A stretch of DNA of 64,000 nt from a virus. Lineage: Duplodnaviria > Caudoviricetes. The first letter of the stretch is position 1. The number at the start of each line of letters is the position of its first letter. The notes under the pieces were generated by a model. That model was not told the DNA's origin and did not search any database. It was given only the letters and a program-made list of their open reading frames with translations. Below, piece after piece: positions 1 through 64,000 of the stretch. Both the position numbers and the translations under genes were made by a program. Location of the stretch: IMG/VR virus record IMGVR_UViG_3300042271_000115, positions 4,173-68,172 of that record; one strand, 5' to 3'.

Positions 1-831
1 TATTAAGCCACATAGTGCGTAAAGCATATCTGGCTTTTCAGGAATAGTAATATCTGCAGGGCTTTTTACCAGCTCATCTAAGCTTGGTAACTTTGTATAT
101 ATATTTACAAAGGCTTCAAACTCAGCAGCAAATCCAGCTCCTACTGCTCCTTCTATAAGCTCACTTCTTACATCTTCTGGAGGATTACCATTAAGTATTC
201 TTCCAGCATGTGCTATTGTTCTTGGGCATGGGCTGTTAATAATATCAGAAGTAGGATTAAAGTCTAGCAGAAGTTGTGGTCTCCACTTGACGAAACTAAT
301 AAGTTGATGAGGCATATCATTTTCTATTGCCCAATCAATCCAGTCATCAAGAGAGGGAACAAGTTCCACTATCCATGCAAAGCGAGACTTTACAGGTTCA
401 AGTATTCCCGTTACACCAGCCTTATCTTCACGTCTATTTGTAGCAGCCATAAAGATAACCTTGTCTGATATCTTGAATCCATTAATTCTACGAGCCAGTA
501 TAAGCTGCATAGCTGCTGCCTGTACGCTCATTGGTGCTTGACCAAGATCATCAAGAAGGAATACTGTAAGCTTATCAGCATTGATAAGTTTATTTAATTC
601 ACCGAATGGTAGGAAGTGTGCTTCTTTGCCTTCCTTATCTGGGAATGGTAGCCCTTTATAGTCAGTAGGGTCTGACACCACTGGGTGACTTACAATAAGC
701 TCAGCATTTACTTCTCTGCATGCCTGAGCTACAATATCACTCTTGCCTACTCCAGGTGCTCCCTTAATTAATCCTGGAAGATTATTCTTGATAGCGAATT
801 TGATTGTGTTCTTTAGAATACTGGGGCGCAT
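1..831 (-). CDS. MoxR-like AAA+ ATPase (AAA_5 type), truncated by the window edge; not in the ORF track
   Basis: Manual translation from ATG at 831: MRPSILKNTIKFAIKNNLPGLIKGAPGVGKSDIV (Walker A), VFLLDDLGQA (Walker B), AATNRREDKAG (sensor I), VKSRF (Arg finger). Confidence 0.8.
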   Translation of the reverse strand, partial: MRPSILKNTIKFAIKNNLPGLIKGAPGVGKSDIVAQACREVNAELIVSHPVVSDPTDYKGLPFPDKEGKEAHFLPFGELNKLINADKLTVFLLDDLGQAPMSVQAAAMQLILARRINGFKISDKVIFMAATNRREDKAGVTGILEPVKSRFAWIVELVPSLDDWIDWAIENDMPHQLISFVKWRPQLLLDFNPTSDIINSPCPRTIAHAGRILNGNPPEDVRSELIEGAVGAGFAAEFEAFVNIYTKLPSLDELVKSPADITIPEKPDMLYALCGLI

Positions 832-1640
832 TATTTCTCCTTGTTTGTTAGTTTGTCTTCTACATATTGAACTCTTAATAAGCTTTCAATCTCTGCTGGT
901 ATATCATCTATATAGATAGCAGTAATATACTGATAGTGCGAATCTGTTCCACTACCGTATATTCTTATATCTGCAGGGAAAGGATTATCTTGCTTGGTAT
1001 ACATTATTGCAGCAAAGAAATCATCAAGATTTACCTTATTATATTTCTGTCCTATATCTATTTTAAGACTACCATTCTTATTTCTAAGAATAGAAAATCT
1101 ATATTCGCATATGCCATCTTTTAATTCTTTGTTGCTATATGTCCCTATAAGCGTTGAAATACCAAATGCGTTTAAGACACTAAGTGTTCTAGGATATCCC
1201 AATGACAGTATCTTACCCGTAAACAATACTTTGGGAATATACTTTTGTGTCTTGGTAACTATAGTGTTTCTTGTCCACGTATTATTGCTAAGCAGTGAGT
1301 TGTGATTCTTTATCTTTACCCATTTAAAATATGATGACTTGCTAAACACAGAAGATGATGGTTCTATAAGCCACCATGTAGTAAGATTACGAGACAATGT
1401 TAATTCTTTATCTATAATAAGCTTAATAACAATACAGTGTTTGTTGTAAGCATACTCTACTATGTCTGTGTTATCTTTTAATGCTTTAGTTATTGCTACA
1501 CCATAAGCGTTGTTTAGCTTGTATTTATTGCTTCGTGAAATAAAAGAATGAGATAATGGAAAGCTATACATGTCTTCATGTATAGACATTCGATGTTTTA
1601 GTTTTAATAGTAGCTTGTGTAGTTTCATTATCTTCTCCAT
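831..1640 (-). CDS. Hypothetical protein, 269 aa
   Basis: Long ORF in the operon; its stop overlaps the next start (TAATG). Confidence 0.6.
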   Translation of the reverse strand: MEKIMKLHKLLLKLKHRMSIHEDMYSFPLSHSFISRSNKYKLNNAYGVAITKALKDNTDIVEYAYNKHCIVIKLIIDKELTLSRNLTTWWLIEPSSSVFSKSSYFKWVKIKNHNSLLSNNTWTRNTIVTKTQKYIPKVLFTGKILSLGYPRTLSVLNAFGISTLIGTYSNKELKDGICEYRFSILRNKNGSLKIDIGQKYNKVNLDDFFAAIMYTKQDNPFPADIRIYGSGTDSHYQYITAIYIDDIPAEIESLLRVQYVEDKLTNKEK

Positions 1641-1646
1641 AAGTTT

Positions 1647-1670
1647 AGAGCCCCCAGAATAGGGGGCTCT
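1647..1670. terminator. GC-rich stem-loop (agagccccc-agaata-gggggctct)
   Basis: 9-bp perfect inverted repeat between two ORFs; T-run only on the + side; overlaps the likely RBS of the 1640 ORF. Confidence 0.35.
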
Positions 1671-1687
1671 CTTTTACTAAGTCAATG

Positions 1688-2239
1688 TTAGGAAATTCTA
1701 ACATTGTTTTCTTTCACGTACTTGACTCCAGCTACTTCTATCATGTCACTTTTATATAGTTCCTTAATCTTTATCTTGTCTGGGATCATGTTAATAGATT
1801 TAGGTTCTATAATGTCTTTAATCTTTTCATACTCATCATAAGAAAGCTTTAGCTCTACAGTTTTATAAGATGCTGGAATTTCTTCTTCATCATCAACTTG
1901 AATCTTTAATGGATTCTGAGTTAATGTTACTTTATATACTCCGTTTGTTAATGTCTTCTGACCCGAAGCAGTCATAACATCGATGATTCTATCTTTCCAC
2001 CATGCTGCTCTTTGTGTAAGCTGCTTAGCTTTCTTAGTAAGTCTATCAGCTTCTTCTTTGCATATCTTTGCATATCCTTCGAGTTCATCACGAATAGAAG
2101 CAAGGTCAAATACTTTTGCTATAGTAATAGCATTTACTTTTTCCATATATTCTTCTATTTCTTTAGTGATGACTCCACCAGATTCCTCAAGCATATCGTC
2201 AAGCTTACGATATTTTTCTTCATACTTCATTAAGTTCAT
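1688..2239 (-). CDS. Siphovirus Gp157-like protein
   Basis: Coiled-coil N-terminal half (KEEADRLTKKAKQL), then VTLTQNPLKIQVDDEEEIP...PDKIKIKELYK...VAGV; typical size and recombination-module context. Confidence 0.75.
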   Translation of the reverse strand: MNLMKYEEKYRKLDDMLEESGGVITKEIEEYMEKVNAITIAKVFDLASIRDELEGYAKICKEEADRLTKKAKQLTQRAAWWKDRIIDVMTASGQKTLTNGVYKVTLTQNPLKIQVDDEEEIPASYKTVELKLSYDEYEKIKDIIEPKSINMIPDKIKIKELYKSDMIEVAGVKYVKENNVRIS

Positions 2240-2248
2240 GTCTGTCTC

Positions 2249-2725
2249 CTAACAGCATCGTCTACCATACTCTGCTAAGAGTATAGCTTCTGCTATATTA
2301 TCATCTGATTTGATTGTTTTAATAAGCTCAGGGAAGAATTGTTTAGCTAGCTTAATAGAAGCAGACTTGCCTTTCTTCTCAAGATTAAAATACTTTTTCC
2401 ATTTTGTTCCGTCTACTTCTTCAAACGGAATTTCAAGACTAATCAAGATGCCTATAATAATACCATAGTTTGTCAATGATGTATGAACTCCCTTTTGTGG
2501 ATACCTGTATGGGATAAGAGTCTTACATCTTGGACATGGCTTCTTACCAATCATTTGTTTGGTAATTTGCTTTTCTATAATTACTTTAGCTCCAATATCT
2601 TTTATGCTAGCAAGAATATTAACAAGCTCTTCTCTATTTTCTTCTTGCGGCATCTTAAAGATAGTGGGCTCTTCTGTCATTATAGCTATGGCGCCCTTCT
2701 TTCCTGGGTCTATACCAACGAACAT
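2249..2725 (-). CDS. RuvC-like Holliday junction resolvase with an inserted CxxC
   Basis: FVGIDPGKKGAIA at the N-terminus, IIEKQ, KWKK, DNIAEAILLAEYG; CPRCK insertion. Confidence 0.8.
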   Translation of the reverse strand: MFVGIDPGKKGAIAIMTEEPTIFKMPQEENREELVNILASIKDIGAKVIIEKQITKQMIGKKPCPRCKTLIPYRYPQKGVHTSLTNYGIIIGILISLEIPFEEVDGTKWKKYFNLEKKGKSASIKLAKQFFPELIKTIKSDDNIAEAILLAEYGRRCC

Positions 2726-3282
2726 GATACCTCCATTGTCTTCAGCTCTTGTCTTAATAGCTGTGGACTATACCTAAAATACTTACCATTATCAGATAGA
2801 TAATAGTTTGCTTTTGCAATCTCTTCTATTTCATTTTTGAAGTATTTAGTAGTTCTTAAAGAGAATAGTTTTCTTTTTGATATAAGGAAGTCTTCATTCT
2901 TATCGTCGTGATTAACCATTATACGATGTTTCTTCCAGTTATCTTTAAGAGGGCGAGAGAGAGCTATAAGAACAGCATTGTAATATTTTAACTTTCTTAG
3001 TTCAATAATTTCTTGTGGTACACCCATGTTGTCATTAGGGCTTGAAGCAGAAGAATTTGTTCTCTTTGCTTGAGCCATTATTGCACTAAACTTGTTCTGA
3101 GCTTCAGCTATGAAAGAAGCTTCACGTTTTCTTGCTGCTCCTATATCTTTAGCGGCATCCAAAATAGTTTGAGTCGCTATAAGTATTCTATCAATATATA
3201 CTGAGATATCTTTATTCTTTTCTTCTGCTCTTAAAAGAGCATCCTGTGCTCCGCTTGTAAGTGTTATGTATGTGTTGTCCAT
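2710..3282 (-). CDS. Hypothetical protein, 190 aa
   Basis: ORF in the operon with an aggag RBS. Confidence 0.6.
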   Translation of the reverse strand: MDNTYITLTSGAQDALLRAEEKNKDISVYIDRILIATQTILDAAKDIGAARKREASFIAEAQNKFSAIMAQAKRTNSSASSPNDNMGVPQEIIELRKLKYYNAVLIALSRPLKDNWKKHRIMVNHDDKNEDFLISKRKLFSLRTTKYFKNEIEEIAKANYYLSDNGKYFRYSPQLLRQELKTMEVSCSLV

Positions 3283-3291
3283 TACAATCTC

Positions 3292-5130
3292 CTATTTGTA
3301 AATGATTTTGAATCTGCCACCTCGTGTCCTGAATAGCTCTAGCTTATCTTCTGGCACAGGGGCGTATGTATCAGCTAAGAATTCTACTATCTTTATAGAC
3401 TTATTTGATGATGGCTTGATAGATAGAACTTTCCTTGATTGATTTTCTATAGAACCTGATCCTTTTCCTGAGAAGAGTGTTATGTTTCCTTCTCTACTAT
3501 CATCTCTTCTTGTCTGTGATACAAGGAAAAAGATGACACCAGTTTGTTGAGCTATCTGTTGAACACCTACCATAAAATCTTTTATGCCTTGGTGCTCAGT
3601 CTTAGCTTCAGCAACAGCATGGTCTATAGTGTCAATGACTATAATCTCTGGCCTATCTTGAGACTCACATTGTTTCTTAATTGTATTGATTGTTGGTAGG
3701 CCATCAATAGGAACTACTTTGGAAAGTCTTTCTTTCCATTTATCATAAAGAGATGCTTGATATTCAAGTGATCTTGTTATATGATAGTCTGGAACATCTT
3801 CAAGCATTTGTAATGCAGTGAAGTAGAACAAGTCTGAAGGTTGTTCAGACGAGTAATAATAAGTCTTTCTTAGTTGTTCTATTGGCAGAAGAGTATTATT
3901 GTGCATATTAACACCATACAAAAGGTTCTTCATTAGAGTTGTTTTCCCTGCCTTTGTTACACCAAGAAGGGATATAATTTCTCCTCGTATAGCTGCGAAA
4001 TCATCTACACCAAACTGAGCGCCTATTTGTAAACCTTCCTTTCTCATCTTTACAAAGTTTATTTTCTTTGCTTGATTGATAATGAGATCAGGATCTGGAC
4101 TCTCTGCTGTAGCATGATTGCGCTCAGAGTAATGTATGCATCTGGTTGAGCAAAGCTCACCATTTACTCCACGCTTTTGCGCGTTATTGCACGAATAATC
4201 ATATCCTCTTCTATATGCTTGTTCCACAAGTTCTACAATGGCTTTTGTCTCAAGTGGAGTAGTATGGTCATCAATCTTATTATTCCACATTAAGAGAAAT
4301 TCTTTAGTCATCATAGATGGAACTCCTGCGGAAGCGAAATGAGCTGAAAGGATTAAGGTATCAATATGTCTTGAGCCCTCGATAGGGCCTCGTACGAGTC
4401 TATTATAGATACATGAAGCCCGTTTATAGGGCTCTATAACTTTTTCATACGAGGCTATCTTGGGCAATTCTGTAGGGACATAGCTAGCCAGTTCTCCATC
4501 TCCATAATGCTCAGGCCAGTTAAAGTTAAGTCTCTTGCTTTTTGCAAGTTCCTTAATTTCATCCGGCTTAAGGGTAAGAGCTTCATATCTTGTAATAGGT
4601 ATTTTATAGAGGCCGCTCTTTGCATTAATGGAATGAGGACATCTGATAAGTGCTTTTCTATGATAGATACTATGATCTATAGCATCTAGCATATCAAGTT
4701 CTCCCAATAGCTTTTCTTTTGTAAGCCTGACAACAAGCTCTAAGTCTTGATGGCTTTCTGGGAAACCAAAGCAATCTCCATGTATCATAATATGATATCC
4801 TCTGCCAGAGAAATATAACTTATAGTTTTCTTCTCTTAGCCCAAGTTCATCAAAATGATACAAGAACTTTTTAACTATGTTTAATACTCCTTCATCAGAA
4901 GTATCTCCCTTGTCTATGTCTATAGGAAACCATGGGAGATAAGCTTGTATCATCCAGTCCCTTACAGGTGTATCTGAAAGAATATCCTTATCTTGGTCTC
5001 TATATCCATAGATTGACATACCAATTTGCTCGTCACCATTAGCCAATACCCAGTCATATAATTCATCTTCATGAATAAGAATACCTCTTGGCTTGGAAAA
5101 TCCTTTCCCTTTGGCGACTTCGTAAAGCAT
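3292..5130 (-). CDS. Fused AEP primase(-polymerase) and SF4/RecA-like helicase
   Basis: AEP motifs FPIDIDKGD, FSGRGYHI, DHSIY...IRCPHSIN; PriCT-like GSRH; helicase motifs LLGVTKAGKTT, IIVIDTID, LVSQTRR, GSGSIENQSRKVL. Confidence 0.85.
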   Translation of the reverse strand: MLYEVAKGKGFSKPRGILIHEDELYDWVLANGDEQIGMSIYGYRDQDKDILSDTPVRDWMIQAYLPWFPIDIDKGDTSDEGVLNIVKKFLYHFDELGLREENYKLYFSGRGYHIMIHGDCFGFPESHQDLELVVRLTKEKLLGELDMLDAIDHSIYHRKALIRCPHSINAKSGLYKIPITRYEALTLKPDEIKELAKSKRLNFNWPEHYGDGELASYVPTELPKIASYEKVIEPYKRASCIYNRLVRGPIEGSRHIDTLILSAHFASAGVPSMMTKEFLLMWNNKIDDHTTPLETKAIVELVEQAYRRGYDYSCNNAQKRGVNGELCSTRCIHYSERNHATAESPDPDLIINQAKKINFVKMRKEGLQIGAQFGVDDFAAIRGEIISLLGVTKAGKTTLMKNLLYGVNMHNNTLLPIEQLRKTYYYSSEQPSDLFYFTALQMLEDVPDYHITRSLEYQASLYDKWKERLSKVVPIDGLPTINTIKKQCESQDRPEIIVIDTIDHAVAEAKTEHQGIKDFMVGVQQIAQQTGVIFFLVSQTRRDDSREGNITLFSGKGSGSIENQSRKVLSIKPSSNKSIKIVEFLADTYAPVPEDKLELFRTRGGRFKIIYK

Positions 5131-5131
5131 C

Positions 5132-5770
5132 TTAGATTGTCCGTTTTATAGGTTTAGTTTGTTCTGTTTGTTTATGTTGTTCCATCTCTTTGGCTTTATT
5201 TTCTAGATAGAGAAGCTGGTCTTGATATTCTTTTTCAGCATAAGCTATGCCTGCTTCTGTATTTGGATAGATGAATCTAGAACATCTAAAGAAATACTTA
5301 CTAGCATAATCTCCAGTACCTTTTGCTTTATACACATAGACCACTACACGAAATCCTTGCCTATTCATAATCTCCGTGTTAAGCCAGAATGGGATTTGGT
5401 CTTCTTGGATAATGTTACCTTGTTCATCTTCAAAGGCTCCCTTCGGATTATAACCAGCTTTCTTAAAGCCAAGCTCATTTAGTATTGTATTGTTGATATC
5501 TTTCAAGCCTCTAGAGTTTTTAATATCAACCATACCATCTTTATCATATACAATTTTAATGGGGATATAAATATCATGTTCTCTATCATGTTCTTCAGGT
5601 CTTACCTTAAAGATAATGACATAGTTATTGCTTGGATCCTTAATATATTTACTGTTAGGCAACATAGGATCAGAAGGTTCTCTGCAATCTACCGATAATA
5701 TTTCGGCTTTCAATACTCCAACAGGCTTGGGGGTGTATCCAGTTGTACTGTCAAATGTGATTCTTGGCAT
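5132..5770 (-). CDS. Putative ssDNA-binding protein (DUF669-like position and size)
   Basis: Lies between the AAA_24 ATPase and the primase-helicase; beta-rich N-terminus; mainly a contextual call. Confidence 0.35.
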   Translation of the reverse strand: MPRITFDSTTGYTPKPVGVLKAEILSVDCREPSDPMLPNSKYIKDPSNNYVIIFKVRPEEHDREHDIYIPIKIVYDKDGMVDIKNSRGLKDINNTILNELGFKKAGYNPKGAFEDEQGNIIQEDQIPFWLNTEIMNRQGFRVVVYVYKAKGTGDYASKYFFRCSRFIYPNTEAGIAYAEKEYQDQLLYLENKAKEMEQHKQTEQTKPIKRTI

Positions 5771-5779
5771 TGTATCTCC

Positions 5780-6178
5780 TTATGTTAGTTTTGTGAAGTT
5801 CTCAAAGAACTTTATCTCAGATGTTATCTTTTCAAGTTTAAGCTCTTGCTCATGCTTGGCAGAGTATAGCTTCTCAAGCATTGATTCTTTTGAAATTAGC
5901 ATACCCATTGATGCTGTTTTAGCTAATAGATATTTGTCTTTCGTATCTTCTGTAATTGGCACTGTGATGATTTTATCATCCTTGTAAATAGTAACAGCAA
6001 TGGCAGACAAATCTGATCCATTGTCAGCAAAGCCTGTAACTATACCTGGGCAGATAGACCAGTCAGAGTATCCTTTTGCGAATACTACAACTGGTGAACC
6101 AATATTAAGTTCAGACATATCCTTAATATCGTTATCATCAAAAGTTAATACAGAAGAATTTACTTTAATCTGTTGCAT
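5780..6178 (-). CDS. Hypothetical protein with an SH3/KOW-like N-terminal half and coiled-coil tail
   Basis: LNIGSPVVV...GIVTGF pattern; ORF in the operon. Confidence 0.5.
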   Translation of the reverse strand: MQQIKVNSSVLTFDDNDIKDMSELNIGSPVVVFAKGYSDWSICPGIVTGFADNGSDLSAIAVTIYKDDKIITVPITEDTKDKYLLAKTASMGMLISKESMLEKLYSAKHEQELKLEKITSEIKFFENFTKLT

Positions 6179-7064
6179 CTTTTCTCTCCTGATATTTTTG
6201 ACAGGCGTTCATAATAACATTGTATAATGTATTATTGCCTGCCCTGTCCCAGATGAACTTGCGACCGTGTAGTGGTTCAATACGGGTGCCCATAATTACC
6301 TCAGAGTAACCTCTGAAGTCAGCAATATGCTTGCCTGCCTGATCTACTTCGAGGGTTACTATAGCCTCAGCATTGTAGCCTAAGCGTGAAGCAAGTCCTT
6401 CTGGCATAGCAGGTACACGTTTAACTACTACGTCTCTTCCATCAGTAATAGAAATAGACTTTTTCAGGTGAGAGATTAGTATTAGTATGCCATTATCTTT
6501 GATAATGTCAAGTAGTGTATTAACTACACTCATAACTTTTTCTCTACCTCTAGTGTATGCTGCAGCGTATGGAATATCTTCAGGACTAACAGCATGAAGT
6601 ATCTGAAGGTTAGGTTGTTTCTTTGTTTTCTCTTCAGCTATAAGCTCATGCATTGCTGCTTCTACGCACCATAGATTTAGTTTATCTACTGTATCTATGA
6701 TGAGTGTAGTTTTGCCTGAGGTTGTCCACTCATGGTCTATTAGCTCTAGTGCTTCAGCCATAGATAATGAAGGAACAGGGTTACCACTACTGTCTTTAAG
6801 TCCTCTGTCGATTGGTAAGATAATATTATTATCTTTGTAAGGTGGGTTAAGGGAAGTTATTTGGATAGAGATAGCTTTATCTGTACGTACTCCTTGCTCA
6901 AGATCAAGGAATAGCACACCATCTTCTCCATTAGGAGAGAATGTAGAGAAAGCCGTAGTCTTTCCAGTTTTCTCAAATCCTACTGCCATCCAGTAGGTAC
7001 CTGGACTAAGCTTAGACCAGTCTGGTTTAGTGTTAGCCAGGTAGTCTTGTAATTGATACTTCAA
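6165..7064 (-). CDS. AAA_24 / Sak4-like recombination ATPase, canonical order
   Basis: AVGFEKTGKTT (Walker A) at the N-terminus, VLFLDLEQG, LIIDTVD (Walker B), LILISHLK. Confidence 0.75.
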   Translation of the reverse strand: MKYQLQDYLANTKPDWSKLSPGTYWMAVGFEKTGKTTAFSTFSPNGEDGVLFLDLEQGVRTDKAISIQITSLNPPYKDNNIILPIDRGLKDSSGNPVPSLSMAEALELIDHEWTTSGKTTLIIDTVDKLNLWCVEAAMHELIAEEKTKKQPNLQILHAVSPEDIPYAAAYTRGREKVMSVVNTLLDIIKDNGILILISHLKKSISITDGRDVVVKRVPAMPEGLASRLGYNAEAIVTLEVDQAGKHIADFRGYSEVIMGTRIEPLHGRKFIWDRAGNNTLYNVIMNACQKYQERKDATD

Positions 7065-7091
7065 GGTTTATACCTCCTTTGATTTTTTTTT

Positions 7092-7119
7092 AGTCTTATT
7101 AACAGAATGTTTATGTCAA
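7092..7119 (-). promoter_or_regulatory. Putative sigma70-type promoter for module A
   Basis: TTGACA-16 nt-AAGACT on the minus strand, upstream of the AAAGGAGG RBS of the AAA_24 gene. Confidence 0.4.
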
Positions 7120-7123
7120 GAAC

Positions 7124-7279
7124 TTATTCATATGGATCATCTAAGCTTCTATTTAACATAAACAGAAAGACCACTGCAGCTATAATCAATGCTATTGTCT
7201 GATTGCTAATAGAATTGATAAATACGAACACTAGTATCGCTATAATGAGTTCGTATATGAATATCATAAAGCTCGTCAT
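7124..7279 (-). CDS. Small membrane protein, 51 aa (below the ORF track cutoff)
   Basis: Manual translation MTSFMIFIYELIIAILVFVFINSISNQTIALIIAAVVFLFMLNRSLDDPYE; two hydrophobic helices; AAGGAGG RBS. Confidence 0.6.
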   Translation of the reverse strand: MTSFMIFIYELIIAILVFVFINSISNQTIALIIAAVVFLFMLNRSLDDPYE

Positions 7280-7320
7280 AAAACCTCCTTATGTTATTCA
7301 GCATGCAGTGGTCATACAGG

Positions 7321-8040
7321 TCAGCTATTGGTGCCTTGTTGACAATCAATGTCTGCCATAAGAAGCCTTAACATCTCTGGTGAGGCAAATGATTTAACTA
7401 TGTCTTCTGGATCGATGCGGTTGGCTGGTGAGGCGTTTATGAATTTCATCTCTTCACCAGTGAGTAACACTTTTACAGTAGTAAGCCCATTGTATATGCT
7501 CATGACCCTGCATACTAGGTCATGTTCATATAGTGCGAGAGGAGCTTTGATCCAGTCTCCTGCTTTAAGCTTAGGCTTACTGTAGAATGAGATACCAATT
7601 ATCCCTGATGAGACTTTAAGCCATTTGTCTGTTGACATCACAGTCACTTCTTTGGTTTTCTTACTGACACGGTAAACTTTTCCTTCGCGCATATGAGCGT
7701 ACTCGTAATCGCTGTTAGGCCAAGTTATCTTCTTACCGATAGACATTTGGTATAGCCACCATAGAGAAGATTCTGCTGGGACTTGTTTGCCAATCATTTC
7801 CAGTCTGTGGATACTGTCACCTTTATTGGAGTTACGATACATAGCGATTCTACTATTGATGATTTTATCAACAATGCGCTCTTCGTTAAGCTCCTGCTTG
7901 CTAACTAAATCTGCGTTTAGTAATCCCATGCGAGTTGGCCCTTGATAGTATCTTACCAACAGTGGAGTTTTGGTATTGATACCTATGTAAGTTGGTTCGA
8001 TATAATAGAACACTTCTCCGTTAATTTCCTTAAAGTTCAT
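7321..8040 (-). CDS. Early protein, 239 aa; paralog of 63449-63931; C-terminal KOW/SH3-like domain
   Basis: Near-identical N-terminus to the 63449 ORF; KLKAGDWIK...CRVMSIYNGLTTVKVL tail. Confidence 0.7.
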   Translation of the reverse strand: MNFKEINGEVFYYIEPTYIGINTKTPLLVRYYQGPTRMGLLNADLVSKQELNEERIVDKIINSRIAMYRNSNKGDSIHRLEMIGKQVPAESSLWWLYQMSIGKKITWPNSDYEYAHMREGKVYRVSKKTKEVTVMSTDKWLKVSSGIIGISFYSKPKLKAGDWIKAPLALYEHDLVCRVMSIYNGLTTVKVLLTGEEMKFINASPANRIDPEDIVKSFASPEMLRLLMADIDCQQGTNS

Positions 8041-8109
8041 TTGGTTCTCCTTGACAATCCACCATCTTTTCTATTGATTCAAATGGAACTTCAGCATAAC
8101 AGTTCTCAC
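7583..8109 (+). repeat. Long imperfect direct repeat, copy 1 (copy 2 at 63474-64000)
   Basis: Aligns by eye at a constant offset of 55,891 bp; identical over 7983-8109, with scattered substitutions and one diverged patch leftward. Confidence 0.95.
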
Positions 8110-8284
8110 AATAGATATCAAAATCATCATTATCATTATCTACAATGCTTGGTCTATCATGGTCGAGCAATAAGTCACCATCATCATCCAAGCCAAGAAC
8201 ATCAAGCTGAATCCATTGGAATGGTTTTTCAACTATTAGTTTATGCCCGCCGCAGTGCGGGCAAGTAAAGTTAATTTTTTTCAT
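8030..8284 (-). CDS. Zinc-ribbon protein (CPHC...CENC)
   Basis: Two CxxC pairs; homologous to the C-terminal domain of the upstream ORF. Confidence 0.7.
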   Translation of the reverse strand: MKKINFTCPHCGGHKLIVEKPFQWIQLDVLGLDDDGDLLLDHDRPSIVDNDNDDFDIYCENCYAEVPFESIEKMVDCQGEPNEL

Positions 8285-8780
8285 TGTTTACTCCTTGTAG
8301 GTTATCGTTGTTTTGTTTAATTATTTCTTGTTCAGTAATTTGAGCAAAGCACTCATCACAGAATAATACTGGATCATCTTCTTCGTCGATATAAAACTCT
8401 GCGTTCTCATAATCGTAAGATACAAAGCCATCTTTGTCTATTCCGACTACATCCATTCTCATCCTTTGATATACTTTTTCTCCAAACACTTTGTGCCCGC
8501 CGCAGTGCGGGCAGTTAAACTTAAACTTTTCATTGTTGTTATTCTCTCTGAATGAATAAAAGACACCATCTAATAAGAAGCTGTTCACGTATTCATTATC
8601 ACGATACATTGATTGTAGTTTTTCACAAGCATCAATTGACTCAGGATTATTCTCTTCATCGAGCCAACCAAGAGCCCATTCGGTAAAATGCTTCATTGCT
8701 AAATCGTAACTCTCTGCAATAAATGTAGCCAAGATATCTCTTTCCCCGCCACGAGAAAGACTTATAATTTCATATGTCAT
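8271..8780 (-). CDS. Protein with a C-terminal zinc ribbon (CPHC...CDEC)
   Basis: FKFNCPHCGGHK...LFCDEC. Confidence 0.7.
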   Translation of the reverse strand: MTYEIISLSRGGERDILATFIAESYDLAMKHFTEWALGWLDEENNPESIDACEKLQSMYRDNEYVNSFLLDGVFYSFRENNNNEKFKFNCPHCGGHKVFGEKVYQRMRMDVVGIDKDGFVSYDYENAEFYIDEEDDPVLFCDECFAQITEQEIIKQNNDNLQGVNNEKN

Positions 8781-8974
8781 AATTTTTCTCCGTTTGCTTT
8801 TCTTCTATTTAATTCTTCTATATATATATTATAATTGAGGATAGACAGGGCTTCGTCTCCCCTTACGTAATCCTCGTCATAGTACATTGAGTCAGGGTCG
8901 GCAGGATTCCAACAGCTGTACATGGCAACATAAAACCCATCTCTTGTTACATGTTCTCCATTACTGTTCAACAT
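8777..8974 (-). CDS. Small acidic early protein
   Basis: Overlapping stop/start within the operon. Confidence 0.55.
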   Translation of the reverse strand: MLNSNGEHVTRDGFYVAMYSCWNPADPDSMYYDEDYVRGDEALSILNYNIYIEELNRRKANGEKL

Positions 8975-9002
8975 AATTTATTCCAGTCATTTGTTTAAAA
9001 GC

Positions 9003-9024
9003 AGCGGGGCATTCCAGCCCCGCT
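9003..9024 (-). terminator. Intrinsic terminator-like hairpin
   Basis: agcggggc/gccccgct 8-bp stem followed by gcTTTT on the minus strand. Confidence 0.55.
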
Positions 9025-9040
9025 AAGAAGTGATTATAAA

Positions 9041-9319
9041 TTAATGGTTTTTCATCTCCCAGTCCCAGGCTCCGACTGGGATAGGACCGAATGTCCATTT
9101 GTATTGTATTCCGTCATCACTTTCATCATTACCTCTGATAAAGTAAGATGAGTGATGGACTTTATCATCCATCACTATAGGGTGACGGATCTCTGTGATG
9201 TTATCCATTACGCTTATATGGTAGAATGCTGTTACCTCAATCTGCTCGCCTAAAGGACGAACAGTGAATTGGATATCCATTTTCACCAATTCGGTGATAA
9301 GATTCATAAGTTGATTCAT
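9041..9319 (-). CDS. Early hypothetical protein (probable start MNQLMNL)
   Basis: AAGGAG RBS before the ATG at 9319, inside track ORF 9041-9376. Confidence 0.6.
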   Translation of the reverse strand: MNQLMNLITELVKMDIQFTVRPLGEQIEVTAFYHISVMDNITEIRHPIVMDDKVHHSSYFIRGNDESDDGIQYKWTFGPIPVGAWDWEMKNH

Positions 9320-9503
9320 GATTTTCTCCTTGTTAAAGTTAATGTGTAAAAGATAAAAACAAGAACCGTCCCTCAAGAAGAGGTGACGGGTTATAGGTAT
9401 GTCTCATTCACAAAGATTTCTCCTTGTGAATTGACAATAAATATAATGTTGTCGGGTTTTTCACCATAGCAGTTGGTTATTGTGTGTAGTACTTTTTCCA
9501 TGA

Positions 9504-9776
9504 TTAATACTCCTCATCAAAATCAATGCCAGAAATTTTGGTAAACACATCATAACCTTTTTTGCCATATTTTTCTGTCACATACTCTCTCATTGACATA
9601 TTGTCTGGTGTTTTAATGAATTTTTCATCAAAGCCAATAACATCAAATCCCAAGAAATTATTTTCCCAATAGTTTTTGGGGTCAACACCAAAGATTTCCA
9701 TAAACTCATTTCTGTATCTCTTTAGACGGTTTATGTTTTCTATGAAAATATCATTAAGATTATTATTTGTGCTCAT
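9504..9776 (-). CDS. Early hypothetical protein, 90 aa
   Basis: AAGGAGAGG RBS; coding-like composition. Confidence 0.6.
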   Translation of the reverse strand: MSTNNNLNDIFIENINRLKRYRNEFMEIFGVDPKNYWENNFLGFDVIGFDEKFIKTPDNMSMREYVTEKYGKKGYDVFTKISGIDFDEEY

Positions 9777-9818
9777 AATTATAACCTCTCCTTAAGTTAA
9801 TGGATCAGATGTAAAAAA

Positions 9819-9881
9819 TGAGCAAGTCTTACGCGGGATATGCGTCGGCGATGACATAAACAAAAGGCCGCTGCTTGCTCA
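9819..9881 (-). ncRNA. Candidate structured RNA (three-way junction) in the leader of the 9776 ORF
   Basis: Nested complementary pairs tgagcaag/cttgctca, acgc/gcgt and cggc/gccg; GC-rich island in an AT-rich intergenic gap; U-run after it on the minus strand. Confidence 0.3.
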
Positions 9882-9909
9882 ATCAGTTATTTCTCTATAA
9901 AAGTAAAAA

Positions 9910-9927
9910 AAGGGGACAAAGCCCCTT
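9910..9927 (-). terminator. Intrinsic terminator
   Basis: aagggg/cccctt stem directly after the 9926 stop, followed by a T-run on the minus strand. Confidence 0.6.
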
Positions 9928-10162
9928 ATTTGGTATGAGTCGTAGGAAGATCAATTCCTAACCCCTTGCAGAAGTCTATGAATGTTAAGCTAGGTGCATG
10001 TACCTTAACCTTATCATAAGCAATAGATGCTGCAGTTAGAGCAGATGCTAACTCTTCTGCCTTCTTAGCAGGGGATTTTTCTATAGCACCTACTAATTGC
10101 TTGTTCAGTGCAGTATTGATTTCTCTAGAATCAAGGTATGATAGTAATTGGATATAGTCCAT
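9926..10162 (-). CDS. Early hypothetical protein, 78 aa
   Basis: AAGGAG RBS; terminator downstream. Confidence 0.6.
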   Translation of the reverse strand: MDYIQLLSYLDSREINTALNKQLVGAIEKSPAKKAEELASALTAASIAYDKVKVHAPSLTFIDFCKGLGIDLPTTHTK

Positions 10163-10204
10163 GGTTTCTCCTTATATAGTTATTAATAATTTAGAATATA
10201 GATA

Positions 10205-10224
10205 GGGGAGTGATTAGACTCCCC
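10205..10224. terminator. Stem-loop ggggagt/actcccc
   Basis: 7-bp perfect stem just after the stop of the 10231-10383 ORF. Confidence 0.4.
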
Positions 10225-10230
10225 GTGTGA

Positions 10231-10383
10231 TTACTGAGTGTGTTTAACTACTACATTGAACGAGTGTAAGTTGTTAATTCTTGTAGTTATAAATGTTATG
10301 AATTGTAAGAGCTCGTCTTTGTCTACTGAGAAAATGTCTGAGTCGATTTCTGCGTTGTAGTAAATAGTTACTTCATAGTACAT
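10231..10383 (-). CDS. First leftward early gene, 50 aa (below the track cutoff)
   Basis: Manual translation MYYEVTIYYNAEIDSDIFSVDKDELLQFITF...; AAAGGAG RBS. Confidence 0.55.
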   Translation of the reverse strand: MYYEVTIYYNAEIDSDIFSVDKDELLQFITFITTRINNLHSFNVVVKHTQ

Positions 10384-10851
10384 GATAAACTCCTTTAGGA
10401 TTTATTAGTTAAGATTAATTAATAACAATAATCTACATAGGGCCTTTAAGCATGCTTATTTAGCATGCCATTTGACCCAGTATATAGATATACACATAGG
10501 GTAAGTTATAGGGAGAGTCCCCCTCTTCAGATTTTTGATACCCCTCTTAAGGCTGTCTCTGTAGATTTTGATAGTGGTCTTAAGGCTGTTAGAATTGCTC
10601 AGAAGGGGTCTAATATCTCTTCTGTGAGCTTATCTATGTTGAGGTAGTATAGTTTATAGTGTTTGTAGAGAAAGTGTCTCTATGAGCTTCTTATGAGCTC
10701 TAGATAATATTAGGGCTTAGTATAGGGCTATGGGGGGGGGGCTATAGGGGGGGTATAGATATTAGTATAGTTACTAATATAGTTACTAGTATAGATTAAT
10801 ATATTACTAATAGATATACTAGTATAGATTAATATATTCTCTAGTATAATA

Positions 10852-10870
10852 GGCGATACGTAGTATCGCC
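10852..10870 (+). other. Perfect hairpin GGCGATAC-GTA-GTATCGCC (C-GTA-G triloop on the + strand)
   Basis: 8-bp stem and 3-nt loop read directly from the sequence. Confidence 0.9.
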
Positions 10871-10947
10871 GTATATATATATATATTAATATATAGAGAT
10901 TAGTATAAGAGTAATAGATAGATTAGTAGATAGATTATATATATAAC

Positions 10948-10966
10948 AGCCGTACTACGTACGGCT
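10948..10966 (-). other. Perfect hairpin AGCCGTAC-GTA-GTACGGCT (C-GTA-G triloop on the minus strand)
   Basis: The + strand reads agccgtac-tac-gtacggct; 8-bp stem, 3-nt loop. Confidence 0.9.
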
Positions 10967-11106
10967 TATATACTAAAGAATATATTAGAATATTAGTTAA
11001 TAATAGACTAATAGATATACTAGTAGACTACTAATAAAGTATTAATATAACTGTCTTAGACAGTATAGACACACTATGGTCTTAAGAGGATAGTATAAAA
11101 ATATGC

Positions 11107-11134
11107 TTGACAAGTTTATCTCTGTAATTATCTT
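11107..11134 (+). promoter_or_regulatory. Putative sigma70-type promoter for the morphogenesis operon
   Basis: TTGACA-16 nt-TATCTT, upstream of the GAGG RBS and the ATG at 11162. Confidence 0.55.
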
Positions 11135-11161
11135 GTAGATAGAAAGATTAGTGAGGTAGTT

Positions 11162-11887
11162 ATGAACCTTAGTAAAGATGAACTTATTAGCAAACGTAAT
11201 GCAATACAAGAAATTATTAATAGATCATATCGAAACGGCGGTGGCACGTATGCTGGAGCAGCCAAAATCTATGATGGAGACTTTAATGAACTAGTTAAAG
11301 AAAGAAACAAACTTGACTCACAAATAAAACTTGCTCACAGCCCTCAAGCATCTTTATCTCTAACTCCTACACAATCAACTGAAACGACTCCTTCTGAGAT
11401 AACACCTGTCCCCAATCAACCATCTGATGTACAAAGTAGAATTGATAAACTTAGCCCAGAAGATAAAGCTCTTTTTAATAAGTTCGCTGTTAACTACCTT
11501 GAAGATAAAGATGACATAGTGAATAGAATGACAAGAGCTGTCGTTAATCACTATCCACAAGTATTCCCTGATCTTTACCATGTATATTCAACACTATATA
11601 CAAATAACTCTACAGTCCCGAATATAGAGAATGCATCACAATTGCCAGTCTCTGAACAAGAATCACCTATAACTGCTCCACAAGCTGTGGCTAATCCAGC
11701 TCAAAGTAAAGACCCAATCAGTGCCCCCGCAGACACACTAAGCTCTCCAGCTAGTCTAGTTAAAGCTGTTGTAGCAAATAAAGCGAGTCAGCCCACTAAA
11801 CCCAAAGGCATACTTGGAACTATTAACGGCCGGTTCTCTGGCTCACCCAACACAAGGAATCCTTTGTTTGCACCTTGGGCAAGATAA
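11162..11887 (+). CDS. Hypothetical protein with long Pro/Ser/Gln/Ala-rich linkers
   Basis: First ORF after the promoter; RBS present. Confidence 0.6.
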   Translation: MNLSKDELISKRNAIQEIINRSYRNGGGTYAGAAKIYDGDFNELVKERNKLDSQIKLAHSPQASLSLTPTQSTETTPSEITPVPNQPSDVQSRIDKLSPEDKALFNKFAVNYLEDKDDIVNRMTRAVVNHYPQVFPDLYHVYSTLYTNNSTVPNIENASQLPVSEQESPITAPQAVANPAQSKDPISAPADTLSSPASLVKAVVANKASQPTKPKGILGTINGRFSGSPNTRNPLFAPWAR

Positions 11888-11910
11888 CACACTAATGCAA
11901 GGAGAATAGA

Positions 11911-12231
11911 ATGAAAATTATACCAGAGTCAGTAAGCCCACACTATACTTTGATTGAACGTAAAGTAATACAGATTAAGACAAACCTTCACATCCCAGAA
12001 CAAAAACTTACTAAATACTCTACTGGGCAGGCTCTTAACGGTGAACATAAAGATAAGATTGTTCTCTATATGTCCTATGACCAAGTAGAAATTGATTCTT
12101 TTGACAAGAAATATATTCTTGTTCCTACTCATCATGTTGTCTGTGAAGTAGAGCCAGAAGAGCATGAAGAAGTATCTGACCCATTTAATCTGCCCAAAAA
12201 GAGCGAACCTTGGCACAACCTAAACGTGTAA
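11911..12231 (+). CDS. GroES/Cpn10-like co-chaperonin
   Basis: Follows the GroES pattern: MKIIP...TLIER...KTNLHIPEQ...G...KIVLYMSYDQVEID..DKKYILV...VVCEVE. Confidence 0.6.
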   Translation: MKIIPESVSPHYTLIERKVIQIKTNLHIPEQKLTKYSTGQALNGEHKDKIVLYMSYDQVEIDSFDKKYILVPTHHVVCEVEPEEHEEVSDPFNLPKKSEPWHNLNV

Positions 12232-12237
12232 ATAGCT

Positions 12238-12981
12238 ATGATGATAGTAGAGATACTCTACAGAGGCATACCTCAACAGTGTGTTCTCTACGATATCTGG
12301 GATATACCAGAAGAACAGATTGCTCTGCCACACACAGTTCTGACAGAAGATGTAGGTAAATATGCACTATACACAGACGGTTCAAGGATGCTCGCAAAGA
12401 TTGTTCACAAACGAGGGATATACTTTAATACCCTTTGCGGACTCTTCCACAAGTACGACTATGTACACATTTGCAGACCCAAACCACGCATGTCAGCATA
12501 CTCAGGTCTGCTATTTCACCACGAACACGTCAAACTTAGAAGACCAAACCTTAAAGAAAGACAAACAACAGAAGCGTTCCTTGCAAAGAAACTCCCAAGT
12601 AATAAAAGACTCTCAAAGAGGTGTATCTTGCTAGTACTTCAACGACTCCAAGAACACATGAATAAGAAGCAAATCAATGAAGAATGGATTATTGATAAGC
12701 TTAAGAAAGAAGCAGAGAACTCTCGCAATAGAGGAGCAGATAGATTAACAGCTATTACAATGCTTGGGCGTATAGGTGGCATAGAAATGGGAGTTGCAAC
12801 AACCAATAAAAGCAAGTCTCCTGCACTATTTGCCCAGTTTAACAACTATACTATACAAGATAAACGTAGAAAGAACGCACAAGATACTATTGATTTACCC
12901 ACAAGAAAGGATCTTGAGTCTGCTATTGACGTTCTCCCAGAGATAGAAGACGCAGAAATCATCGAGTGCGAACCATTATGA
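12238..12981 (+). CDS. Probable terminase small subunit
   Basis: Directly upstream of and overlapping TerL; ADRLTAITMLGRIGG resembles the TerS oligomerisation helix. Confidence 0.55.
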   Translation: MMIVEILYRGIPQQCVLYDIWDIPEEQIALPHTVLTEDVGKYALYTDGSRMLAKIVHKRGIYFNTLCGLFHKYDYVHICRPKPRMSAYSGLLFHHEHVKLRRPNLKERQTTEAFLAKKLPSNKRLSKRCILLVLQRLQEHMNKKQINEEWIIDKLKKEAENSRNRGADRLTAITMLGRIGGIEMGVATTNKSKSPALFAQFNNYTIQDKRRKNAQDTIDLPTRKDLESAIDVLPEIEDAEIIECEPL

Positions 12982-14492
12982 TTGATATAACAGATATAGA
13001 TCAGGCTCAAAGACTATATCAAGCTCTGTCAAAGGACTCTGCTCTCTTTGCTAAAGAGATTATGGGACATATTGTTACTCGTATCCCTGATTTCCATAGA
13101 GAAGCCTATGAAGCAATAGACAAAAACTACCAATATCTTGCCTTCGTATGGGGCAGAGGTCTAGCAAAATCAACTATATCTCACACTATACAAGTAACTA
13201 AAGACATTTGCCACGCCTCAGAGCCCTATACTATCCTTATCTCTGAGACTATAGATCAGGCTTCTGCTGACTTAATCTCTGTACAAGATGAAATAATCAA
13301 TAACGAGCTTATACATCAGCTCTATGGAGACCTAAAGGGAGAGATTTGGAACGTTCAAAGTATGGAACTTGCCAACGGCTGCTATGTAAAGTGCCTCGGC
13401 TATGGCTCTAGGGTACGTGGAGCTAAGTGGAAGAACTCAAGACCCACCAAGATTATCCTTGATGACTTTGAATCAGAGCAAAATTCCGCTACCCCAGACC
13501 AAAGAGAAGAGGTGCAGCGCTGGATTAACGCAAGAGTTATGCCGGCAACAGAGGTTAGTTCATCTAAATATCAGTTCTGGGGAACGATAGTGCACCCAGA
13601 CGCCTTTCTTGCAAGAGCGAAGAACCTGTCTTTCTTTAAACATCCCTATGGACACTACCAGGAAGTACCAATAGAGCGTAATGGCAAGCCAGTATGGCCA
13701 GAAAGATACCCAATGTCATGGATAGAGTTCACCAGAAAGAGATATGAAGAGACAAGACAGCTCTCTTTGTTCCTTCAAGAGTACTATAACATACCCTCTT
13801 TAACTGGTAAACCAAGATTTAATCCAGATATGATTACCGAAATCGATGGAGTCTTCCAAAGAGAGGGCATAACTACGTGGATAAAGCACGCAAACGGAAC
13901 TAAAACCCCAGTATACGTCTTTATCGGAGTTGATCCCGCCTCTTCTCTTGCAGAAACTGCAGATAATACTATTATGACAGTTATTGGAGTCCTCCCAAGC
14001 CTCGGAGCAAAGAAATATATCATTCTTGATATGTTTGCAGACAAGCTAACTCCAACTGGACAGCGTGATAAGCTGTTTGAGCTAGTATATACCTATAGTC
14101 CCAAGATGGCCACCATAGAAACACAGGGATATCAAGGGGCACTAGAGGATATGTGCAGAGAAAAGATGCGTGAGAAAGGATTATACTTTGCAATTAATAG
14201 CTTTAAGTCTAATAAATCTAAGTCAAACAAGTGGTTGCTTGGTCTTGAGCCAGTAATTAATTCTGGTGATATATCAAGACTGTCTGGTCTTAAGCATTGG
14301 CAACTTCTACAGAATGAATTAGTATGCTATAATGAGAACGCGAGAGCTCATGATGACACTATAGACGGATTATTCCTCGCGCTTCAAGGATCGTATGCTC
14401 CACAAAATTATGACGTTGACGAAATGATAACTAAGCTCAGACATAGAGCAGATACTAAAACTAAACGTAAAAGAACATGGTTTACAACCTGA
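12966..14492 (+). CDS. terL: Terminase large subunit
   Basis: WGRGLAKST (Walker A), IILDDFE (Walker B), FIGVDPA and HDDTIDGL (RNase H-like nuclease). Confidence 0.95.
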   Translation: MRTIMIDITDIDQAQRLYQALSKDSALFAKEIMGHIVTRIPDFHREAYEAIDKNYQYLAFVWGRGLAKSTISHTIQVTKDICHASEPYTILISETIDQASADLISVQDEIINNELIHQLYGDLKGEIWNVQSMELANGCYVKCLGYGSRVRGAKWKNSRPTKIILDDFESEQNSATPDQREEVQRWINARVMPATEVSSSKYQFWGTIVHPDAFLARAKNLSFFKHPYGHYQEVPIERNGKPVWPERYPMSWIEFTRKRYEETRQLSLFLQEYYNIPSLTGKPRFNPDMITEIDGVFQREGITTWIKHANGTKTPVYVFIGVDPASSLAETADNTIMTVIGVLPSLGAKKYIILDMFADKLTPTGQRDKLFELVYTYSPKMATIETQGYQGALEDMCREKMREKGLYFAINSFKSNKSKSNKWLLGLEPVINSGDISRLSGLKHWQLLQNELVCYNENARAHDDTIDGLFLALQGSYAPQNYDVDEMITKLRHRADTKTKRKRTWFTT

Positions 14493-14501
14493 GGAATAAT
14501 A

Positions 14502-14849
14502 ATGAAAGCAACTAGTGGAACCCAAATTAGCCATCTCCCTCCTGATGGAAGAGGTGGGTCTATCCCTATATTCCCTGCAGACACAGAGAGAACACAAACA
14601 ATAACGTTAACCGATGCTAATGTTGTTGAGAGCTCTGTGTTTTCCAGCACTAAAAGTAAAATTGTAAGAGTTGTTGTAGTTGATGCTATGGCATTTATCG
14701 GCACAGAAAGCGAAACACTTAAGGAAACTGCGACTGCGTCAATGCCTGTGTTGCAAGATTCAACCATAGAAATCCCTGTTCCGGCTGGCGGTATCATAAC
14801 TGTAAGAGGGGAGGGCGCAACAGTATATCTTACCCCATCTTTGGACTAA
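14502..14849 (+). CDS. Small beta-rich virion or hypothetical protein
   Basis: ORF with RBS in the operon. Confidence 0.55.
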   Translation: MKATSGTQISHLPPDGRGGSIPIFPADTERTQTITLTDANVVESSVFSSTKSKIVRVVVVDAMAFIGTESETLKETATASMPVLQDSTIEIPVPAGGIITVRGEGATVYLTPSLD

Positions 14850-14862
14850 AGGAATAAATAAA

Positions 14863-15942
14863 ATGAGACATATTAGTTATACAAATACAAGCGGTTCCGC
14901 TCTTGATTGTAGAGTCTTGCGTCTTGCAGGCATAAGTGATACGAGTGGAACCGTAATAAAAGAATACCTTAATGTTGCAGATGAAGAGAGCTTCATCTAT
15001 ACCCCATCTCTTTCTGGGCTTTATTCTGTCGCTACAAAAGCAGAAGGAGTTGCAACAGACTATGTTATCGATGAAGCTTTTGTTCCTGTGTATATAACTG
15101 CAATACGTAATAATTCTGCTTTCCCTATCATAAGCGGCTATTCGCTAAAAGAATTTAGTGACTACTTTAAGCTAAAGCTTCATCTTACTGATAACATGAA
15201 CTCAGGTGTTCAGTTTCAAAACTTTACATTTGAGATTCTCTACTCCTATGTTGATGGAGAAGGTGATGATTATAATGCAGCTGTCCCAGAATTTACTTCA
15301 GCACTATCACCTATAATCCATGGTGCTAAAGAACATAGCAGTGGTGGAAGATACTCTTATCCTGTAATGATGATTAGAGAAAGTGAATATACTACAGATC
15401 ATAACAAGATAGCAGCCTCAGACTTCTATTCTTACCAGCATAAAGCTATGTTCATTGGTGACACTATCATGATCCCCAAGATTAATGGTCAAGCTGAAGT
15501 TGGTAGATACCTTATATTTTCTATTAGACGCAGACCACTTAATAGGTCAATTACTGAGACAAGTGTTATTTCTCAGTGCTTCTCAGCACCAGTTACTATA
15601 GAGACTTCTTATAATAAAATTGCTGCGTTACAAACAGCCATAGCCCCAGAGACTCCCACCATCATTGACCTATTCAAAGATGATAGGGATTACGTTATTG
15701 AAGATGGGAAGAACTCGATTGTTGTCCTGATCGATAATAACGACGTAAACCCTTATCGTATTGTTCTGCCTGTTGCTATTGTAGGGCTGAGGGTGACAAT
15801 AATCAACCAAGACAATGCGGATGTGGATATCCTTCCTGCAAGTGGCGAGTACATAAACGGCTCCGTCAACAGCACTCCAGTGACCAAACTAACCAGCGCA
15901 ACCTTCTACTGTTATTATCGCGGTAATTGGGCGATAATATAA
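14863..15942 (+). CDS. Putative virion/fibre-associated protein
   Basis: C-terminal IVLP..IVGLRVTIINQD...DILPASGEYING module of a type often seen in phage fibre proteins. Confidence 0.45.
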   Translation: MRHISYTNTSGSALDCRVLRLAGISDTSGTVIKEYLNVADEESFIYTPSLSGLYSVATKAEGVATDYVIDEAFVPVYITAIRNNSAFPIISGYSLKEFSDYFKLKLHLTDNMNSGVQFQNFTFEILYSYVDGEGDDYNAAVPEFTSALSPIIHGAKEHSSGGRYSYPVMMIRESEYTTDHNKIAASDFYSYQHKAMFIGDTIMIPKINGQAEVGRYLIFSIRRRPLNRSITETSVISQCFSAPVTIETSYNKIAALQTAIAPETPTIIDLFKDDRDYVIEDGKNSIVVLIDNNDVNPYRIVLPVAIVGLRVTIINQDNADVDILPASGEYINGSVNSTPVTKLTSATFYCYYRGNWAII

Positions 15943-15964
15943 TGCGGGTTCGCAGAGGTATATA

Positions 15965-16450
15965 ATGTCAGAAGATCATGTCACAAAAGCAGAAATGAAA
16001 GCAGAGGTGAGCTCTGCGATAAGCGAAATGAGGAAAGAAATGGCAGAAGGCTTTGGCAAAATAGAGAAGCAACTTGATTCGATTATACATAGCATTGAAG
16101 TGAACCAACATACTGACCTTGAGCGTTACGATGCCAGATATCTTTTGCGTGAGGATGATGTTGCTGACTCCATAGAGCGGCTAAACAACCCACGAGTAAG
16201 GGGAACGATATATCCAATTATAAGCGAATACCTTGATAGCATTGATGGAATAGCCAAGTTCAACTGTTGCTGTGACCGCTATTTCTCTATGAAGCGTGAC
16301 TCAACCAGCAAATGGATATCGTTCATTAAAACCATGGGAGCCATTGCTCTTGCAGCTGCCATGCTATATGGCGGCAACTCTGTCTATCAGAGCAATGTAT
16401 CAACACAACAAAAACTAATAGACTCAATAGAGAGACTACAAGGAGACTAA
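15965..16450 (+). CDS. Coiled-coil protein with a C-terminal TM helix (lysis-associated?)
   Basis: Hydrophobic FIKTMGAIALAAAMLYGG segment. Confidence 0.45.
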   Translation: MSEDHVTKAEMKAEVSSAISEMRKEMAEGFGKIEKQLDSIIHSIEVNQHTDLERYDARYLLREDDVADSIERLNNPRVRGTIYPIISEYLDSIDGIAKFNCCCDRYFSMKRDSTSKWISFIKTMGAIALAAAMLYGGNSVYQSNVSTQQKLIDSIERLQGD

Positions 16451-16452
16451 TC

Positions 16453-16866
16453 ATGTTTGACGCAATTCTTAGTAATATAGACAAAATGCAGGCTATAATC
16501 GTAGCCGTATCCGCTCTTATCGGCGCAATCGTGACATTGGTGATCACGGGCATCCGTGAATACAAACGCATACGCAAAGAGATCGCAGCAGAAGAGTTCA
16601 AAGAGATCGCCGCACCGTTCAGCAAGATTGCCGAAACTGAACCCATGAAGGTGCTGGCAAATTTGATTAAGCCGCCCGTAGACGATTTGCCTACCATCGC
16701 CAACAGTAATGAGGGCAAGGCACTAATCGTTGGTCAAGCTGCGATTGAGAAAGCGCAGAAAGAGAAGCCGAGCATACTGAAACAGCTTGGCATCAATAGC
16801 GCAGCCGATGCCGTTCCTCTGGTGTCGAGCCTGTATAAGCTCATCAAACCACTGGTGAAGAAATGA
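16453..16866 (+). CDS. Holin-like membrane protein
   Basis: N-terminal TM helix AIIVAVSALIGAIVTLVITG and a charged C-terminus. Confidence 0.4.
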   Translation: MFDAILSNIDKMQAIIVAVSALIGAIVTLVITGIREYKRIRKEIAAEEFKEIAAPFSKIAETEPMKVLANLIKPPVDDLPTIANSNEGKALIVGQAAIEKAQKEKPSILKQLGINSAADAVPLVSSLYKLIKPLVKK

Positions 16867-17681
16867 GCGGTCTCGGCTTAGGTCTCGGTCTCGGTCTCGG
16901 CACGCATCGGAAGGTGGGAACGAAACTTGATCCTGCTACTGTGGCGTATATCAAGCGGGTGGAAGCTGATGGCGGCAATGTTATCAACAGAGCACTCACC
17001 GATTCCATTATCAAAGCCATTAAGGATGATGGTGCTTGGGACTATGTCCATTCCATATACACATCTATCAGTGGGATTAAACTAGATGGGAGTAATTATG
17101 TGACCAAGCTGTATGATGTGATGGGGGCAACAAATGATTTGACGAGCGTAGGAACAACGAATAAGCCACAACATGACGTAGATGACAGGCGCATCAATGG
17201 ATTGCCTGCCATTACGTTTGTTTCAGCAAGCTCGCAATATCTTAGAGGATCTGTATCAAGCAATGACAATAACGGGATAATAATTTCGGTGCAAAGAACG
17301 GCAAAAGTCGCTCGCCAAGCTATATCGGGTGGATATATTGACGGCTCATTTTACGGAGAAGCGAGTAGTGGCAAACTAATTACTGGGCCAGCTTCCGGCG
17401 GCAACGCTTCGGCTGAGCAATTTGAGCCTGGATTGAGATTGACATCGCTAACGAAAATAGCATCAAAGAATTATATATTCACATCAAATGGCGTTACTCT
17501 TGGTCAATCCATCGATGGCGATTGGCGAGCTGCGTATATACTTACTTTAGGGGCAACCATCGCTTCAAATGTGACACTATTTTTTGAGGGGGAAATTGCT
17601 GCCCACATAACATTGACATCTGCTTCTGCCAGCATTGCGGGCACCCTATCAAAACTAAATGAAATCTTCGCAATATATTGA
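16863..17681 (+). CDS. LamG/ConA-like lectin-fold virion protein
   Basis: MSGLGLGLGLG start; INGLPAITF...QYL; FFEGEIAAH, a LamG-like ending. Confidence 0.55.
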   Translation: MSGLGLGLGLGLGTHRKVGTKLDPATVAYIKRVEADGGNVINRALTDSIIKAIKDDGAWDYVHSIYTSISGIKLDGSNYVTKLYDVMGATNDLTSVGTTNKPQHDVDDRRINGLPAITFVSASSQYLRGSVSSNDNNGIIISVQRTAKVARQAISGGYIDGSFYGEASSGKLITGPASGGNASAEQFEPGLRLTSLTKIASKNYIFTSNGVTLGQSIDGDWRAAYILTLGATIASNVTLFFEGEIAAHITLTSASASIAGTLSKLNEIFAIY

Positions 17682-17913
17682 GGTTAATATGTATGCACTT
17701 TTTGAAACGCAAGAATTGGCCACACAAAAACTGAACGAAATAGAGTTCAATTATCCAAACCATAGTGGCGATGAGTATTATGCACTGAGGCCTATTAGAA
17801 TGGATGTTAACGGCAAATACTACCTCCCTATACATCCAGATTACATGGCGTATTTTGCTGGCTGCACAATCGTAGAATCAGTGAAACCACAGGAGGTGGA
17901 AGATGTTGACTAA
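17659..17913 (+). CDS. Small hypothetical protein
   Basis: Overlapping ORF in the operon. Confidence 0.55.
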   Translation: MKSSQYIEVNMYALFETQELATQKLNEIEFNYPNHSGDEYYALRPIRMDVNGKYYLPIHPDYMAYFAGCTIVESVKPQEVEDVD

Positions 17914-18196
17914 CACATGGAAACACTTTGGCATCATGCTGATAATCGGTTTACTGGTATGGGCTTTTGCATATTTCGGTAATGCTCAGGGGATGGGATA
18001 CTTCCCCAATATCGCGGCTGTGATAGTCACGATATATGTGGAGTATCGGCAATGGTCACGCAGTGGAAAGCCGTTTACGGCGTTGCTCAAACAGCGTGGG
18101 CTGGATAGTTTAATTGACATCCTTGCTGGCAATGCTGGCTTCTGGCTTGGCTATAATCTAATGCTGAGATTGACCGCTGGCGGATGGATAGTATGA
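17903..18196 (+). CDS. Multi-TM membrane protein, holin candidate
   Basis: Two to three hydrophobic helices, directly upstream of the putative endolysin. Confidence 0.5.
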   Translation: MLTNTWKHFGIMLIIGLLVWAFAYFGNAQGMGYFPNIAAVIVTIYVEYRQWSRSGKPFTALLKQRGLDSLIDILAGNAGFWLGYNLMLRLTAGGWIV

Positions 18197-18792
18197 TAAC
18201 GCCAACCTATAAACAGCTATATAGTATCGCCAAATCTAAAGCCTACGCATGGTTTACTGCACCTTATGACCTTAACTTCATAGGTATTCGTAGCAACACA
18301 AAGCATGACGATACATTTAACGACACTATAGCCGTTGCATATAAAGACGCTGATGGCAACGAGAGAGTGTTCTGTGCGCCTTTTACCTGTGATCCAGGCA
18401 CATACTACTTGCGTAATCCTCTTAATGCCAGTGGCACCGCTATCCTGCCAGAGGATCAGTATAGGAGCCTATGGATATTGGGTAAGCACAAAGGTTATGT
18501 TGCGCTTGTACAGCGCAAAGCCATTCGTGTTCTTAGAGACAATGATAAGAATGATCTTCTTGGCGGCACGCTCTCAGCTTATCCTGAGCTTGGTGGGTTT
18601 AACTTCCATAGAGCATTAGAGAATAGCATTGTCAAAACTATAGGCAAGTTCTCTGCTGGTTGCCAAGTTGTACAAGTGCCAGAGGACTTCAGCTATATCA
18701 TCAGCCTTGTTAGGCTACAAGTGAAATACGTAAAGTCAGCAATAGTCTCTTACACTCTTATTAATGAAAGGAATATACAATGGGACAGTTAA
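18184..18792 (+). CDS. Putative endolysin, L,D-transpeptidase (YkuD)-like fold
   Basis: NFIGIR...TCDPG...GTAIL...HKGYVALVQ...GFNFHRA...FSAGCQV (His...SxGC catalytic pattern). Confidence 0.6.
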   Translation: MDSMITPTYKQLYSIAKSKAYAWFTAPYDLNFIGIRSNTKHDDTFNDTIAVAYKDADGNERVFCAPFTCDPGTYYLRNPLNASGTAILPEDQYRSLWILGKHKGYVALVQRKAIRVLRDNDKNDLLGGTLSAYPELGGFNFHRALENSIVKTIGKFSAGCQVVQVPEDFSYIISLVRLQVKYVKSAIVSYTLINERNIQWDS

Positions 18793-20825
18793 TACAGCTT
18801 AGCCCTGAGGAATCAGGGAAGCTATGGTATAAGCTCTCTACTTATGAGAACAATATGTATGCCGCATGGAGAGCAGAGTGCCTCGATAACAGAGCCTTTT
18901 ATTTTGGGCATCAAGCAACAAGTGAAGAGATTACACAAATACAGGAGCGTGGTCAGCACTATATAGTAATTAACAAGATAAGAAAAGCCATAAGAGGCAT
19001 GTCTGGTATGCTTGCCTCTAATGTTCCTAAGTATAAACTAGTAGCTATGGGGGATGATGATAATCTTAAAGCCGCTCTAGGCAACAAGCTTCTTGATTGG
19101 GGATGGCATAACAGTGGCGGAGTAACAACTTTTAGACGCACAATTAAAGATGCACAGATAGATAACATTAAGTATCATCATGTTATATACTCTAAGGATA
19201 AAAAGGTTAAATCAGTATTGTTATCTTTTGATGATGTCCTTGTTGACCCATCCTCCAAGCATCCTATGTTTGAAGATGCAGAGATGATATGTATTCGCAG
19301 GTATGTTCCTATCGAGTACGTAAAAAGTGTATATGGTGTTGCAGACGTAGTGTATGAAGTTCCTGGCTCGTATTATGACTATGCTTCGCATGATACTGGG
19401 ACAGCCGAAGCAGCAAATGCTTTTATCCAGAAAGTATACAGTTATGACAAGATGTATGTAAACCTGTATGAGTGCTATAGAAAAGAGTTTTATCGCACTG
19501 AGGATACTGGTGAAGTAAAGTCTAAGATAATAAAAGATACAGTTATTGGCTTTAGACATTCCTTTAGAGAGGAATTGCCAAGTCCTATTTCTGAGTATCC
19601 TATTATACCTGTATATGTAGAAGACACAGAAAATCCATACAAGCGTGGAGAGATACATTTTCTTAAAGACCTTCAAAAGTTTATTAACAAGAGCTATGGT
19701 GTTGTATTGCTTAATGCTCAGTTAATGTCTAACCCCAAAGTATTCCTTAGAGAAACAGATATACCAAGTGCAGACATAGAAGAATTTGAAGATAACTATG
19801 CTAATCCAGGGTCTGTATCCGTATTAACTGGTAATGCAGAGCCTCCAATTATAGTGCAGGGTCAACCATTAAACAGTGCGTTCTTTACACTATATCAAGA
19901 CGCTAAGCTTGAAATGGAAGCGGCAACAGTATCAGCTATGCAGCTTGGGACAGTTATGCCTTCAGGCATGAACACCAGTCAATTACTTGATCAGAGAGAG
20001 ATGATTCTTGATTCACTTAAAGATTTTACGTCTGTTATAGACCTTGCCTGCTCTCAGCTCGGCAAGGTAATGCTACAGTACTGCTCTGCCTATCTCTCTA
20101 CAGAAGACTTGTTGAGACTGTTGGATACCTCAGGTGCACAAGCTCGGATACGGGGATATCTCGATCAGGGACTTAACGTTGATGATGAAGAAAGTGTTTC
20201 TCGGTATATAAGAACTGCAGAAGAAAACAATATACCTGTTGATGCGATAGAGCAGAATCTTGCTCAAGCACGTCTTGATACTGATTTCATGAAAGCCTTA
20301 GAGTATTATACCGATATGCCAGACTTCTCTGATATGGATGTAGTTGTTATTCCTGGCAGCTATACCCCAACATATGAAATGGCTATGATGAGATTAATGA
20401 TGGAACTTGCTCAGACTGGAGCTGTTGATCCATCGGTAATACTTAGGTATGTTCCATCAGAAAACAGGCAAGAACTCATAGAGCGTTTTGATTCTTTGCG
20501 TAGGCTCCAAGGACAGATTGAGTATCTTGAGGAAGAGAACAAAGAACTTAAGAAAGCCATTGAATCTCTTGAAGGTGAAGTCGTTACTCAAAGAGTTAAC
20601 GTTGCTACTATAAAAGAAACAAGTAAACTTGAAAAGCTTAAGGCAGAAGAAAAGGTAAAAGCCTTAATGCGTAAGTATGAACATAGGTTGCAAACAAGAG
20701 AACAGCAACAGAAGTTCAAAGAAGAACTTACTGAAATGTTGTTGAATATTCAGATAGAAAAACTTAAAGAGAAAGAACAAGAGCTTGACAGTAAACAAAG
20801 CTCCAATAATATTGAAATCCTATAA
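18780..20825 (+). CDS. Portal protein (P22/podovirus-like, with a long C-terminal coiled coil)
   Basis: AFYFGHQ...INKIRKAIRGMSG at the N-terminus, YPIIP, RGEIHFLKDLQKFINK; size; position before scaffold and MCP. Confidence 0.85.
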   Translation: MGQLIQLSPEESGKLWYKLSTYENNMYAAWRAECLDNRAFYFGHQATSEEITQIQERGQHYIVINKIRKAIRGMSGMLASNVPKYKLVAMGDDDNLKAALGNKLLDWGWHNSGGVTTFRRTIKDAQIDNIKYHHVIYSKDKKVKSVLLSFDDVLVDPSSKHPMFEDAEMICIRRYVPIEYVKSVYGVADVVYEVPGSYYDYASHDTGTAEAANAFIQKVYSYDKMYVNLYECYRKEFYRTEDTGEVKSKIIKDTVIGFRHSFREELPSPISEYPIIPVYVEDTENPYKRGEIHFLKDLQKFINKSYGVVLLNAQLMSNPKVFLRETDIPSADIEEFEDNYANPGSVSVLTGNAEPPIIVQGQPLNSAFFTLYQDAKLEMEAATVSAMQLGTVMPSGMNTSQLLDQREMILDSLKDFTSVIDLACSQLGKVMLQYCSAYLSTEDLLRLLDTSGAQARIRGYLDQGLNVDDEESVSRYIRTAEENNIPVDAIEQNLAQARLDTDFMKALEYYTDMPDFSDMDVVVIPGSYTPTYEMAMMRLMMELAQTGAVDPSVILRYVPSENRQELIERFDSLRRLQGQIEYLEEENKELKKAIESLEGEVVTQRVNVATIKETSKLEKLKAEEKVKALMRKYEHRLQTREQQQKFKEELTEMLLNIQIEKLKEKEQELDSKQSSNNIEIL

Positions 20826-20830
20826 GGAGA

Positions 20831-21703
20831 ATGAAAATGAACGAACAAAGTTTGCAAAACACTCCCTTCACTCCTGGGCGACCAGTGGTTGTCCCAACGA
20901 GCTCATTTACTCGTGAAGTACAAGAGAGCATTGTAGATAACTATTTCAACGGCACAGGCAGTGTTTATGCCAACACAGTTGATAATTATAACAAGCAATT
21001 TAGGACGCAGCAATCTGCGTCTACTGAACCAGCTCAAACTCAACAGTCAGTGGCTCAGACAGATACTCCGCAACTATCTGCTGAGGAGATTGCATCACTG
21101 ACTAAAATAAAAACAATGATTGATGGCAATCCTAACATACTAAATGAGATTGCCAGAAGAGAATTGAGTCAAGGTAATCAGCAACAGAATCCACAGTCTC
21201 AAGCGACTGTTCCAGCAGAGGGCTCGAATTCCTTTGCAACTAATAATGTCCCTAAGAACGAACCAAGTAGTGCGGACTTGTGGGATCAACTATTCATCAA
21301 GGATGAAAGCGGGACACCGCAAGATGCCAATACTGGCATAAATAACACTGGTACAGATGATGTGCAGACTGGTCAGACAGAACCTTCTAATTCTCCAACG
21401 GTATTCGATCAGCGCTTTAAAGAAGCTCTATATGCAGAGTGTTTAAAGAATGGTCAAGATTATAAAGAAGTATCTAGCTTTACTAATGAATTTGTTAAAG
21501 ACCCTACTGGCTTTATCGAGTTATATAAAGCTGTACAAGAAGTTAAGAAACAACAAAGCCAACAAGCACAGGGAGGCTCTCAAGTATCTCCTTCGCACAA
21601 CTCTAGACCAGTGAACTTATCGGAAGCCCCCACTCCGAATAATGTCCGCACATTAGCCTCCCCTGCTTTTGGCAACATAAATGCTAATCCATATTGGCGA
21701 TAA
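20831..21703 (+). CDS. Putative capsid scaffolding protein
   Basis: Q/S/T/N-rich and largely disordered; lies between portal and MCP. Confidence 0.55.
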   Translation: MKMNEQSLQNTPFTPGRPVVVPTSSFTREVQESIVDNYFNGTGSVYANTVDNYNKQFRTQQSASTEPAQTQQSVAQTDTPQLSAEEIASLTKIKTMIDGNPNILNEIARRELSQGNQQQNPQSQATVPAEGSNSFATNNVPKNEPSSADLWDQLFIKDESGTPQDANTGINNTGTDDVQTGQTEPSNSPTVFDQRFKEALYAECLKNGQDYKEVSSFTNEFVKDPTGFIELYKAVQEVKKQQSQQAQGGSQVSPSHNSRPVNLSEAPTPNNVRTLASPAFGNINANPYWR

Positions 21704-21725
21704 ATAATATTAAGGAAACAATAAA

Positions 21726-23768
21726 ATGTCGTATACAGATAGAACAAATTACGAAGGTAAGACTGCGGCAGAGCTTGGCCTAAGCCAAGACCTGGAGTCT
21801 ACTGGAGCGTTTTCTGGTACCACTATTGGTATTGGAGACAAATACATGATCGACCTCTACGGTAATATGATCACTCATAAAGTAGAGGATACTCCTTTGC
21901 TCACCATTCTTTCTAATCTTGGTACAGTTAGTGAGAAGCCTCCCTACATCGTATGGAACGACGAGTATGAAGGTAAGATGTGGTGGGATATTGCTATTGA
22001 TAATCTGCGTCAGAAAGATGCTCTTGATGCTGGTGGCAACGCCGATCTAGTCCTCCCAGGCAGCGGATCAAAAGCTATGGTAGATGGGACTCAAAGACCG
22101 TATGCTCTTACCGATTCAGCTTATACTGGTGGAGCAATAAAGCTGTTGAGTGCTACATCTCTTGACTCTAACCCTGCTAATAACATTCTTACCGCTACAG
22201 GTGGCACTACTATTGCTGCTCAAACTTATGTTGGAGCTGGGACTAATCAAGCATCAGGCATGGCATTCTGCCCTGCTAACAATCGCGGGGACACTACTGC
22301 TACCAATAAACTCTTCTTTGCTATTAAGCAAGAGAACGACAATACTGTTGGTACTGCCGACACTGTATATAATCGTCTTCATCAGCTATTGACCAACCTT
22401 GGCTATACTAAGGTATCTGCTACTGGAAGTTCTCCGATAGCTTTGGAGAGGTTTGATTATAGCACAAGTGTAACAGCCCCTGTCTATATGGCCTTTGATG
22501 AAATCCATCTCGCCAACGCCACAGATAACAACAGTGAGACTACCGTAACAGACATGGAAACACATTATGAGGCACTTATCCTGCTTAACAAGTTTGGAAA
22601 ATATACAGATAGCAGTGGCAATAACTATCTGTTTTTTGAACTTGATCTTGGTGTTTCAAATCTTGATCTTGGTTTAACTATTGGCAACTATGTTGCTTAC
22701 ACTGGCGACCCTGCTGCGAATTATGATTGTGCCTGTCTCAGCTTCCCCGTAGTAACTGGAACCGTGGGCGATACTGGCCCCTATGGAATCTTCCTCAACT
22801 CTGGTAAAACCACTGCAAAATACATCGGCAAGATGAGCCGCATGGTTCATATCGGTCGCAACATGGTAGCTCCTCCCCCTGTTCCTGAGGGCGATACCTT
22901 TAATGCTGGTGGCAACTTTACTGCTTGGAGAGAACGTTTGACTAACTTCAGTCAAATCTTTACCACTCCCAAGTATGGTATAACTGGTACCCATCAGGCA
23001 TCACAATTCAGATTTGGCGATGATTTCCAACGCACCAGAGCAATGTATCTCGAACTATACAAAGGCATGAAAGAATCTGCCTTCTTGTTTGGCATTAAGG
23101 GTGAAGTTGCCGTAAAAAGTGCTACTACAAATGGCTCCTTCATGGTTGGGCAACCTGCTCGTCAGCTTGGTGGCTTGATGGACTATGCGTTGTTCCCTAT
23201 CACTTATATGAAGAAAGCTCTTGGTTCTGGAAGCTATACTAATCCAGAAACTCCAAATGCTAATTTCATTACTTGGCTTGACGATATCTGTGATCGTCTT
23301 AATGCCTTTAAGTATAATGGAAGCAAAGACCTTACATTCCTTGTAAGCAAAAACTTCCTGAGACGTCTAATTCCCTATACCCGTACTATTACTAATAATG
23401 GGAATATTATGGGTGGTCAGGTACAGATAGCTAAGCCCACACAACTTAGCTTTGGTCTTGAGCTTTATACTTTCGTCAGTGCTTCTGGTGCTAACGTTAA
23501 GTTTATCCATGAGCCAGCTCTTGACACTCTTCCTTTCTTCCCTGTTCCTTATTGGATGTTTGGAGCTTCAAACGTAAGTCCTCGTGACATTATGATCTCC
23601 ATTGATACCAATAATATCAAGCAAGTAGTATGTCGCCCTGACCGTATCTATGGCAACATCCAGGATATCGGGCAGGATGCGTTTATGGAAGGTATGAGAG
23701 GTGAATCTTCATTCATCCTAAGATACCCCAAAAATCATGCAATAGTGTACGCTCCTACGCAACTGTAA
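21726..23768 (+). CDS. Major capsid protein (HK97 fold, DUF5309/SU10-like) with a large insertion
   Basis: DTPLLTIL...VWNDE; PEGD...RLTNFSQIF...ITGT; KESAFLFG; RQLGGL; followed by a terminator. Confidence 0.8.
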   Translation: MSYTDRTNYEGKTAAELGLSQDLESTGAFSGTTIGIGDKYMIDLYGNMITHKVEDTPLLTILSNLGTVSEKPPYIVWNDEYEGKMWWDIAIDNLRQKDALDAGGNADLVLPGSGSKAMVDGTQRPYALTDSAYTGGAIKLLSATSLDSNPANNILTATGGTTIAAQTYVGAGTNQASGMAFCPANNRGDTTATNKLFFAIKQENDNTVGTADTVYNRLHQLLTNLGYTKVSATGSSPIALERFDYSTSVTAPVYMAFDEIHLANATDNNSETTVTDMETHYEALILLNKFGKYTDSSGNNYLFFELDLGVSNLDLGLTIGNYVAYTGDPAANYDCACLSFPVVTGTVGDTGPYGIFLNSGKTTAKYIGKMSRMVHIGRNMVAPPPVPEGDTFNAGGNFTAWRERLTNFSQIFTTPKYGITGTHQASQFRFGDDFQRTRAMYLELYKGMKESAFLFGIKGEVAVKSATTNGSFMVGQPARQLGGLMDYALFPITYMKKALGSGSYTNPETPNANFITWLDDICDRLNAFKYNGSKDLTFLVSKNFLRRLIPYTRTITNNGNIMGGQVQIAKPTQLSFGLELYTFVSASGANVKFIHEPALDTLPFFPVPYWMFGASNVSPRDIMISIDTNNIKQVVCRPDRIYGNIQDIGQDAFMEGMRGESSFILRYPKNHAIVYAPTQL

Positions 23769-23777
23769 TAACTCGAT

Positions 23778-23804
23778 GGCGGGGGTTTCCTCCTTGCCCC
23801 CGCC
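23778..23804 (+). terminator. Terminator after the MCP
   Basis: ggcggggg/cccccgcc stem followed by ttcaatttt. Confidence 0.6.
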
Positions 23805-23818
23805 TTCAATTTTAAGGA

Positions 23819-24241
23819 ATGAATATGAAACCACTAGTATTTTTTAACTCACGAGCCGAAGTAGTTAGACGTGAGATAGTTTTCCCTAGCAAGAAAAAGA
23901 TAGTTATCTCAAGAGAATCCCCAGAGTATACTACAGCAGATAAAGAAGAAATAGACTTCTTGTCTAAAGTATTTGGTATTGGGGTTAGAGCTTTAAACGA
24001 AAAAGAGTATACTCTTTATATGACTTCTCGTTTTGAAGATATGCCTCATGTAGAGAAAAAAGAGATTAGCTCAAGTGATCTTGAAGCCTATCTCGCTTCT
24101 ACTGCGCACGAGAAGCTCGTTATAGAGCTTTTGCGCTCTAAGGGATATGAGATATCAAAAAAGGCTGAAGACTTCTCAGAAGCTCTATCAGGAGTTCCTA
24201 AGGCAACTAAAACAAAGACAAAGAAAACTATTAAGAAATGA
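23819..24241 (+). CDS. Hypothetical virion-module protein
   Basis: ORF with RBS after the MCP. Confidence 0.55.
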   Translation: MNMKPLVFFNSRAEVVRREIVFPSKKKIVISRESPEYTTADKEEIDFLSKVFGIGVRALNEKEYTLYMTSRFEDMPHVEKKEISSSDLEAYLASTAHEKLVIELLRSKGYEISKKAEDFSEALSGVPKATKTKTKKTIKK

Positions 24242-24534
24242 AACACAGAAGCTATCCCATGACTCTTATTTATGAGGGAGTAATACAGAGAGCTATTTCT
24301 ATTGTAGCCTCTGAACCTTGCCCCTCTGTAAGCGCATATGGGCTTAATTGCATTAATGAGCTTATTAGTCTTGGGACATTAGCTGATGGTAGAATTAACA
24401 TAGACAGCAAACACAGGATAGCTGTTGTATGGTTTGAGTATGATACTGGTGTTGTTGACTGTGGCATAGTTGATTCGATAGACTTAATTATAGACGGGAG
24501 CTATAGCTTACGCAATGATAACAGCGCATCTTAG
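24238..24534 (+). CDS. Hypothetical protein
   Basis: ATGA overlap with the previous ORF. Confidence 0.5.
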   Translation: MKHRSYPMTLIYEGVIQRAISIVASEPCPSVSAYGLNCINELISLGTLADGRINIDSKHRIAVVWFEYDTGVVDCGIVDSIDLIIDGSYSLRNDNSAS

Positions 24535-24817
24535 CACAATAAAAGAAGGTGAAGCTATTACCAGATGTGCAGTCAGCTTTGTTGTTAACTGTCCTCTGAA
24601 GATAGGTAACTTAGCTTTTGAGCTAAACACTCAGCATAAGGGTGTATGGTCAACGGTCAGTAAAGAAGTATCTCTAAATAGAACGGGCTATAACTTTATA
24701 TTCTTTTACCTTGACGTAAAGCCAGCAAGCTATCTTGAGCTTAACGTAACTGATATGACAGGCATAGATGTTATATACACAAGCACAATATCTGCACTGA
24801 GCATGGTGAAGGTATGA
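24515..24817 (+). CDS. Hypothetical beta-rich protein
   Basis: Overlapping ORF in the operon. Confidence 0.5.
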   Translation: MITAHLSTIKEGEAITRCAVSFVVNCPLKIGNLAFELNTQHKGVWSTVSKEVSLNRTGYNFIFFYLDVKPASYLELNVTDMTGIDVIYTSTISALSMVKV

Positions 24818-25254
24818 AGATAAGTGATATCATTAAAGACTGCCCATCTCTTACTGATGAGTTGATAAGAACTGCTTATTCACATGTAGTAAGGACAGTA
24901 AGACTTCAACCACTACTAGTAACTATAGAGACAAATAAGCTAAGGTGCTATGATCTTACTAAAGAAACTCACCAGCTTACAAGGGCAGAACTTTATACTC
25001 CATTAGGGCAATATGCTTTGACAGATGAAGATGGTTATTGTTTTGTTGATTATGATGGCAGATACATAGTAGCTAATGATATGGGCAACTATGGTCAGAA
25101 CATAACCTATACAGACTATGAGGGTGCATGGCTTACAGATGAAGATGGCTATGTGCTGTCTGAAAAAGATGATATAGATGGAGACTATCTTTCTGGAGAA
25201 GATGGAATAGTCTTAGAAGATTATGATGATTCACTATTTGTAGAGGAGATATAA
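24814..25254 (+). CDS. Virion protein with acidic LTDEDGY repeats
   Basis: LTDEDGY twice plus LSGEDGI. Confidence 0.55.
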   Translation: MKISDIIKDCPSLTDELIRTAYSHVVRTVRLQPLLVTIETNKLRCYDLTKETHQLTRAELYTPLGQYALTDEDGYCFVDYDGRYIVANDMGNYGQNITYTDYEGAWLTDEDGYVLSEKDDIDGDYLSGEDGIVLEDYDDSLFVEEI

Positions 25255-25478
25255 TGTCAGACACAGTAAGAGTAACAGAAGTATTAAAGAAGAAACTTTC
25301 TTCAGTTCCAGAGGTTAATGAAAGCGAGCTTACAACCGATGATATATTGATAGGTCTTAAGTCGGATGACAATAAAAAGACAGTGCAGATACCATTAGTT
25401 GTTCTTTTAAATCTTATTGATACTGAGTTGTTAACAGATATAAAAGACAAACTTAATCAATTATTAGAAGCAGAGTAA
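25254..25478 (+). CDS. Small hypothetical protein
   Basis: TAATG coupling at both ends. Confidence 0.55.
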   Translation: MSDTVRVTEVLKKKLSSVPEVNESELTTDDILIGLKSDDNKKTVQIPLVVLLNLIDTELLTDIKDKLNQLLEAE

Positions 25479-25921
25479 TGTATCAGTTAGAGAAATATCC
25501 TGTAAAGATAAAGCAAATAGTGGATGTTATTTGTGAAACTAGACTTGAGGATATTCCACATGTTGTTCAAGAAGACCGACCTGATGTTGTTATGAGCCTA
25601 GGCCCCTGCCAGCCAGCAGGGGCAATATACTATTCTAATAATCAAATTACCTGTACAGCTCCAACTACCTTTATGGCTATATGCTATTTTATGCCAATGA
25701 TAGTAGAAGACGGTGAGGATGGGTATATTCCAGATCACTTAGTTATGTTGACAGTATGCAAGGCTCTCTCTATCCTTGCAGAAGAGTCTGGTGATGTTGA
25801 GCAGTGCGCAAGATATGAAGCTGTGTTTACTCAGCTTGTCAATTCATACAATGAAAACTTTCTCGATACTTTACCAAATACCTTGAGTCAAGGATATAAA
25901 ATAAATGCTAACCAACTATAG
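25478..25921 (+). CDS. Putative head-tail adaptor/ring protein
   Basis: IPDHLVMLTVCKAL...A.YE..F helical pattern and position; contextual call. Confidence 0.4.
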   Translation: MYQLEKYPVKIKQIVDVICETRLEDIPHVVQEDRPDVVMSLGPCQPAGAIYYSNNQITCTAPTTFMAICYFMPMIVEDGEDGYIPDHLVMLTVCKALSILAEESGDVEQCARYEAVFTQLVNSYNENFLDTLPNTLSQGYKINANQL

Positions 25922-26369
25922 CTACACAGAATATCTTTCATCAGTTTATGCTGATAGCACCAACACTATTCTTGCTAAACTTAATAAGGCTACTCTATAT
26001 AGTCTTAAGGTGTTATCTGTTCATGGCGTAACAATGATAAAGAATACTCCAGAGCATGTGTATGAAATAAAGAGAGAGTTTGATGAGACAGAAGAAGAAA
26101 TGCTTGGTGGTGAATGCTCAAGAATGGTTAATAGCTTAATCTCTCATAGTGACGCTGTGGTGAAAGTAGTTTTACCCAAAACTTATGACCAAACTATTGT
26201 AGATAGAATAGATGGTCTTATATCATCTCTAAGAGACTCTGACCCAACCAGGGCATTTCAATATGTTTCTCTATTAAGTACTCATACAAAGAACAAGCTT
26301 GCTGAGTATAACCAAGAACGTGAATACAAATCTAAGAGAACAGGTAAGATAAAGCCATGTCAATTTTAG
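25905..26369 (+). CDS. Putative neck/ring protein
   Basis: Helical ORF between MCP and tail genes. Confidence 0.4.
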   Translation: MLTNYSYTEYLSSVYADSTNTILAKLNKATLYSLKVLSVHGVTMIKNTPEHVYEIKREFDETEEEMLGGECSRMVNSLISHSDAVVKVVLPKTYDQTIVDRIDGLISSLRDSDPTRAFQYVSLLSTHTKNKLAEYNQEREYKSKRTGKIKPCQF

Positions 26370-26812
26370 CATACGATAAATTCAAGGCATCTATAGTAAG
26401 ACCATATATAACTATACCGTGCCTCGCGATATGTAAGACCACTATGTTAAAAGCTTATGCTGGTGATATGTATGATTCCCACGACTATGTTTGCTGTACT
26501 CCACTAAGCAGACTATTAAGACACACTAATTCCAGTGTTGCTTTTAAGGGCACAGACACAGCCATAGCAGAGCCTTTCATCATTGGGCAGTACCACAACT
26601 CTACTATAGACATGATGTCTCCACAGGAGCCATCTCATGATATTTTAACAGACATTCTTTCTGGCTTATATTGGAGTTTGTGTAATGAGCTTCCTGAATT
26701 ATCTTATGTGTATATGCAAGCGTATTATCTTATTGCAAGAATGTCGCAAGATACTCCGCCTATGTTTGGCGGGAAAGAAACAAGATATGAGGTAAAGACT
26801 TATGAGTTCTAA
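26357..26812 (+). CDS. Putative neck/ring protein
   Basis: Overlapping ORF in the same cluster. Confidence 0.4.
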   Translation: MSILAYDKFKASIVRPYITIPCLAICKTTMLKAYAGDMYDSHDYVCCTPLSRLLRHTNSSVAFKGTDTAIAEPFIIGQYHNSTIDMMSPQEPSHDILTDILSGLYWSLCNELPELSYVYMQAYYLIARMSQDTPPMFGGKETRYEVKTYEF

Positions 26813-27455
26813 TACAGGCTCAAGCATAGAAAAGATGACTCCCCCTTCTCCCACTGCGTCGCAAAAGAGAAGTATCAATTTATTTAATGCTGAAGAAGAA
26901 GAAATAGATGCTATCAGTTTTGAACGCATAGGTGTTAATACTATGCATTATAAAGATAGAACATCGATAGTGTCTGCTAAATATGCTGATGTTACTACTT
27001 GCCTTGGAGAAATACGGCCAGGGAAGGGTGTTAAGTTTATTCTTGCAGATGTTCCAGCTATCTATGACTCAATACCAGAAATCATATCTCCTTCTGATCC
27101 TACTGGATGGGATGACGTAATTATTAAAGAAAATGAAATGGTTATTATAGCTGAAATAATAGCAGGAGCGGGGGCAGAAGTAGCCGCAGGAGATATTCTT
27201 GGAGCCTTTGTAGGATATCCTGTAGCAGAATTACGTGGAAGGTCTGTTGTCCAAAATATAGCTGGTACGCATCTCTGTGTAATTGTCGTATATTATGATA
27301 CAGAAGAAATAGGAAAACATATTAATCTAAGACTATACAGCATTGATTATGATGAGGAATTCTCATCCTCTATAGATATAGAGGAGGGCGTAGCAGGAAG
27401 CTTAGAAAATCCTGTACAACTTGAAATTACATCTCCTCCCCCACCGGCATCGTAA
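26802..27455 (+). CDS. Hypothetical tail-region protein
   Basis: ORF coupled to the large tail gene. Confidence 0.5.
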   Translation: MSSNTGSSIEKMTPPSPTASQKRSINLFNAEEEEIDAISFERIGVNTMHYKDRTSIVSAKYADVTTCLGEIRPGKGVKFILADVPAIYDSIPEIISPSDPTGWDDVIIKENEMVIIAEIIAGAGAEVAAGDILGAFVGYPVAELRGRSVVQNIAGTHLCVIVVYYDTEEIGKHINLRLYSIDYDEEFSSSIDIEEGVAGSLENPVQLEITSPPPPAS

Positions 27456-30400
27456 TGAATAAAGATAATCTTTTTAGCTTAAGCACTGAGTATAAGCTTA
27501 ACAGTATTAACTGCAATATACTTACTCCATTAGGTACTACTGATATTAGCAAAAGTTCTACTCTTGAAGTAGCTTACTCACAAAGCACCAGTGATAAAAA
27601 TTTCGCTAATAACTGCACTGGCATATCTGGGTACGTAGAAATAAAATTAAGAAGCTATCCAGAGCTTGAAGACGGTGCTCTTCCCACTCATTTATATATT
27701 CCCAAGACACCAGTATTTTGTGACGCTGTCTCTGTTCCTGTTATGTGTGATGATGATTCATTAAGTGGAAGAGGGTTTGTTGCTATGCACTATAACTTTG
27801 TGCAGCCTCTGTTTATGCCAGTAGAGGCAGGATGTATGGAGAGATATCCTCTCACAACTCCCAGAGACAACATACTCGGAGCACGAAGCCTCTTAATGAG
27901 GAATGGCAATAAACAAACTTTTGGTATAGCAACCAACTATTTATTCTCTAGAATACGTGAATATGATAGTGGTGCTGGTGAAAGTGATTCTGTGTACGCA
28001 CATGAAGCAGATGTATTAGTATCAGATAATCCTTCAATAGTAGCAAAGACTGACGGGCTTTGTGAATCTGCTTTATACATAGACAAGATTGATCTTCTTA
28101 GAGTGGACTTTGATTATGATGAAACATATTCTTCTCCACATTTAAAAATAAAGTATGCCGTTGTTCCTGTTACTGGTTTTGCCGCAACCTCACAATCACT
28201 ATCACCAGATTTAGATTGGAGCAGCAAAGTATCTGGCAGCCAAAAGGTTGCTTTAATACCAATATCTGCTGCTCATTGTAATTATACTAATGATGATAAC
28301 GAAGGAGAATGGAGTAGTGATACCAAGTCTGAAGCAACGATAGAGACTAAGAGTATTGCTATTGAGTATCCCGCAAGACTTGTTAATGCTAATCATATCA
28401 CCGCATTTGACCAAACTAGCTGGGTAATGTCAATAGACCAGAATTCAGATTTCAACGAAATCTATAGAGATAATGAATATTCTATACATAGTGCCATAAT
28501 CACCTATACAAAAGTTTATGGCAGTAAACATAAATTTCAGTTTTCTCTTGGCATAAGAAAAGCAGGAACTGACAGAACTGCCTTTCCTTCTAACTATTCT
28601 CCTATTAACTATAGCGAAAGCTATGCTGAGCTCCCAGAGCATGAATCAGCGATAGATCTATCAGCAGCATATCCTGTTATCAGTATAGACAAAATTAAGA
28701 GCGATAATAAAGGAGCTTCATATAATATAAAGTTTGGTATTGATAAAGATGATCCTCTCTTAGGTTATCTAGAATACTCTAATGGTTGTGGATACTTTAT
28801 AGTAAATACATCTTGTTCAACATTGGAAAGTATCAGCCAAGCATACGGCATGTGTGGCAGTATATCTGAACATCTTGTTTGTGAAAACATGATCGTTAAG
28901 AAGAACTCTGTTCTTCATACTGCTTCTCTGTCTCATCTCGGATATAAAGAAGATATCAATAACGAACCGTATGACTATGATTCTAAGACTCCAGGTCTTA
29001 CTGCTTATTTAGAGGTTAGAGAATCAGGGTCAAGAAATGAGAATATTCCTGTGCACTCAATAGTGTCAACTGTAAATACATATGAAGGAAACTCTGACTA
29101 TGTTGGAGCTGGGGACAGTACCATGCATAGCATGTGGGATGGTAGGGCTGCTTCTATATTCTCTCCTGTGATATCATCTGATGGGCATGGAGAAACACAG
29201 ATCAGACAAGCGTCTCATCTTCTTACAAACAGTAAATTCCCAGTAATTATACCGAGCGCAGTATTCTATAATTCGATGGATACAAATAACGAATTATACA
29301 TAATGGCTGATGATGTAACGTCTGATACATGGAAACTCACTATCCCATATAGAGATGGTGCTACGATTGAGGTAACCGATAATTCCTTTGTAATAAGAGA
29401 TAATGAAGTCCCTATTATTGATCTTACAGCCGGAGCAGTCCCAGCACAAGCAGTCAACAACTATGGCTGGTATCTTAACCTTTTAATTTGTGCTGTTGAG
29501 ACTCATCTATGGCTACATGGAATAAAGTTTATCTCTTGTTGCAATATATCTTCCGGTTTACAGGATAGTATAGACACAGGAAGAAGTTATTCAGTCAACA
29601 CCTATGGATGGAAAGCAAGCTCATGGTCTGCAGGTGGCCCTGTTGGCCCGCACATTGTTTATCCTATGGTGGGGTGTTTAAATTTCTATGATACTCCAGT
29701 TATAGGAACTGGGAATACCCCCATTGATGCACTATTCTCTAAAGCAGAAATAGGGATTGACATATCTGGCTATGGGATGTTATCAACTCCGTCCACTACA
29801 TATTTTAATAATAAGAGGCTTATGCTTGCAGACGATACAGTATATGAAACATTGTCTAAGTATAGCAGAACCTCTGATCTGTCTACTAAATATGAGATAC
29901 TAAGAGAAAGCAGGGTCTCTCGTATTTATGCTATTGGTAATTATTTGGTAGTAGGAACATCTTCATCAGTTTCAATATTTGCAGAATACAATCAAACAGT
30001 ATCTATTCTCTCAACAATCCCAGGACAGCTTATGCTTGGGGTATCCATGTCCCACGATAGCCTATACTTTGCTGTCTTGAATAATAGCAATATAATAATT
30101 TATGAAGTTTCAAGAGATGGTATTATACCTATACATGAATCAAGTGGATCAAAGGCCATAGTATCCAATAGTCTTTCTCTGGGTACAACTGTAAATATAT
30201 ACAATAACGGCAACCTCTCAGTATACTCTATAGCAAGAGGACAATGTATATTAATAGCAGTGCTTGAGACAACTACTGCATGGTCTGTAGATGATATTGT
30301 CTTATCATCAACTGGCATAGAGACACACTGTATTGCCATACTGTCATCTGGAGGTATTAAGATAGCTAAAGAGATAACCATTGGAGATGGTTTAGAAGAG

Positions 30401-32677
30401 TATGAGCTTACATCATCAGAGTTTGTTTTCCCCAAACTTGCTGATGGTGGATATCTCTTATCTGGTGTACGTCTTATTTTTGATATTGAGCCTGATGAAC
30501 ATGTTCCAGATCATAGCACTTTTAACTTCAACGTAAAGATTAATGACGAAATAGAATATGCAATAGAAGGTGCTAGCGTAGCTTCCTCTAAGACTCTTTT
30601 GTTTGATGCTTGCCCAGCAACATACGCCAGCTATACTATATCAAAATGCCTTGTCCCCTTGCGAGGGATAAGATGGCTTGTACAAAGAATTCCCGATCCT
30701 GTCTATAGCCAGCTTGAGTGTGATACTATTATAGCAGTACATTCATTACCAGGGTATATATTTGTATCCTATAATGACCTTACTGTAGCATATGCTATGT
30801 ATGGTAGCGGAGCTTCCAAGATAGCTACTGTTAAGGGATTGCTACAGAATCATCCTGTTGCTGACCAGAATGGAGTTTACTTTGCGGTAAAGCGTGGTGA
30901 ATATATTATAGCACACATGCTATCCCGTGATGGCGCAGTTCCAGTATACCAGACCTATGGAGAATCTGCAACCATGTCTTGTGAGTTTAAGTCTGGTGTG
31001 TCAATGGCTGTATTGGAAGAAGGAACAGTATATGTTTATTCTATAGATAGAGGAAACGTAGTTTATAAAGGATCAAGTAACCTTCCCTTTAACTCTATAG
31101 AGTTAGTAGTGGCTGGTTGTGGTGACGCTAGCCAAACCCTTCTAAAGTGTCCCATAGATAATGATAACTCATTATATTATAAACTAACAGAAACTCCATA
31201 CGACATGAGCATCGATATAATGTCATCAGAGTATCATATAGCTGAGACACAGTATGGGAAGCCAGTGCTTACTGGAGTAAGAGTAGAGTTTGATTATATA
31301 AATGATAAGACCTTCGATATAGACATATATGTTGATGATGAATTACATTCTACTCATACTAATCTTGAAGTTGGAAGAGATGTAACCATCCCTATAGTTC
31401 CAGTTATAGGAGAACAACTGAGTTATGAAATTAAGAATTGTAGTGCAACAGTTCGTGGTGTCAAGTGGTTAGTTTATAATCTTCCTCTAAGAATCTATAA
31501 TCTTCTTGAAACAGAGCTTGTTGAAGACATTATAGTTATAGGGCAGTATGTATTTGTATCTTATAATGAAACTACTGTAGTTTATGCAACAGCAAACGGG
31601 CAAGCAGAGATAGTTGCGACAGTGGTTGGAAAGCTCATGAAGTTTCCTACTCAAGAAGAAGGTGATGTATACTTTGCGGTAAGCAAAGACGGTATGATAT
31701 ATGCTTATCATCTTAGCCGTGAAGGAATCATCCCCGTTTATGAGCTTGAAGGAATTAAAGCTGTTGTCTCTACAGAACAAGGTATAGGTATAGTGCTGTC
31801 AGTATTTAACGGCACATCGGTGTCAACCTATAGGCTCGTTAGCGGTAACGTTATCTACTTAGGCATTATAGAGAGCACTCCACTATCAACAGTAACTAAC
31901 GTTGGAACCTATAGAAAAGGCGACACAGCCAGTGTCGCCATACAAACAACAGACGCATTAGGGTATCCGAATACTAATAATATACTAAGCCTTGATCATG
32001 TACTTAAGCCATACGAGATTGAGTCATCAGAGTTCATCTTCCCATATATAAACGGCAGGTATTTGTTGTATGGGGTAAAGATTAACTTTGACAAGGCTCC
32101 ACTAGTTAACGATCCTCACAATAGCTTTGACATTACTGTTTGTGCTAATGACGAGCTCCACTATGTGTCGACTAATCATGAGGTTGATGCAGAGGTCGTA
32201 ATCAGATTTAGCGCTGTACCAGTAGGCTACGCTAAGTTTAGAATAGCTAACTGCTATCAGCATATAAGAAGCATTAAGTGGCTAGCCTACAAGCTTCCCC
32301 TTATAAACGAGACGATAGTTAATACTGGCAATGAAGAGATCGTTATTGACCCTGATCTTCTGCTCTATGAAGATATTGTTTTTGGTAGCTACCAGATCCA
32401 AAAGTATAGGCTTGCTATTATAGGTAAAGCAACTGAGCCTGTAGAGATTGATCCTCAGAACGAGAACATTTCCCTCTCGCTTAGGGAGCACGGGGCCTAT
32501 AGTCCAACGCTAACAGTGCAACCTAAAGACGGAGTAATCGATAAAGACATCTACGTTAAGTGGACTCGATTGGATAATGGTATGATGGCGACACGTATCA
32601 AGAACACATATAAGTCACAATCAGCATATGTCACTTGCATATCGCCAGATAACACATATGACGGAGGGACTTGGTAG
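27455..32677 (+). CDS. Large tail protein (1740 aa) with three tandem ~265-aa beta-rich repeats
   Basis: Recurring motifs YFAV, SR(D/E)G..P, SSE, G(V)R/K and (R/K)WL at 264- and 271-aa spacing. Confidence 0.7.
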   Translation: MNKDNLFSLSTEYKLNSINCNILTPLGTTDISKSSTLEVAYSQSTSDKNFANNCTGISGYVEIKLRSYPELEDGALPTHLYIPKTPVFCDAVSVPVMCDDDSLSGRGFVAMHYNFVQPLFMPVEAGCMERYPLTTPRDNILGARSLLMRNGNKQTFGIATNYLFSRIREYDSGAGESDSVYAHEADVLVSDNPSIVAKTDGLCESALYIDKIDLLRVDFDYDETYSSPHLKIKYAVVPVTGFAATSQSLSPDLDWSSKVSGSQKVALIPISAAHCNYTNDDNEGEWSSDTKSEATIETKSIAIEYPARLVNANHITAFDQTSWVMSIDQNSDFNEIYRDNEYSIHSAIITYTKVYGSKHKFQFSLGIRKAGTDRTAFPSNYSPINYSESYAELPEHESAIDLSAAYPVISIDKIKSDNKGASYNIKFGIDKDDPLLGYLEYSNGCGYFIVNTSCSTLESISQAYGMCGSISEHLVCENMIVKKNSVLHTASLSHLGYKEDINNEPYDYDSKTPGLTAYLEVRESGSRNENIPVHSIVSTVNTYEGNSDYVGAGDSTMHSMWDGRAASIFSPVISSDGHGETQIRQASHLLTNSKFPVIIPSAVFYNSMDTNNELYIMADDVTSDTWKLTIPYRDGATIEVTDNSFVIRDNEVPIIDLTAGAVPAQAVNNYGWYLNLLICAVETHLWLHGIKFISCCNISSGLQDSIDTGRSYSVNTYGWKASSWSAGGPVGPHIVYPMVGCLNFYDTPVIGTGNTPIDALFSKAEIGIDISGYGMLSTPSTTYFNNKRLMLADDTVYETLSKYSRTSDLSTKYEILRESRVSRIYAIGNYLVVGTSSSVSIFAEYNQTVSILSTIPGQLMLGVSMSHDSLYFAVLNNSNIIIYEVSRDGIIPIHESSGSKAIVSNSLSLGTTVNIYNNGNLSVYSIARGQCILIAVLETTTAWSVDDIVLSSTGIETHCIAILSSGGIKIAKEITIGDGLEEYELTSSEFVFPKLADGGYLLSGVRLIFDIEPDEHVPDHSTFNFNVKINDEIEYAIEGASVASSKTLLFDACPATYASYTISKCLVPLRGIRWLVQRIPDPVYSQLECDTIIAVHSLPGYIFVSYNDLTVAYAMYGSGASKIATVKGLLQNHPVADQNGVYFAVKRGEYIIAHMLSRDGAVPVYQTYGESATMSCEFKSGVSMAVLEEGTVYVYSIDRGNVVYKGSSNLPFNSIELVVAGCGDASQTLLKCPIDNDNSLYYKLTETPYDMSIDIMSSEYHIAETQYGKPVLTGVRVEFDYINDKTFDIDIYVDDELHSTHTNLEVGRDVTIPIVPVIGEQLSYEIKNCSATVRGVKWLVYNLPLRIYNLLETELVEDIIVIGQYVFVSYNETTVVYATANGQAEIVATVVGKLMKFPTQEEGDVYFAVSKDGMIYAYHLSREGIIPVYELEGIKAVVSTEQGIGIVLSVFNGTSVSTYRLVSGNVIYLGIIESTPLSTVTNVGTYRKGDTASVAIQTTDALGYPNTNNILSLDHVLKPYEIESSEFIFPYINGRYLLYGVKINFDKAPLVNDPHNSFDITVCANDELHYVSTNHEVDAEVVIRFSAVPVGYAKFRIANCYQHIRSIKWLAYKLPLINETIVNTGNEEIVIDPDLLLYEDIVFGSYQIQKYRLAIIGKATEPVEIDPQNENISLSLREHGAYSPTLTVQPKDGVIDKDIYVKWTRLDNGMMATRIKNTYKSQSAYVTCISPDNTYDGGTW

Positions 32678-33456
32678 TGGCAGTCACTACTATTCTTTTT
32701 AAGCGAGGGAACTCTCCCCTACCACCAAACGCTTTGCTACCAGGAGAACCTGGGTGGGAACTGGATACAGGCGAGCTGTACATTGGAATGCCCGATGGCT
32801 CACAGAAGAAGATCAATACGCTGACCACAGAGGAACTGATTGAGATACGTGGAGACGTTTTGCAGGCGCTGACGGATTCATTGGACGCGCGCAAGATCGC
32901 TGCGTATCGCACTGCTTACCGTGTGGTGCCGCAAACAGAGTATGTCGAAACATTTGTGCTCGACAACGTCAAGCGCTGTTATACTGGCAGAATGAAGATA
33001 GTTCTCGATGGGGTCTCAGGTATTCGCTACCGGGACATCCTCCCAGGATCAGCAATCGTGGCACAAACCCGAATATCCACAGCGTCCGACGGCAGCAGCT
33101 ATAGCATGTATTATGTGGACAGCATGGATTACAATACTGGGATAGCATCCCTGCAAGCAATATCGAGAGCAGAGGCTGCGGCTATAGGTGTCGTTGTTAT
33201 CAGCAAGGAATATGTCCGAGGAAGCTCAGCACCATCATCCAATCAACGCAATCCAAGGTTTGAAATATGGCATCCCGACGGGGTATTGGGTGACCTCTTA
33301 TGGTATTTGCATCCGTTCTACCCGATTAGCTACTACTTACGTGAATACACCCCCAATACAATAACTGGTGGGAACATCTACATACAAGGTAATGAACCCA
33401 GCGATCCAGATTGCGTCTGGATCGATACAAATGGCATAGACCTAATAACAGAATAA
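32671..33456 (+). CDS. Tail fibre-associated protein with an Mtd_N-like N-terminal domain
   Basis: ILFKRG...LLPGEPGWELDTGELYIG; C-terminal IYIQGNEPSDPDCVWIDT fibre motif. Confidence 0.6.
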   Translation: MVVAVTTILFKRGNSPLPPNALLPGEPGWELDTGELYIGMPDGSQKKINTLTTEELIEIRGDVLQALTDSLDARKIAAYRTAYRVVPQTEYVETFVLDNVKRCYTGRMKIVLDGVSGIRYRDILPGSAIVAQTRISTASDGSSYSMYYVDSMDYNTGIASLQAISRAEAAAIGVVVISKEYVRGSSAPSSNQRNPRFEIWHPDGVLGDLLWYLHPFYPISYYLREYTPNTITGGNIYIQGNEPSDPDCVWIDTNGIDLITE

Positions 33457-33467
33457 AGGAGATAACA

Positions 33468-34385
33468 ATGCCATCAAAACTAAAAAGAATACTACTTACA
33501 GACATGCAGTACTGGAACGGTACAGCATGGGCAGACCTGAAGGCAAGAGACCTGTCTCTTTCCCCAGAGATTCAGACCACCATCCCACTCAAGTGGGACG
33601 AAGAAACAAGCACGGGGCATGGCGTGCTTCTGTCTACATATAGTGGTAATGACATCCCGGTAAACCTGTCTGGAGACATTAACTTTGAAAACTTCAAAAT
33701 AGACAACCCGCTTAATAGTCCGAACTGCACGCTGTTTCACTCAATGGGCAATGGTCTTGGTGATGCCGCAAACAGAAAGACAACGCTCATCAAATACAAG
33801 ACTGTGTGTATAGTGGAAGATTCCGAGACTGAATTTCCAGAGCTATCCACGGACTTTTCATACTTCATGATTAAATCGAGTTTCGCGTCAAATGCGCTAG
33901 TAAGCGGGGGTCCTTCTGGAACCCAGCTGGGGTCTTCGTTTAGCGTTAATCTTAAGTTCAATTTTCCTATGTTCCAATCGGGGGCTGGAACGCAAGCCTA
34001 CCAAGCTATAGAGTCAATGCTGAGCGAAAAAAATAACTGGGTATTGGGATTACTGAAAAATGGTGCTTCCCTCCCATACTACGGAGCGCCAACATCTGTT
34101 GTGCTTGGTGTTCCATCGTTTGGTTCTGGAGACTATGGATATGGGTACATCCCAGTAACCATATCCCGAATGTTTAGCGGACTGTCAAGTGGGGAGTATA
34201 CCCTCACTGCAAGGTTCAAGAAGAATGACAATGGGGACACCACCGCTTGGATGGATATCCCTGCTGCCTACGAAATAACAGTACAGCTTACTATCGGCGT
34301 GGCAAACCCGGACAACCCAATGATCATCACAAACGATGCAGATGTGAGTCTTACCGTTACCATTTCCACTGGAGCAGGATCATAA
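33468..34385 (+). CDS. Tail/fibre-associated protein (start MPSKLKR)
   Basis: AAAGGAG RBS before the ATG at 33468, inside track ORF 33411-34385. Confidence 0.55.
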   Translation: MPSKLKRILLTDMQYWNGTAWADLKARDLSLSPEIQTTIPLKWDEETSTGHGVLLSTYSGNDIPVNLSGDINFENFKIDNPLNSPNCTLFHSMGNGLGDAANRKTTLIKYKTVCIVEDSETEFPELSTDFSYFMIKSSFASNALVSGGPSGTQLGSSFSVNLKFNFPMFQSGAGTQAYQAIESMLSEKNNWVLGLLKNGASLPYYGAPTSVVLGVPSFGSGDYGYGYIPVTISRMFSGLSSGEYTLTARFKKNDNGDTTAWMDIPAAYEITVQLTIGVANPDNPMIITNDADVSLTVTISTGAGS

Positions 34386-34813
34386 TGAAGCGATCTGGTA
34401 TGGCAGTAATTGCTAGCAAGCGCAACAATAGAAATGTGCGTGTGTTCATCCCTGAGAAGGTACGCAAGGGCGGAGTAACTTACACTCAAGCGTACACGTT
34501 TATCCATGTTGGATCTACGCCCCCTGGGATAATTATCACCAATGACGCATATATAAGCTTGTCTGTTTCAATTTCTACCAACACTATCGTGGCAACATCT
34601 CCATTTAGCAAGCTGCTTCTGCTCACGTATCTGGGCAGGATAGTGCGATCTCTGGATAAATCCGAGACTGGGGTCTTCAGGGTTTTGCGCCAGCCTGAAG
34701 AAGGATACGTCCCCCTCCCAGTAGAACCAAACCCAGACGGTAGCCAGCCTGCCCCATCAGATCCGGCTGACGAGGCATACTATCGTGGACAGGCAAAGAT
34801 AGACTTCGAATAA
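34385..34813 (+). CDS. Tail-associated hypothetical protein (start MKRSGM)
   Basis: TAATG coupling; shares an ITNDA.xSLxVxIST motif with the previous ORF. Confidence 0.5.
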   Translation: MKRSGMAVIASKRNNRNVRVFIPEKVRKGGVTYTQAYTFIHVGSTPPGIIITNDAYISLSVSISTNTIVATSPFSKLLLLTYLGRIVRSLDKSETGVFRVLRQPEEGYVPLPVEPNPDGSQPAPSDPADEAYYRGQAKIDFE

Positions 34814-34822
34814 GTATAATGC

Positions 34823-34850
34823 TTGACAAGATAAACAATATAGAAAGAAT
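34823..34850 (+). promoter_or_regulatory. Putative promoter for the ejection-protein/RNAP operon
   Basis: TTGACA-16 nt-AAGAAT; shares the 12-mer ATGCTTGACAAG with the 11103-11114 promoter. Confidence 0.45.
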
Positions 34851-34900
34851 AGACGTGCCTGTATGCCAGGCTATAAAATTTATACACGCAGAGGTGTAAA

Positions 34901-35479
34901 ATGAGTTTTTGGGAAAACATAATAAAGCCAGCCGCAATGGCAGTGGCTCCATTGCTTGGGCCAGCTGGAATAGCTGTTGGCGCAGGAGCTACTATTGCAG
35001 GCTCTATGATTTCAGCCAATAATGAGAACAAGGCCTTGCGTAAGCAAGTAGATGAATATAACAAGAACCTTGAAAAGCAAGCTGTTAGGACACACAACCT
35101 TGCAGCCTCTGAAGGAATAGGTCAACAAGCAGCATATAGCTGGGCGTCAAACATGATTCGCAAGCACCAGGATAATCCTGCTGCTCTTCAGAGCGCAACA
35201 AGTATAGCTGCCAATAAGCTTCAGTCTTCTTCTGATAGAGCAGCTCAACTAAGAGCTGCGGCTATAGACATATTGTCTAAGCGTATGGTTAAGCCTAGAA
35301 AACTTACTGGTGCGCAACTTGCAATGACTGGGCTAAAGACAGGTATTGATGCCGCTTCTACAATAACAAACATCATCAGCGGATTTAAGACTGGCACCCC
35401 TATTCCTCAATCTGGTCTGTCTGAACCTATATCAATGCTTGATTCTAAGTATATTGATCAACCAACATATTTTGCGTAG
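34901..35479 (+). CDS. Internal virion (ejection/pilot-like) protein
   Basis: Gly/Ala hydrophobic N-terminus (AVAPLLGPAGIAVGAGATIAGSMIS) followed by a coiled coil. Confidence 0.6.
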   Translation: MSFWENIIKPAAMAVAPLLGPAGIAVGAGATIAGSMISANNENKALRKQVDEYNKNLEKQAVRTHNLAASEGIGQQAAYSWASNMIRKHQDNPAALQSATSIAANKLQSSSDRAAQLRAAAIDILSKRMVKPRKLTGAQLAMTGLKTGIDAASTITNIISGFKTGTPIPQSGLSEPISMLDSKYIDQPTYFA

Positions 35480-35490
35480 AGAGGTAAATA

Positions 35491-35838
35491 ATGGCTAAGT
35501 ATAGTTATATTAGCGGTGCTGGTGAAGTAAGAGAAGTAGAGTCAGATAACTCTATAATAGAATCTCTTAGAGCTGCAACAGCCGCTCTTCAGAATAAAAG
35601 ACAGCTCGGCATACAGGAGTTTGGCGCACGGGCTCAAGCCAGACTTACTGATTCACAAGCTGCTCTTAATAGAGCTACTGCTAGCTATAGATCCATGTTG
35701 GAAAGCATGGCAATAAAAGATAAGGAAGACAAAGAAAAAGAATATGAAGCCAATAGAGCTAAGGAAGAAGAATATAATAGGTATCTAAACATACTGAATT
35801 ATATTTATGGAGACCTCAATGGAACAAGGCAATATTGA
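35491..35838 (+). CDS. Internal virion protein candidate
   Basis: Helical Ala/Gln-rich ORF in the ejection cluster. Confidence 0.45.
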   Translation: MAKYSYISGAGEVREVESDNSIIESLRAATAALQNKRQLGIQEFGARAQARLTDSQAALNRATASYRSMLESMAIKDKEDKEKEYEANRAKEEEYNRYLNILNYIYGDLNGTRQY

Positions 35839-36742
35839 CGACAGAAATGTCTTTGAACAGCTTAAGGATAAATGGACAACTAAGGAGCCTTCTGCTACGG
35901 CATCGGGATGGGAATCCGTATTACCCGATAAAGGAACTAATCTTTCCAGTTCTTCTGAGTCTAATAGTTCAGGCAATAGTTCAGGTGGTAAAGCAAGCAC
36001 AAGCGTTGCTTCTGGTGGTTCTAAAGAAGCTGATCAAATGATGAGTGTAGCCAATGATATACTTCTTAGTATCTATAACGAAGATTTAGGAAGTATTAAG
36101 GGATTGCTTGGCAAAATAGATGAGCTTGTAGAAGCATCTAATCCCAGTGATAGTAAGAGTATTGAGGCGAGTAAAGCTGATTTATCGAAGAAAGCCTTTA
36201 ATGCCGCCGAAGAAAAGTATAAGTCTGTCTTAATGATGTTGGCTGGAGTAGATGGTGCTGCTGCTTTGTATGACAAAGCAAGCGCAGACTATAACAATTT
36301 TAGCTCTCTTAGACAGAGGCTAGAAGATAATCCCCAAGCCTATATTGCGTATAAGAAAGCTCAGATGTATAATGAGTTGTCTAACTATATTAAGGCAGCT
36401 GGCGATTCTATATCTTATGAAAGAGTTGGCGTAGGTAACATGGTGAATGGTATTGCGAATATCTTCCAAGCACACGCCCAACAAGGGCTTAATCGCTTTA
36501 ATCAGGAAATGAGCATAAGAAGTAATGCTAGGCAGGAACAACAGGCACAGCAAAATACTGCTGTTCATAGAAATAACATGATAGACCATGAGACCCGAAA
36601 AATAATAACTACCTATGGCTTACCTGATGCAGCATATGGTCGTGTATGGGAAGTTGTTTCTAATAATGATAAGCTAACGAAGAGCCAGTTTAATGAAAGG
36701 CTGATCAAAATAATTAATGATTTTACGGTTAAACAAAGGTAA
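35807..36742 (+). CDS. Internal virion protein candidate
   Basis: Ser-rich linker and helical coiled coils; precedes the giant ORF. Confidence 0.5.
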   Translation: METSMEQGNIDDRNVFEQLKDKWTTKEPSATASGWESVLPDKGTNLSSSSESNSSGNSSGGKASTSVASGGSKEADQMMSVANDILLSIYNEDLGSIKGLLGKIDELVEASNPSDSKSIEASKADLSKKAFNAAEEKYKSVLMMLAGVDGAAALYDKASADYNNFSSLRQRLEDNPQAYIAYKKAQMYNELSNYIKAAGDSISYERVGVGNMVNGIANIFQAHAQQGLNRFNQEMSIRSNARQEQQAQQNTAVHRNNMIDHETRKIITTYGLPDAAYGRVWEVVSNNDKLTKSQFNERLIKIINDFTVKQR

Positions 36743-36747
36743 AAGCA

Positions 36748-39700
36748 ATGTCTATCGCTGACGGAAAGTTTCACGATTTAGAATTATCATATTATGGTGG
36801 CGAGAGAAGAATTGATGATGAGCGCAATAAACCAATAGCCTATACTCTTTTCAGGGACACTGTTAATAAGGGTTTTATAAACGATGTTGTTAGTGATGAA
36901 GAGATGGATAAGGCTCATGAGTCTTCTGGCAGCATGGCGTCTGTTCATTTTATTGGAACTAACTACTTCTCCGAATTTCTTAGTAACGAAGACAAGAGAA
37001 TACTTGCAACAGGTTTAGATTCCAAAACTGCTAATCGTTTTCTTGAGGCTAAGACTGGTGCCGAATATCAGAAAGTCATAGAAAATAATGATGTTCTGCA
37101 GAGGCGTATGCTTAAGGTAAGTACAGCTATTGGCACATCAATATCATCGGCTAACCAAGTATTAGGTATTATAGACTCTCTTGCTTCTACATCATTAAAT
37201 GATACAGATGAGGGAAGAGAAAAGATACTTAAGGCTGGATATGCAATTGGGGCAGGCATTATGTTTGGTGAAGATGAGATGGATAAAGTTGCCAATGAGA
37301 TTGGCATAAATCTTGACAGTACCGAAACAGTAGAAGACCAGATGATATCAGGACTTGCTACTGCAGCTATATCTAAAGATGGATATGGTGGCAATATCTC
37401 AAGGCATACAATTAGAGATAAAGGTATTATGGGAGCTATTTCTGAAGACATAGGCATGAACTATAGAGCCATCTTTGGTGTGCGCAATGCTGACCCGTAT
37501 CTTAACTCAAGAAACATATCAATAGAAGATAATAATGTTGTGATTAATGCTACTGAAATAGAAACAAGAGTAACTGAAGAATTGTCTGAATCATATGACA
37601 GCAAAGCTGGTGTAATAGCTATGGCTGGCATGGACATGATTACCTCAACAGCAATAGCAAAACAAAAGTTTGTTGGTAGTTCGGATAGCTTTACTTCTAA
37701 GATGAGAATGAGTCTTGTTAATGAGTCTATGTCAGGGGGCGACTATGGTGCAGCAGGGACATACGGCATGCTTTTTGGTATAGCTGGCGCTATTGCTGAA
37801 AGCCTCATTCTTGGTATGATTATTGGTGCAGTGGCTGGTGCAATATCTGGTGGTGGAATCGGAGCACTGCCTGGAGCTGTAGTTGGCGGTGCAGGTGGTG
37901 CAGCCAAAGGTGTGGCTACTGGTATCAAATCATACAAGGCTGCAAGAGCATTGGCAAAGACTGGTTCAATAGCAAAGAAGGTTTTAACAAGCAAGGCTTT
38001 TGTCCAGTCAGCTAATATGGCGGCAAAAACATGGGCGCAAACTAATAATGAGACAGGCTATGGCTTAGCTAAATCTCGTACACTTGGCGATGCTAAGCTT
38101 ATGAGAAACATGGCGTTTGACGCAGCCACTATGTATGTAAGCATGGGCTTGTCAGACAGACTTACAACTGTTGGTTCTGGAAGGCTTATGCGCACAATAG
38201 CGAAAAACAAGCATGCTGGGAACCTTAGTGGTTTTTATGGTGGATTAGCTCTGCACAATGTTGTGTCAACTGCTGGAGATATATCTATTGATATGGGCAC
38301 AGACATAATTGCTCACACAGTAATAGAGCACGCATATGGGCTAATGGGTAAGGGCTATGATCCCTTGCTTCCATCACAAGAATCTATGACATCTTTGTCT
38401 GGTGATACAAGAATTACTGGAGGTGGTTTTCTTACACAGCTTGGATCTCGTTTTGCTGCTCGTGTAGCTGGTCGACAGATATCTAGAGTAGCTGGATGGG
38501 GTAAGGCTAAAGGCCCCGGAAATGAGTTTGTTGTAGGCTCAAGGCTATGGTCTGACAACATAGAAGATACTATGTTTGCAGGGGCAAAGAAAGCCCCAGG
38601 CATGAGAATGCTAAACTCTCTTAGCTCTGGAATATTCCAAGATAATCTTACAAACATCTCTAGTTTTGCCAGAGAAGTATATCCTGATAGAGGCAATGCA
38701 GCACTATGGGAAATGCTTGAAACTTCCCCTGATCCATATAAAACATACCTTGCCCTATGGAAGCTCCAAGAGATACAGACCAACAGGGCGTATTCTCATA
38801 TCAGAGCATTAACTTCTCCATTTAGAAGTATAGAAACTCGTGGTGATAGAGGCATCATCTCAGCCGCTGATAGCGTTATAAAGCTCTATACCAAAGACCC
38901 AGGTCTAGATAGAGTAGGACAGTTCTTAAGTCTTGCAGAGAATTCTTCTGTTATCTCTATTGAAGATAAGAGTACATTTGATTTATTAAGCAAAAAGATT
39001 ATCGACTATGTTATAAACGGAGAGTCTAACTCTCCAACGGATATGTCAAATAGACTAAGAGAAGGCATAGCCTTTATCTCTAAAAGAATACTTATAGATG
39101 AAGACGAAGTATTCAAGGGATCAGGCAAAGTTGGGACAAGTTTTATTTCTAGTCTTGACCAGGAAATAGCGAAAAAAATAAAATCAAGTACTGATAATGA
39201 AACCATTAATAGTCTTTCTACATTCATGAAAGACTACAGCGCAGGCGGCATGAAAGTAGATTCTGCCACTATTGATTTATCTAATGTAAGCAGAGCAGTG
39301 CTTAGCGATGAAACACTTGCAAGAAAAACCAACTTTGTATTAAATGAAGATAACAAGAAGGTTCTTGAAGATTACTTAGTGCTTGCCGCAGAGCAAGCAC
39401 AACAAAGAGGGCTCACTCAAAAGAATCTTATATCTTCAGAAATAGAAAGAGCAGAAAGACTATATGCTTCTACTAATAATGAAAATGAAAAGAGAAGACT
39501 TGAGAGTTCTCTTAGAGAGCTTCGTGCCTTTAGAGAAGTTCTCGGCTATGACCCTGATGGCAAAAAGGCAGTTAAAGGTCTTGAGACAATTTTAGATTTC
39601 TTTACAAGAACCGTTGCTACTGCCAGAGGCGATAAAGATAGAATACCTATAAGGTCATTAGATGAATTAATGGGTCAAGAACCAATTAGTGGGATATCCC

Positions 39701-42700
39701 ATGCTGTTGACTTTATAGGAACGGCTCAAGCTTTCTCTCGCATATACACAGAGTCCATGAGAAGCTATCTTGGATATTCTGATGGGCGTATAGCAACTGC
39801 AAGAGTAAAAGGATTCTCTGAAAATCAAATAGTAAACTTTGTACAGAAAAGACTTATCCCTCTTATCAGTGTTTATGACGCGTTCTATAGCAGTATGGAT
39901 GACAGCTCAAGGGCAAATGCAAGATCAATAATGAAAACAGTGTATGGTGCTCTTAACTCACGCACTGACGAATCCTCTAAATCTTTTTCCAGGATTATCG
40001 ATAATCATATTACATATCTTAACTCAACAGAAACTGCTATTGCTTCCAGTAAAGACTTAATAAGTACAATGAAAACACTTGATGGCATAAGCAGTCGCTC
40101 AAGCATAAGAGAGCTTATGGGAGAAAACGCCAATACTCTTAACATGCTTGGTGTTTTAATCTCTTCTCCTCGGCCAACAGATTCAGGTGTAGAGATAATA
40201 GATGAAGATCGTGGGCTCATTAACGAGTTGTTCTATCCAAGTTATCAGAATATGTTTGATGAAATCCTAAGAAATGATTTAACCATAGATGATAAAATAG
40301 AGATGAATAGAACCCTGTTAGCTGCAGCAGCGGCAAGGCAGGTTAGCCTTGCCTATCTTGATAATCCATCAAGAACTCCAGAACAAGCTGTCGACATCGC
40401 TAATGATGAGCTAAGCAAATCTGGACTTAGTGTTAGAGTTCAAAAACTTGTTGTAGGAGATAATGAGAACCCTCAGATAATTGTTGATACAAAAGATTCT
40501 CCTCTTAATAATAATCAAATACTCAGTGAGCTTACTGGTATATTAGAAGTATTTGGTAAAAGTTCTGCTGCTCAATACTCATCAAGAAGTAGTATGGCGG
40601 CATACGATGCGCTGTATGACAGAACAACTTTTAATTTCATAGATGGTAAGACTATCTCTATACAAGAACTTAAAGATAGACTTAACAAAGATGTGCCAAA
40701 CGCTATACAGGCTATCAGGGGGATAACAATAGGTTATCTTTCTGGTGATGGTGACCCCAGTAAAATTGGGGCTGGGCTTACCTCTGAGATTATGAACTTC
40801 CTTAACGGAACCAAGTTTATTACAACGATGACAAAGCTTAGTCCTGATGAGCAAGCCGCCTTTGCATGGAAGGTAGCTAAGATTGCTGCTGGGCCAAGCA
40901 ATGTCAGCTTTGAATATTCTCTTAAAGGTGGAGATTATGTTTTGAAACTTGGTAATTCCACTATCCCAGTCCTTGCAAATAACAAGAACTTCGCCATAAT
41001 AGATGGCAGTAGCACTACTCAAGAAGAAGACGCTATTCTCACAGAAAAGGGATTTGTTGCAGTTAATTCAGGTGCTGGAGCCCAGCGCGTATATGTTCAA
41101 TTATCCCCTGCATTTAAAGAGCACAACATATCAGAGGTTGTAAATTCTCTTGTTGATACATACAGAGACATGGCTAACAGCTATGATGATCTTGACGGTA
41201 GTGTCGGTACTTTTGCATATCATGCATGGAAAGGTATGACGGAAATATCTTCTGACATTAATAAGACATTGCCTTCTAATCCATCTGACGCATACTCTAA
41301 AATCATAGATGTTATAACAAGCGCATGGAATAAAGCTTCTGTTAGCCCAAGCGGCATTAGTCTTCTTGACGATCTCAGCGATGCGGCAAGAGCAGAATCC
41401 ATTATAACGTTGTCTGATGGCACAAGGATAGATATAAGAAAAGCTATAAACAATTACCTTACTAAGGGAGCCCCAGGGTTAACTCAAGCAGTTGGAGAGA
41501 GTATAGCGTCTATAAGAAAGCTTGTAGATTTTTCTGGTGAATTATCTTCAGAAGATACTCTTGATGATTTGTCTGTCAGGATTAAAGAACTTATAAACAA
41601 TCTTCCTAAAGATTCCATCATGTTTGATGAAGAAAAAAGAGGAATCATTGATACTATATCAAGATTAGATTCTCAAGAACTTGCTACACAAATGTCAAGT
41701 GTGGAAGACTTCAAGGCAGAAGTCATGAAGATATTTGAAGATATTGAGATAGCCTATCGTAGAGATATGGATGAAGCCTCCAGATTAACTGCGGTAAGAG
41801 AATATGCTCTTGGCAACATGAGTAATCCTGAGCGTATAAATTTTCTTGATTCTGTATATAGAAATTCTTTTGGATCTACTCCTAGCAAGGAAATTATAGC
41901 TGAGGCTGTTCGAAAGTCTGATGAAGCTGACATGTATTCTAATCTTAGGAAAGCAGCATTTAAGGAAATTAATGATGATGCTATCCAAGCTCTTAAGAGT
42001 AAAGACCCAGATAAGGCTCTTGCTAATATTATAACTATAACAATGACAAGAGGTACTGTTCTTGACTTCTCTGCTGCCGAAATGTCTAAGCGAGCTTCTG
42101 CTGTTTTCATAGGCAAGAGCATTAACAGAGAAGAGGCAGCATCATTAATAAGTGAGCTGAATAACACTATATTGGAAAAAACCATGAGAGGCGACTATGG
42201 GACACAAGCAAGAAATGTAGCACAGACAAGACAAGTAAGCGGGATAAAAAGACCACTATCATTAAGAATAGTAATCTCTCGTCTTCCTGATGGTGATAAT
42301 CAAATGCCTCCAGAACTTATACGAGCCTTTGGAAATTACTATGGTATAGAGGCAGACGGTAGCTTTAAACCTATTCTAGACGTATATGGAAGCATAGGGA
42401 AAACTGTCTATTCTTCTAATAGTAGTCTAATAGACCCACAAACAAATACTCTTACTGTAAGAATAGGTTATGATAATCTTAAAAGGCTATCTGCTGCAGG
42501 CGTAGCCTGGGCAAGTGATGCTATTAGTGCTGGAGAAGAAGGCATTCATCTTAGAGGCACAGAGGAGATAGCTAAGTTTATCTCAAGCCATTCTCTTCAT
42601 GCTGGCACCTATGCTAATACAAAGCAAGTTGGCAATACAAGTCAAACAGATTCATCTTTGTTAATAAGATATGCTAGTGCTTCACGACAAAAGACTGGTA

Positions 42701-45576
42701 GTACATCTATGAAGTCTAGTGCTGCAGGCGCTGTGTCCGTTAAGGATGCATACTATCAATCTTATCGTGAACTTCAAAAGACAAGTTGGGGAACTGGATA
42801 TGTTTATACTGCAGGTGCAATAAACGATATTGACGATAACACTGGCAAATTTACTATTCTCGATAACGAGACCTTGTCTCGCTTTAGCCCTACCTTTGAA
42901 AACGTCATGGCTGGTAGTGGGCTACTTCCTTCTCCCAGACTTGAGATAGGGATTAAGTTACTTGCTGATCTCGCTTCTGATTCTATGAAGAGGCAGAAGA
43001 TGCCAACAAAAGTAAGGGATGTAATAGATAGAATATATGATCAGCACAATAAGTTGGTAGACCTAAATCCTAAGGAGATGGTAAATGCTTCAGAGGTTCT
43101 TCTCAGGTTCTTGTCTGATCCTGAAATGCACCCTTCTGGACAACATGTGTTCAGGACAACTATAGATGGCAGGGAAGCATATTTTATTGGTGTTACACGC
43201 AGTCCTACTCCAAGGGAGGTACAGCCATTCATGCCCATTACTGCTGTTCTCAATACAAGAGAGAATGGATTGAGGCTTAATGAAGCTGGCTGGAAACTAT
43301 TCGGTGGAGACTTTGATGGTGACCTTGCTCTTGGTCTTGCACCAATTAAGCCATCGTCACTGGCAAGAGCAGTAGCCGCAACAGAATATGGCTCTACTTA
43401 TTTATCTTATATAGATATAGTATCAAAAAATCTTGGTGATCACTTGATGAGTCTGACTCGCAGTTCTATTCAGAAGAATAAACTATATGATCACTTTGTA
43501 TCGTCTCTTAATCCCAGTGACAGAATTGTTCCAGAGAGTGGTGTAGACTCTAATGAGGACTTAAGCAAGGGTACTCAGGCTCTATCTGGAGCGATACAGA
43601 CACTTACTCCGCTTAAGTCTATTCTTCATTCTTTATACACTGGATCAGGGAGCATAAGGCTTAACAACGATTTTAGCAAAGCTATTACAGACATAGCCAA
43701 GAATCTGTCTACGTCTTATGCTACTCAAAATGTTCAGGGAACAAAGTTTGAAGATGCTTTTGATGTTTCTCCATTAAAGAATATAGGTGAAGATACTCGC
43801 CTTGTATTCATAGACCCTTCACCAAGTCCAGATATTACAAAAGATTCTATGGTAGAAATTGGAGCTATAGGTTCTGTTAGGTATATAACTGCCGTTGATG
43901 CTGGTAATACTGGAACTGATGGAGCGAGAAGAAGTGTTGTTGTGACAGAGTTAACACCTGACAATTCTAAACCAACTAACAAGAAATACAATGTCCTTGT
44001 TCTTGAAAGTATGAAAGATAAGATTGGTGTACTTAAGGTTGCTGGTGTCCCTCTTCTAAGGGAAGGGGAATCTTTTAATAAGAACAGGATATTGAACATA
44101 GCTTCAAGTCTAGCCACACAACTTAGAAACAAACAAACAGCAAATATTGTTGAGCTTGATAAACCCTTATATGCTACTGTCCCTCAGACTATACTTGAGT
44201 CAGTCAATGCTGCTCTTGTTGACACAAAGCTTCATGGGCAACGGATTATAATGAGTAAGTATAAGGGTGATCCCAACAAATTTGTAGAAGACATTCTTAA
44301 ATTTACCTCAGAAGCATATGCTGCTTCTCTACTTGATATTGATATGTCAATCACTCAGGCTAACAATAGAGGAATAATCGATTATAAGCTCTCAGACATC
44401 GATAGAAGCAATATCGATTCTGGGCTTAGGAACAATACCTCTTTCAAGCAAGAGTCCGCCAGAACGGTTGTAAGCGAGTTCTCTGAGGTAATTAAGGATA
44501 ACCTTATTGCAATAAACAATCTTGTAAGAATGAGTGAGCCAGATAACACTATCCCTCTCAGCCAACAAGATACTTGGAAAAAAATGTTTAGCTCAAACTC
44601 TAATGATTTACCAGAATCTGTATATAAGATAATAAGCATAGAAGAGAACGGTGGTATTGGCTGGAGAGATGAGTTTGGTTTTTCTAAGATTAATAAAAAC
44701 ACAGAATTGTTTAAGGAAATAGATGGTGGGCTTATGTCCATTAGGAATCCTCTATCGAATGGCAAGAAAATAAATTTCTATAATGATCTATCTAAGATAG
44801 TTAAGTCCTTTGATGTGTTTACCAGCAGGCTGTATACTACAGATGAAAGAGAATTAAATAGAGTAACGAAGGCTCTTGAGAAAGAACCCCTATACATTGA
44901 TTCTTCCAAGTATGTTAACAGCAATCTTCCTAATCTTGTTTACAGTACATTAAAGTCTGAAGGTAAACCAGTAAGCATTGGTACTGTTGAAAGAATATTA
45001 AAAGATATTGGTGTTAGCAAGAGAGACCCTGAGACATGGTACGCTCCTAAAGTAAATTCTCCAGAATATATTCTTGGTAATGGCATACAGAAAAACAAGG
45101 GCAATGGTAGTCGTCTCATGGTATCTGTTCTTACGAATCCCGATGGATCAGAGATGTCTATGTTTGATCTTAATAGATCCATTGATAAGCTTATCACAAG
45201 CAGGCAGTTGTTACGAGAACGCAATGAAAGATATCTCAATGACTTAAGAATGGTTCTTAATGGAATGATACATGTTCTCAGTAGAGACTCTCAGATTAGA
45301 GCAGTAGCTGCTGCTGAAGGCATGGGTGCTCAAGTCGTGTCCCACATAAGAAGCATGTATAAAAATGGAAACATAACATCTACATCAAGTGTTGGTGGAT
45401 ATAGAGTGGCACTTGAGGGTCTTGTTGATAAAGTATCTGCTGACGAAATAGAAGACCGTTACGTGATTAATAAAAATCTTGACATACTGAGGAAATTCAG
45501 TACGCTTGAGCTTGTGAATGGAACAACTAAAATGAATATAAGTAATTATCTTATTGAAGGTGATGGTGACTGTTAA
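36748..45576 (+). CDS. Giant virion protein (2942 aa) containing a two-barrel (DPBB) DNA-dependent RNA polymerase, crAss-type vRNAP-like
   Basis: GVTRSPTP...LRLNEAGWKLFGGDFDGDLA (R2151, D2188) parallels beta-prime NRAPTLH...FNADFDGD; located among the ejection genes. Confidence 0.8.
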   Translation: MSIADGKFHDLELSYYGGERRIDDERNKPIAYTLFRDTVNKGFINDVVSDEEMDKAHESSGSMASVHFIGTNYFSEFLSNEDKRILATGLDSKTANRFLEAKTGAEYQKVIENNDVLQRRMLKVSTAIGTSISSANQVLGIIDSLASTSLNDTDEGREKILKAGYAIGAGIMFGEDEMDKVANEIGINLDSTETVEDQMISGLATAAISKDGYGGNISRHTIRDKGIMGAISEDIGMNYRAIFGVRNADPYLNSRNISIEDNNVVINATEIETRVTEELSESYDSKAGVIAMAGMDMITSTAIAKQKFVGSSDSFTSKMRMSLVNESMSGGDYGAAGTYGMLFGIAGAIAESLILGMIIGAVAGAISGGGIGALPGAVVGGAGGAAKGVATGIKSYKAARALAKTGSIAKKVLTSKAFVQSANMAAKTWAQTNNETGYGLAKSRTLGDAKLMRNMAFDAATMYVSMGLSDRLTTVGSGRLMRTIAKNKHAGNLSGFYGGLALHNVVSTAGDISIDMGTDIIAHTVIEHAYGLMGKGYDPLLPSQESMTSLSGDTRITGGGFLTQLGSRFAARVAGRQISRVAGWGKAKGPGNEFVVGSRLWSDNIEDTMFAGAKKAPGMRMLNSLSSGIFQDNLTNISSFAREVYPDRGNAALWEMLETSPDPYKTYLALWKLQEIQTNRAYSHIRALTSPFRSIETRGDRGIISAADSVIKLYTKDPGLDRVGQFLSLAENSSVISIEDKSTFDLLSKKIIDYVINGESNSPTDMSNRLREGIAFISKRILIDEDEVFKGSGKVGTSFISSLDQEIAKKIKSSTDNETINSLSTFMKDYSAGGMKVDSATIDLSNVSRAVLSDETLARKTNFVLNEDNKKVLEDYLVLAAEQAQQRGLTQKNLISSEIERAERLYASTNNENEKRRLESSLRELRAFREVLGYDPDGKKAVKGLETILDFFTRTVATARGDKDRIPIRSLDELMGQEPISGISHAVDFIGTAQAFSRIYTESMRSYLGYSDGRIATARVKGFSENQIVNFVQKRLIPLISVYDAFYSSMDDSSRANARSIMKTVYGALNSRTDESSKSFSRIIDNHITYLNSTETAIASSKDLISTMKTLDGISSRSSIRELMGENANTLNMLGVLISSPRPTDSGVEIIDEDRGLINELFYPSYQNMFDEILRNDLTIDDKIEMNRTLLAAAAARQVSLAYLDNPSRTPEQAVDIANDELSKSGLSVRVQKLVVGDNENPQIIVDTKDSPLNNNQILSELTGILEVFGKSSAAQYSSRSSMAAYDALYDRTTFNFIDGKTISIQELKDRLNKDVPNAIQAIRGITIGYLSGDGDPSKIGAGLTSEIMNFLNGTKFITTMTKLSPDEQAAFAWKVAKIAAGPSNVSFEYSLKGGDYVLKLGNSTIPVLANNKNFAIIDGSSTTQEEDAILTEKGFVAVNSGAGAQRVYVQLSPAFKEHNISEVVNSLVDTYRDMANSYDDLDGSVGTFAYHAWKGMTEISSDINKTLPSNPSDAYSKIIDVITSAWNKASVSPSGISLLDDLSDAARAESIITLSDGTRIDIRKAINNYLTKGAPGLTQAVGESIASIRKLVDFSGELSSEDTLDDLSVRIKELINNLPKDSIMFDEEKRGIIDTISRLDSQELATQMSSVEDFKAEVMKIFEDIEIAYRRDMDEASRLTAVREYALGNMSNPERINFLDSVYRNSFGSTPSKEIIAEAVRKSDEADMYSNLRKAAFKEINDDAIQALKSKDPDKALANIITITMTRGTVLDFSAAEMSKRASAVFIGKSINREEAASLISELNNTILEKTMRGDYGTQARNVAQTRQVSGIKRPLSLRIVISRLPDGDNQMPPELIRAFGNYYGIEADGSFKPILDVYGSIGKTVYSSNSSLIDPQTNTLTVRIGYDNLKRLSAAGVAWASDAISAGEEGIHLRGTEEIAKFISSHSLHAGTYANTKQVGNTSQTDSSLLIRYASASRQKTGSTSMKSSAAGAVSVKDAYYQSYRELQKTSWGTGYVYTAGAINDIDDNTGKFTILDNETLSRFSPTFENVMAGSGLLPSPRLEIGIKLLADLASDSMKRQKMPTKVRDVIDRIYDQHNKLVDLNPKEMVNASEVLLRFLSDPEMHPSGQHVFRTTIDGREAYFIGVTRSPTPREVQPFMPITAVLNTRENGLRLNEAGWKLFGGDFDGDLALGLAPIKPSSLARAVAATEYGSTYLSYIDIVSKNLGDHLMSLTRSSIQKNKLYDHFVSSLNPSDRIVPESGVDSNEDLSKGTQALSGAIQTLTPLKSILHSLYTGSGSIRLNNDFSKAITDIAKNLSTSYATQNVQGTKFEDAFDVSPLKNIGEDTRLVFIDPSPSPDITKDSMVEIGAIGSVRYITAVDAGNTGTDGARRSVVVTELTPDNSKPTNKKYNVLVLESMKDKIGVLKVAGVPLLREGESFNKNRILNIASSLATQLRNKQTANIVELDKPLYATVPQTILESVNAALVDTKLHGQRIIMSKYKGDPNKFVEDILKFTSEAYAASLLDIDMSITQANNRGIIDYKLSDIDRSNIDSGLRNNTSFKQESARTVVSEFSEVIKDNLIAINNLVRMSEPDNTIPLSQQDTWKKMFSSNSNDLPESVYKIISIEENGGIGWRDEFGFSKINKNTELFKEIDGGLMSIRNPLSNGKKINFYNDLSKIVKSFDVFTSRLYTTDERELNRVTKALEKEPLYIDSSKYVNSNLPNLVYSTLKSEGKPVSIGTVERILKDIGVSKRDPETWYAPKVNSPEYILGNGIQKNKGNGSRLMVSVLTNPDGSEMSMFDLNRSIDKLITSRQLLRERNERYLNDLRMVLNGMIHVLSRDSQIRAVAAAEGMGAQVVSHIRSMYKNGNITSTSSVGGYRVALEGLVDKVSADEIEDRYVINKNLDILRKFSTLELVNGTTKMNISNYLIEGDGDC

Positions 45577-48500
45577 TGGGATGTAAATTAAAAAGCTTGC
45601 CTTTTGGCAAGGCTGCTCTTAAGAACAAGCACATAGAGTCTTTAAGCGGTGATGATAATACAATTAAAAAGCTTGCTCATGACTTTGCTTCTATTTTATC
45701 TGAAGTAGGAGACTATAGAGTCAAAGACTATGCCGATGGATATACAAATGGCATAAACGATCTTGACCAAGTAACACGCTATATAACTATGTATAATGAA
45801 GAAGATGGTAGCGGTTACGCAAGCTTTGAAGAGTTTATGAAGAAATCAACTGTAGAAACTCGTGGAGAATATATAAGACAGATAGAAAGAACTATAGCCC
45901 AAGTAGTAGAAGAATCTCCCAATCCCCATGTCTTTGGTGAGATGGATAAGATACTTGATTCTGGCATAGCTCTTAATGCCTTACATAATGTTCTCAGCAG
46001 AGTAAAGACAACTAAAGAAGCAGGCAATGCCATTCCTTTGGTACGAGCCATAAACAAAACTATCAATCTGTGGGAGAATCCTATTGTTGCTTTTCAGCAT
46101 TGGGTTCCAGGCAAGGAAGCTTTAGAAAGACTTGCCAAGATTAAAGAGTATAGTTCAAACCAATTAATTATACTTAATGACAGCATAACAAGTATGCTTG
46201 ATAAGGCTGAGACTCTTAATGCTTTTAGAAAGAATAGAATAAATAGAGCTCAGATAAACAGGATGCTTCCTGCTTTAGATGGTGTAGACTTTAATAATCC
46301 TGATGACATAAGATATCTTTCAAGCACATTAGTAAGCAAGTATTCTATTCATGAAGATATGTTGGAAGACGTATTGCTTGGCTTAGGCGAGATTAAGAAG
46401 ACATGGGATATAATCAACTATGGTACTTCTGATCTAAGCAGCAGGCCGATAAAGGACATTGTTGACAGCGCTGGTACTGGAACTATCATAGGTTTTTATA
46501 AAGAACTTCACAAGAGGGTTTCCCAATACTATTCGTTTACTAAAATGAATATAGGTAATACGAAAGCACTTGAAGAAGTTAAGTCTATTCTTGATCAGAC
46601 AGACATCACTAAGATGACAAGAAAGAACTATATGCCTACCTATGATAAAGATGTATTTGGCAGCATAGAAGAATTAGAAGAGAGTGCTTCGAGATTCTTT
46701 GTCCCAGGAATGTACAGACCCAAAAATCAATTTGGTGATTTAGATGAATCTCTAGACTTCGAGAAGCTTATAGCTTCTAATCTTACTACCAATAATTTCT
46801 TGTTTAATAAAATGCAGATGGCAATAGCGAGAGAGCATCTTGATTTTGAATATAAGAAAGGCCTTGTTGATGGCTTACTTGACGATGAGTACAGGGGCAA
46901 TGCTCTAAGAGCTGCTCGTCTTGTTGTGAAGAAGCTTGATATGTATCTGAACTACAATCCTTCTCAACAAAGTTCTGGAGCATTATTGTTAAAGCGCATG
47001 GATGCTATTGGTGGTTCAGTAATTGCTGGCATACTTGGTGGGCCAAGGAATGCATTCAACAATATTATAGCTGGCAGACTATATACAGTAGTTGCTGGCA
47101 TAAACGCTGGAAGTCCTTCAGACTACAAAAAGTTACAGAAAAAGCCTCCCAATGAGGAGGCTAGAGTATTGCTCAGCATAGTTGATGATACAACAAGTGA
47201 TTATATGAGTCCTGGAATCGTAAGTCAATTTAATGATATGCCTAAGAATGCTCTTGACATGTCCCACTCCTTTCTCCGCAAAGTTGGCGACCGGCTTGGT
47301 GATGGTGGCCTTATGAGTGCTTGGAGTTACTGGAGAGATAATCTTACTGTTAAGGGAACAGAACAAAGTTACTTAAGACCATATGTTAAAAACATGGTGT
47401 ACGCTGAGCTTAGTTCCAGGATGAAGCTTACTGGTCTAAAGCCAGGAACAGATGCTTATGTCAAAGCAGCCAAGAGCATTGTCCCCACTATAGCAAGAGA
47501 TGCATGGACTGATCTATCTGCTTCGCTGGGACACTTTGATCCTATTAACAAACCCATATGGGCTCACCTTATGCTTGAGACAGCAGACAATATCCCTAAA
47601 GTTGCTGCAGGCATGTTCTTAAAATACTTCTATACATTCAGGCAAGTAATGGTTACTAACGTTGATCTTGTTCTTAATAGAGCAAGACAAGCATTCGGCG
47701 GCACATTTGATGAACGGTGGGACTATTCAAATAATCCCAACAAGCCTCATCAATTCCACACTGGTGGAATCATACACAACCCTATGTTTGCGCTTGGTGG
47801 AGTTGCCGCACTAGGTCTATTTTCTCTAGTTAGAGAATTTCTTAAGAGAGATGAACCAGAAGGAACAGTTGAACAACTGACAGATTTTATGGCTCGTCTT
47901 CATTTGCCAGTAGCAGATTCAGCTAACCCTATACAGGGCGTAGATGATCTGGCACTATACCTTGCTTTTGTAGCTGGTGTAGCCAATGTAGACGATGAAA
48001 CGTATAAGAGATATAAAGCAAGTGCCATTAACTTTGGGCTTGGTATGGCTGGTGGAAGATTTGTAGCTTCAGCTATAGATCAAGACAAGAGCTATATAGA
48101 AGGATTAATCAACATAGTGTCTGGCGAAGCTGACTGGCTTAATATCTTTTCTGATGATATCATAGAAACTGGAGCTTATGGTGAGAATCTTAAGGCTATC
48201 TCTAAAGACATAAGAAGTGATACAGCTATGTTCAGGCAGCCTTGGACTATGGATTTAGTTCTTACTCTTCTAGAGGGAGCAACGCTTGGTGGGTTCCTTA
48301 AGGAAGTAAGTGACAGGAAACAAGCTCATATACATTTCCAAGACTTGTTCTGGAAACAGGTTTCCAGATGGACAGGCTGGGCTTTCTGGATGGATAGCTG
48401 GGACTTGGAAAGTTCTCATAGTAGAAAGAACTATGTATACAATGGCGTGACAAACAAAAGGTTAAACGGAATTAAGAATAAAGAGTTTTACTCTGCCTCT

Positions 48501-48587
48501 AGATATATTCCCCAGTACAGGGATGTATATAACAGCTATGTAAAGCGTTATTATATTCCGTGGTCACCAAGACCTGGGAGTAGATAA
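45576..48587 (+). CDS. Large internal virion protein (1003 aa)
   Basis: Helical, with hydrophobic Gly-rich segments in the C-terminal third; coupled (TAATG) to the RNAP gene. Confidence 0.6.
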   Translation: MGCKLKSLPFGKAALKNKHIESLSGDDNTIKKLAHDFASILSEVGDYRVKDYADGYTNGINDLDQVTRYITMYNEEDGSGYASFEEFMKKSTVETRGEYIRQIERTIAQVVEESPNPHVFGEMDKILDSGIALNALHNVLSRVKTTKEAGNAIPLVRAINKTINLWENPIVAFQHWVPGKEALERLAKIKEYSSNQLIILNDSITSMLDKAETLNAFRKNRINRAQINRMLPALDGVDFNNPDDIRYLSSTLVSKYSIHEDMLEDVLLGLGEIKKTWDIINYGTSDLSSRPIKDIVDSAGTGTIIGFYKELHKRVSQYYSFTKMNIGNTKALEEVKSILDQTDITKMTRKNYMPTYDKDVFGSIEELEESASRFFVPGMYRPKNQFGDLDESLDFEKLIASNLTTNNFLFNKMQMAIAREHLDFEYKKGLVDGLLDDEYRGNALRAARLVVKKLDMYLNYNPSQQSSGALLLKRMDAIGGSVIAGILGGPRNAFNNIIAGRLYTVVAGINAGSPSDYKKLQKKPPNEEARVLLSIVDDTTSDYMSPGIVSQFNDMPKNALDMSHSFLRKVGDRLGDGGLMSAWSYWRDNLTVKGTEQSYLRPYVKNMVYAELSSRMKLTGLKPGTDAYVKAAKSIVPTIARDAWTDLSASLGHFDPINKPIWAHLMLETADNIPKVAAGMFLKYFYTFRQVMVTNVDLVLNRARQAFGGTFDERWDYSNNPNKPHQFHTGGIIHNPMFALGGVAALGLFSLVREFLKRDEPEGTVEQLTDFMARLHLPVADSANPIQGVDDLALYLAFVAGVANVDDETYKRYKASAINFGLGMAGGRFVASAIDQDKSYIEGLINIVSGEADWLNIFSDDIIETGAYGENLKAISKDIRSDTAMFRQPWTMDLVLTLLEGATLGGFLKEVSDRKQAHIHFQDLFWKQVSRWTGWAFWMDSWDLESSHSRKNYVYNGVTNKRLNGIKNKEFYSASRYIPQYRDVYNSYVKRYYIPWSPRPGSR

Positions 48588-48589
48588 TA

Positions 48590-48814
48590 ATGTTAAAGAA
48601 ATATATTCCTTTAATGAATAACATCTTTGAGTATGTGCGTAATAGAACAGTTGTAGATGCCCCAGTAAACGATATTGTCGATGAAGTATTGGTAAGGTTC
48701 AGTCCTGAAATACTATACCATGAAGTTAGCAATGAAGGTCTCAGAGATATTATAATGACTCTTGCCAAGTATGCTTACTTCTTACATCATAACGAGGCCT
48801 ACGATAGGCCATAG
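48590..48814 (+). CDS. Small hypothetical protein
   Basis: ORF in the operon. Confidence 0.5.
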   Translation: MLKKYIPLMNNIFEYVRNRTVVDAPVNDIVDEVLVRFSPEILYHEVSNEGLRDIIMTLAKYAYFLHHNEAYDRP

Positions 48815-48823
48815 GAGAAACAA

Positions 48824-49030
48824 ATGAACGAACAACAACTACAACAGATTCTTGAGCAACTTCCTCCTGAAGTTATCATGATTCTGCTTCAACTTCCCTC
48901 AGAGATACTTGCTCTGTTTGCGCAATTAACTGATCAAGACAAGGCCGAAATCATGCAAATGATAGAGGGACAGGGTGCTCCTCAGGAGCAGCCTCCGCAG
49001 GACACTGGCAACCAAGCCTTGTTTGGTTAG
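48824..49030 (+). CDS. Small Gln/Leu-rich protein with QLP(P/S)E repeats
   Basis: EQLPPE..LQLPSE..AQLTDQ; GGAG RBS. Confidence 0.55.
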   Translation: MNEQQLQQILEQLPPEVIMILLQLPSEILALFAQLTDQDKAEIMQMIEGQGAPQEQPPQDTGNQALFG

Positions 49031-49039
49031 GAGACGACT

Positions 49040-49492
49040 ATGGAATATGGCGTTGTGTTTGCAGAGAACGTCACTATTGAGAGCTTGAATCCTCACAACT
49101 TTGCTATGAAGAATGAGTATATTGACAATCTTATTTCCACTGCATGGCTTCTTATCCCTAAGATAGCTAGACAACAAAGTGGATTAAGGATTGTTAAGGG
49201 ATTCTTAAGCGATTCATATATGCGACAACATTACAGAACAGACAATGCAGACTATATTCTTAAGCATGCTAAGGGCTTAGCTCTTGAAGTTACTTGGGAT
49301 ATGTTTACTGCTGATGATGCTACTAATGTTGGTCATGATATTATCAGAGAATGCCTTGAGCCAATCTATGTTATAGTAGACTCATCAAGAAAAAAGATAT
49401 GTATATACAGAAGATATCTTACTGACAAGAGTGTTCTTGCTCAGTTAGTAGATGGGAGTCAAAGAGTAGTTAAGTCTATTCCTTTTGACTAG
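49040..49492 (+). CDS. Peptidase M15A-like fold protein, probably degenerate
   Basis: NL...LLIP...LRIVKGFLS...KHAKGLALEV parallels NL...P...I.SGYR...SQH..G.A.D. Confidence 0.45.
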   Translation: MEYGVVFAENVTIESLNPHNFAMKNEYIDNLISTAWLLIPKIARQQSGLRIVKGFLSDSYMRQHYRTDNADYILKHAKGLALEVTWDMFTADDATNVGHDIIRECLEPIYVIVDSSRKKICIYRRYLTDKSVLAQLVDGSQRVVKSIPFD

Positions 49493-49504
49493 TATGTATA
49501 ATAT

Positions 49505-49525
49505 AAGCCCCCCTTATTGGGGGGC
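49505..49525. terminator. Bidirectional terminator between converging modules
   Basis: aagccccc/gggggctt stem where the + and - strand operons meet. Confidence 0.65.
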
Positions 49526-49738
49526 TTTACATATCCATGATTCTCCACTTAAAGACATACCTGTTCTTGCGTCATATAGTTCGCTAGTAGCTGATACAGA
49601 TATATAAGTTACTTTCTTTATAGGGTTATTAATAATGGAATAAACCCTATGCTTTTTGTGTGATTGCTTATAATTAACTATAACTTCTTCACCAATTTTA
49701 TAAGTTACTTTTTTGTTTTTGTTTTTTCTTTTTATCAT
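49514..49738 (-). CDS. Small basic KOW/SH3-like protein
   Basis: YKIGEEVIV pattern. Confidence 0.45.
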   Translation of the reverse strand: MIKRKNKNKKVTYKIGEEVIVNYKQSHKKHRVYSIINNPIKKVTYISVSATSELYDARTGMSLSGESWICKAPQ

Positions 49739-49858
49739 AATTAATCCTTAACTTAATTAGAAGCTGATATAAGCACGATCTCATCCTCGTCAACAAGTAA
49801 TATGTATAGAAGAGAGATCGTGCCATATCGAAGACATTAGGTGCCTTCTCGTTTATTA

Positions 49859-50080
49859 TTAACATATATCGAAGCCTGCGCATTGCTTGCAGATAGGCTT
49901 ACCACCTGCATACGCATAAACTTCATTCATGATGGCATCACAGCCATCGCAAACATATCCTTCAGTGTCAAGTCCGCCAAGACATTCAGGGCAAGATAAT
50001 ACTGATTCTCTCTTAAGATCACCTATGTTATAGCCCTGATGGCATCGGTGACAATAATAATCGTAACTCATTTGTATCAT
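49859..50080 (-). CDS. Cys-rich zinc-finger protein
   Basis: Four CxxC pairs (CHRC, CPEC, CDGC, CKQC). Confidence 0.65.
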   Translation of the reverse strand: MIQMSYDYYCHRCHQGYNIGDLKRESVLSCPECLGGLDTEGYVCDGCDAIMNEVYAYAGGKPICKQCAGFDIC

Positions 50081-50325
50081 CCTATCTTAAAGTTATATCT
50101 CTGCATTACCCATTCTATATAGGCATTACGTTCTTCTATTATCTTCTCAATAGTAACCCTGAGAAGATATAGCCTATGTTCCTCACTGAATACATGAAGA
50201 GATTCTATTGCCGTGAATAGTTCAGGAAGAGAGTATTCGTGTATCATTTCTCGCTCCACAGGAATACAAGTAATGCAACAATTTCTATTGCTATAGCTAT
50301 TTTCATCAGTGGAAACTCGAAACAA
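50077..50325 (-). CDS. Hypothetical protein
   Basis: ATGA overlap with the next ORF. Confidence 0.45.
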   Translation of the reverse strand: MFRVSTDENSYSNRNCCITCIPVEREMIHEYSLPELFTAIESLHVFSEEHRLYLLRVTIEKIIEERNAYIEWVMQRYNFKIG

Positions 50326-50438
50326 AATATGTATGCTATGAAAAACAATATACCGATTATGATGGTGATATAGATGCTGATGTCTGCAATCCTGCGTCTT
50401 GTTTTTTTATTCATTTATCGCTTCCTTTTTTGTATGCT

Positions 50439-50846
50439 CTATTTATCCCAGTTTTTAACGATCATTTCGTTCGAGATCCCAGCCGCATGGATTACCCTTT
50501 TTACGGCCTCCGGTGGCATCGTTTCGAAAAGCGTCACCACCGCGACACAGGTGTCGGCAAGCTGGTCTTGGAAAGCGTGACCAAAAACCTTATTGATCTC
50601 GTTATTGAATCGATCATTGACCTGCCGAACAATCTCTTGAACATCGCCAAGCAGTCCGCTGGTGATCTGCTCATACATCGCTTTTTTGCGCTCCGGCTTA
50701 TGCTCATCGTCCATACTCACTATTGCAGTTAGCACGATCTCAAGCAACCAAAACAGCGCAACCAAGTTCTTATCTTTTGCTGACAGCTTGATTGGCATGG
50801 CGGCGATCTCTGCCTTCATCTCATCGTATCGTTTCAGCTTTCGCAT
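50439..50846 (-). CDS. Hypothetical helical protein
   Basis: ORF in the leftward operon; two-TM-like hydrophobic stretch. Confidence 0.5.
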   Translation of the reverse strand: MRKLKRYDEMKAEIAAMPIKLSAKDKNLVALFWLLEIVLTAIVSMDDEHKPERKKAMYEQITSGLLGDVQEIVRQVNDRFNNEINKVFGHAFQDQLADTCVAVVTLFETMPPEAVKRVIHAAGISNEMIVKNWDK

Positions 50847-51054
50847 GGTTTATCTTCTTTACCCAATACATAAGGTATTCATAAGCTTCGTCTATTGTGT
50901 CTCCAACCACTTGGAAGCTGTTTTTATGCTCATCAATAACGGTTATCACCACTGAGCCTGCCTTTTTCTGAGCATGGCAAAGTAGCTTATGCTCCCGATA
51001 GATATCAGGAAACATCGCCGCCAAGTCTTGCATTGTTTTAATTTTCGCATTCAT
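50821..51054 (-). CDS. Hypothetical protein
   Basis: Overlapping ORF in the operon. Confidence 0.5.
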   Translation of the reverse strand: MNAKIKTMQDLAAMFPDIYREHKLLCHAQKKAGSVVITVIDEHKNSFQVVGDTIDEAYEYLMYWVKKINHAKAETIR

Positions 51055-51239
51055 TGTAATCTCCTTATCTTATTCATCTGCTCAACGAGTGAGCGATTGT
51101 CAGCTTGAAGCTGGGCTATCTCGGCTTCGAGGCTGGCGATGTAATTGTTTTTTGCCAAGTGGATAGCAATATCTAACCATGGTGGTCTATCGTTGTCCAT
51201 TGCGTAATTTATCGCAGCCTCATACTCTTGTTTAGTCAT
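51051..51239 (-). CDS. Small coiled-coil protein
   Basis: IASLEAEIAQLQADNRSL heptads; ATGA overlaps. Confidence 0.5.
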   Translation of the reverse strand: MTKQEYEAAINYAMDNDRPPWLDIAIHLAKNNYIASLEAEIAQLQADNRSLVEQMNKIRRLQ

Positions 51240-51511
51240 TTGATTCCTCCTGTAATTTTAGTTTTATCACACTTCTTTTGTATTGTTTCGTCTATATCGA
51301 AATATACTTTCATCATTCCTTCTGGCAGTAGAATCTCCTTGATTAAGCATCCGACCGTATCCCTAAAATCATCATCTTCATTGACGCCATCGTATGTATG
51401 CCAGATTTTGTACCAATCATCATCCTCTTGATATTCAAATCTGAAGATAATTGCAGGATATTTCTCTCGTAGGATACCGACGAATCTAATCATTAAGTCA
51501 TCGTTTTTCAT
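51236..51511 (-). CDS. Hypothetical acidic protein
   Basis: ORF in the operon. Confidence 0.55.
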   Translation of the reverse strand: MKNDDLMIRFVGILREKYPAIIFRFEYQEDDDWYKIWHTYDGVNEDDDFRDTVGCLIKEILLPEGMMKVYFDIDETIQKKCDKTKITGGIK

Positions 51512-51698
51512 CTTCTTCCTTCTGTGATTTTAGCTCTTCCCTTTTAATCAACCTTTGCACAGCTTCTTCTTGACAGGCATTACATACTCTTTCCCATCGC
51601 TCAGTTGTGCATCCGCAAACAGCGCAGATACCTTCATTGTGGCGGTCGTAATGTTTATCCATCTCGCTGTATGTTCTCATCTTACCTTCTTCCCCCAA
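51498..51698 (-). CDS. Small zinc-finger protein
   Basis: CAVC...CNAC. Confidence 0.5.
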   Translation of the reverse strand: MGEEGKMRTYSEMDKHYDRHNEGICAVCGCTTERWERVCNACQEEAVQRLIKREELKSQKEEDEKR

Positions 51699-51955
51699 AA
51701 CCTTTCTTTTTCCTTCTCCATTTCTATCCTATCGCGCTCTACCGACCACAGCTTTATGTATGTAAGTAGCGGATATGATATCGGAATCGTTATCCATGTT
51801 GCCAGGCATATCGCAGGCGTAAGCACAAGTAATAGTATTTCAAACCAGTCAGTATCTTTTAGCCAATATTTCAGCAAATCTCTGTGAAAATCAACAATCC
51901 ATGCACTTCGCAGTCCATCCCAATATTGACGCCATGTAATCCTAATCATTCTCAT
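51677..51955 (-). CDS. Small membrane protein
   Basis: Hydrophobic ILLLVLTPAICLATWITIPISYPLL segment. Confidence 0.55.
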   Translation of the reverse strand: MRMIRITWRQYWDGLRSAWIVDFHRDLLKYWLKDTDWFEILLLVLTPAICLATWITIPISYPLLTYIKLWSVERDRIEMEKEKERFWGKKVR

Positions 51956-52127
51956 CCTCCCATTCCTTTAGCTTGCGCTCTACAATCTTCCTATCATCTG
52001 GCGAAAGGGCATCAAGCTCAATCTGTGAATACTCATCAGCGGAATAATATAGCCAAAACCAACCATCACGCTTAGGGTATGTGGGCCTTACTTCACCTGT
52101 TAATGTTATGGATACGATGTATTTCAT
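51942..52127 (-). CDS. Hypothetical protein (probable start MKYIVS)
   Basis: GGAGG RBS and ATGA overlap at 52124-52127. Confidence 0.5.
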   Translation of the reverse strand: MKYIVSITLTGEVRPTYPKRDGWFWLYYSADEYSQIELDALSPDDRKIVERKLKEWEDEND

Positions 52128-52387
52128 TTTTCTTCCTCCATCTTCACGGCTTCTTCCGTGAAAGTTATATTGATTCCCTGTTTCCCATCCGTAATACGAG
52201 CGGTTATTCTGTGCCACTCGTTGCCGTTTTTGTATGTAGAAATCCTTTGCCACGTTGGTTTGCCGTGATAATTTACACATGCATCCAGGTTAAGCCCCTT
52301 TGTGTTTATCTCGTCAATTACGGATTCGCAGAAGGCTACCATCGGCAAGCTACTGTGTTGTGGGCGTTTGATTGTTATGGTTTTCAT
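52124..52387 (-). CDS. Hypothetical protein
   Basis: GGAGG RBS; coupled ORF. Confidence 0.5.
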   Translation of the reverse strand: MKTITIKRPQHSSLPMVAFCESVIDEINTKGLNLDACVNYHGKPTWQRISTYKNGNEWHRITARITDGKQGINITFTEEAVKMEEEK

Positions 52388-52566
52388 CCTTCCTCCTGTG
52401 CTGGGACAATGCCATCTTCATTGTTTTCATTTGATTCCTCTCTTTTTGTTTTTATCTTACCACCATAGCCATTACAAGATGGACACCTTTTTAGCCCACG
52501 CACATTGGGTGCAATCTGCACTAATCCTGTTCCATTGCATTTGGGACATGTTTCCATCTCAATCAT
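52384..52566 (-). CDS. DnaJ-type zinc-finger peptide
   Basis: CPKCNGTG...CPSCNGYG (CxxCxGxG twice); start MIEMET after a GGAGG RBS. Confidence 0.65.
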   Translation of the reverse strand: MIEMETCPKCNGTGLVQIAPNVRGLKRCPSCNGYGGKIKTKREESNENNEDGIVPAQEEG

Positions 52567-52784
52567 TCTTCCTCCTCCTGTGCTTTTAGCATACGCTCTA
52601 CATCTTTTAACCAATCAGTTATATGTCCTATCTGGCTCTGTGTGCACCTATCAACTGATGTGCGGATAAGCTGATAACTGTTATGCCACTCATCATGGCT
52701 TTCTATTCTTGAGCTATTGCCCAAAGATAACCCAATGGCTATTGCCGACAACACCAATGCGATTATTGCAACTGCCTCTAACAT
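52563..52784 (-). CDS. Small protein with an N-terminal TM helix
   Basis: VAIIALVLSAIAIGLSLG. Confidence 0.55.
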   Translation of the reverse strand: MLEAVAIIALVLSAIAIGLSLGNSSRIESHDEWHNSYQLIRTSVDRCTQSQIGHITDWLKDVERMLKAQEEEE

Positions 52785-53053
52785 GGTTTATCCTCCTCAT
52801 GCTTTTCTGTAATGGCGTTTAGATATCGTCTAAGGATATGCACAATATGTAACGTTAGGTAATAAGATTGCGCTTGCTCTGCATAATGTAATTCAGCTTG
52901 TTTGGCAAGGTATTGTTCATGTTGCATTCGCTGAAACCAATAATCTTTCTCAGCCTGCTCTTCCTCTCTTCTGCGTTCTTGCCACCTTCTTTTAGCTAAA
53001 TACTCTTCATATTTTTCCCGCTCGCGCTCTTCTTCTCTCTTGTAATCAATCAC
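52778..53053 (-). CDS. Charged (Arg/Glu-rich) hypothetical protein
   Basis: ORF in the operon. Confidence 0.5.
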   Translation of the reverse strand: MIDYKREEEREREKYEEYLAKRRWQERRREEEQAEKDYWFQRMQHEQYLAKQAELHYAEQAQSYYLTLHIVHILRRYLNAITEKHEEDKPC

Positions 53054-53924
53054 TTTGTTCCTCCTGCTGTGCTTCCAATAGACCTTCTACAAGTTCACGA
53101 GTCTGGGTATCGAGCATTTCAAGGTAAAGTATGCAATGCATTCCACCTGGACACCTTTCTGTTTTCTTACCAATAAACCAAAACCTGCCATCTTCCACAT
53201 AAGATAAGTCTTTTACTGCCCCACTCAGGCAACCAATTTCGACAACGACTTGGCTTGGCTTCAGTTTGCGAATAATCTTGAGCTGTGGCAATCTTTCCAT
53301 TGTGCTATTTCCGTTGGTATCAAAGCGATGTGAGCCTATATGTATTTCATGGTCAATAGAATCTATCTGGGCTAAATGTTTAGTGCCACTGTACCAGTTT
53401 CTGATTTCAACAAAATCACCCGCTTTGTATTTAAGCTCAGGCTCTTTGTAGATTTGCCAGCCGAAGTCTGCTCTTTTGGCATTGGCAATCCATTCTTCCA
53501 CCGGATTGATTGTTGAGGGTATACCATCGCGGAATGTGATTATCTCGTTATTTGTGTATTGACAATACATGTCACACTCCCATTCTGCACGAAATACTTT
53601 CTTCCCCTGCATCATCTGATGCAGTGCCCAGTCAGCAGAGCCTTCTTTGACATGTGTGCCGATGATTTGGAACATTGGAAACGGGCAGCCATAATGCCCA
53701 TTTTCAATGCAAACCGTTACATCGCCATCGATATCCACGCTATCTACAAAAATTGGCACGTTCTTTTGGTTACAATCAAGCCAATGCTCCATAACGTATT
53801 CACCGATAACGCCATGCGTAATAAATCTTACAAGCACATTTGTGTCTTTTTCTTTCAACGGCACTATCTCATGCTCTTCCAGCATGCGGAAAAGCTTGCC
53901 TTCCTGTTCCTTGAAATTAGTCAT
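53046..53924 (-). CDS. Multidomain protein with a DUF2829/Tad2-like segment and a KOW-like domain
   Basis: WALHQMMQGKKVFRAEW...FGWQIY, then YKAGDFVEI. Confidence 0.45.
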   Translation of the reverse strand: MTNFKEQEGKLFRMLEEHEIVPLKEKDTNVLVRFITHGVIGEYVMEHWLDCNQKNVPIFVDSVDIDGDVTVCIENGHYGCPFPMFQIIGTHVKEGSADWALHQMMQGKKVFRAEWECDMYCQYTNNEIITFRDGIPSTINPVEEWIANAKRADFGWQIYKEPELKYKAGDFVEIRNWYSGTKHLAQIDSIDHEIHIGSHRFDTNGNSTMERLPQLKIIRKLKPSQVVVEIGCLSGAVKDLSYVEDGRFWFIGKKTERCPGGMHCILYLEMLDTQTRELVEGLLEAQQEEQSD

Positions 53925-53926
53925 TA

Positions 53927-54190
53927 TTATCTCCTTGCATAAATTTGTTTGAATGAGTTATTTTTTGAAAGACTTGCAATTTCCTTGATATATTTTTCAA
54001 GCCTCACATCATCATAATCATGAAGATTTTGCCAGTATAAAAACAGCGCAAGACCAACAAGGTAGCCTTGATTAAATTCACCACCAAGTATATCCATCAA
54101 TGGCTGTGTGCATGAGATTGCATACGCAAGCAAGTTATTGGATTCCCACACTTTATTCAATTCACGCTTTAATTTAGCTATTGCACACAT
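53927..54190 (-). CDS. Hypothetical protein
   Basis: GGAGG RBS. Confidence 0.5.
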   Translation of the reverse strand: MCAIAKLKRELNKVWESNNLLAYAISCTQPLMDILGGEFNQGYLVGLALFLYWQNLHDYDDVRLEKYIKEIASLSKNNSFKQIYARR

Positions 54191-54266
54191 GATTTTCCTC
54201 CAATCCGTTATTCTTAAAATATTCCCTTTTTCTTACTTTGTTTTTCATGGTTATCTCCTTTTGGTT

Positions 54267-54590
54267 TTAGCTGAATCTTCCCATTGTGGCGAAGTCTTTA
54301 TCTGATTCAAGTGTTTTGTCGTAATCAGGCTTGGGCGGCTCAGGAAAGTCTGGTTCAATGGTCTTTAACCACTCATCATACCCATTGTCTATAGGCATGG
54401 TTGTTTGCAAATTTGGCTCTGGAACAAAACAAGACGTCGCCCCGACTGTGCGTACTTGATTATTGTAAGTCTCTGTTTCATAAATCCAGCCACCAGGAAC
54501 ACGAATCACAACCCTGTAGCAATTTGCCGCACTGTGATTGAACACATACTCTTCATGTACTTCCATCTCCAACAATTCTTTGATTGTCAT
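54267..54590 (-). CDS. Hypothetical protein
   Basis: AAGGAG RBS; VIRVPGGWIY motif. Confidence 0.55.
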   Translation of the reverse strand: MTIKELLEMEVHEEYVFNHSAANCYRVVIRVPGGWIYETETYNNQVRTVGATSCFVPEPNLQTTMPIDNGYDEWLKTIEPDFPEPPKPDYDKTLESDKDFATMGRFS

Positions 54591-54616
54591 ATCTTTCTCC
54601 TTCTATTTGTTGATAG

Positions 54617-56143
54617 TTATCCCGTCATAAACTCTTTAAGCTTCGGAAACACAAATGTGCCGTCCACAGAGTTTGTTAAGTTCAAGTCGCGAATAATACT
54701 AAGCGGAACAAAATACGCAAGATAAGGAATAAATCCGACCGTGATGTCTATTTGATTGTGACCAAATCTATGCTTAGCTATCAGTATTTTGCTTATGAAA
54801 TACGATGACGCAGCCTCCGTGCCCAGCATAATTTTCTTGATGCCAACCGACCACTCACGATAAACAAAAATAACGTGCGTGGCGTCTTGTTTTAGAGCCG
54901 ACGAGCCAAACAGCCTGTCAAGATTAGGCTTATGAATTACTGCGCCATTCTTATCACTTGCTGGCTTATTTAACTGTGAGAGAGCTATGGTATGTGTCTC
55001 GAGACGCATGGCAAGCTTTTTGAGAAATCTTGACACTGCCCTGTAAACCTCATCTTCACGCCTGTTTCTTCCGCCATCCTTAACGTCCTCAACAAGTTGC
55101 AAATAGTCTATCACAATCAAGTCTATACTGCCGTATGTTGAGTATACCATATTGCTTTTGGAGTTGATGTCACGCAATGTGGATACGTTTGAGTCAACCA
55201 TGAAGTTAGGTGCGACGGTAGATAGTTGACACTTGAAGCTATTGAGCATCGCAATCTTCTCGGCTGGAGTCAATTCAGTCATAAACTTCTGGACTGTTAT
55301 GTTATTCTCAATACAGCAAAGCTTGGTGAGCAATTCATCCTCGGTCATTTCAAGAGAAAAGAATAATATGCGTCTATGCTCCCAAATTTCTTTGCCATTA
55401 TCATCTAATCGTGGTCTTCCTGTATCAAGGTCAATTACCTTCTTTTTTTGTTTGGCTATGTTCCAGGCAATTTGCAGGGATAAGCTTGTTTTTCCGTGAC
55501 CAGTATCACCGGCGATTATTGTTTGATTGCCCGGAGCAAACCAAACATATTTATCAATCATCGGAATATTGGCATGAACTATCGTCTGGTCACCGTCAAC
55601 GCTGGACTTGTTCTTTTCAATCATGGTATCAGTAACATCCAGCAGTGTGCGTGGTTGCTTCCTGTCCTTTTCCGAAAAGAACTCTGAGTATTTACTTATG
55701 ATAGCTTGCAATTGACCAGCAGTTGCCTTGCCACCTTTTGCCGTAGTCACAATATCAACCCCCATGGCATAATACTTCTCAACCTTAAACTTATCCAGTA
55801 TTATGTCCATGTAAGATTGAATGTGTAAAACATTTTCATTGGCACGGTATTGCTTAATGTTTGCTATCTCATCACGGTGTTTGCCTGTTTTTGGGTCAAG
55901 CAAATCCAATGCTATCTGTCCTGTGCTGTCTCGTGTAACTGACATTGAGTTTTCTACGGTAATATCCGTAATGTTGTGGTCGTTCTCCCATAGCCACTTT
56001 ATGCAACGCCACATCATCTTATACCTAAGCTCGGTGAAGTGCCTCTCTTCCAGATACCTATTTGCGGTATCAAAAGCAGATTCACCATGATTAAGTATTA
56101 TTGACAGGATTGCTCGTTGAGCCTGAGTGTAAGAATTATTCAT
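54617..56143 (-). CDS. dnaB: DnaB-like replicative helicase
   Basis: N-terminal AQRAILSIIL...F...YKMMW; IAGDTGHGKTS, FFSLEM, LIVIDYLQL, LSQLNK, KQDA, IAKHRFG; probable start MNNSY. Confidence 0.9.
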   Translation of the reverse strand: MNNSYTQAQRAILSIILNHGESAFDTANRYLEERHFTELRYKMMWRCIKWLWENDHNITDITVENSMSVTRDSTGQIALDLLDPKTGKHRDEIANIKQYRANENVLHIQSYMDIILDKFKVEKYYAMGVDIVTTAKGGKATAGQLQAIISKYSEFFSEKDRKQPRTLLDVTDTMIEKNKSSVDGDQTIVHANIPMIDKYVWFAPGNQTIIAGDTGHGKTSLSLQIAWNIAKQKKKVIDLDTGRPRLDDNGKEIWEHRRILFFSLEMTEDELLTKLCCIENNITVQKFMTELTPAEKIAMLNSFKCQLSTVAPNFMVDSNVSTLRDINSKSNMVYSTYGSIDLIVIDYLQLVEDVKDGGRNRREDEVYRAVSRFLKKLAMRLETHTIALSQLNKPASDKNGAVIHKPNLDRLFGSSALKQDATHVIFVYREWSVGIKKIMLGTEAASSYFISKILIAKHRFGHNQIDITVGFIPYLAYFVPLSIIRDLNLTNSVDGTFVFPKLKEFMTG

Positions 56144-56150
56144 ATTTTCC

Positions 56151-56696
56151 TCATTCGACAACAATGACGCCAAGCATTTCATCTTCGGTTTCTTGGTGAA
56201 CCTCCGTAATTCTTGCTTGGCGTTCTGCTATCATTTTAGACTTTATTTTCTCGTAAAGTGTCATTCCATCTTGGCGAGGTATCGCTACGGTATTGATTGA
56301 TGTATTCAATATTCCTGACCAGAACTTGTCTGTAATTGAGTATGCAAGAACCTCAATGATTGTCTCGACATTTTCACCACTTCTCATTAACCGCCTAATT
56401 TGATTGCGTGCGGCATCAGGTTTTGCTTTTATTGCTATTATCTGGCTCGTATTTACGCCCGTCTTGAGCTTTTCATCGGTAAACCAATCAATAATTAGCC
56501 TTGATATTATCATCTTATCTTTTTCTACACAATAATCTGAAAGGCTTTCCATTAGCTTCGACATTGATTCTCTGAAGTCCGTGCCAGCGTTATTATCATG
56601 TTCGATTACCAGCATGTGGCGTCCCAAAGCGCCGGCAGCAACGGACAGGATTCTGTATGGAACGCCATCAATAATTAGTCGTGTGCCCTTTTTCAT
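56151..56696 (-). CDS. Putative replication initiator / helicase-loader-associated protein
   Basis: Directly upstream of DnaB; IRRLMRSGENVETIIEVLAYSITDKFWSG resembles the C-terminus of phage initiator proteins. Confidence 0.45.
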   Translation of the reverse strand: MKKGTRLIIDGVPYRILSVAAGALGRHMLVIEHDNNAGTDFRESMSKLMESLSDYCVEKDKMIISRLIIDWFTDEKLKTGVNTSQIIAIKAKPDAARNQIRRLMRSGENVETIIEVLAYSITDKFWSGILNTSINTVAIPRQDGMTLYEKIKSKMIAERQARITEVHQETEDEMLGVIVVE

Positions 56697-57814
56697 TATT
56701 TTAACTCGCTTGGCAATGATTTGTAGAAATTACAGAATTTGTTAACTGGGCAATACGATTCGCACCTTGTTGGCTTGGCAGACCTTTTAATTATGCTAAA
56801 CAAACTCAATGCCTTCTGGTGCGAAGCATAAGGGTCTTTACCTTTTTGTATTTCTTTCTCAGCTATTTTTTGTGCTTCAGCATCCATCCAAGATTTTGCC
56901 GCCGCATATGAATACTCGATTTTGCTGGCTCTCTTGTTGCCTTGCTTCATAACAGCATAAGTATCATGCCCTTGCCATCGCTCACTTGGGGTGCATATTG
57001 GGATGTTATCATCAAAAGTATTTGCATATTTCTCAATATCGGCTACCTTATTTTCAACTAACTGTTCCACAACATCTAAGCCAAGCAGTGGTATCTCCAA
57101 AACTTCAACTGGATTTGGATAGTTTCTTTCACGGCTTGCCTCCGTTTTTGAGTAGTCACGGAAAATAAGGTTGATTCTCAGCTTGTTTACCTCATAGCCA
57201 GCAGCCTCCATAAACAACCTGTAAATGTTTAACTGCTCCGTGTATTTCTCAATGTGTGAGCCTTCACGATTGCGATAAATCCATGTCCAGATTGATGTTA
57301 GCTTATAGTCTGTAATACACTTATCTTTAACAGAGTAGTGGTCAATGCCGCCAGTAATCAACTTACCTGATTTTGTTCTGTATTGGAATCGCTTTTCTAT
57401 GATGTCTTTGTCATTCTTAATTGCTTTCGCAAGCTCAATAATACTTGTTCCTTCAACTTTTTTTAATACAATATTTTCCAGCAGGTCGCTAATTTCATCA
57501 TCGGTTGGATTATTTATTGATTCGACTTGCTCGGTAAACTCACGCATTCTGGACATTATTTTCTGTTGCGCAGAGTCAAGATTTGCTCTCTCAAGAACAA
57601 GATGAGCCGCACTTCCAAGTAACATATATAATGATTCGGTAACATCCGTAGTTATTTCATCTTGATGACGCTTTGTTAAGTGGAATAACTTTATTGGTTT
57701 CAATAATTCAGTTACCGAATAATCCCTTTTCTCGCCAAATCCAGAGTACCATTCTCCATATTTTACTGCTTTTACAATCATTTCTGGAATTGATTTTTTG
57801 TTTGTTATATTCAT
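56696..57814 (-). CDS. PD-(D/E)XK exonuclease, Cas4/AddB-like
   Basis: YSVTELL, GSAAH, GGIDH...ITDYK, QLNIY, C-terminal C...CESYCPVNKFC cluster. Confidence 0.75.
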   Translation of the reverse strand: MNITNKKSIPEMIVKAVKYGEWYSGFGEKRDYSVTELLKPIKLFHLTKRHQDEITTDVTESLYMLLGSAAHLVLERANLDSAQQKIMSRMREFTEQVESINNPTDDEISDLLENIVLKKVEGTSIIELAKAIKNDKDIIEKRFQYRTKSGKLITGGIDHYSVKDKCITDYKLTSIWTWIYRNREGSHIEKYTEQLNIYRLFMEAAGYEVNKLRINLIFRDYSKTEASRERNYPNPVEVLEIPLLGLDVVEQLVENKVADIEKYANTFDDNIPICTPSERWQGHDTYAVMKQGNKRASKIEYSYAAAKSWMDAEAQKIAEKEIQKGKDPYASHQKALSLFSIIKRSAKPTRCESYCPVNKFCNFYKSLPSELK

Positions 57815-57822
57815 TTTTACCT

Positions 57823-58419
57823 CTAAAGAAACGTTATTTGTTTACCATTTTTTTTATTTATTCGTTGATGTTCTTTTTTGTGACATTCTTCACATAGTGT
57901 TACTCCATTTGTTATGTCTCCAGATAGAGATGCGTCTCTACTTAATGGGATGATATGGTGTGCATTTAGCTTTCCACCTCGTTTTCCACATTTTTGGCAA
58001 GTATAATTATCCCTTTCCATTACATCTTTTCTGAAGTTTAATGCGTCTATTGAATTTCTAAGTAATCTTGTTTTAGATGTTTTTCCTCCCATCCAACTGC
58101 TTGATAGACTACCAGAATGGTATTTCCCAGAACAAGATTTACTGCAAAAATTTCCACTTCCTCCTTTTTTTCTAAGTTCAGATGGTGCAACACTGAATTC
58201 TTTTTTACAGAATTTACATATTCTTTTTATTTTCCCACCATTCCATAGATAATGATTTTCGCCTCTAATGTTTTTATATCCACCAAGACCTTTCTTTCTT
58301 GCGACATCGTTACACTGCCTTGAACAATATTTTCCTCTACCAATGTTTATATAGCATTTATACTGCATAAAAGACTTTCCGCAAACAATACATTTACATT
58401 CTATCTTAGACACTTTCAA
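57823..58419 (-). CDS. HNH endonuclease with two N-terminal zinc-ribbon repeats (free-standing homing endonuclease)
   Basis: CIVCGKSF...GKYCSRQC, CKFCKKEF...FCSKSC, ERDNYTCQKCG...AHHIIP...NGVTLCEECHKKEH; visibly more AT-rich than its flanks. Confidence 0.9.
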   Translation of the reverse strand: MKVSKIECKCIVCGKSFMQYKCYINIGRGKYCSRQCNDVARKKGLGGYKNIRGENHYLWNGGKIKRICKFCKKEFSVAPSELRKKGGSGNFCSKSCSGKYHSGSLSSSWMGGKTSKTRLLRNSIDALNFRKDVMERDNYTCQKCGKRGGKLNAHHIIPLSRDASLSGDITNGVTLCEECHKKEHQRINKKNGKQITFL

Positions 58420-58477
58420 TACTCCAAATATTTATTCTTTTTGTGCTGCTCGAACAATGGCTTCATTTAGGTGTTTG

Positions 58478-58876
58478 TCATTTCTCATCTTTTTCTCCTT
58501 CTTTCATTGCCTCGGCAAAGACCCTCTCAAACAATGATTCCTCCATGTAAAAAAATCTGGATGTATTATCTTTTTCGGGCATAGTGAATATGTGATTAAA
58601 AGATTCTTCCGTAATCACAATGTATCGACCGGTGCGATATGGATTTGAAATACCTTCCTGTCCGTCTTGCACCTCAACTATCATAATTCCAACTTCCATG
58701 TTATGCTTACATGTGTCACATGGTTCATCTGAAAATACCGCACCCTTTGCGCCAATGTCATCTACACTTTTCCCGCCAAGAGCAACACCCATCGGCTCGC
58801 CACAATATCTGCAAAGAGACATTGCTACTCCGAGCTTGGGCTTACCATCGCTGTCTTTGAATAACTTGATACTCAT
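58478..58876 (-). CDS. Cys-containing hypothetical protein
   Basis: CRYC...CDTC. Confidence 0.55.
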   Translation of the reverse strand: MSIKLFKDSDGKPKLGVAMSLCRYCGEPMGVALGGKSVDDIGAKGAVFSDEPCDTCKHNMEVGIMIVEVQDGQEGISNPYRTGRYIVITEESFNHIFTMPEKDNTSRFFYMEESLFERVFAEAMKEGEKDEK

Positions 58877-58877
58877 A

Positions 58878-59480
58878 TCATACTCCTTGCGAATTGAAAT
58901 CTATAAATCTTCGTGAGCCTATCATGTCGGCTGTGTGAACTATTATTTGGTATAGACTAAACCCGCCAGTCCACTCTTTCGTGAAAGAACCATTGTGCGC
59001 CTGAATGCAGTCAAGAATTATTTGATACCAGAGGGGCTCTTCATCAAGAAAAAACCCTGATTCTTTCATGATTCTGTCAATTTCCTTAACTGCCAGAAGC
59101 CCATGATTTTTAACAGTCCATTTAGACTTGCCATCATACTTCCAGCCATCGTGAAGCAAGCACGCAGATAATACGATGTCACGATTAACTTTATACATTT
59201 TTGTATCCAGCATTGTTTTAGCAATCCAAAACATGAGCTTGGTATGCTCTACCAGCCCGCCAGCACCTGCCGATGTTTTAGAATGATACTTCCCCGTTGA
59301 TGAGGCAGGCTTATACCAAAACTCTTGTGGAAAATTATTGATAACCTTTTCCGTAAATGACAGTATCTCCATGTCCTTGATTAAGGATAATTCCTTTGCA
59401 AATATATTCATTTTTTCTCCTATAACTGTATTTCTCTTTGTCCATAAGCGATTAACCTTGATTGCCATCTTCCCTTGCAA
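58878..59480 (-). CDS. HD-domain phosphohydrolase (YhaM-like HD)
   Basis: PASSTGKYH...GGLVEHT, LLHDGWK, NHG, AHNG, HTADM. Confidence 0.85.
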   Translation of the reverse strand: MQGKMAIKVNRLWTKRNTVIGEKMNIFAKELSLIKDMEILSFTEKVINNFPQEFWYKPASSTGKYHSKTSAGAGGLVEHTKLMFWIAKTMLDTKMYKVNRDIVLSACLLHDGWKYDGKSKWTVKNHGLLAVKEIDRIMKESGFFLDEEPLWYQIILDCIQAHNGSFTKEWTGGFSLYQIIVHTADMIGSRRFIDFNSQGV

Positions 59481-59845
59481 TTATCCGCAAACTCGCTTGC
59501 TGGCGTGCCTATGTAAACCGGGAATGATAGATTATTGTGTGAATATTTATCCCAACACTGCACCGGGATAGCCAATTGTCGCTCTTTACCAAATGATACA
59601 AACATGTTGAGCTTTGAGCGGAGGGATTGAATTGTGGAAAGTGATACCACATATCTTTCTTTTTTATCTGTATCAATAACAAACTTTTCTGCGCCACAAT
59701 TTATGACGTCAATATTGATGCACCATGACTCCAATACTCGATAAAAATGCCTTTCATGATTTCGCCTCATAAAAAGCGTTTTCTCTTTAAGTTTGCCAAT
59801 TGTTTTGCCGTTAATCATAACGGATTTATTCTCTGTAGTTGTCAC
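59420..59845 (-). CDS. Hypothetical protein (probable GTG start at 59845)
   Basis: AAAGGAG RBS before an in-frame GTG. Confidence 0.5.
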   Translation of the reverse strand: MTTTENKSVMINGKTIGKLKEKTLFMRRNHERHFYRVLESWCINIDVINCGAEKFVIDTDKKERYVVSLSTIQSLRSKLNMFVSFGKERQLAIPVQCWDKYSHNNLSFPVYIGTPASEFADNCKGRWQSRLIAYGQREIQL

Positions 59846-59859
59846 GGGGTCTCCTTTCG

Positions 59860-59912
59860 CTCGGTGAGGCGGGGCAGGGAGAGGCAAGTAAAGATACCTG
59901 CCCCGCACCGAG
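59860..59912. terminator. GC-rich bulged hairpin downstream of the SSB-like gene
   Basis: ctcggt..gcggggcagg pairs with cctgccccgc-accgag. Confidence 0.4.
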
Positions 59913-59924
59913 TCATGAATTAGA

Positions 59925-60785
59925 TTAGATTAGGTCTGAGTCTTGAGCTTGTTCTGAATTAGTCTCAACGCTTGCCTCAAATAGGTTATGGTCGAAACTC
60001 ATGCCAACTTTTTTCAGGTTTTTCTTAAGCAGTCTGATACGCAAATCATCCCATGCCTTGCCTGAAAGCTGAACAGCCTTATGGTCTTTGCTCATGATTT
60101 TATCAAGAGCTTCTTGCACAGCCTTAGGTTCCTCTAAGTTATCATCAAGCATTTCCGCAAATGATTTCTCTGTTTCGGGTTGATAGAACAAGACAAAGTC
60201 AAACACGGGCTGTGTTTCTTTCTCGTAATTTGGCATCCAGATTGTGGTGGCTTGGGCTTTGGCATTCTCGTAGCCAACGGGGTCAGATTGTTTGCTCGGA
60301 ATTGGATAGCCGGTATAGCCATTGATGCCATAACTGTCTGGATATTTCTGGTAGAAGTTAAGGACTACTCCAACCTGCTTTCCAATCAAGTCAACATAGC
60401 TCGGCACTTCAACCTCGCGCTCCACGAATTGTCCGTCAACAAATTCACCATCTTTAATTCTTGTGGTTCCGATGGTGTCTCTTGCCCCAGTTATGCCAAA
60501 CAGTGTTCTGAGCTTGCTGGCATAAAAGCCCTCGTCACCGTTTGCGGCGCGGATATGTTTTGCGTCCTGGCGATATACCTTACCGTTTGGCATCTGGAAT
60601 GCGAGAGTAATAAACACAGAGCCATTCTTAGATTGGGATAAGGACGCCTGAGTAACCGTTACCACATATTTACCAGAAACACCACCAGATGGTGCATCTG
60701 CTTTGGCGGCTGAATCGATGTTTTCCTGTGAAGTCATGTCCATGCTCGGAAGGTTGCGGAAGTCGTTGATGTTGTTATTAGTCAT
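59925..60785 (-). CDS. Putative phage ssDNA-binding protein (DUF669-like)
   Basis: SGKYVVTVTQA...SKNGSVFITLAF...; LIGKQVGVVL; acidic tail (QDSDLI); downstream of the AAA_24 gene. Confidence 0.55.
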   Translation of the reverse strand: MTNNNINDFRNLPSMDMTSQENIDSAAKADAPSGGVSGKYVVTVTQASLSQSKNGSVFITLAFQMPNGKVYRQDAKHIRAANGDEGFYASKLRTLFGITGARDTIGTTRIKDGEFVDGQFVEREVEVPSYVDLIGKQVGVVLNFYQKYPDSYGINGYTGYPIPSKQSDPVGYENAKAQATTIWMPNYEKETQPVFDFVLFYQPETEKSFAEMLDDNLEEPKAVQEALDKIMSKDHKAVQLSGKAWDDLRIRLLKKNLKKVGMSFDHNLFEASVETNSEQAQDSDLI

Positions 60786-60806
60786 TTTGTTCTCCTTTTT
60801 TTATTG

Positions 60807-61118
60807 TTATCTTAGTATGGTTTTTTGGGTTTTGGTCGTTGTATTGACGCCATCAACACGATAAGAAATCATGTATGGCACATCAAACTTTGACTCGGCG
60901 GAACGAATCCACTCTCGACATTCTTTCTCTGAGGACATCATATCTGCCTCAATCTCGTTTGTGGTGGTGTTTGTTACATAATACACTCGTGTGTGCCAGT
61001 TCTTGGTCTTGACTTTCTCAAGGTCTGGCATGACTACATTTTGGTTTTGGGTCTTGGGATTGACTTGCCCAAGGTCTGGTTGGTCTTGTGCCATTGGATT
61101 GACTTTTTCTTCGTACAT
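60807..61118 (-). CDS. Hypothetical protein
   Basis: GAGG RBS; ORF in the operon. Confidence 0.5.
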   Translation of the reverse strand: MYEEKVNPMAQDQPDLGQVNPKTQNQNVVMPDLEKVKTKNWHTRVYYVTNTTTNEIEADMMSSEKECREWIRSAESKFDVPYMISYRVDGVNTTTKTQKTILR

Positions 61119-61120
61119 TT

Positions 61121-61819
61121 CTACTCCTCGAATAGATATTTAATACTTGTTGATTTTCCGCTCCCGCTCTTGCCACAGACCAGAATTGGTGAGGGCATAA
61201 AGTCGGGGTTATTTGCCATGTCATAGTAATCATAGATAGCGCCAAGCACCAGAGACATGTCATTCTGTATATACCTCTCTGCAAACATACCATCAGGCGA
61301 TTTGGCTGTATTTCTGCCATCGGTATTGGTGCAGAATTGATAAGCCTCTGCGCCCTGCTTGAGCGGGTTGAAGTGAGTATGCAGAACAGTGGTAAAGAAA
61401 GACTCTATCTTCCCTTCCAGCTTCTTGCCGTCAACCTTAACTACTATGCGGTCAATAGAATCACTGTCACGGACAATCTCATCAAGAGCCGTGAATATAA
61501 TGAATCTGCCTTTGGACTGCCAAGTCATGAGCAACTGCTCAAGAATATCAGAATACTCACGCCAATAATCATATCCTGTGACCTTGTTTTGTTTCAGGAA
61601 CTCAGATAACAGGTATAGTATTCTGGTGAATGAATCAACTACTACAACTTTGATTGGATTGTAATAGTCTGCTTTGTCTTGCTCATTGGCTTTGAAATTA
61701 ATCAAACCTGAGCCCGCTTTCATTACTGCCTCAAATTGCTTCCATGAGGCTATTGTCTTGACCTTACACCTTGCCGCCTGTCGAAACGGCAAAGTTTTGC
61801 GCTCAGTATCAATAAACAA
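61121..61819 (-). CDS. AAA_24/Sak4-like P-loop ATPase, circularly permuted
   Basis: Starts at FIDTERKTLPF; has VVVDSF (Walker B) and TAKSPDGMF...ND; Walker A ILVCGKSGSGKSTSIKYL is at the extreme C-terminus. Confidence 0.8.
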   Translation of the reverse strand: MFIDTERKTLPFRQAARCKVKTIASWKQFEAVMKAGSGLINFKANEQDKADYYNPIKVVVVDSFTRILYLLSEFLKQNKVTGYDYWREYSDILEQLLMTWQSKGRFIIFTALDEIVRDSDSIDRIVVKVDGKKLEGKIESFFTTVLHTHFNPLKQGAEAYQFCTNTDGRNTAKSPDGMFAERYIQNDMSLVLGAIYDYYDMANNPDFMPSPILVCGKSGSGKSTSIKYLFEE

Positions 61820-61839
61820 TATCTCATCAAGGGGCGCAG

Positions 61840-62601
61840 TTATCCTTTTACTTTCGGGATGGTATTTCGTAAAGCCTCCTTTTTGTTTTTAATTATAGCC
61901 TGCTTGAGAGCATACATTATATCGCCAAAGCCGGTTGATACTCCCTTCTCATAATACAGGAAGGACTCATCGCCATGCTGTATTGTTATAGTTTCGATAT
62001 CGTTAAAGCCTCGTGCCACAATCGTTAATGTGTCGCCAATTTTAGCATTGACCGCATCAAATAAATCGTTCTCCATTGCCACAGTGATTTCATTAACCGA
62101 AATCCATTCAAAGGTTAAATTTTGATAGAATTCCAGTGTGGCAAATTTTAGACCGCTGTGATTGATGGCGTTTCTGTAATCCTCTGCGCACAAATGCCTG
62201 AAAAATCTGAAGGCACTATGCTCCCAGTTTTGTAACATCAAATCCTTTTTTGTGTCTATCCCAATTGATTTTAAGATTGACATGAAAGGTTTGCTGTCTT
62301 TTTCTGAGAGTAATAGCTTGACCATTTCAAGCATGACGCAGGACTCTTTGTTTGCGAATAGGTTTGTGGTGGTTTGCTCAATTAACCAATCCCATTCATC
62401 ATCGGTTAACCCACTCGGTCGCCTGATACATGATTCAGGCATATTGTGTTTTAGGCTCATGTTCTGCACATTATTCACTCCTTTACCCTTGATAGACCTG
62501 TGCCGTTTTGTCTTGTCAGGGATTTTATTTTTGTTTTTTTTGGCAAATATTCTCATTTTCAGTATCCTTTTTTTATAGTTTCTATTGTCATGTTGCCGCA
62601 T
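61840..62601 (-). CDS. Hypothetical protein (likely start near 62469)
   Basis: AAGGAG RBS before an in-frame GTG at 62469. Confidence 0.55.
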   Translation of the reverse strand: MRQHDNRNYKKRILKMRIFAKKNKNKIPDKTKRHRSIKGKGVNNVQNMSLKHNMPESCIRRPSGLTDDEWDWLIEQTTTNLFANKESCVMLEMVKLLLSEKDSKPFMSILKSIGIDTKKDLMLQNWEHSAFRFFRHLCAEDYRNAINHSGLKFATLEFYQNLTFEWISVNEITVAMENDLFDAVNAKIGDTLTIVARGFNDIETITIQHGDESFLYYEKGVSTGFGDIMYALKQAIIKNKKEALRNTIPKVKG

Positions 62602-62614
62602 ATATGCATCTTTG

Positions 62615-63031
62615 TCAAGAACAATCTTCTGCCTCTCTTAGCTCCCTTAACTCCTTTATTTGCAGGGAAATAAATCCATTGTTAATGTTCTCACAAACTT
62701 CTGCCAACACTCGCTGGTGCATATCGTTTGCAAGATTGTCAACATTTGCCATATTTTCTTTTGTTATCAACAGTCCAGCCTGATAAGGCAATTCAAACGA
62801 AGTATCGGAGTCAATGTATTCGCCGTTTTGAGTGGCAACAAATGTCATTGTCTCATAGTGCCTGTGTGCGCCTATTTCCATAAGCTCACCTCGCAGATAC
62901 ATACAGCCAACTGTGGATACAATTACAGAGATACCTTGCTCCTTATCTACGAGCAAAGTGTTTCTACGAAAACGACACTGGCTCGAGGCGCAAAAATGCC
63001 CTGCCCAACCACGCTCAATAATCTCAATCAT
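62615..63031 (-). CDS. Phage hypothetical protein
   Basis: ERGWAGHFC...CRFRRNTLL...HYETM(T)F motif set. Confidence 0.6.
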   Translation of the reverse strand: MIEIIERGWAGHFCASSQCRFRRNTLLVDKEQGISVIVSTVGCMYLRGELMEIGAHRHYETMTFVATQNGEYIDSDTSFELPYQAGLLITKENMANVDNLANDMHQRVLAEVCENINNGFISLQIKELRELREAEDCS

Positions 63032-63049
63032 TTCTTCCCCTTCATATCT

Positions 63050-63436
63050 TCAGTGCCTTATATCATTGAGAAGGTTTGCACAGAATTGAACGATTGGGCG
63101 ACCATTCTTATCCTCAAGCATAGAGTCAAGAATGTGCATAATCGGTTCTGCATCTTTCTCATAAATGTTTAGAATACTCTTTGTGAGGCGCAACATGTCC
63201 TTTTCATCATAATACTTGACCGTTCTTCCCACGCAGCTATTCCAATTCCTCATAAAATCAATCAAGGATTCTTTGCTGAAAGCCATAACAGATTCATCTC
63301 TCTTTGTGTCCAGCATTCCATTTAGCAGCCCAAGAATAACTCCTGGATTATCCCATCGCATGGATGTAACCTTTTTAACGAGGTCAAGTATTTTTATAAG
63401 CTCATCCATTCTCATTGTTAATTCTTGTTCAGTCAT
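63050..63436 (-). CDS. Hypothetical protein with an internal repeat
   Basis: ILGLLNGMLDTKRDESVMAF and IMHILDSMLEDKNGRPIVQF. Confidence 0.55.
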   Translation of the reverse strand: MTEQELTMRMDELIKILDLVKKVTSMRWDNPGVILGLLNGMLDTKRDESVMAFSKESLIDFMRNWNSCVGRTVKYYDEKDMLRLTKSILNIYEKDAEPIMHILDSMLEDKNGRPIVQFCANLLNDIRH

Positions 63437-63448
63437 TTTTCATCCTTT

Positions 63449-63931
63449 TTAACTCATTGACATAGGCTCATTATAGAATGAGATACCAATTATCATTGAT
63501 GCGACTCTAAGCCATTTGTTTATTGACATTACAGTCTCTTCATTGGTATTCTTTTTGACAAAGTAGATTATTCCGTTTGACATAAAGGCGTATCTGTATG
63601 TAATATTAGGCCAAGTTATCTTCTTACCGATAGACATTTGGTATAGCCACCATAGAGAAGATTCTGCCGGGACATGCTTGCCAACCATTTCCAGTCTGTG
63701 GATATTGTCACCTTTATTGGAGTCACGATACATGGCAACTCTACCATCGATGATATTATCAACAATGCGCTCCTCGTTAATCTCCTGCTCGCTAACTAAA
63801 TCTGCGTTTAGTAATCCCATGCGGGACATCCCTTGATAGTATCTTACCAGCAGTGGAGTTTTGGTATTGATATCTATGTAAGTTGGTTCGATATAATAGA
63901 ACACTTCTCCGTTAATTTCCTTAAAGTTCAT
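63449..63931 (-). CDS. Shorter paralog of 7321-8040 (lacks the C-terminal KOW domain)
   Basis: Direct alignment of the translations. Confidence 0.75.
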   Translation of the reverse strand: MNFKEINGEVFYYIEPTYIDINTKTPLLVRYYQGMSRMGLLNADLVSEQEINEERIVDNIIDGRVAMYRDSNKGDNIHRLEMVGKHVPAESSLWWLYQMSIGKKITWPNITYRYAFMSNGIIYFVKKNTNEETVMSINKWLRVASMIIGISFYNEPMSMS

Positions 63932-64000
63932 TTGGTTCTCCTTGACAATCCACCATCTTTTCTATTGATTCAAATGGAACTTCAGCATAACAGTTCTCAC
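63474..64000 (+). repeat. Long imperfect direct repeat, copy 2 (copy 1 at 7583-8109); runs off the window
   Basis: 63874-64000 is identical to 7983-8109 and includes the 3' end of a second copy of the CPHC zinc-ribbon gene. Confidence 0.95.

What the first reader, a model, noticed from the sequence alone, without database searches (positions are those of the whole stretch)
10852..10966. Two oppositely oriented C(GTA)G triloop hairpins at the strand switch: candidate hairpin promoters for the virion RNAP
Seen: two GC-containing perfect 8-bp stems in otherwise almost pure A/T/G DNA. Their stem sequences differ but both have a 3-nt loop reading C-GTA-G, one on the + strand (10852-10870) and one on the - strand (10948-10966). 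Established: C(GNA)G triloops are exceptionally stable DNA mini-hairpins, and N4 vRNAP (a T7-like enzyme) recognises such a template-strand hairpin as its promoter. Inference: by N4 geometry, hairpin 1 would drive leftward early transcription and hairpin 2 rightward transcription. To my knowledge this would be new promoter logic for a two-barrel vRNAP. Conserved loop with varied stem points to selection on structure. An origin or packaging role is an alternative.
Basis: partly seen in the sequence, partly recalled or inferred. Interest (0 to 1): 0.8.

Follow-up and report, generated by a model that had tools for sequence, protein, structure and literature searches.

The report
Mirror DNA mini-hairpins, origin-like phage region
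Two small, very stable DNA hairpins face each other across the most easily melted DNA of an uncultured phage; they are real and conserved, most likely part of its replication origin, and could instead be start signals for its injected RNA polymerase.

Summary
Observation confirmed. Perfect 8-bp stems with 3-nt loops lie at 10852-10870 (loop GTA on +) and 10948-10966 (loop GTA on -). Simulated sequence gives 0.01 such C(GNA)G hairpins per 64 kb; two are seen.

They are mirror copies inside a ~158-bp imperfect palindrome. Their stems differ at three positions, all compensated. They flank the least stable duplex of the whole 68-kb record and sit among iteron-like repeats: 8 of the record's 10 + strand TAGTATA copies lie here. 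This is its largest non-coding gap, the single point where its two gene arms diverge.

Six closely related contigs keep the hairpins letter for letter while the spacer varies (47, 77, 123 nt). The only distant relative (TerL 68%, RNA polymerase 27% identical) has none.

- **Best reading (0.4):** the core of a replication origin, built like RSF1010 oriV, where ssiA and ssiB lie on opposite strands.
hairpin promoters for the virion RNA polymerase. This is neither shown nor excluded. Hairpin 1 faces the presumed early arm. Hairpin 2 faces late genes that have their own conserved host-type promoter. phi14:2's early arm has no such hairpin.

No transcript or read-end data could be obtained. The scan has noted similar mini-hairpin sets in other phages.

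The parts
10852..10870 (+). Hairpin 1: perfect 8-bp stem, loop GTA on the + strand, C:G closing pair
   Evidence: identical in L004 and L013
10948..10966 (-). Hairpin 2: perfect 8-bp stem, loop GTA on the - strand, C:G closing pair; mirror copy of hairpin 1 with three compensated stem differences
   Evidence: the 30-nt block around it is invariant in 7 of 7 sequences
10871..10947 (.). AT-rich spacer with a TA run and about 23-nt repeats; one C in 77 nt. It holds the least stable 40-nt (10873-10912) and 60-nt (10872-10931) duplex windows of the whole record. Its length varies among relatives (47, 77, 123 nt). Candidate unwinding element.
10830..10851 (.). Outer flank of hairpin 1, left arm of the larger imperfect palindrome
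   Evidence: (I2, 85% complementary)
10967..10987 (.). Outer flank of hairpin 2, right arm of the larger imperfect palindrome; 24 nt beginning four bases after the stem are deleted in L010
10645..10848 (+). Iteron-like direct repeats. The TAGTATA core starts at 10645, 10718, 10763, 10787, 10820 and 10842, with further copies at 10901 and 11091. Inverted copies start at 10815, 10969 and 11016.
   Evidence: 8 of the 10 + strand copies in the record lie in 10640-11100; families D1-D5, D10
10725..10755 (+). G-run motif. Its core is shared with the distant relative L007, where the hairpins are not.
11107..11134 (+). Sigma70-type promoter (TTGACA, 16 nt, TATCTT) before the first rightward gene at 11162, which has a GAGG ribosome-binding site
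   Evidence: conserved in all close relatives; the -35 block is shared with L007
10568..10595 (+). Second sigma70-type promoter-like site (10 of 12 matches plus TG), pointing rightward into the C-poor region
   Evidence: kept in L004 and L013
10447..10460 (.). 14-nt palindromic block about 64 nt upstream of the first leftward gene (start at 10383), shared with L007

Best explanation
The two hairpins are the core of the phage's replication origin. The record's only large non-coding gap (10384-11161) holds an array of iteron-like repeats, and the record's most easily melted DNA lies between the hairpins.

Inferred mechanism:
1. A protein that binds the iterons, or transcription entering from the flanking promoters, opens the AT-rich spacer.
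2. The GC-containing mini-hairpins then fold on the single strands. The stable C(GNA)G version is on the + strand at the left edge and on the - strand at the right edge.
3. Each of those strands is the leading-strand template for a fork moving outward.
4. Each hairpin therefore marks where a primase starts DNA synthesis away from the centre. The phage's own primase-helicase is a candidate.

This is how ssiA and ssiB work in RSF1010 oriV. Shown here: the hairpins, the symmetry, the iterons, the stability minimum and the conservation. Inferred: opening, hairpin folding in the cell, and priming.
For: - The hairpins are real, strand-specific and far beyond chance.
- They are mirror copies about a dyad near 10909. 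All three stem differences between them are compensated, so self-complementarity is maintained.
- The least stable 40- and 60-nt duplex windows of the 68-kb record lie between them. The next two least stable windows lie just outside each hairpin.
- 8 of the 10 + strand copies of the iteron core fall within 461 bp here.
- The site is the single divergence point of the two gene arms and lies within the broad minimum of cumulative GC skew (about 9-14 kb).
- The hairpins are invariant in 3 of 3 (hairpin 1) and 7 of 7 (hairpin 2) related contigs, while the spacer changes length and the flanks carry substitutions and deletions.
- Precedent: RSF1010 oriV has two 40-nt inverted repeats, one on each strand. 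Each has a hairpin, and ssiA holds a C-GAA-G mini-hairpin. They are read by an archaeo-eukaryotic-type primase after RepC and RepA open the DNA (PMC8567376; PMC13037366; PMC6925257).
- The phage encodes a primase fused to an AAA_25 helicase domain, with faint PriS-type matches. It also encodes a DnaB-type helicase and an SSB-like protein.
Against: - No experiment and no read-depth or read-end data were available.
- The GC-skew minimum is confounded with the switch in transcription direction.
- No iteron-binding initiator was identified.
- The only distant relative has different repeats and no hairpins, so this design is not shown to be old or general.
- There is no sequence similarity to ssiA or ssiB.
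- The primase-type assignment rests on sub-threshold matches.
- The contig joins two strain variants with different replication modules, so which primase goes with this region is uncertain.
- Every structural feature listed also fits a hairpin promoter.
Confidence: 0.4

Rival explanations
1. Hairpin promoters for the injected two-barrel RNA polymerase. Supercoiling extrudes the hairpins. The polymerase binds the C(GNA)G hairpin on the template strand and starts a few bases beyond the stem. Hairpin 1 would then drive the leftward early/replication arm and hairpin 2 a rightward transcript.
For: - The loop and closing pair match what N4 needs for hairpin extrusion and stability.
- Both hairpins point outward.
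- Hairpin 1 heads the arm that is early and virion-polymerase-dependent in phi14:2.
- The scan found no sigma70-type site on the leftward strand.
- phi14:2 gp66 transcribes denatured DNA, and its promoters are still unknown.
- The record's giant ORF at 36748-45576 carries DFDGD.
- The surrounding DNA is the record's easiest to melt.
Against: - There are only two copies in the record.
- Hairpin 2 aims at late packaging and structural genes that have a conserved host-type promoter 140 nt downstream.
- Hairpin 1 lies 470 nt from the first leftward gene.
- The scanned part of phi14:2's early arm has no C(GNA)G hairpin of 5 bp or more, and its early 5' ends share no motif.
- The P23-45 virion polymerase uses a linear AT-rich motif.
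- The N4 enzyme is an unrelated single-subunit polymerase. Its specific contacts, a purine at the loop centre and G at -8, are not matched here.
- There are no hairpins in the distant relative, though its polymerase is only 27% identical.
Confidence: 0.2
2. Double-stranded palindromic binding sites for a dimeric phage protein. This could be a regulator of the two diverging arms or a terminase small subunit marking the packaging start just upstream of the packaging genes. No hairpin would form.
For: - The 19-bp perfect palindromes are invariant at the sequence level in all close relatives, with no covariation.
- The two sites share the pattern GC, two free bases, TAC, three bases, GTA, two free bases, GC.
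- They lie about 1.3 kb upstream of the putative small-terminase gene, with TerL following it.
- Several related contigs break in this region.
Against: - The three positions that differ between the two sites stay perfectly symmetric within each site, which base pairing requires and a protein dimer does not.
- The C(GNA)G loop and closing pair have roughly a 3% chance of arising in a palindrome with a 3-nt centre (my estimate).
- No DNA-binding family was detected in the neighbouring small proteins.
- The contig breaks fall at different bases next to a spacer whose length varies between strains, which is what assembly breaks look like.
- Three assemblies read straight through the region.
Confidence: 0.2
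3. RNA-level hairpins. A transcript from the promoter-like site at 10568-10595, and a mirror transcript from the right, would end or be processed at the hairpins. This would give C-poor non-coding RNAs, or shield the central spacer from transcription.
For: - There is a strong promoter-like site with TG about 255 nt upstream of hairpin 1, kept in close relatives.
- Hairpin 2 on the minus strand passes the loose terminator scan.
- phi14:2 makes abundant early non-coding RNAs from long intergenic regions.
Against: - Neither hairpin is followed by a T run, whereas the real terminators of this genome have clear ones.
- There is no Rfam match.
- A GUA triloop has no special stability in RNA (my own knowledge), whereas C(GNA)G does in DNA.
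Confidence: 0.1

Closest known systems
ssiA / ssiB single-strand initiation signals in oriV of the IncQ plasmid RSF1010 (RepB' primase, RepA helicase, RepC initiator)
   Same: - Two inverted copies, one on each strand, each with a base-paired hairpin that contains a C(GNA)G mini-hairpin.
- They lie next to iterons and AT-rich DNA.
- Synthesis is directed outward in both directions.
- The element has its own primase and a RepA-like (AAA_25) helicase (for RSF1010; here).
   Different: - No sequence similarity.
- The host is a roughly 56-kb phage, not a small plasmid.
- The easily melted spacer lies between the two signals.
- The hairpins are shorter: 19 nt inside mirror modules of about 45 nt.
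- No RepC-like initiator was found.
- Priming is untested.
Early promoters P1-P3 of coliphage N4 (virion RNA polymerase hairpin promoters)
   Same: A small DNA hairpin with a 3-nt loop, 5'G and 3'A in the loop and a C:G closing pair. It is strand-specific and lies in DNA that should extrude hairpins easily. The phage carries a giant, presumably injected RNA polymerase.
   Different: - The N4 enzyme is a T7-like single-subunit polymerase; this phage has a two-barrel DFDGD protein.
- N4 has three promoters in one direction near a genome end; here there are two, back to back.
- The N4 loop centre is a purine and -8 is G; here they are T and A.
- The stem is 8 bp against 5-7 bp in N4.
- No start sites are known here.
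Primase-recognition hairpins of the complementary-strand origins of phages G4, St-1 and alpha3
   Same: Very stable GNA-type mini-hairpins that stay folded on ssDNA and are thought to guide a primase.
   Different: Those are single-stranded DNA phages with one-strand origins read by host DnaG. Here there is a mirrored pair in a double-stranded genome.

Membership tests
N4-type virion RNA polymerase hairpin promoter | Template-strand hairpin with a 3-nt loop, 5'G and 3'A in the loop, and a C:G loop-closing pair | tested here: met
   against the requirements in PMC4496689. The stem is 8 bp, against 5-7 bp in N4.
N4-type virion RNA polymerase hairpin promoter | Specific bases contacted by the enzyme: a purine at the loop centre (-11) and G at -8, within a GC-rich heptamer | tested here: not met
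   The loop centre is T, and the base next to the closing pair is A.
   The candidate virion polymerase is a 2,942-residue protein with a cellular-type DFDGD motif and no Pfam, PHROG or PDB sequence match. Other ORFs were not searched exhaustively for a T7-like enzyme.
N4-type virion RNA polymerase hairpin promoter | Transcription start about 11 nt from the loop centre; rifampicin-resistant early RNA | not testable with these tools
RSF1010-type ssi pair within an origin | Two inverted copies on complementary strands, each with a base-paired hairpin | tested here: met
   definition.
RSF1010-type ssi pair within an origin | Neighbouring iterons and an AT-rich, easily opened segment | tested here: met
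   Iteron core enrichment and the record-wide duplex-stability minimum. That any protein binds the iterons is not shown.
RSF1010-type ssi pair within an origin | Cognate archaeo-eukaryotic-type primase, RepA-type helicase and iteron-binding initiator | tested here: inconclusive
   Primase by PHROG, an AAA_25 helicase domain, and only sub-threshold PriS matches. There is no PDB match and no initiator was identified.
RSF1010-type ssi pair within an origin | Primer synthesis that depends on the hairpin | not testable with these tools
   Needs biochemistry.
Intrinsic (rho-independent) terminator | GC-rich hairpin directly followed by a T run | tested here: not met
   The tails alternate T and A. 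Genuine terminators with T runs are seen after the small leftward genes. Only hairpin 2 on the minus strand passes the loose scan.

The most novel reading that the evidence does not exclude
At least hairpin 1 is a structure-specific promoter for the injected two-barrel RNA polymerase. An unrelated polymerase family would then have arrived at the same ssDNA-hairpin promoter logic as N4. That would explain why motif searches found nothing upstream of the early genes of crAss-like phages. A combined version is also open: short transcripts started at both hairpins could prime bidirectional replication.
Probability: 0.18. Interest if true: 0.85.

Novelty: new variant of a known kind. Interest (0 to 1): 0.5.

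Why it matters
Neither the replication origins nor the virion-polymerase promoters of crAss-like and related uncultured phages have been identified.

This locus is a compact, clearly bounded candidate of about 160 bp: two hairpins and a spacer. It can be synthesised and tested in vitro against two proteins encoded in the same record, the primase-helicase and the polymerase part of the giant virion protein.

- If the primase reads the hairpins, the RSF1010 way of starting replication extends to a large double-stranded DNA phage.
- If the polymerase reads them, this would be the first promoter type defined for this polymerase lineage, and a case of convergence with N4.

Tried and rejected
**Searches that added nothing**
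- blastn of the region against 50,697 phage records gave no match.
- TerL tblastn found no cultured relative above about 25% identity.
- A TerL-profile scan of IMG/VR gave the same three relatives plus one at 22%. A scan of GTDB genomes found nothing.
- A degenerate hairpin pattern scanned over IMG/VR found only the same lineage and three chance hits in unrelated DNA.
- There was no Rfam family and no tRNA.
- Pfam found nothing in the neighbouring small proteins.

The 36 homologues of the neighbouring protein could therefore not be used to fetch more intergenic regions.

**Readings considered and rejected**
- *Genome ends or inverted terminal repeats in the spacer.* Rejected because three assemblies read through it, and contig breaks fall at different bases beside a spacer of variable length.
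- *An invertible segment.* The arms are too dissimilar and no invertase was seen.
- *A rolling-circle nick site.* The loops are only 3 nt.
- *IS200/IS605-type ends.* Those hairpins lie on one strand.
- *A special role for the TACGTA hexamer inside both hairpins.* It occurs 8 times against 9.9 expected.
- *The foreign GC-rich DNA joined about 75 nt left of hairpin 2 in L011.* Set aside as a probable chimera, since coverage is 2.7x.
- *The outer stem of the 168-nt fold.* It shows no compensatory change among relatives (z -5.4), so only the two small hairpins are counted as structure.

Full report
**Setting**

The window is bases 4173-68172 of a 68,172-bp linear IMG/VR virus record. Genes run leftward up to 10383, rightward from 11162 to about 49.5 kb, then leftward again.

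- The rightward arm starts with an unknown 241-residue protein. It goes on through the large terminase (12966-14492), the portal (18780-20825) and a 2,942-residue ORF carrying DFDGD at residue 2188.
- The leftward genes include a primase-helicase, Sak4-like proteins, a DnaB-type helicase, an exonuclease, an SSB-like protein and a RuvC-like resolvase.
- Bases 7572-8109 recur at 63463-64000 (89% identical), and two further left-end pieces recur near 53-54.6 kb. The contig is therefore longer than one genome unit (about 56 kb) and joins two strain variants.
- On the unit genome there are just two arms. They diverge at one place, the 778-bp gap 10384-11161, which is the largest non-coding stretch of the record.

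**The observation**

Both hairpins are exactly as described: perfect 8-bp stems, 3-nt loops and C:G closing pairs. The loop reads GTA on the + strand for hairpin 1 and on the - strand for hairpin 2.

- Only four perfect triloop hairpins of 8 bp or more occur in the window.
- Markov simulations give 0.01 C(GNA)G hairpins of that size per 64 kb, and none of 200 simulations had two.
- As ssDNA each folds at about -8 kcal/mol, and they are the most stable local folds of the gap.

Bases 10830-10987 align with their own reverse complement (75% over 163 nt), with the dyad near 10909. The two stems differ at three of eight positions. In each hairpin the partner base differs too, so there are three compensated differences and no uncompensated one. 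Something keeps each copy perfectly self-complementary.

**Surroundings**

- The 77-nt spacer between the hairpins has one C and a TA run.
- By nearest-neighbour energies, the spacer holds the least stable 40- and 60-nt duplex windows of the entire record. The next two least stable windows lie just left of hairpin 1 and just right of hairpin 2.
- A 7-nt repeat core occurs 10 times on the + strand of the record, and 8 of those copies lie in 10640-11100. Inverted copies lie beside both hairpins, and longer direct repeats recur at 33-nt spacing.
- Left of these repeats is a G-run motif (10725-10755).
- A sigma70-type promoter (11107-11134) precedes the first rightward gene.
- A second promoter-like site (10568-10595) points rightward into the C-poor region.
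- The scan found no such site on the leftward strand.
- The minimum of cumulative GC skew is broad (about 9-14 kb) and includes this gap. It coincides with the change in transcription direction, so it is weak evidence.

**Relatives**

- *Close relatives.* Searches with the neighbouring protein and with TerL found only six contigs that reach this region. They are close relatives, 90-97% identical in flanking genes.
- *Conservation.* Both hairpins are identical in L004 and L013. Hairpin 2 with its immediate flanks is invariant in 7 of 7 sequences. The spacer, by contrast, measures 47, 77 or 123 nt, and the flanks carry substitutions and a 24-nt deletion. The hairpins are therefore conserved islands, but there is no covariation across relatives.
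- *Contig breaks.* Several contigs break beside the variable spacer, at different bases, which looks like assembly fragmentation.
- *The distant relative.* The one distant relative is record G001, locus L007, with TerL 68% identical. It has a 1.15-kb control region with its own repeats and shares three blocks with the window: the G-run core, a 14-nt palindrome near the first leftward gene, and the -35 block of the rightward promoter. It has no comparable hairpin there or anywhere in its 57.8 kb.
- *What the absence means.* G001's giant polymerase protein is only 27% identical, so the absence decides nothing.

**What the literature allows**

- N4 promoters are template-strand hairpins. They need the 5'G and 3'A of the loop and the C:G closing pair to extrude, and have specific contacts at -11 (a purine), -10, -8 and +1. 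There are three copies near one genome end.
- In phi14:2 the whole replicative arm is early and is transcribed by the virion polymerase gp66. gp66 is active on denatured DNA, and the early 5' ends share no motif.
- I scanned bases 1-100,000 of the 100,418-bp phi14:2 record. There is a single C(GNA)G triloop hairpin of 5 bp or more, at 97464-97478, and it is not in the early arm.
- The P23-45 virion polymerase uses a linear AT-rich motif at 14 start sites.
- RSF1010 oriV starts replication at two 40-nt inverted repeats, ssiA and ssiB, one per strand. Each has a hairpin, and ssiA holds a C-GAA-G mini-hairpin. The archaeo-eukaryotic-type primase RepB' reads them after RepC and the RepA helicase open the DNA.

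**Weighing**

Every structural feature fits both an origin core with ssi-like signals and N4-like promoters. Both are ways of starting a polymer on a strand-specific DNA hairpin, and both predict outward synthesis from this arrangement.

The following points favour the origin:
- the iteron array;
- the record-wide stability minimum lying exactly between the hairpins;
- a single mirrored pair at the one divergence point;
- a phage primase fused to a RepA-like helicase domain;
- hairpin 2 pointing into late genes that have their own conserved host-type promoter.

The following keep the promoter reading alive for hairpin 1:
- it heads the presumed early arm;
- no host-type promoter was found on that strand;
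- the polymerase's promoters are unknown.

Double-stranded protein binding sites, including a packaging signal, and RNA-level roles remain possible but fit the compensated stems and the DNA-type loop less well.

My odds are: origin core 0.4, virion-polymerase promoters 0.2, protein-binding palindromes 0.2, RNA-level hairpins 0.1, and the remainder no function or something else.

**Limits**

More distant intergenic sequences, read depth, read ends and transcripts could therefore not be examined.
- Earlier notes of this scan describe similar mini-hairpin sets in other phages, several also compared with RSF1010. They are unchecked and were not used as evidence.

Noticed in passing
window 7572-8109 and 63463-64000; also record bases left of the window against 52939-53237 and 54245-54602: The contig repeats itself at 81-96% identity about 55.9 kb apart. 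It is therefore longer than one genome unit and joins two strain variants carrying different replication modules. CheckV's 74% completeness is probably an underestimate.
   Followed up: partly
window 10725-10755; L007 3735-3760: The core of a G-run motif is shared with the distant relative, which lacks the hairpins. It contains the bases ACTATAGGG in L004, L013 and L007, identical to the initiation part of a T7 promoter as I recall it. This is probably coincidence, but the motif is a candidate conserved cis-element.
   Followed up: partly
window 10447-10460; L007 2957-2970: A 14-nt palindromic block upstream of the first leftward gene is shared by both lineages. It may be an operator or part of the leftward promoter.
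   Followed up: no
window 11162-11887: Most homologues of this 241-residue protein are longer and end in a glucosaminidase domain (PF01832). The window's copy has a different C-terminus. The gene is mosaic among near-identical phages.
   Followed up: partly
G001 (record of L007) 108-7046 and 56152-57747, minus strand: The giant polymerase homologue is split across the two ends of the record, so that record is probably a complete, circularly permuted genome of about 57.8 kb.
   Followed up: no
L011 1-600: GC-rich foreign DNA is joined about 75 nt left of hairpin 2. It carries three 8-nt repeats and three inverted copies around an AT-rich stretch, another origin-like layout. The contig has 2.7x coverage, so the join is probably a chimera.
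   Followed up: partly
window 9777-9925, 8975-9040, 10163-10230 (minus strand): The first, second and fourth small leftward genes are each followed by a terminator-like hairpin, two of them with a clear T run. The start of the leftward arm is therefore cut into short units that need read-through or their own promoters.
   Followed up: no
phi14:2 NC_021806 97464-97478 and 98029-98045: Two GTA-loop hairpins lie in and near the strand-switch gap of phi14:2: a 6-bp stem closed by C:G and a 7-bp stem closed by A:T. Both have GTA on the + strand. Their significance was not tested.
   Followed up: partly
window 11052-11064: A 13-nt palindrome between hairpin 2 and the rightward promoter is invariant in seven sequences and duplicated in L010 and L011. 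It may be an operator.
   Followed up: no

Follow-up and report, generated by a model that had tools for sequence, protein, structure and literature searches.

A predicted Sak4-like RecA-fold ATPase of a phage recombination module that carries its Walker A motif at the C-terminus

Few enzyme folds have been studied as thoroughly as that of the RecA-family ATPases, in which the P-loop strand is buried in the middle of the central sheet and lies at the start of the chain. The stretch of DNA analysed here, referred to as the window, comprises 64,000 nucleotides of a Caudoviricetes virus record (IMG/VR IMGVR_UViG_3300042271_000115, positions 4,173 to 68,172). The window contig is a linear metagenomic fragment, and its terminase is only ~25% identical to the terminase of any isolated phage. 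Close to one end of the window lies a gene for a putative Sak4-like ATPase whose Walker A motif occupies the last residues of the protein. The question raised by this locus is whether the protein is a natural circular permutant of a Sak4-like recombinase, as a preliminary description made from the letters had proposed, or whether its layout arose from a fusion, a decaying gene or an error of assembly, and what a RecA-fold enzyme with this order of elements might do.

Order of the motifs and the reading frame

Residues of the ATPase are numbered by the 255-aa stop-to-stop translation (P0001). The reading frame and the elements along the chain are listed below, with the basis of each assignment in brackets.

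61121..61819, minus strand: ORF of the putative permuted Sak4-like/AAA_24 ATPase, 232 aa from the TTG at 61819 (the first canonical start) to the TAG stop at 61121-61123
61820..61888, minus strand: in-frame upstream extension ..TKYHPESKRITAPLDEI, which resembles the N-terminal beta-hairpin of the family (AF2 strands E8-10 and E15-18)
61802..61822, minus strand: strand 2, ILFIDTE (residues 23-29), ending in the invariant Glu29 (sequence, alignment, hhalign)
61628..61648, minus strand: Walker B strand VVVVDSF (residues 81-87), with Asp85 and Ser86 invariant (sequence, alignment)
61223..61264, minus strand: final helix of canonical family members, NDMSLVLGAIYDYY, up to residue 222 (alignment, hhalign)
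61187..61222, minus strand: linker DMANNPDFMPSP (residues 223-234), leading from the old C-terminus to the old N-terminus (alignment, AF2)
61124..61186, minus strand: relocated strand 1, P-loop and helix 1, ILVCGKSGSGKSTSIKYLFEE (residues 235-255) (Pfam, alignment, AF2, HMM)

In the canonical order an N-terminal Walker A motif is followed by strand 2 and then by Walker B, and the window protein deviates from this order because its Walker A motif is C-terminal. The chain opens with strand 2, the canonical element directly after Walker A and helix 1, and its ILFIDTE is similar to the FIDAE of RecA and the YIDTE of Rad51. From Walker B the chain runs to the usual C-terminal end of the family, TAKSPDGMF...NDMSLVLGAIYDYY. 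Canonical relatives stop at that last helix with ..YYNE or similar; the window protein continues through the linker to the Walker A core GKSGSGKST, which is encoded at 61148-61174 and corresponds to residues 239-247 of 255. This succession, from a chain that starts at the strand normally found after Walker A, through Walker B and the family ending, to a short linker, had been set out in the preliminary description, and each of its elements is present in the translation; the P-loop coordinates given there coincide exactly with the GKSGSGKST core.

An open minus-strand frame extends from 61888 down to the TAG stop at 61121-61123, and a TAA at 61889-61891 closes it upstream. A reading of the frame from the TTG at 61819 up to this TAA found no in-frame ATG, in agreement with the earlier observation. 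The TTG is invariant across the window and three near relatives (contigs L002, L082 and L083), and a start at this codon would clip strand 2. The usual family start, M-x-F-N-x-x-T-K-x-L-x-F, lies ~17 codons upstream of the window TTG, and in most family members the beta-hairpin segment is encoded after an ATG. An ACG (61868-61870) replaces the ATG of the family in the window and in the same three relatives, and a perfect AAGGAGG (61875-61881) is located 4 nt upstream of the ACG. The extension also overlaps the 3' end of the upstream ORF. Some members start between both points (MPLDE.., MKFNPKEVF..), so the N-terminal hairpin is variable. Translation of the extension and the start codon that is used are uncertain.

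By homology, the protein is a Sak4-like/AAA_24 member with a rearranged chain. The Pfam family AAA_24 (PF13479) is matched with 39.4 bits against a cut-off of 27, residues 21-190 corresponding to profile positions 23-187 of 195; phrog_2872 ('Sak4-like ssDNA annealing protein') is matched with an E-value of 9e-32 over profile positions 25-216 of 219, and phrog_124 with an E-value of 5e-22. NCBIfam returned no model for the protein. Since the AAA_24 and phrog_2872 matches begin past the P-loop of the models themselves, an N-terminal P-loop is absent from the match.

Gene neighbourhood, predicted structure and proposed function

The reading that we prefer, with a probability of roughly 0.8, is that the gene encodes a circularly permuted, core-only RecA-fold Sak4/AAA_24 ATPase that completes its ATP site in cis, works as an annealase with an SSB-like partner and belongs to an inherited clade. 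On this reading, strand 1, the Walker A P-loop and helix 1 (the first ~22-25 canonical residues) have been detached at the helix 1/strand 2 loop and rejoined to the old C-terminus through the 12-residue linker. The chain opens at strand 2 with its conserved Glu, passes through Walker B and the entire core, and closes with the P-loop. The C-terminal strand would fold back to its usual central position in the sheet, and the ATP site would be assembled in cis from Glu29, Asp85 and Lys245/Ser246. The protein may act like canonical Sak4, in ATP-dependent ssDNA binding and annealing aided by the downstream SSB-like protein, and the setting would be a recombination/replication module in which an exonuclease and a DnaB-like helicase are also encoded.

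The functional part of this reading is drawn from characterized relatives. Sak4 of HK620 carries out ATP-dependent ssDNA binding and annealing and is stimulated by the neighbouring SSB via the last six residues of the SSB (PMC5928155), and in the presence of ATP-gamma-S the Sak4 protein of phage 52A assembles into filaments (PMC11846896). From these properties, the window protein is probably an ATP-dependent annealase with an SSB-like partner. The genes of the window that bear on this assignment are the following.

60807..61118, minus strand: small conserved ORF (103 aa) with no assigned function, starting 2 nt past the ATPase stop and also found in L002 and L084
59925..60785, minus strand: SSB-like partner gene (286 aa, phrog_743 by PHROG match), with a C-terminal acidic tail ..DSDLI
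56696-57814, minus strand: exonuclease, phrog_2139 (module 54617..57814)
56151-56696, minus strand: ORF without a family match (same module)
54617-56182, minus strand: DnaB-like helicase (same module)
6165..7064, minus strand: second AAA_24 ATPase, in canonical order, with Walker A near the N-terminus and a match to AAA_24 profile positions 8-186

On the minus strand from 63931, four ORFs without a family match are followed by the permuted ATPase, the 103-aa ORF and the SSB-like gene; beyond the SSB-like gene, in the same direction, lie several small ORFs, an HNH endonuclease, the exonuclease, the family-less ORF and the DnaB-like helicase. An SSB-like gene is also found downstream of the permuted ATPase in L002, L084 and L139, down to 53% identity, and the pairing of ATPase and SSB-like gene recurs in canonical relatives (L014 and L019). 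The slot ahead of an SSB-like gene, from which the preliminary description had argued for a Sak4-like function, is therefore kept by synteny. The ATPase at 6165-7064, which had been offered as an internal control, has the canonical order, as its Pfam profile match indicates. A canonical ATPase of this kind (module A) was sought in the records holding L002 and L083, which are incomplete, and was not found in them.

The neighbourhood bears directly on the role of the protein. It is conceivable, but in our estimation unlikely, that fold and ATP site are intact and that the role has changed, the protein acting as a Rad51-paralog-like mediator or loader, or as a helicase-loading or repair factor, and not as an annealase. 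The top Foldseek matches of the predicted structure are Rad51 paralogs such as RAD51D, the canonical AAA_24 protein on the same phage could be the annealase, and the new termini together with the N-terminal hairpin alter the surface near the ATP site. The synteny with an SSB-like gene and an exonuclease is nevertheless that of canonical Sak4 modules, and the core residues are conserved with canonical relatives, both of which favour a permuted annealase.

The AlphaFold prediction that the preliminary description had called for returned a confident C-terminal strand-loop-helix and an element order that is the canonical one rotated. The AF2 model of the window protein, built with the family alignment, has a pLDDT of 91.4 and a pTM of 0.89. 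Its elements are the hairpin (E8-10/E15-18), strand 2 (E23-27), the Walker B strand (E81-85), the core, the last helix (H211-221), the linker (pLDDT 91-95) and a C-terminal end made up of E235-239, a loop and H247-252 (pLDDT 85-95). The AF2 model of the canonical L014 ORF (pLDDT 96.6) reads E5-9, H16-21, E27-31 ... H199-210, and rotation of this order gives that of the window model. Among solved structures, phage 52A Sak4 (8rc5) is matched best, with Z 12.1 and an rmsd of 3.5 A across 172 residues in an alignment that stops at model residue 222. Rad51 paralogs and RecA come next with Z 8-9, and the window model has a RecA/Rad51-like fold with no extra domains. A search of solved structures by sequence with the family profile found generic P-loops only. 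The canonical L014 model matches the 8rc5 chain with Z 19.1, above the Z 12.1 of the permuted model; sequential structure aligners leave residues 223-255 unaligned, and the drop could stem in part from real structural differences. Because the model is compact and confident and the hydrophobic pattern of the strand is conserved, the terminal strand is predicted to lie next to Walker B in the middle of the sheet, and the model likewise suggests an ATP site that is completed in cis.

RecA/Rad51 proteins polymerise via a strand or motif that is given to a neighbour. A domain swap can be envisaged on this pattern, in which the permutation is real but the C-terminal strand, P-loop and helix insert into the neighbouring subunit, the ATP sites are formed in trans and swapping drives the assembly of filaments or rings. 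The placement of the relocated segment on a 12-residue linker at the chain end would permit such an exchange, and filament formation by 52A Sak4 (PMC11846896) is in keeping with it. The odds are nonetheless long against this arrangement, as the AF2 monomer is compact and confident, linker included, and fits packing in cis, and the linker DMANNPDFMPSP is conserved in the closer subfamily rather than floppy.

Split match, permuted homologues and origin

The relation of the C-terminal segment to the rest of the family was examined with an HMM built from 69 canonical relatives, against which 40 permuted proteins (that of the window and 39 homologues) were scored. The window protein is matched in two pieces, residues 21-223 at HMM positions 25-221 (141.4 bits) and residues 232-252 at positions 2-22 (23.6 bits). 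All 40 permuted proteins give the two pieces in this swapped order, with 15-24 bits for the P-loop piece, and the mean score falls from 145 to 126 bits once the C-terminal segment is removed. Alignment of the permuted profile with the canonical profile by hhalign gives a probability of 100% and an E-value of 1e-51 (columns 19-225 against 28-222). The split-domain search, which had been suggested as a check in the preliminary description, thus places the C-terminal residues on the N-terminus of the canonical HMM in every permuted protein scored.

The ends of the chains tell the same story at the level of residues. Canonical N-termini read MANLVIICGKSGSGKSTSGSNL or MKPNIIVVGKSGSGKSSSLRNLNPETTAVLNTERKQLPF, and canonical C-terminal ends read ..NDLxxVxxxxxKYYNE. 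In the window protein this ending is joined to the canonical N-terminus; the protein ends with ILVCGKSGSGKSTSIKYL and starts with ..EILFIDTERKTLPF. Since the canonical genes of L014 and L019 read MKPNIIVVGKSGSGKSSSLRNLNPETTAVLNTERKQLPF, the cut falls within the loop that connects helix 1 to strand 2. By sequence, the window protein is a circular permutant: the N-terminal segment of its relatives is homologous to its C-terminus, and the rest of the chain is collinear.

It is highly improbable that the C-terminal P-loop was acquired separately, or that the remnant of a neighbouring P-loop gene was fused to an N-terminally truncated Sak4. Short P-loop segments are alike across many families, the last 20 residues weakly match the N-terminal P-loop positions of AAA_22, AAA_18 and AAA_33 in Pfam, and a weak match to the N-termini of guanylate kinase is also seen. 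Against such an origin, the segment matches the corresponding positions of its own canonical HMM throughout the set, shows the signature of the subfamily, GKSGSGKSTS with [LI]-x-x-L after it, and begins exactly where the canonical protein ends, while the chain begins exactly at the end of canonical helix 1.

At least 60 related metagenomic proteins share the permuted order. When 5.8 billion proteins were searched, 47 clusters were obtained (P0002-P0048, 37-95% identity), and the majority span the whole query. In a motif scan, Walker A is solely C-terminal in all full-length proteins of P0002-P0048, the exceptions being three truncated or frameshifted proteins, and solely near the N-terminus in P0049-P0121, where the outliers are P0056, whose motif is preceded by a long leader, and P0109, which lacks the motif. 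An N-terminal Walker A is present in none of 29 aligned sequences, all of which terminate G-K/R-S-x-x-G-K-S-T/S-S. Residues G239, S241, G244, K245, S246, S248, E29 and D85 are invariant in this alignment, and the catalytic set of Walker A K245/S246, Walker B D85 and strand-2 E29 is conserved. A profile search of 1.84 billion representatives gave 1488 relatives, and among the best 150 of these 1488, in which the layout was examined, 16 further 50%-identity cluster representatives have the C-terminal layout. The P-loop is diverged in these proteins (GRSGSGKS, GASGLGKS, GQSGYGKT, GTTGTGKT, GSTATGKS), and in several of the 16 S-L-R-N-L still trails the P-loop, matching canonical N-termini. The search for further permuted homologues envisaged in the preliminary description has therefore yielded many, with the C-terminal P-loop residues listed above unchanged across the alignment.

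At the level of contigs, the permuted gene occurs in L002 (an IMG/VR contig, 94% identity), in L082 and L083 (two contigs of one NCBI MAG, 95%), in L084 (a contig of another MAG, 71%) and in L139 (an ENA contig, 53%). Codon comparisons give a dN/dS of 0.04-0.12 for the core, and in the linker and C-terminal segment compared with L084, synonymous differences number 14.5 and non-synonymous ones 7.5, for a dN/dS of 0.05, so that the gene is under purifying selection. The chance that the layout was created by faulty assembly, or that the gene is a pseudogene in decay whose tail has no function, is practically negligible: the source is a linear metagenomic fragment and the gene has no ATG start, but dozens of assemblies made independently show the same order at 37-95% identity, their P-loop is invariant and dN/dS is low. 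Misassembly and pseudogene decay are thereby ruled out, and an assembly error at the YYDM/ILVCGKS junction in particular is very unlikely.

Near-identical contigs have been assigned to MAGs of Methanolobus and Saccharibacteria. Neither was accepted as the host, as these placements look like mis-binned phage contigs.

The origin of the permutation was addressed with a tree of 188 core sequences from which the P-loop segment had been removed. The 50 permuted rows make up one side of a branch (SH-aLRT 86), which corresponds to a single change of state. In a thinned quick tree of 95 rows, a free search split the permuted group in two; a tree holding the group together is better by 58.5 log-likelihood units (p-AU 0.97), so the split is read as a failure of the search. 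Grouping of the permuted rows without the P-loop segment fits a single origin inside the canonical family. The best reading, though not a proven one, is that the permutation is inherited and defines a clade with a single origin nested among canonical relatives.

Walker A was found at both ends of none of 263 proteins, and when longer proteins were searched for an intermediate with a duplication, two weak matches of 485-494 aa were all that came up, this search being weak evidence of absence. Four proteins that lack Walker A (P0155, P0254, P0258 and P0109) were considered as fission intermediates and set aside; they belong to clusters of one or two members, the only cluster mate of P0254 is 24 aa longer, and all four are probable gene-call or assembly truncations.

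A different layout is present in P0246, where the Walker B strand comes first and the chain closes with Walker A, strand 2 and an insert. About 65 residues are moved in this type, with the cut before the Walker B strand, compared with ~22-25 residues and a cut after helix 1 in the window protein. The nearest neighbours of P0246 in the tree are canonical proteins and not the window clade, and viral contigs searched for loci related to P0246 and P0155 contained none. Because the layout of P0246 differs from that of the window clade, the family has at least two cut points. A broader proposition, which we regard as an even bet, is that the minimal RecA core of phage Sak4 has been permuted more than once at different cut points (the 22-25-residue and ~65-residue types), that the P-loop works from the extreme C-terminus with the new chain ends beside the ATP site, and that no natural and conserved circular permutant of a RecA-family recombinase has been described before this one. 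If this is true, new termini beside the ATP site could alter the coupling of ATP binding, filament formation or contact with the SSB. The second cut point in the family also suggests that phage recombination modules may innovate repeatedly by way of permutation.

Comparison with known systems

The existence of a conserved clade of circularly permuted Sak4-like RecA-fold ATPases is supported, and the central proposal of the preliminary description, a natural circular permutant of a Sak4-like recombinase, finds its support in the split HMM match, the homologues and the element order of the AF2 model. A phage clade in which the P-loop strand comes last, and yet fold, catalytic residues and neighbourhood are kept, would indicate that the RecA core tolerates radical reordering. 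Such a clade would provide a natural test case for the order of folding and for the coupling of ATP binding to DNA annealing. It also has a practical consequence, as genes of this type will be labelled truncated or devoid of an ATP site by annotation pipelines in which Walker A is expected at the N-terminus.

The literature was searched for permuted forms of Sak4, RecA, ATPases or P-loops; no such description came up, and only permuted GTPases were returned. In circularly permuted GTPases, the YRG/YlqF/YjeQ proteins have the order G4-G5-G1-G2-G3, and cpRAS has the order G3-G4-G5-G1-G2 (PMC2430557). These are likewise natural and conserved permutations of P-loop NTPases with the P-loop late in the chain; they differ from the window protein in being TRAFAC and not ASCE/RecA-like, in having other cut points and in showing no sequence relationship to it.

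Among characterized recombinases, the closest system is Sak4 of HK620 and 52A (AAA_24, PF13479; PHROGs 2872 and 124; PDB 8rc5), with which the window protein has its fold and family in common. Walker A, Walker B and the strand-2 Glu are common to both, the window protein is likewise a protein of ~230 aa with no extra domains, and an SSB-like neighbour with an acidic tail and a module with an exonuclease and a helicase are likewise found in the window. In contrast to HK620/52A Sak4, the window clade has strand 1, the P-loop and helix 1 at the extreme C-terminus after a 12-residue linker, and most permuted members add an N-terminal beta-hairpin before strand 2; identity between HK620 Sak4 and the window protein is only ~28%.

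A further comparison is with the canonical AAA_24 relatives of the GKSGSGKS type (for example P0049-P0121 and the ORFs of L014 and L019), the nearest of which, P0049-P0055, are 33-38% identical to the window protein. The TAKSPxGMF...NDL...YY ending and the NTERKxLPF strand 2 are common to these relatives and the window protein, and they reside in loci of their own with an SSB-like gene downstream and DnaB upstream. They start with M..IIVVGKSGSGKS and end with ..YYN/S, whereas the window protein joins these two ends and opens at the loop between helix 1 and strand 2.

Translation start and neighborhood of the permuted ATPase

In the window and three near relatives, the permuted Sak4-like (AAA_24) ATPase gene has an ACG codon where most family members carry ATG, and a perfect AAGGAGG lies 4 nt upstream of this ACG in all four sequences. 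The next canonical start after the ACG is a TTG at 61819, the use of which would clip strand 2. The ATPase in the window could be translated by non-canonical initiation or have a shortened N-terminus.

Features at and downstream of the ATPase gene
61868-61881 (-): ACG and AAGGAGG region (5008-5024 in L002, the IMG/VR locus)
60807-61118 (-): 103-aa ORF without a family match, lying after the ATPase gene and before that for the SSB-like protein
57823-58419 (-): HNH endonuclease gene, separating the SSB-like block from the exonuclease gene

The 103-aa ORF starts 2 nt past the ATPase stop codon and has counterparts in L002 (90 aa) and in L084, a locus from a metagenome-assembled genome (MAG) (85 aa); the ENA locus L139 has no counterpart. 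A different, Cys-rich HNH-like ORF is inserted upstream of the ATPase in L002 (3687-4418), and mobile endonucleases seem to move around within this module.

A possible second module and MAG-derived contigs

The window contains two minus-strand blocks, each headed by a copy of a paralogous gene. An AAA_24 ATPase, an SSB-like protein, and a helicase are encoded separately in each block.

Module heads and further genes of module A, the block with the canonical ATPase
1688-2239 (-): Mu Gam-like end-protection protein, module A
2249-2725 (-): RuvC-like Holliday junction resolvase, module A
3292-5130 (-): primase/helicase fusion, module A
7321-8040 (-): paralogous gene, first copy
63449-63931 (-): paralogous gene, second copy

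The two paralogues are 55.9 kb apart and share 84% nucleotide identity across 300 nt (repeat 7572-7871/63463-63762). This arrangement seems to represent either two recombination/replication modules in one phage or two related phages joined in the contig.

The module-bearing contigs L082 and L083 (JAVEPM01) and L084 (CAZUZI01) are 71-95% identical to this phage's module, and the bins that contain them are labeled as Methanolobus sp. and Candidatus Saccharibacteria. These are most likely mis-binned phage contigs, and the MAG labels are therefore no reliable guide to the host.

Sak4-like homologues with other Walker A arrangements

Four Sak4-like homologues (P0155, P0109, P0258, and P0254), each from a cluster of one or two members, are missing Walker A from both ends; they are probably truncated gene calls, and split genes are a possible alternative. 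The chain of P0246, a 263-aa Sak4-like protein from a single Logan contig, begins at the Walker B strand and, past ..YYDG, runs on into MLMIGESGSGKSASLRNLDPATTAIINIERKQLPF.. and an insert. P0246 is a second permutation type with ~65 residues moved, and its closest tree neighbors are canonical proteins, with Walker A near the N-terminus.
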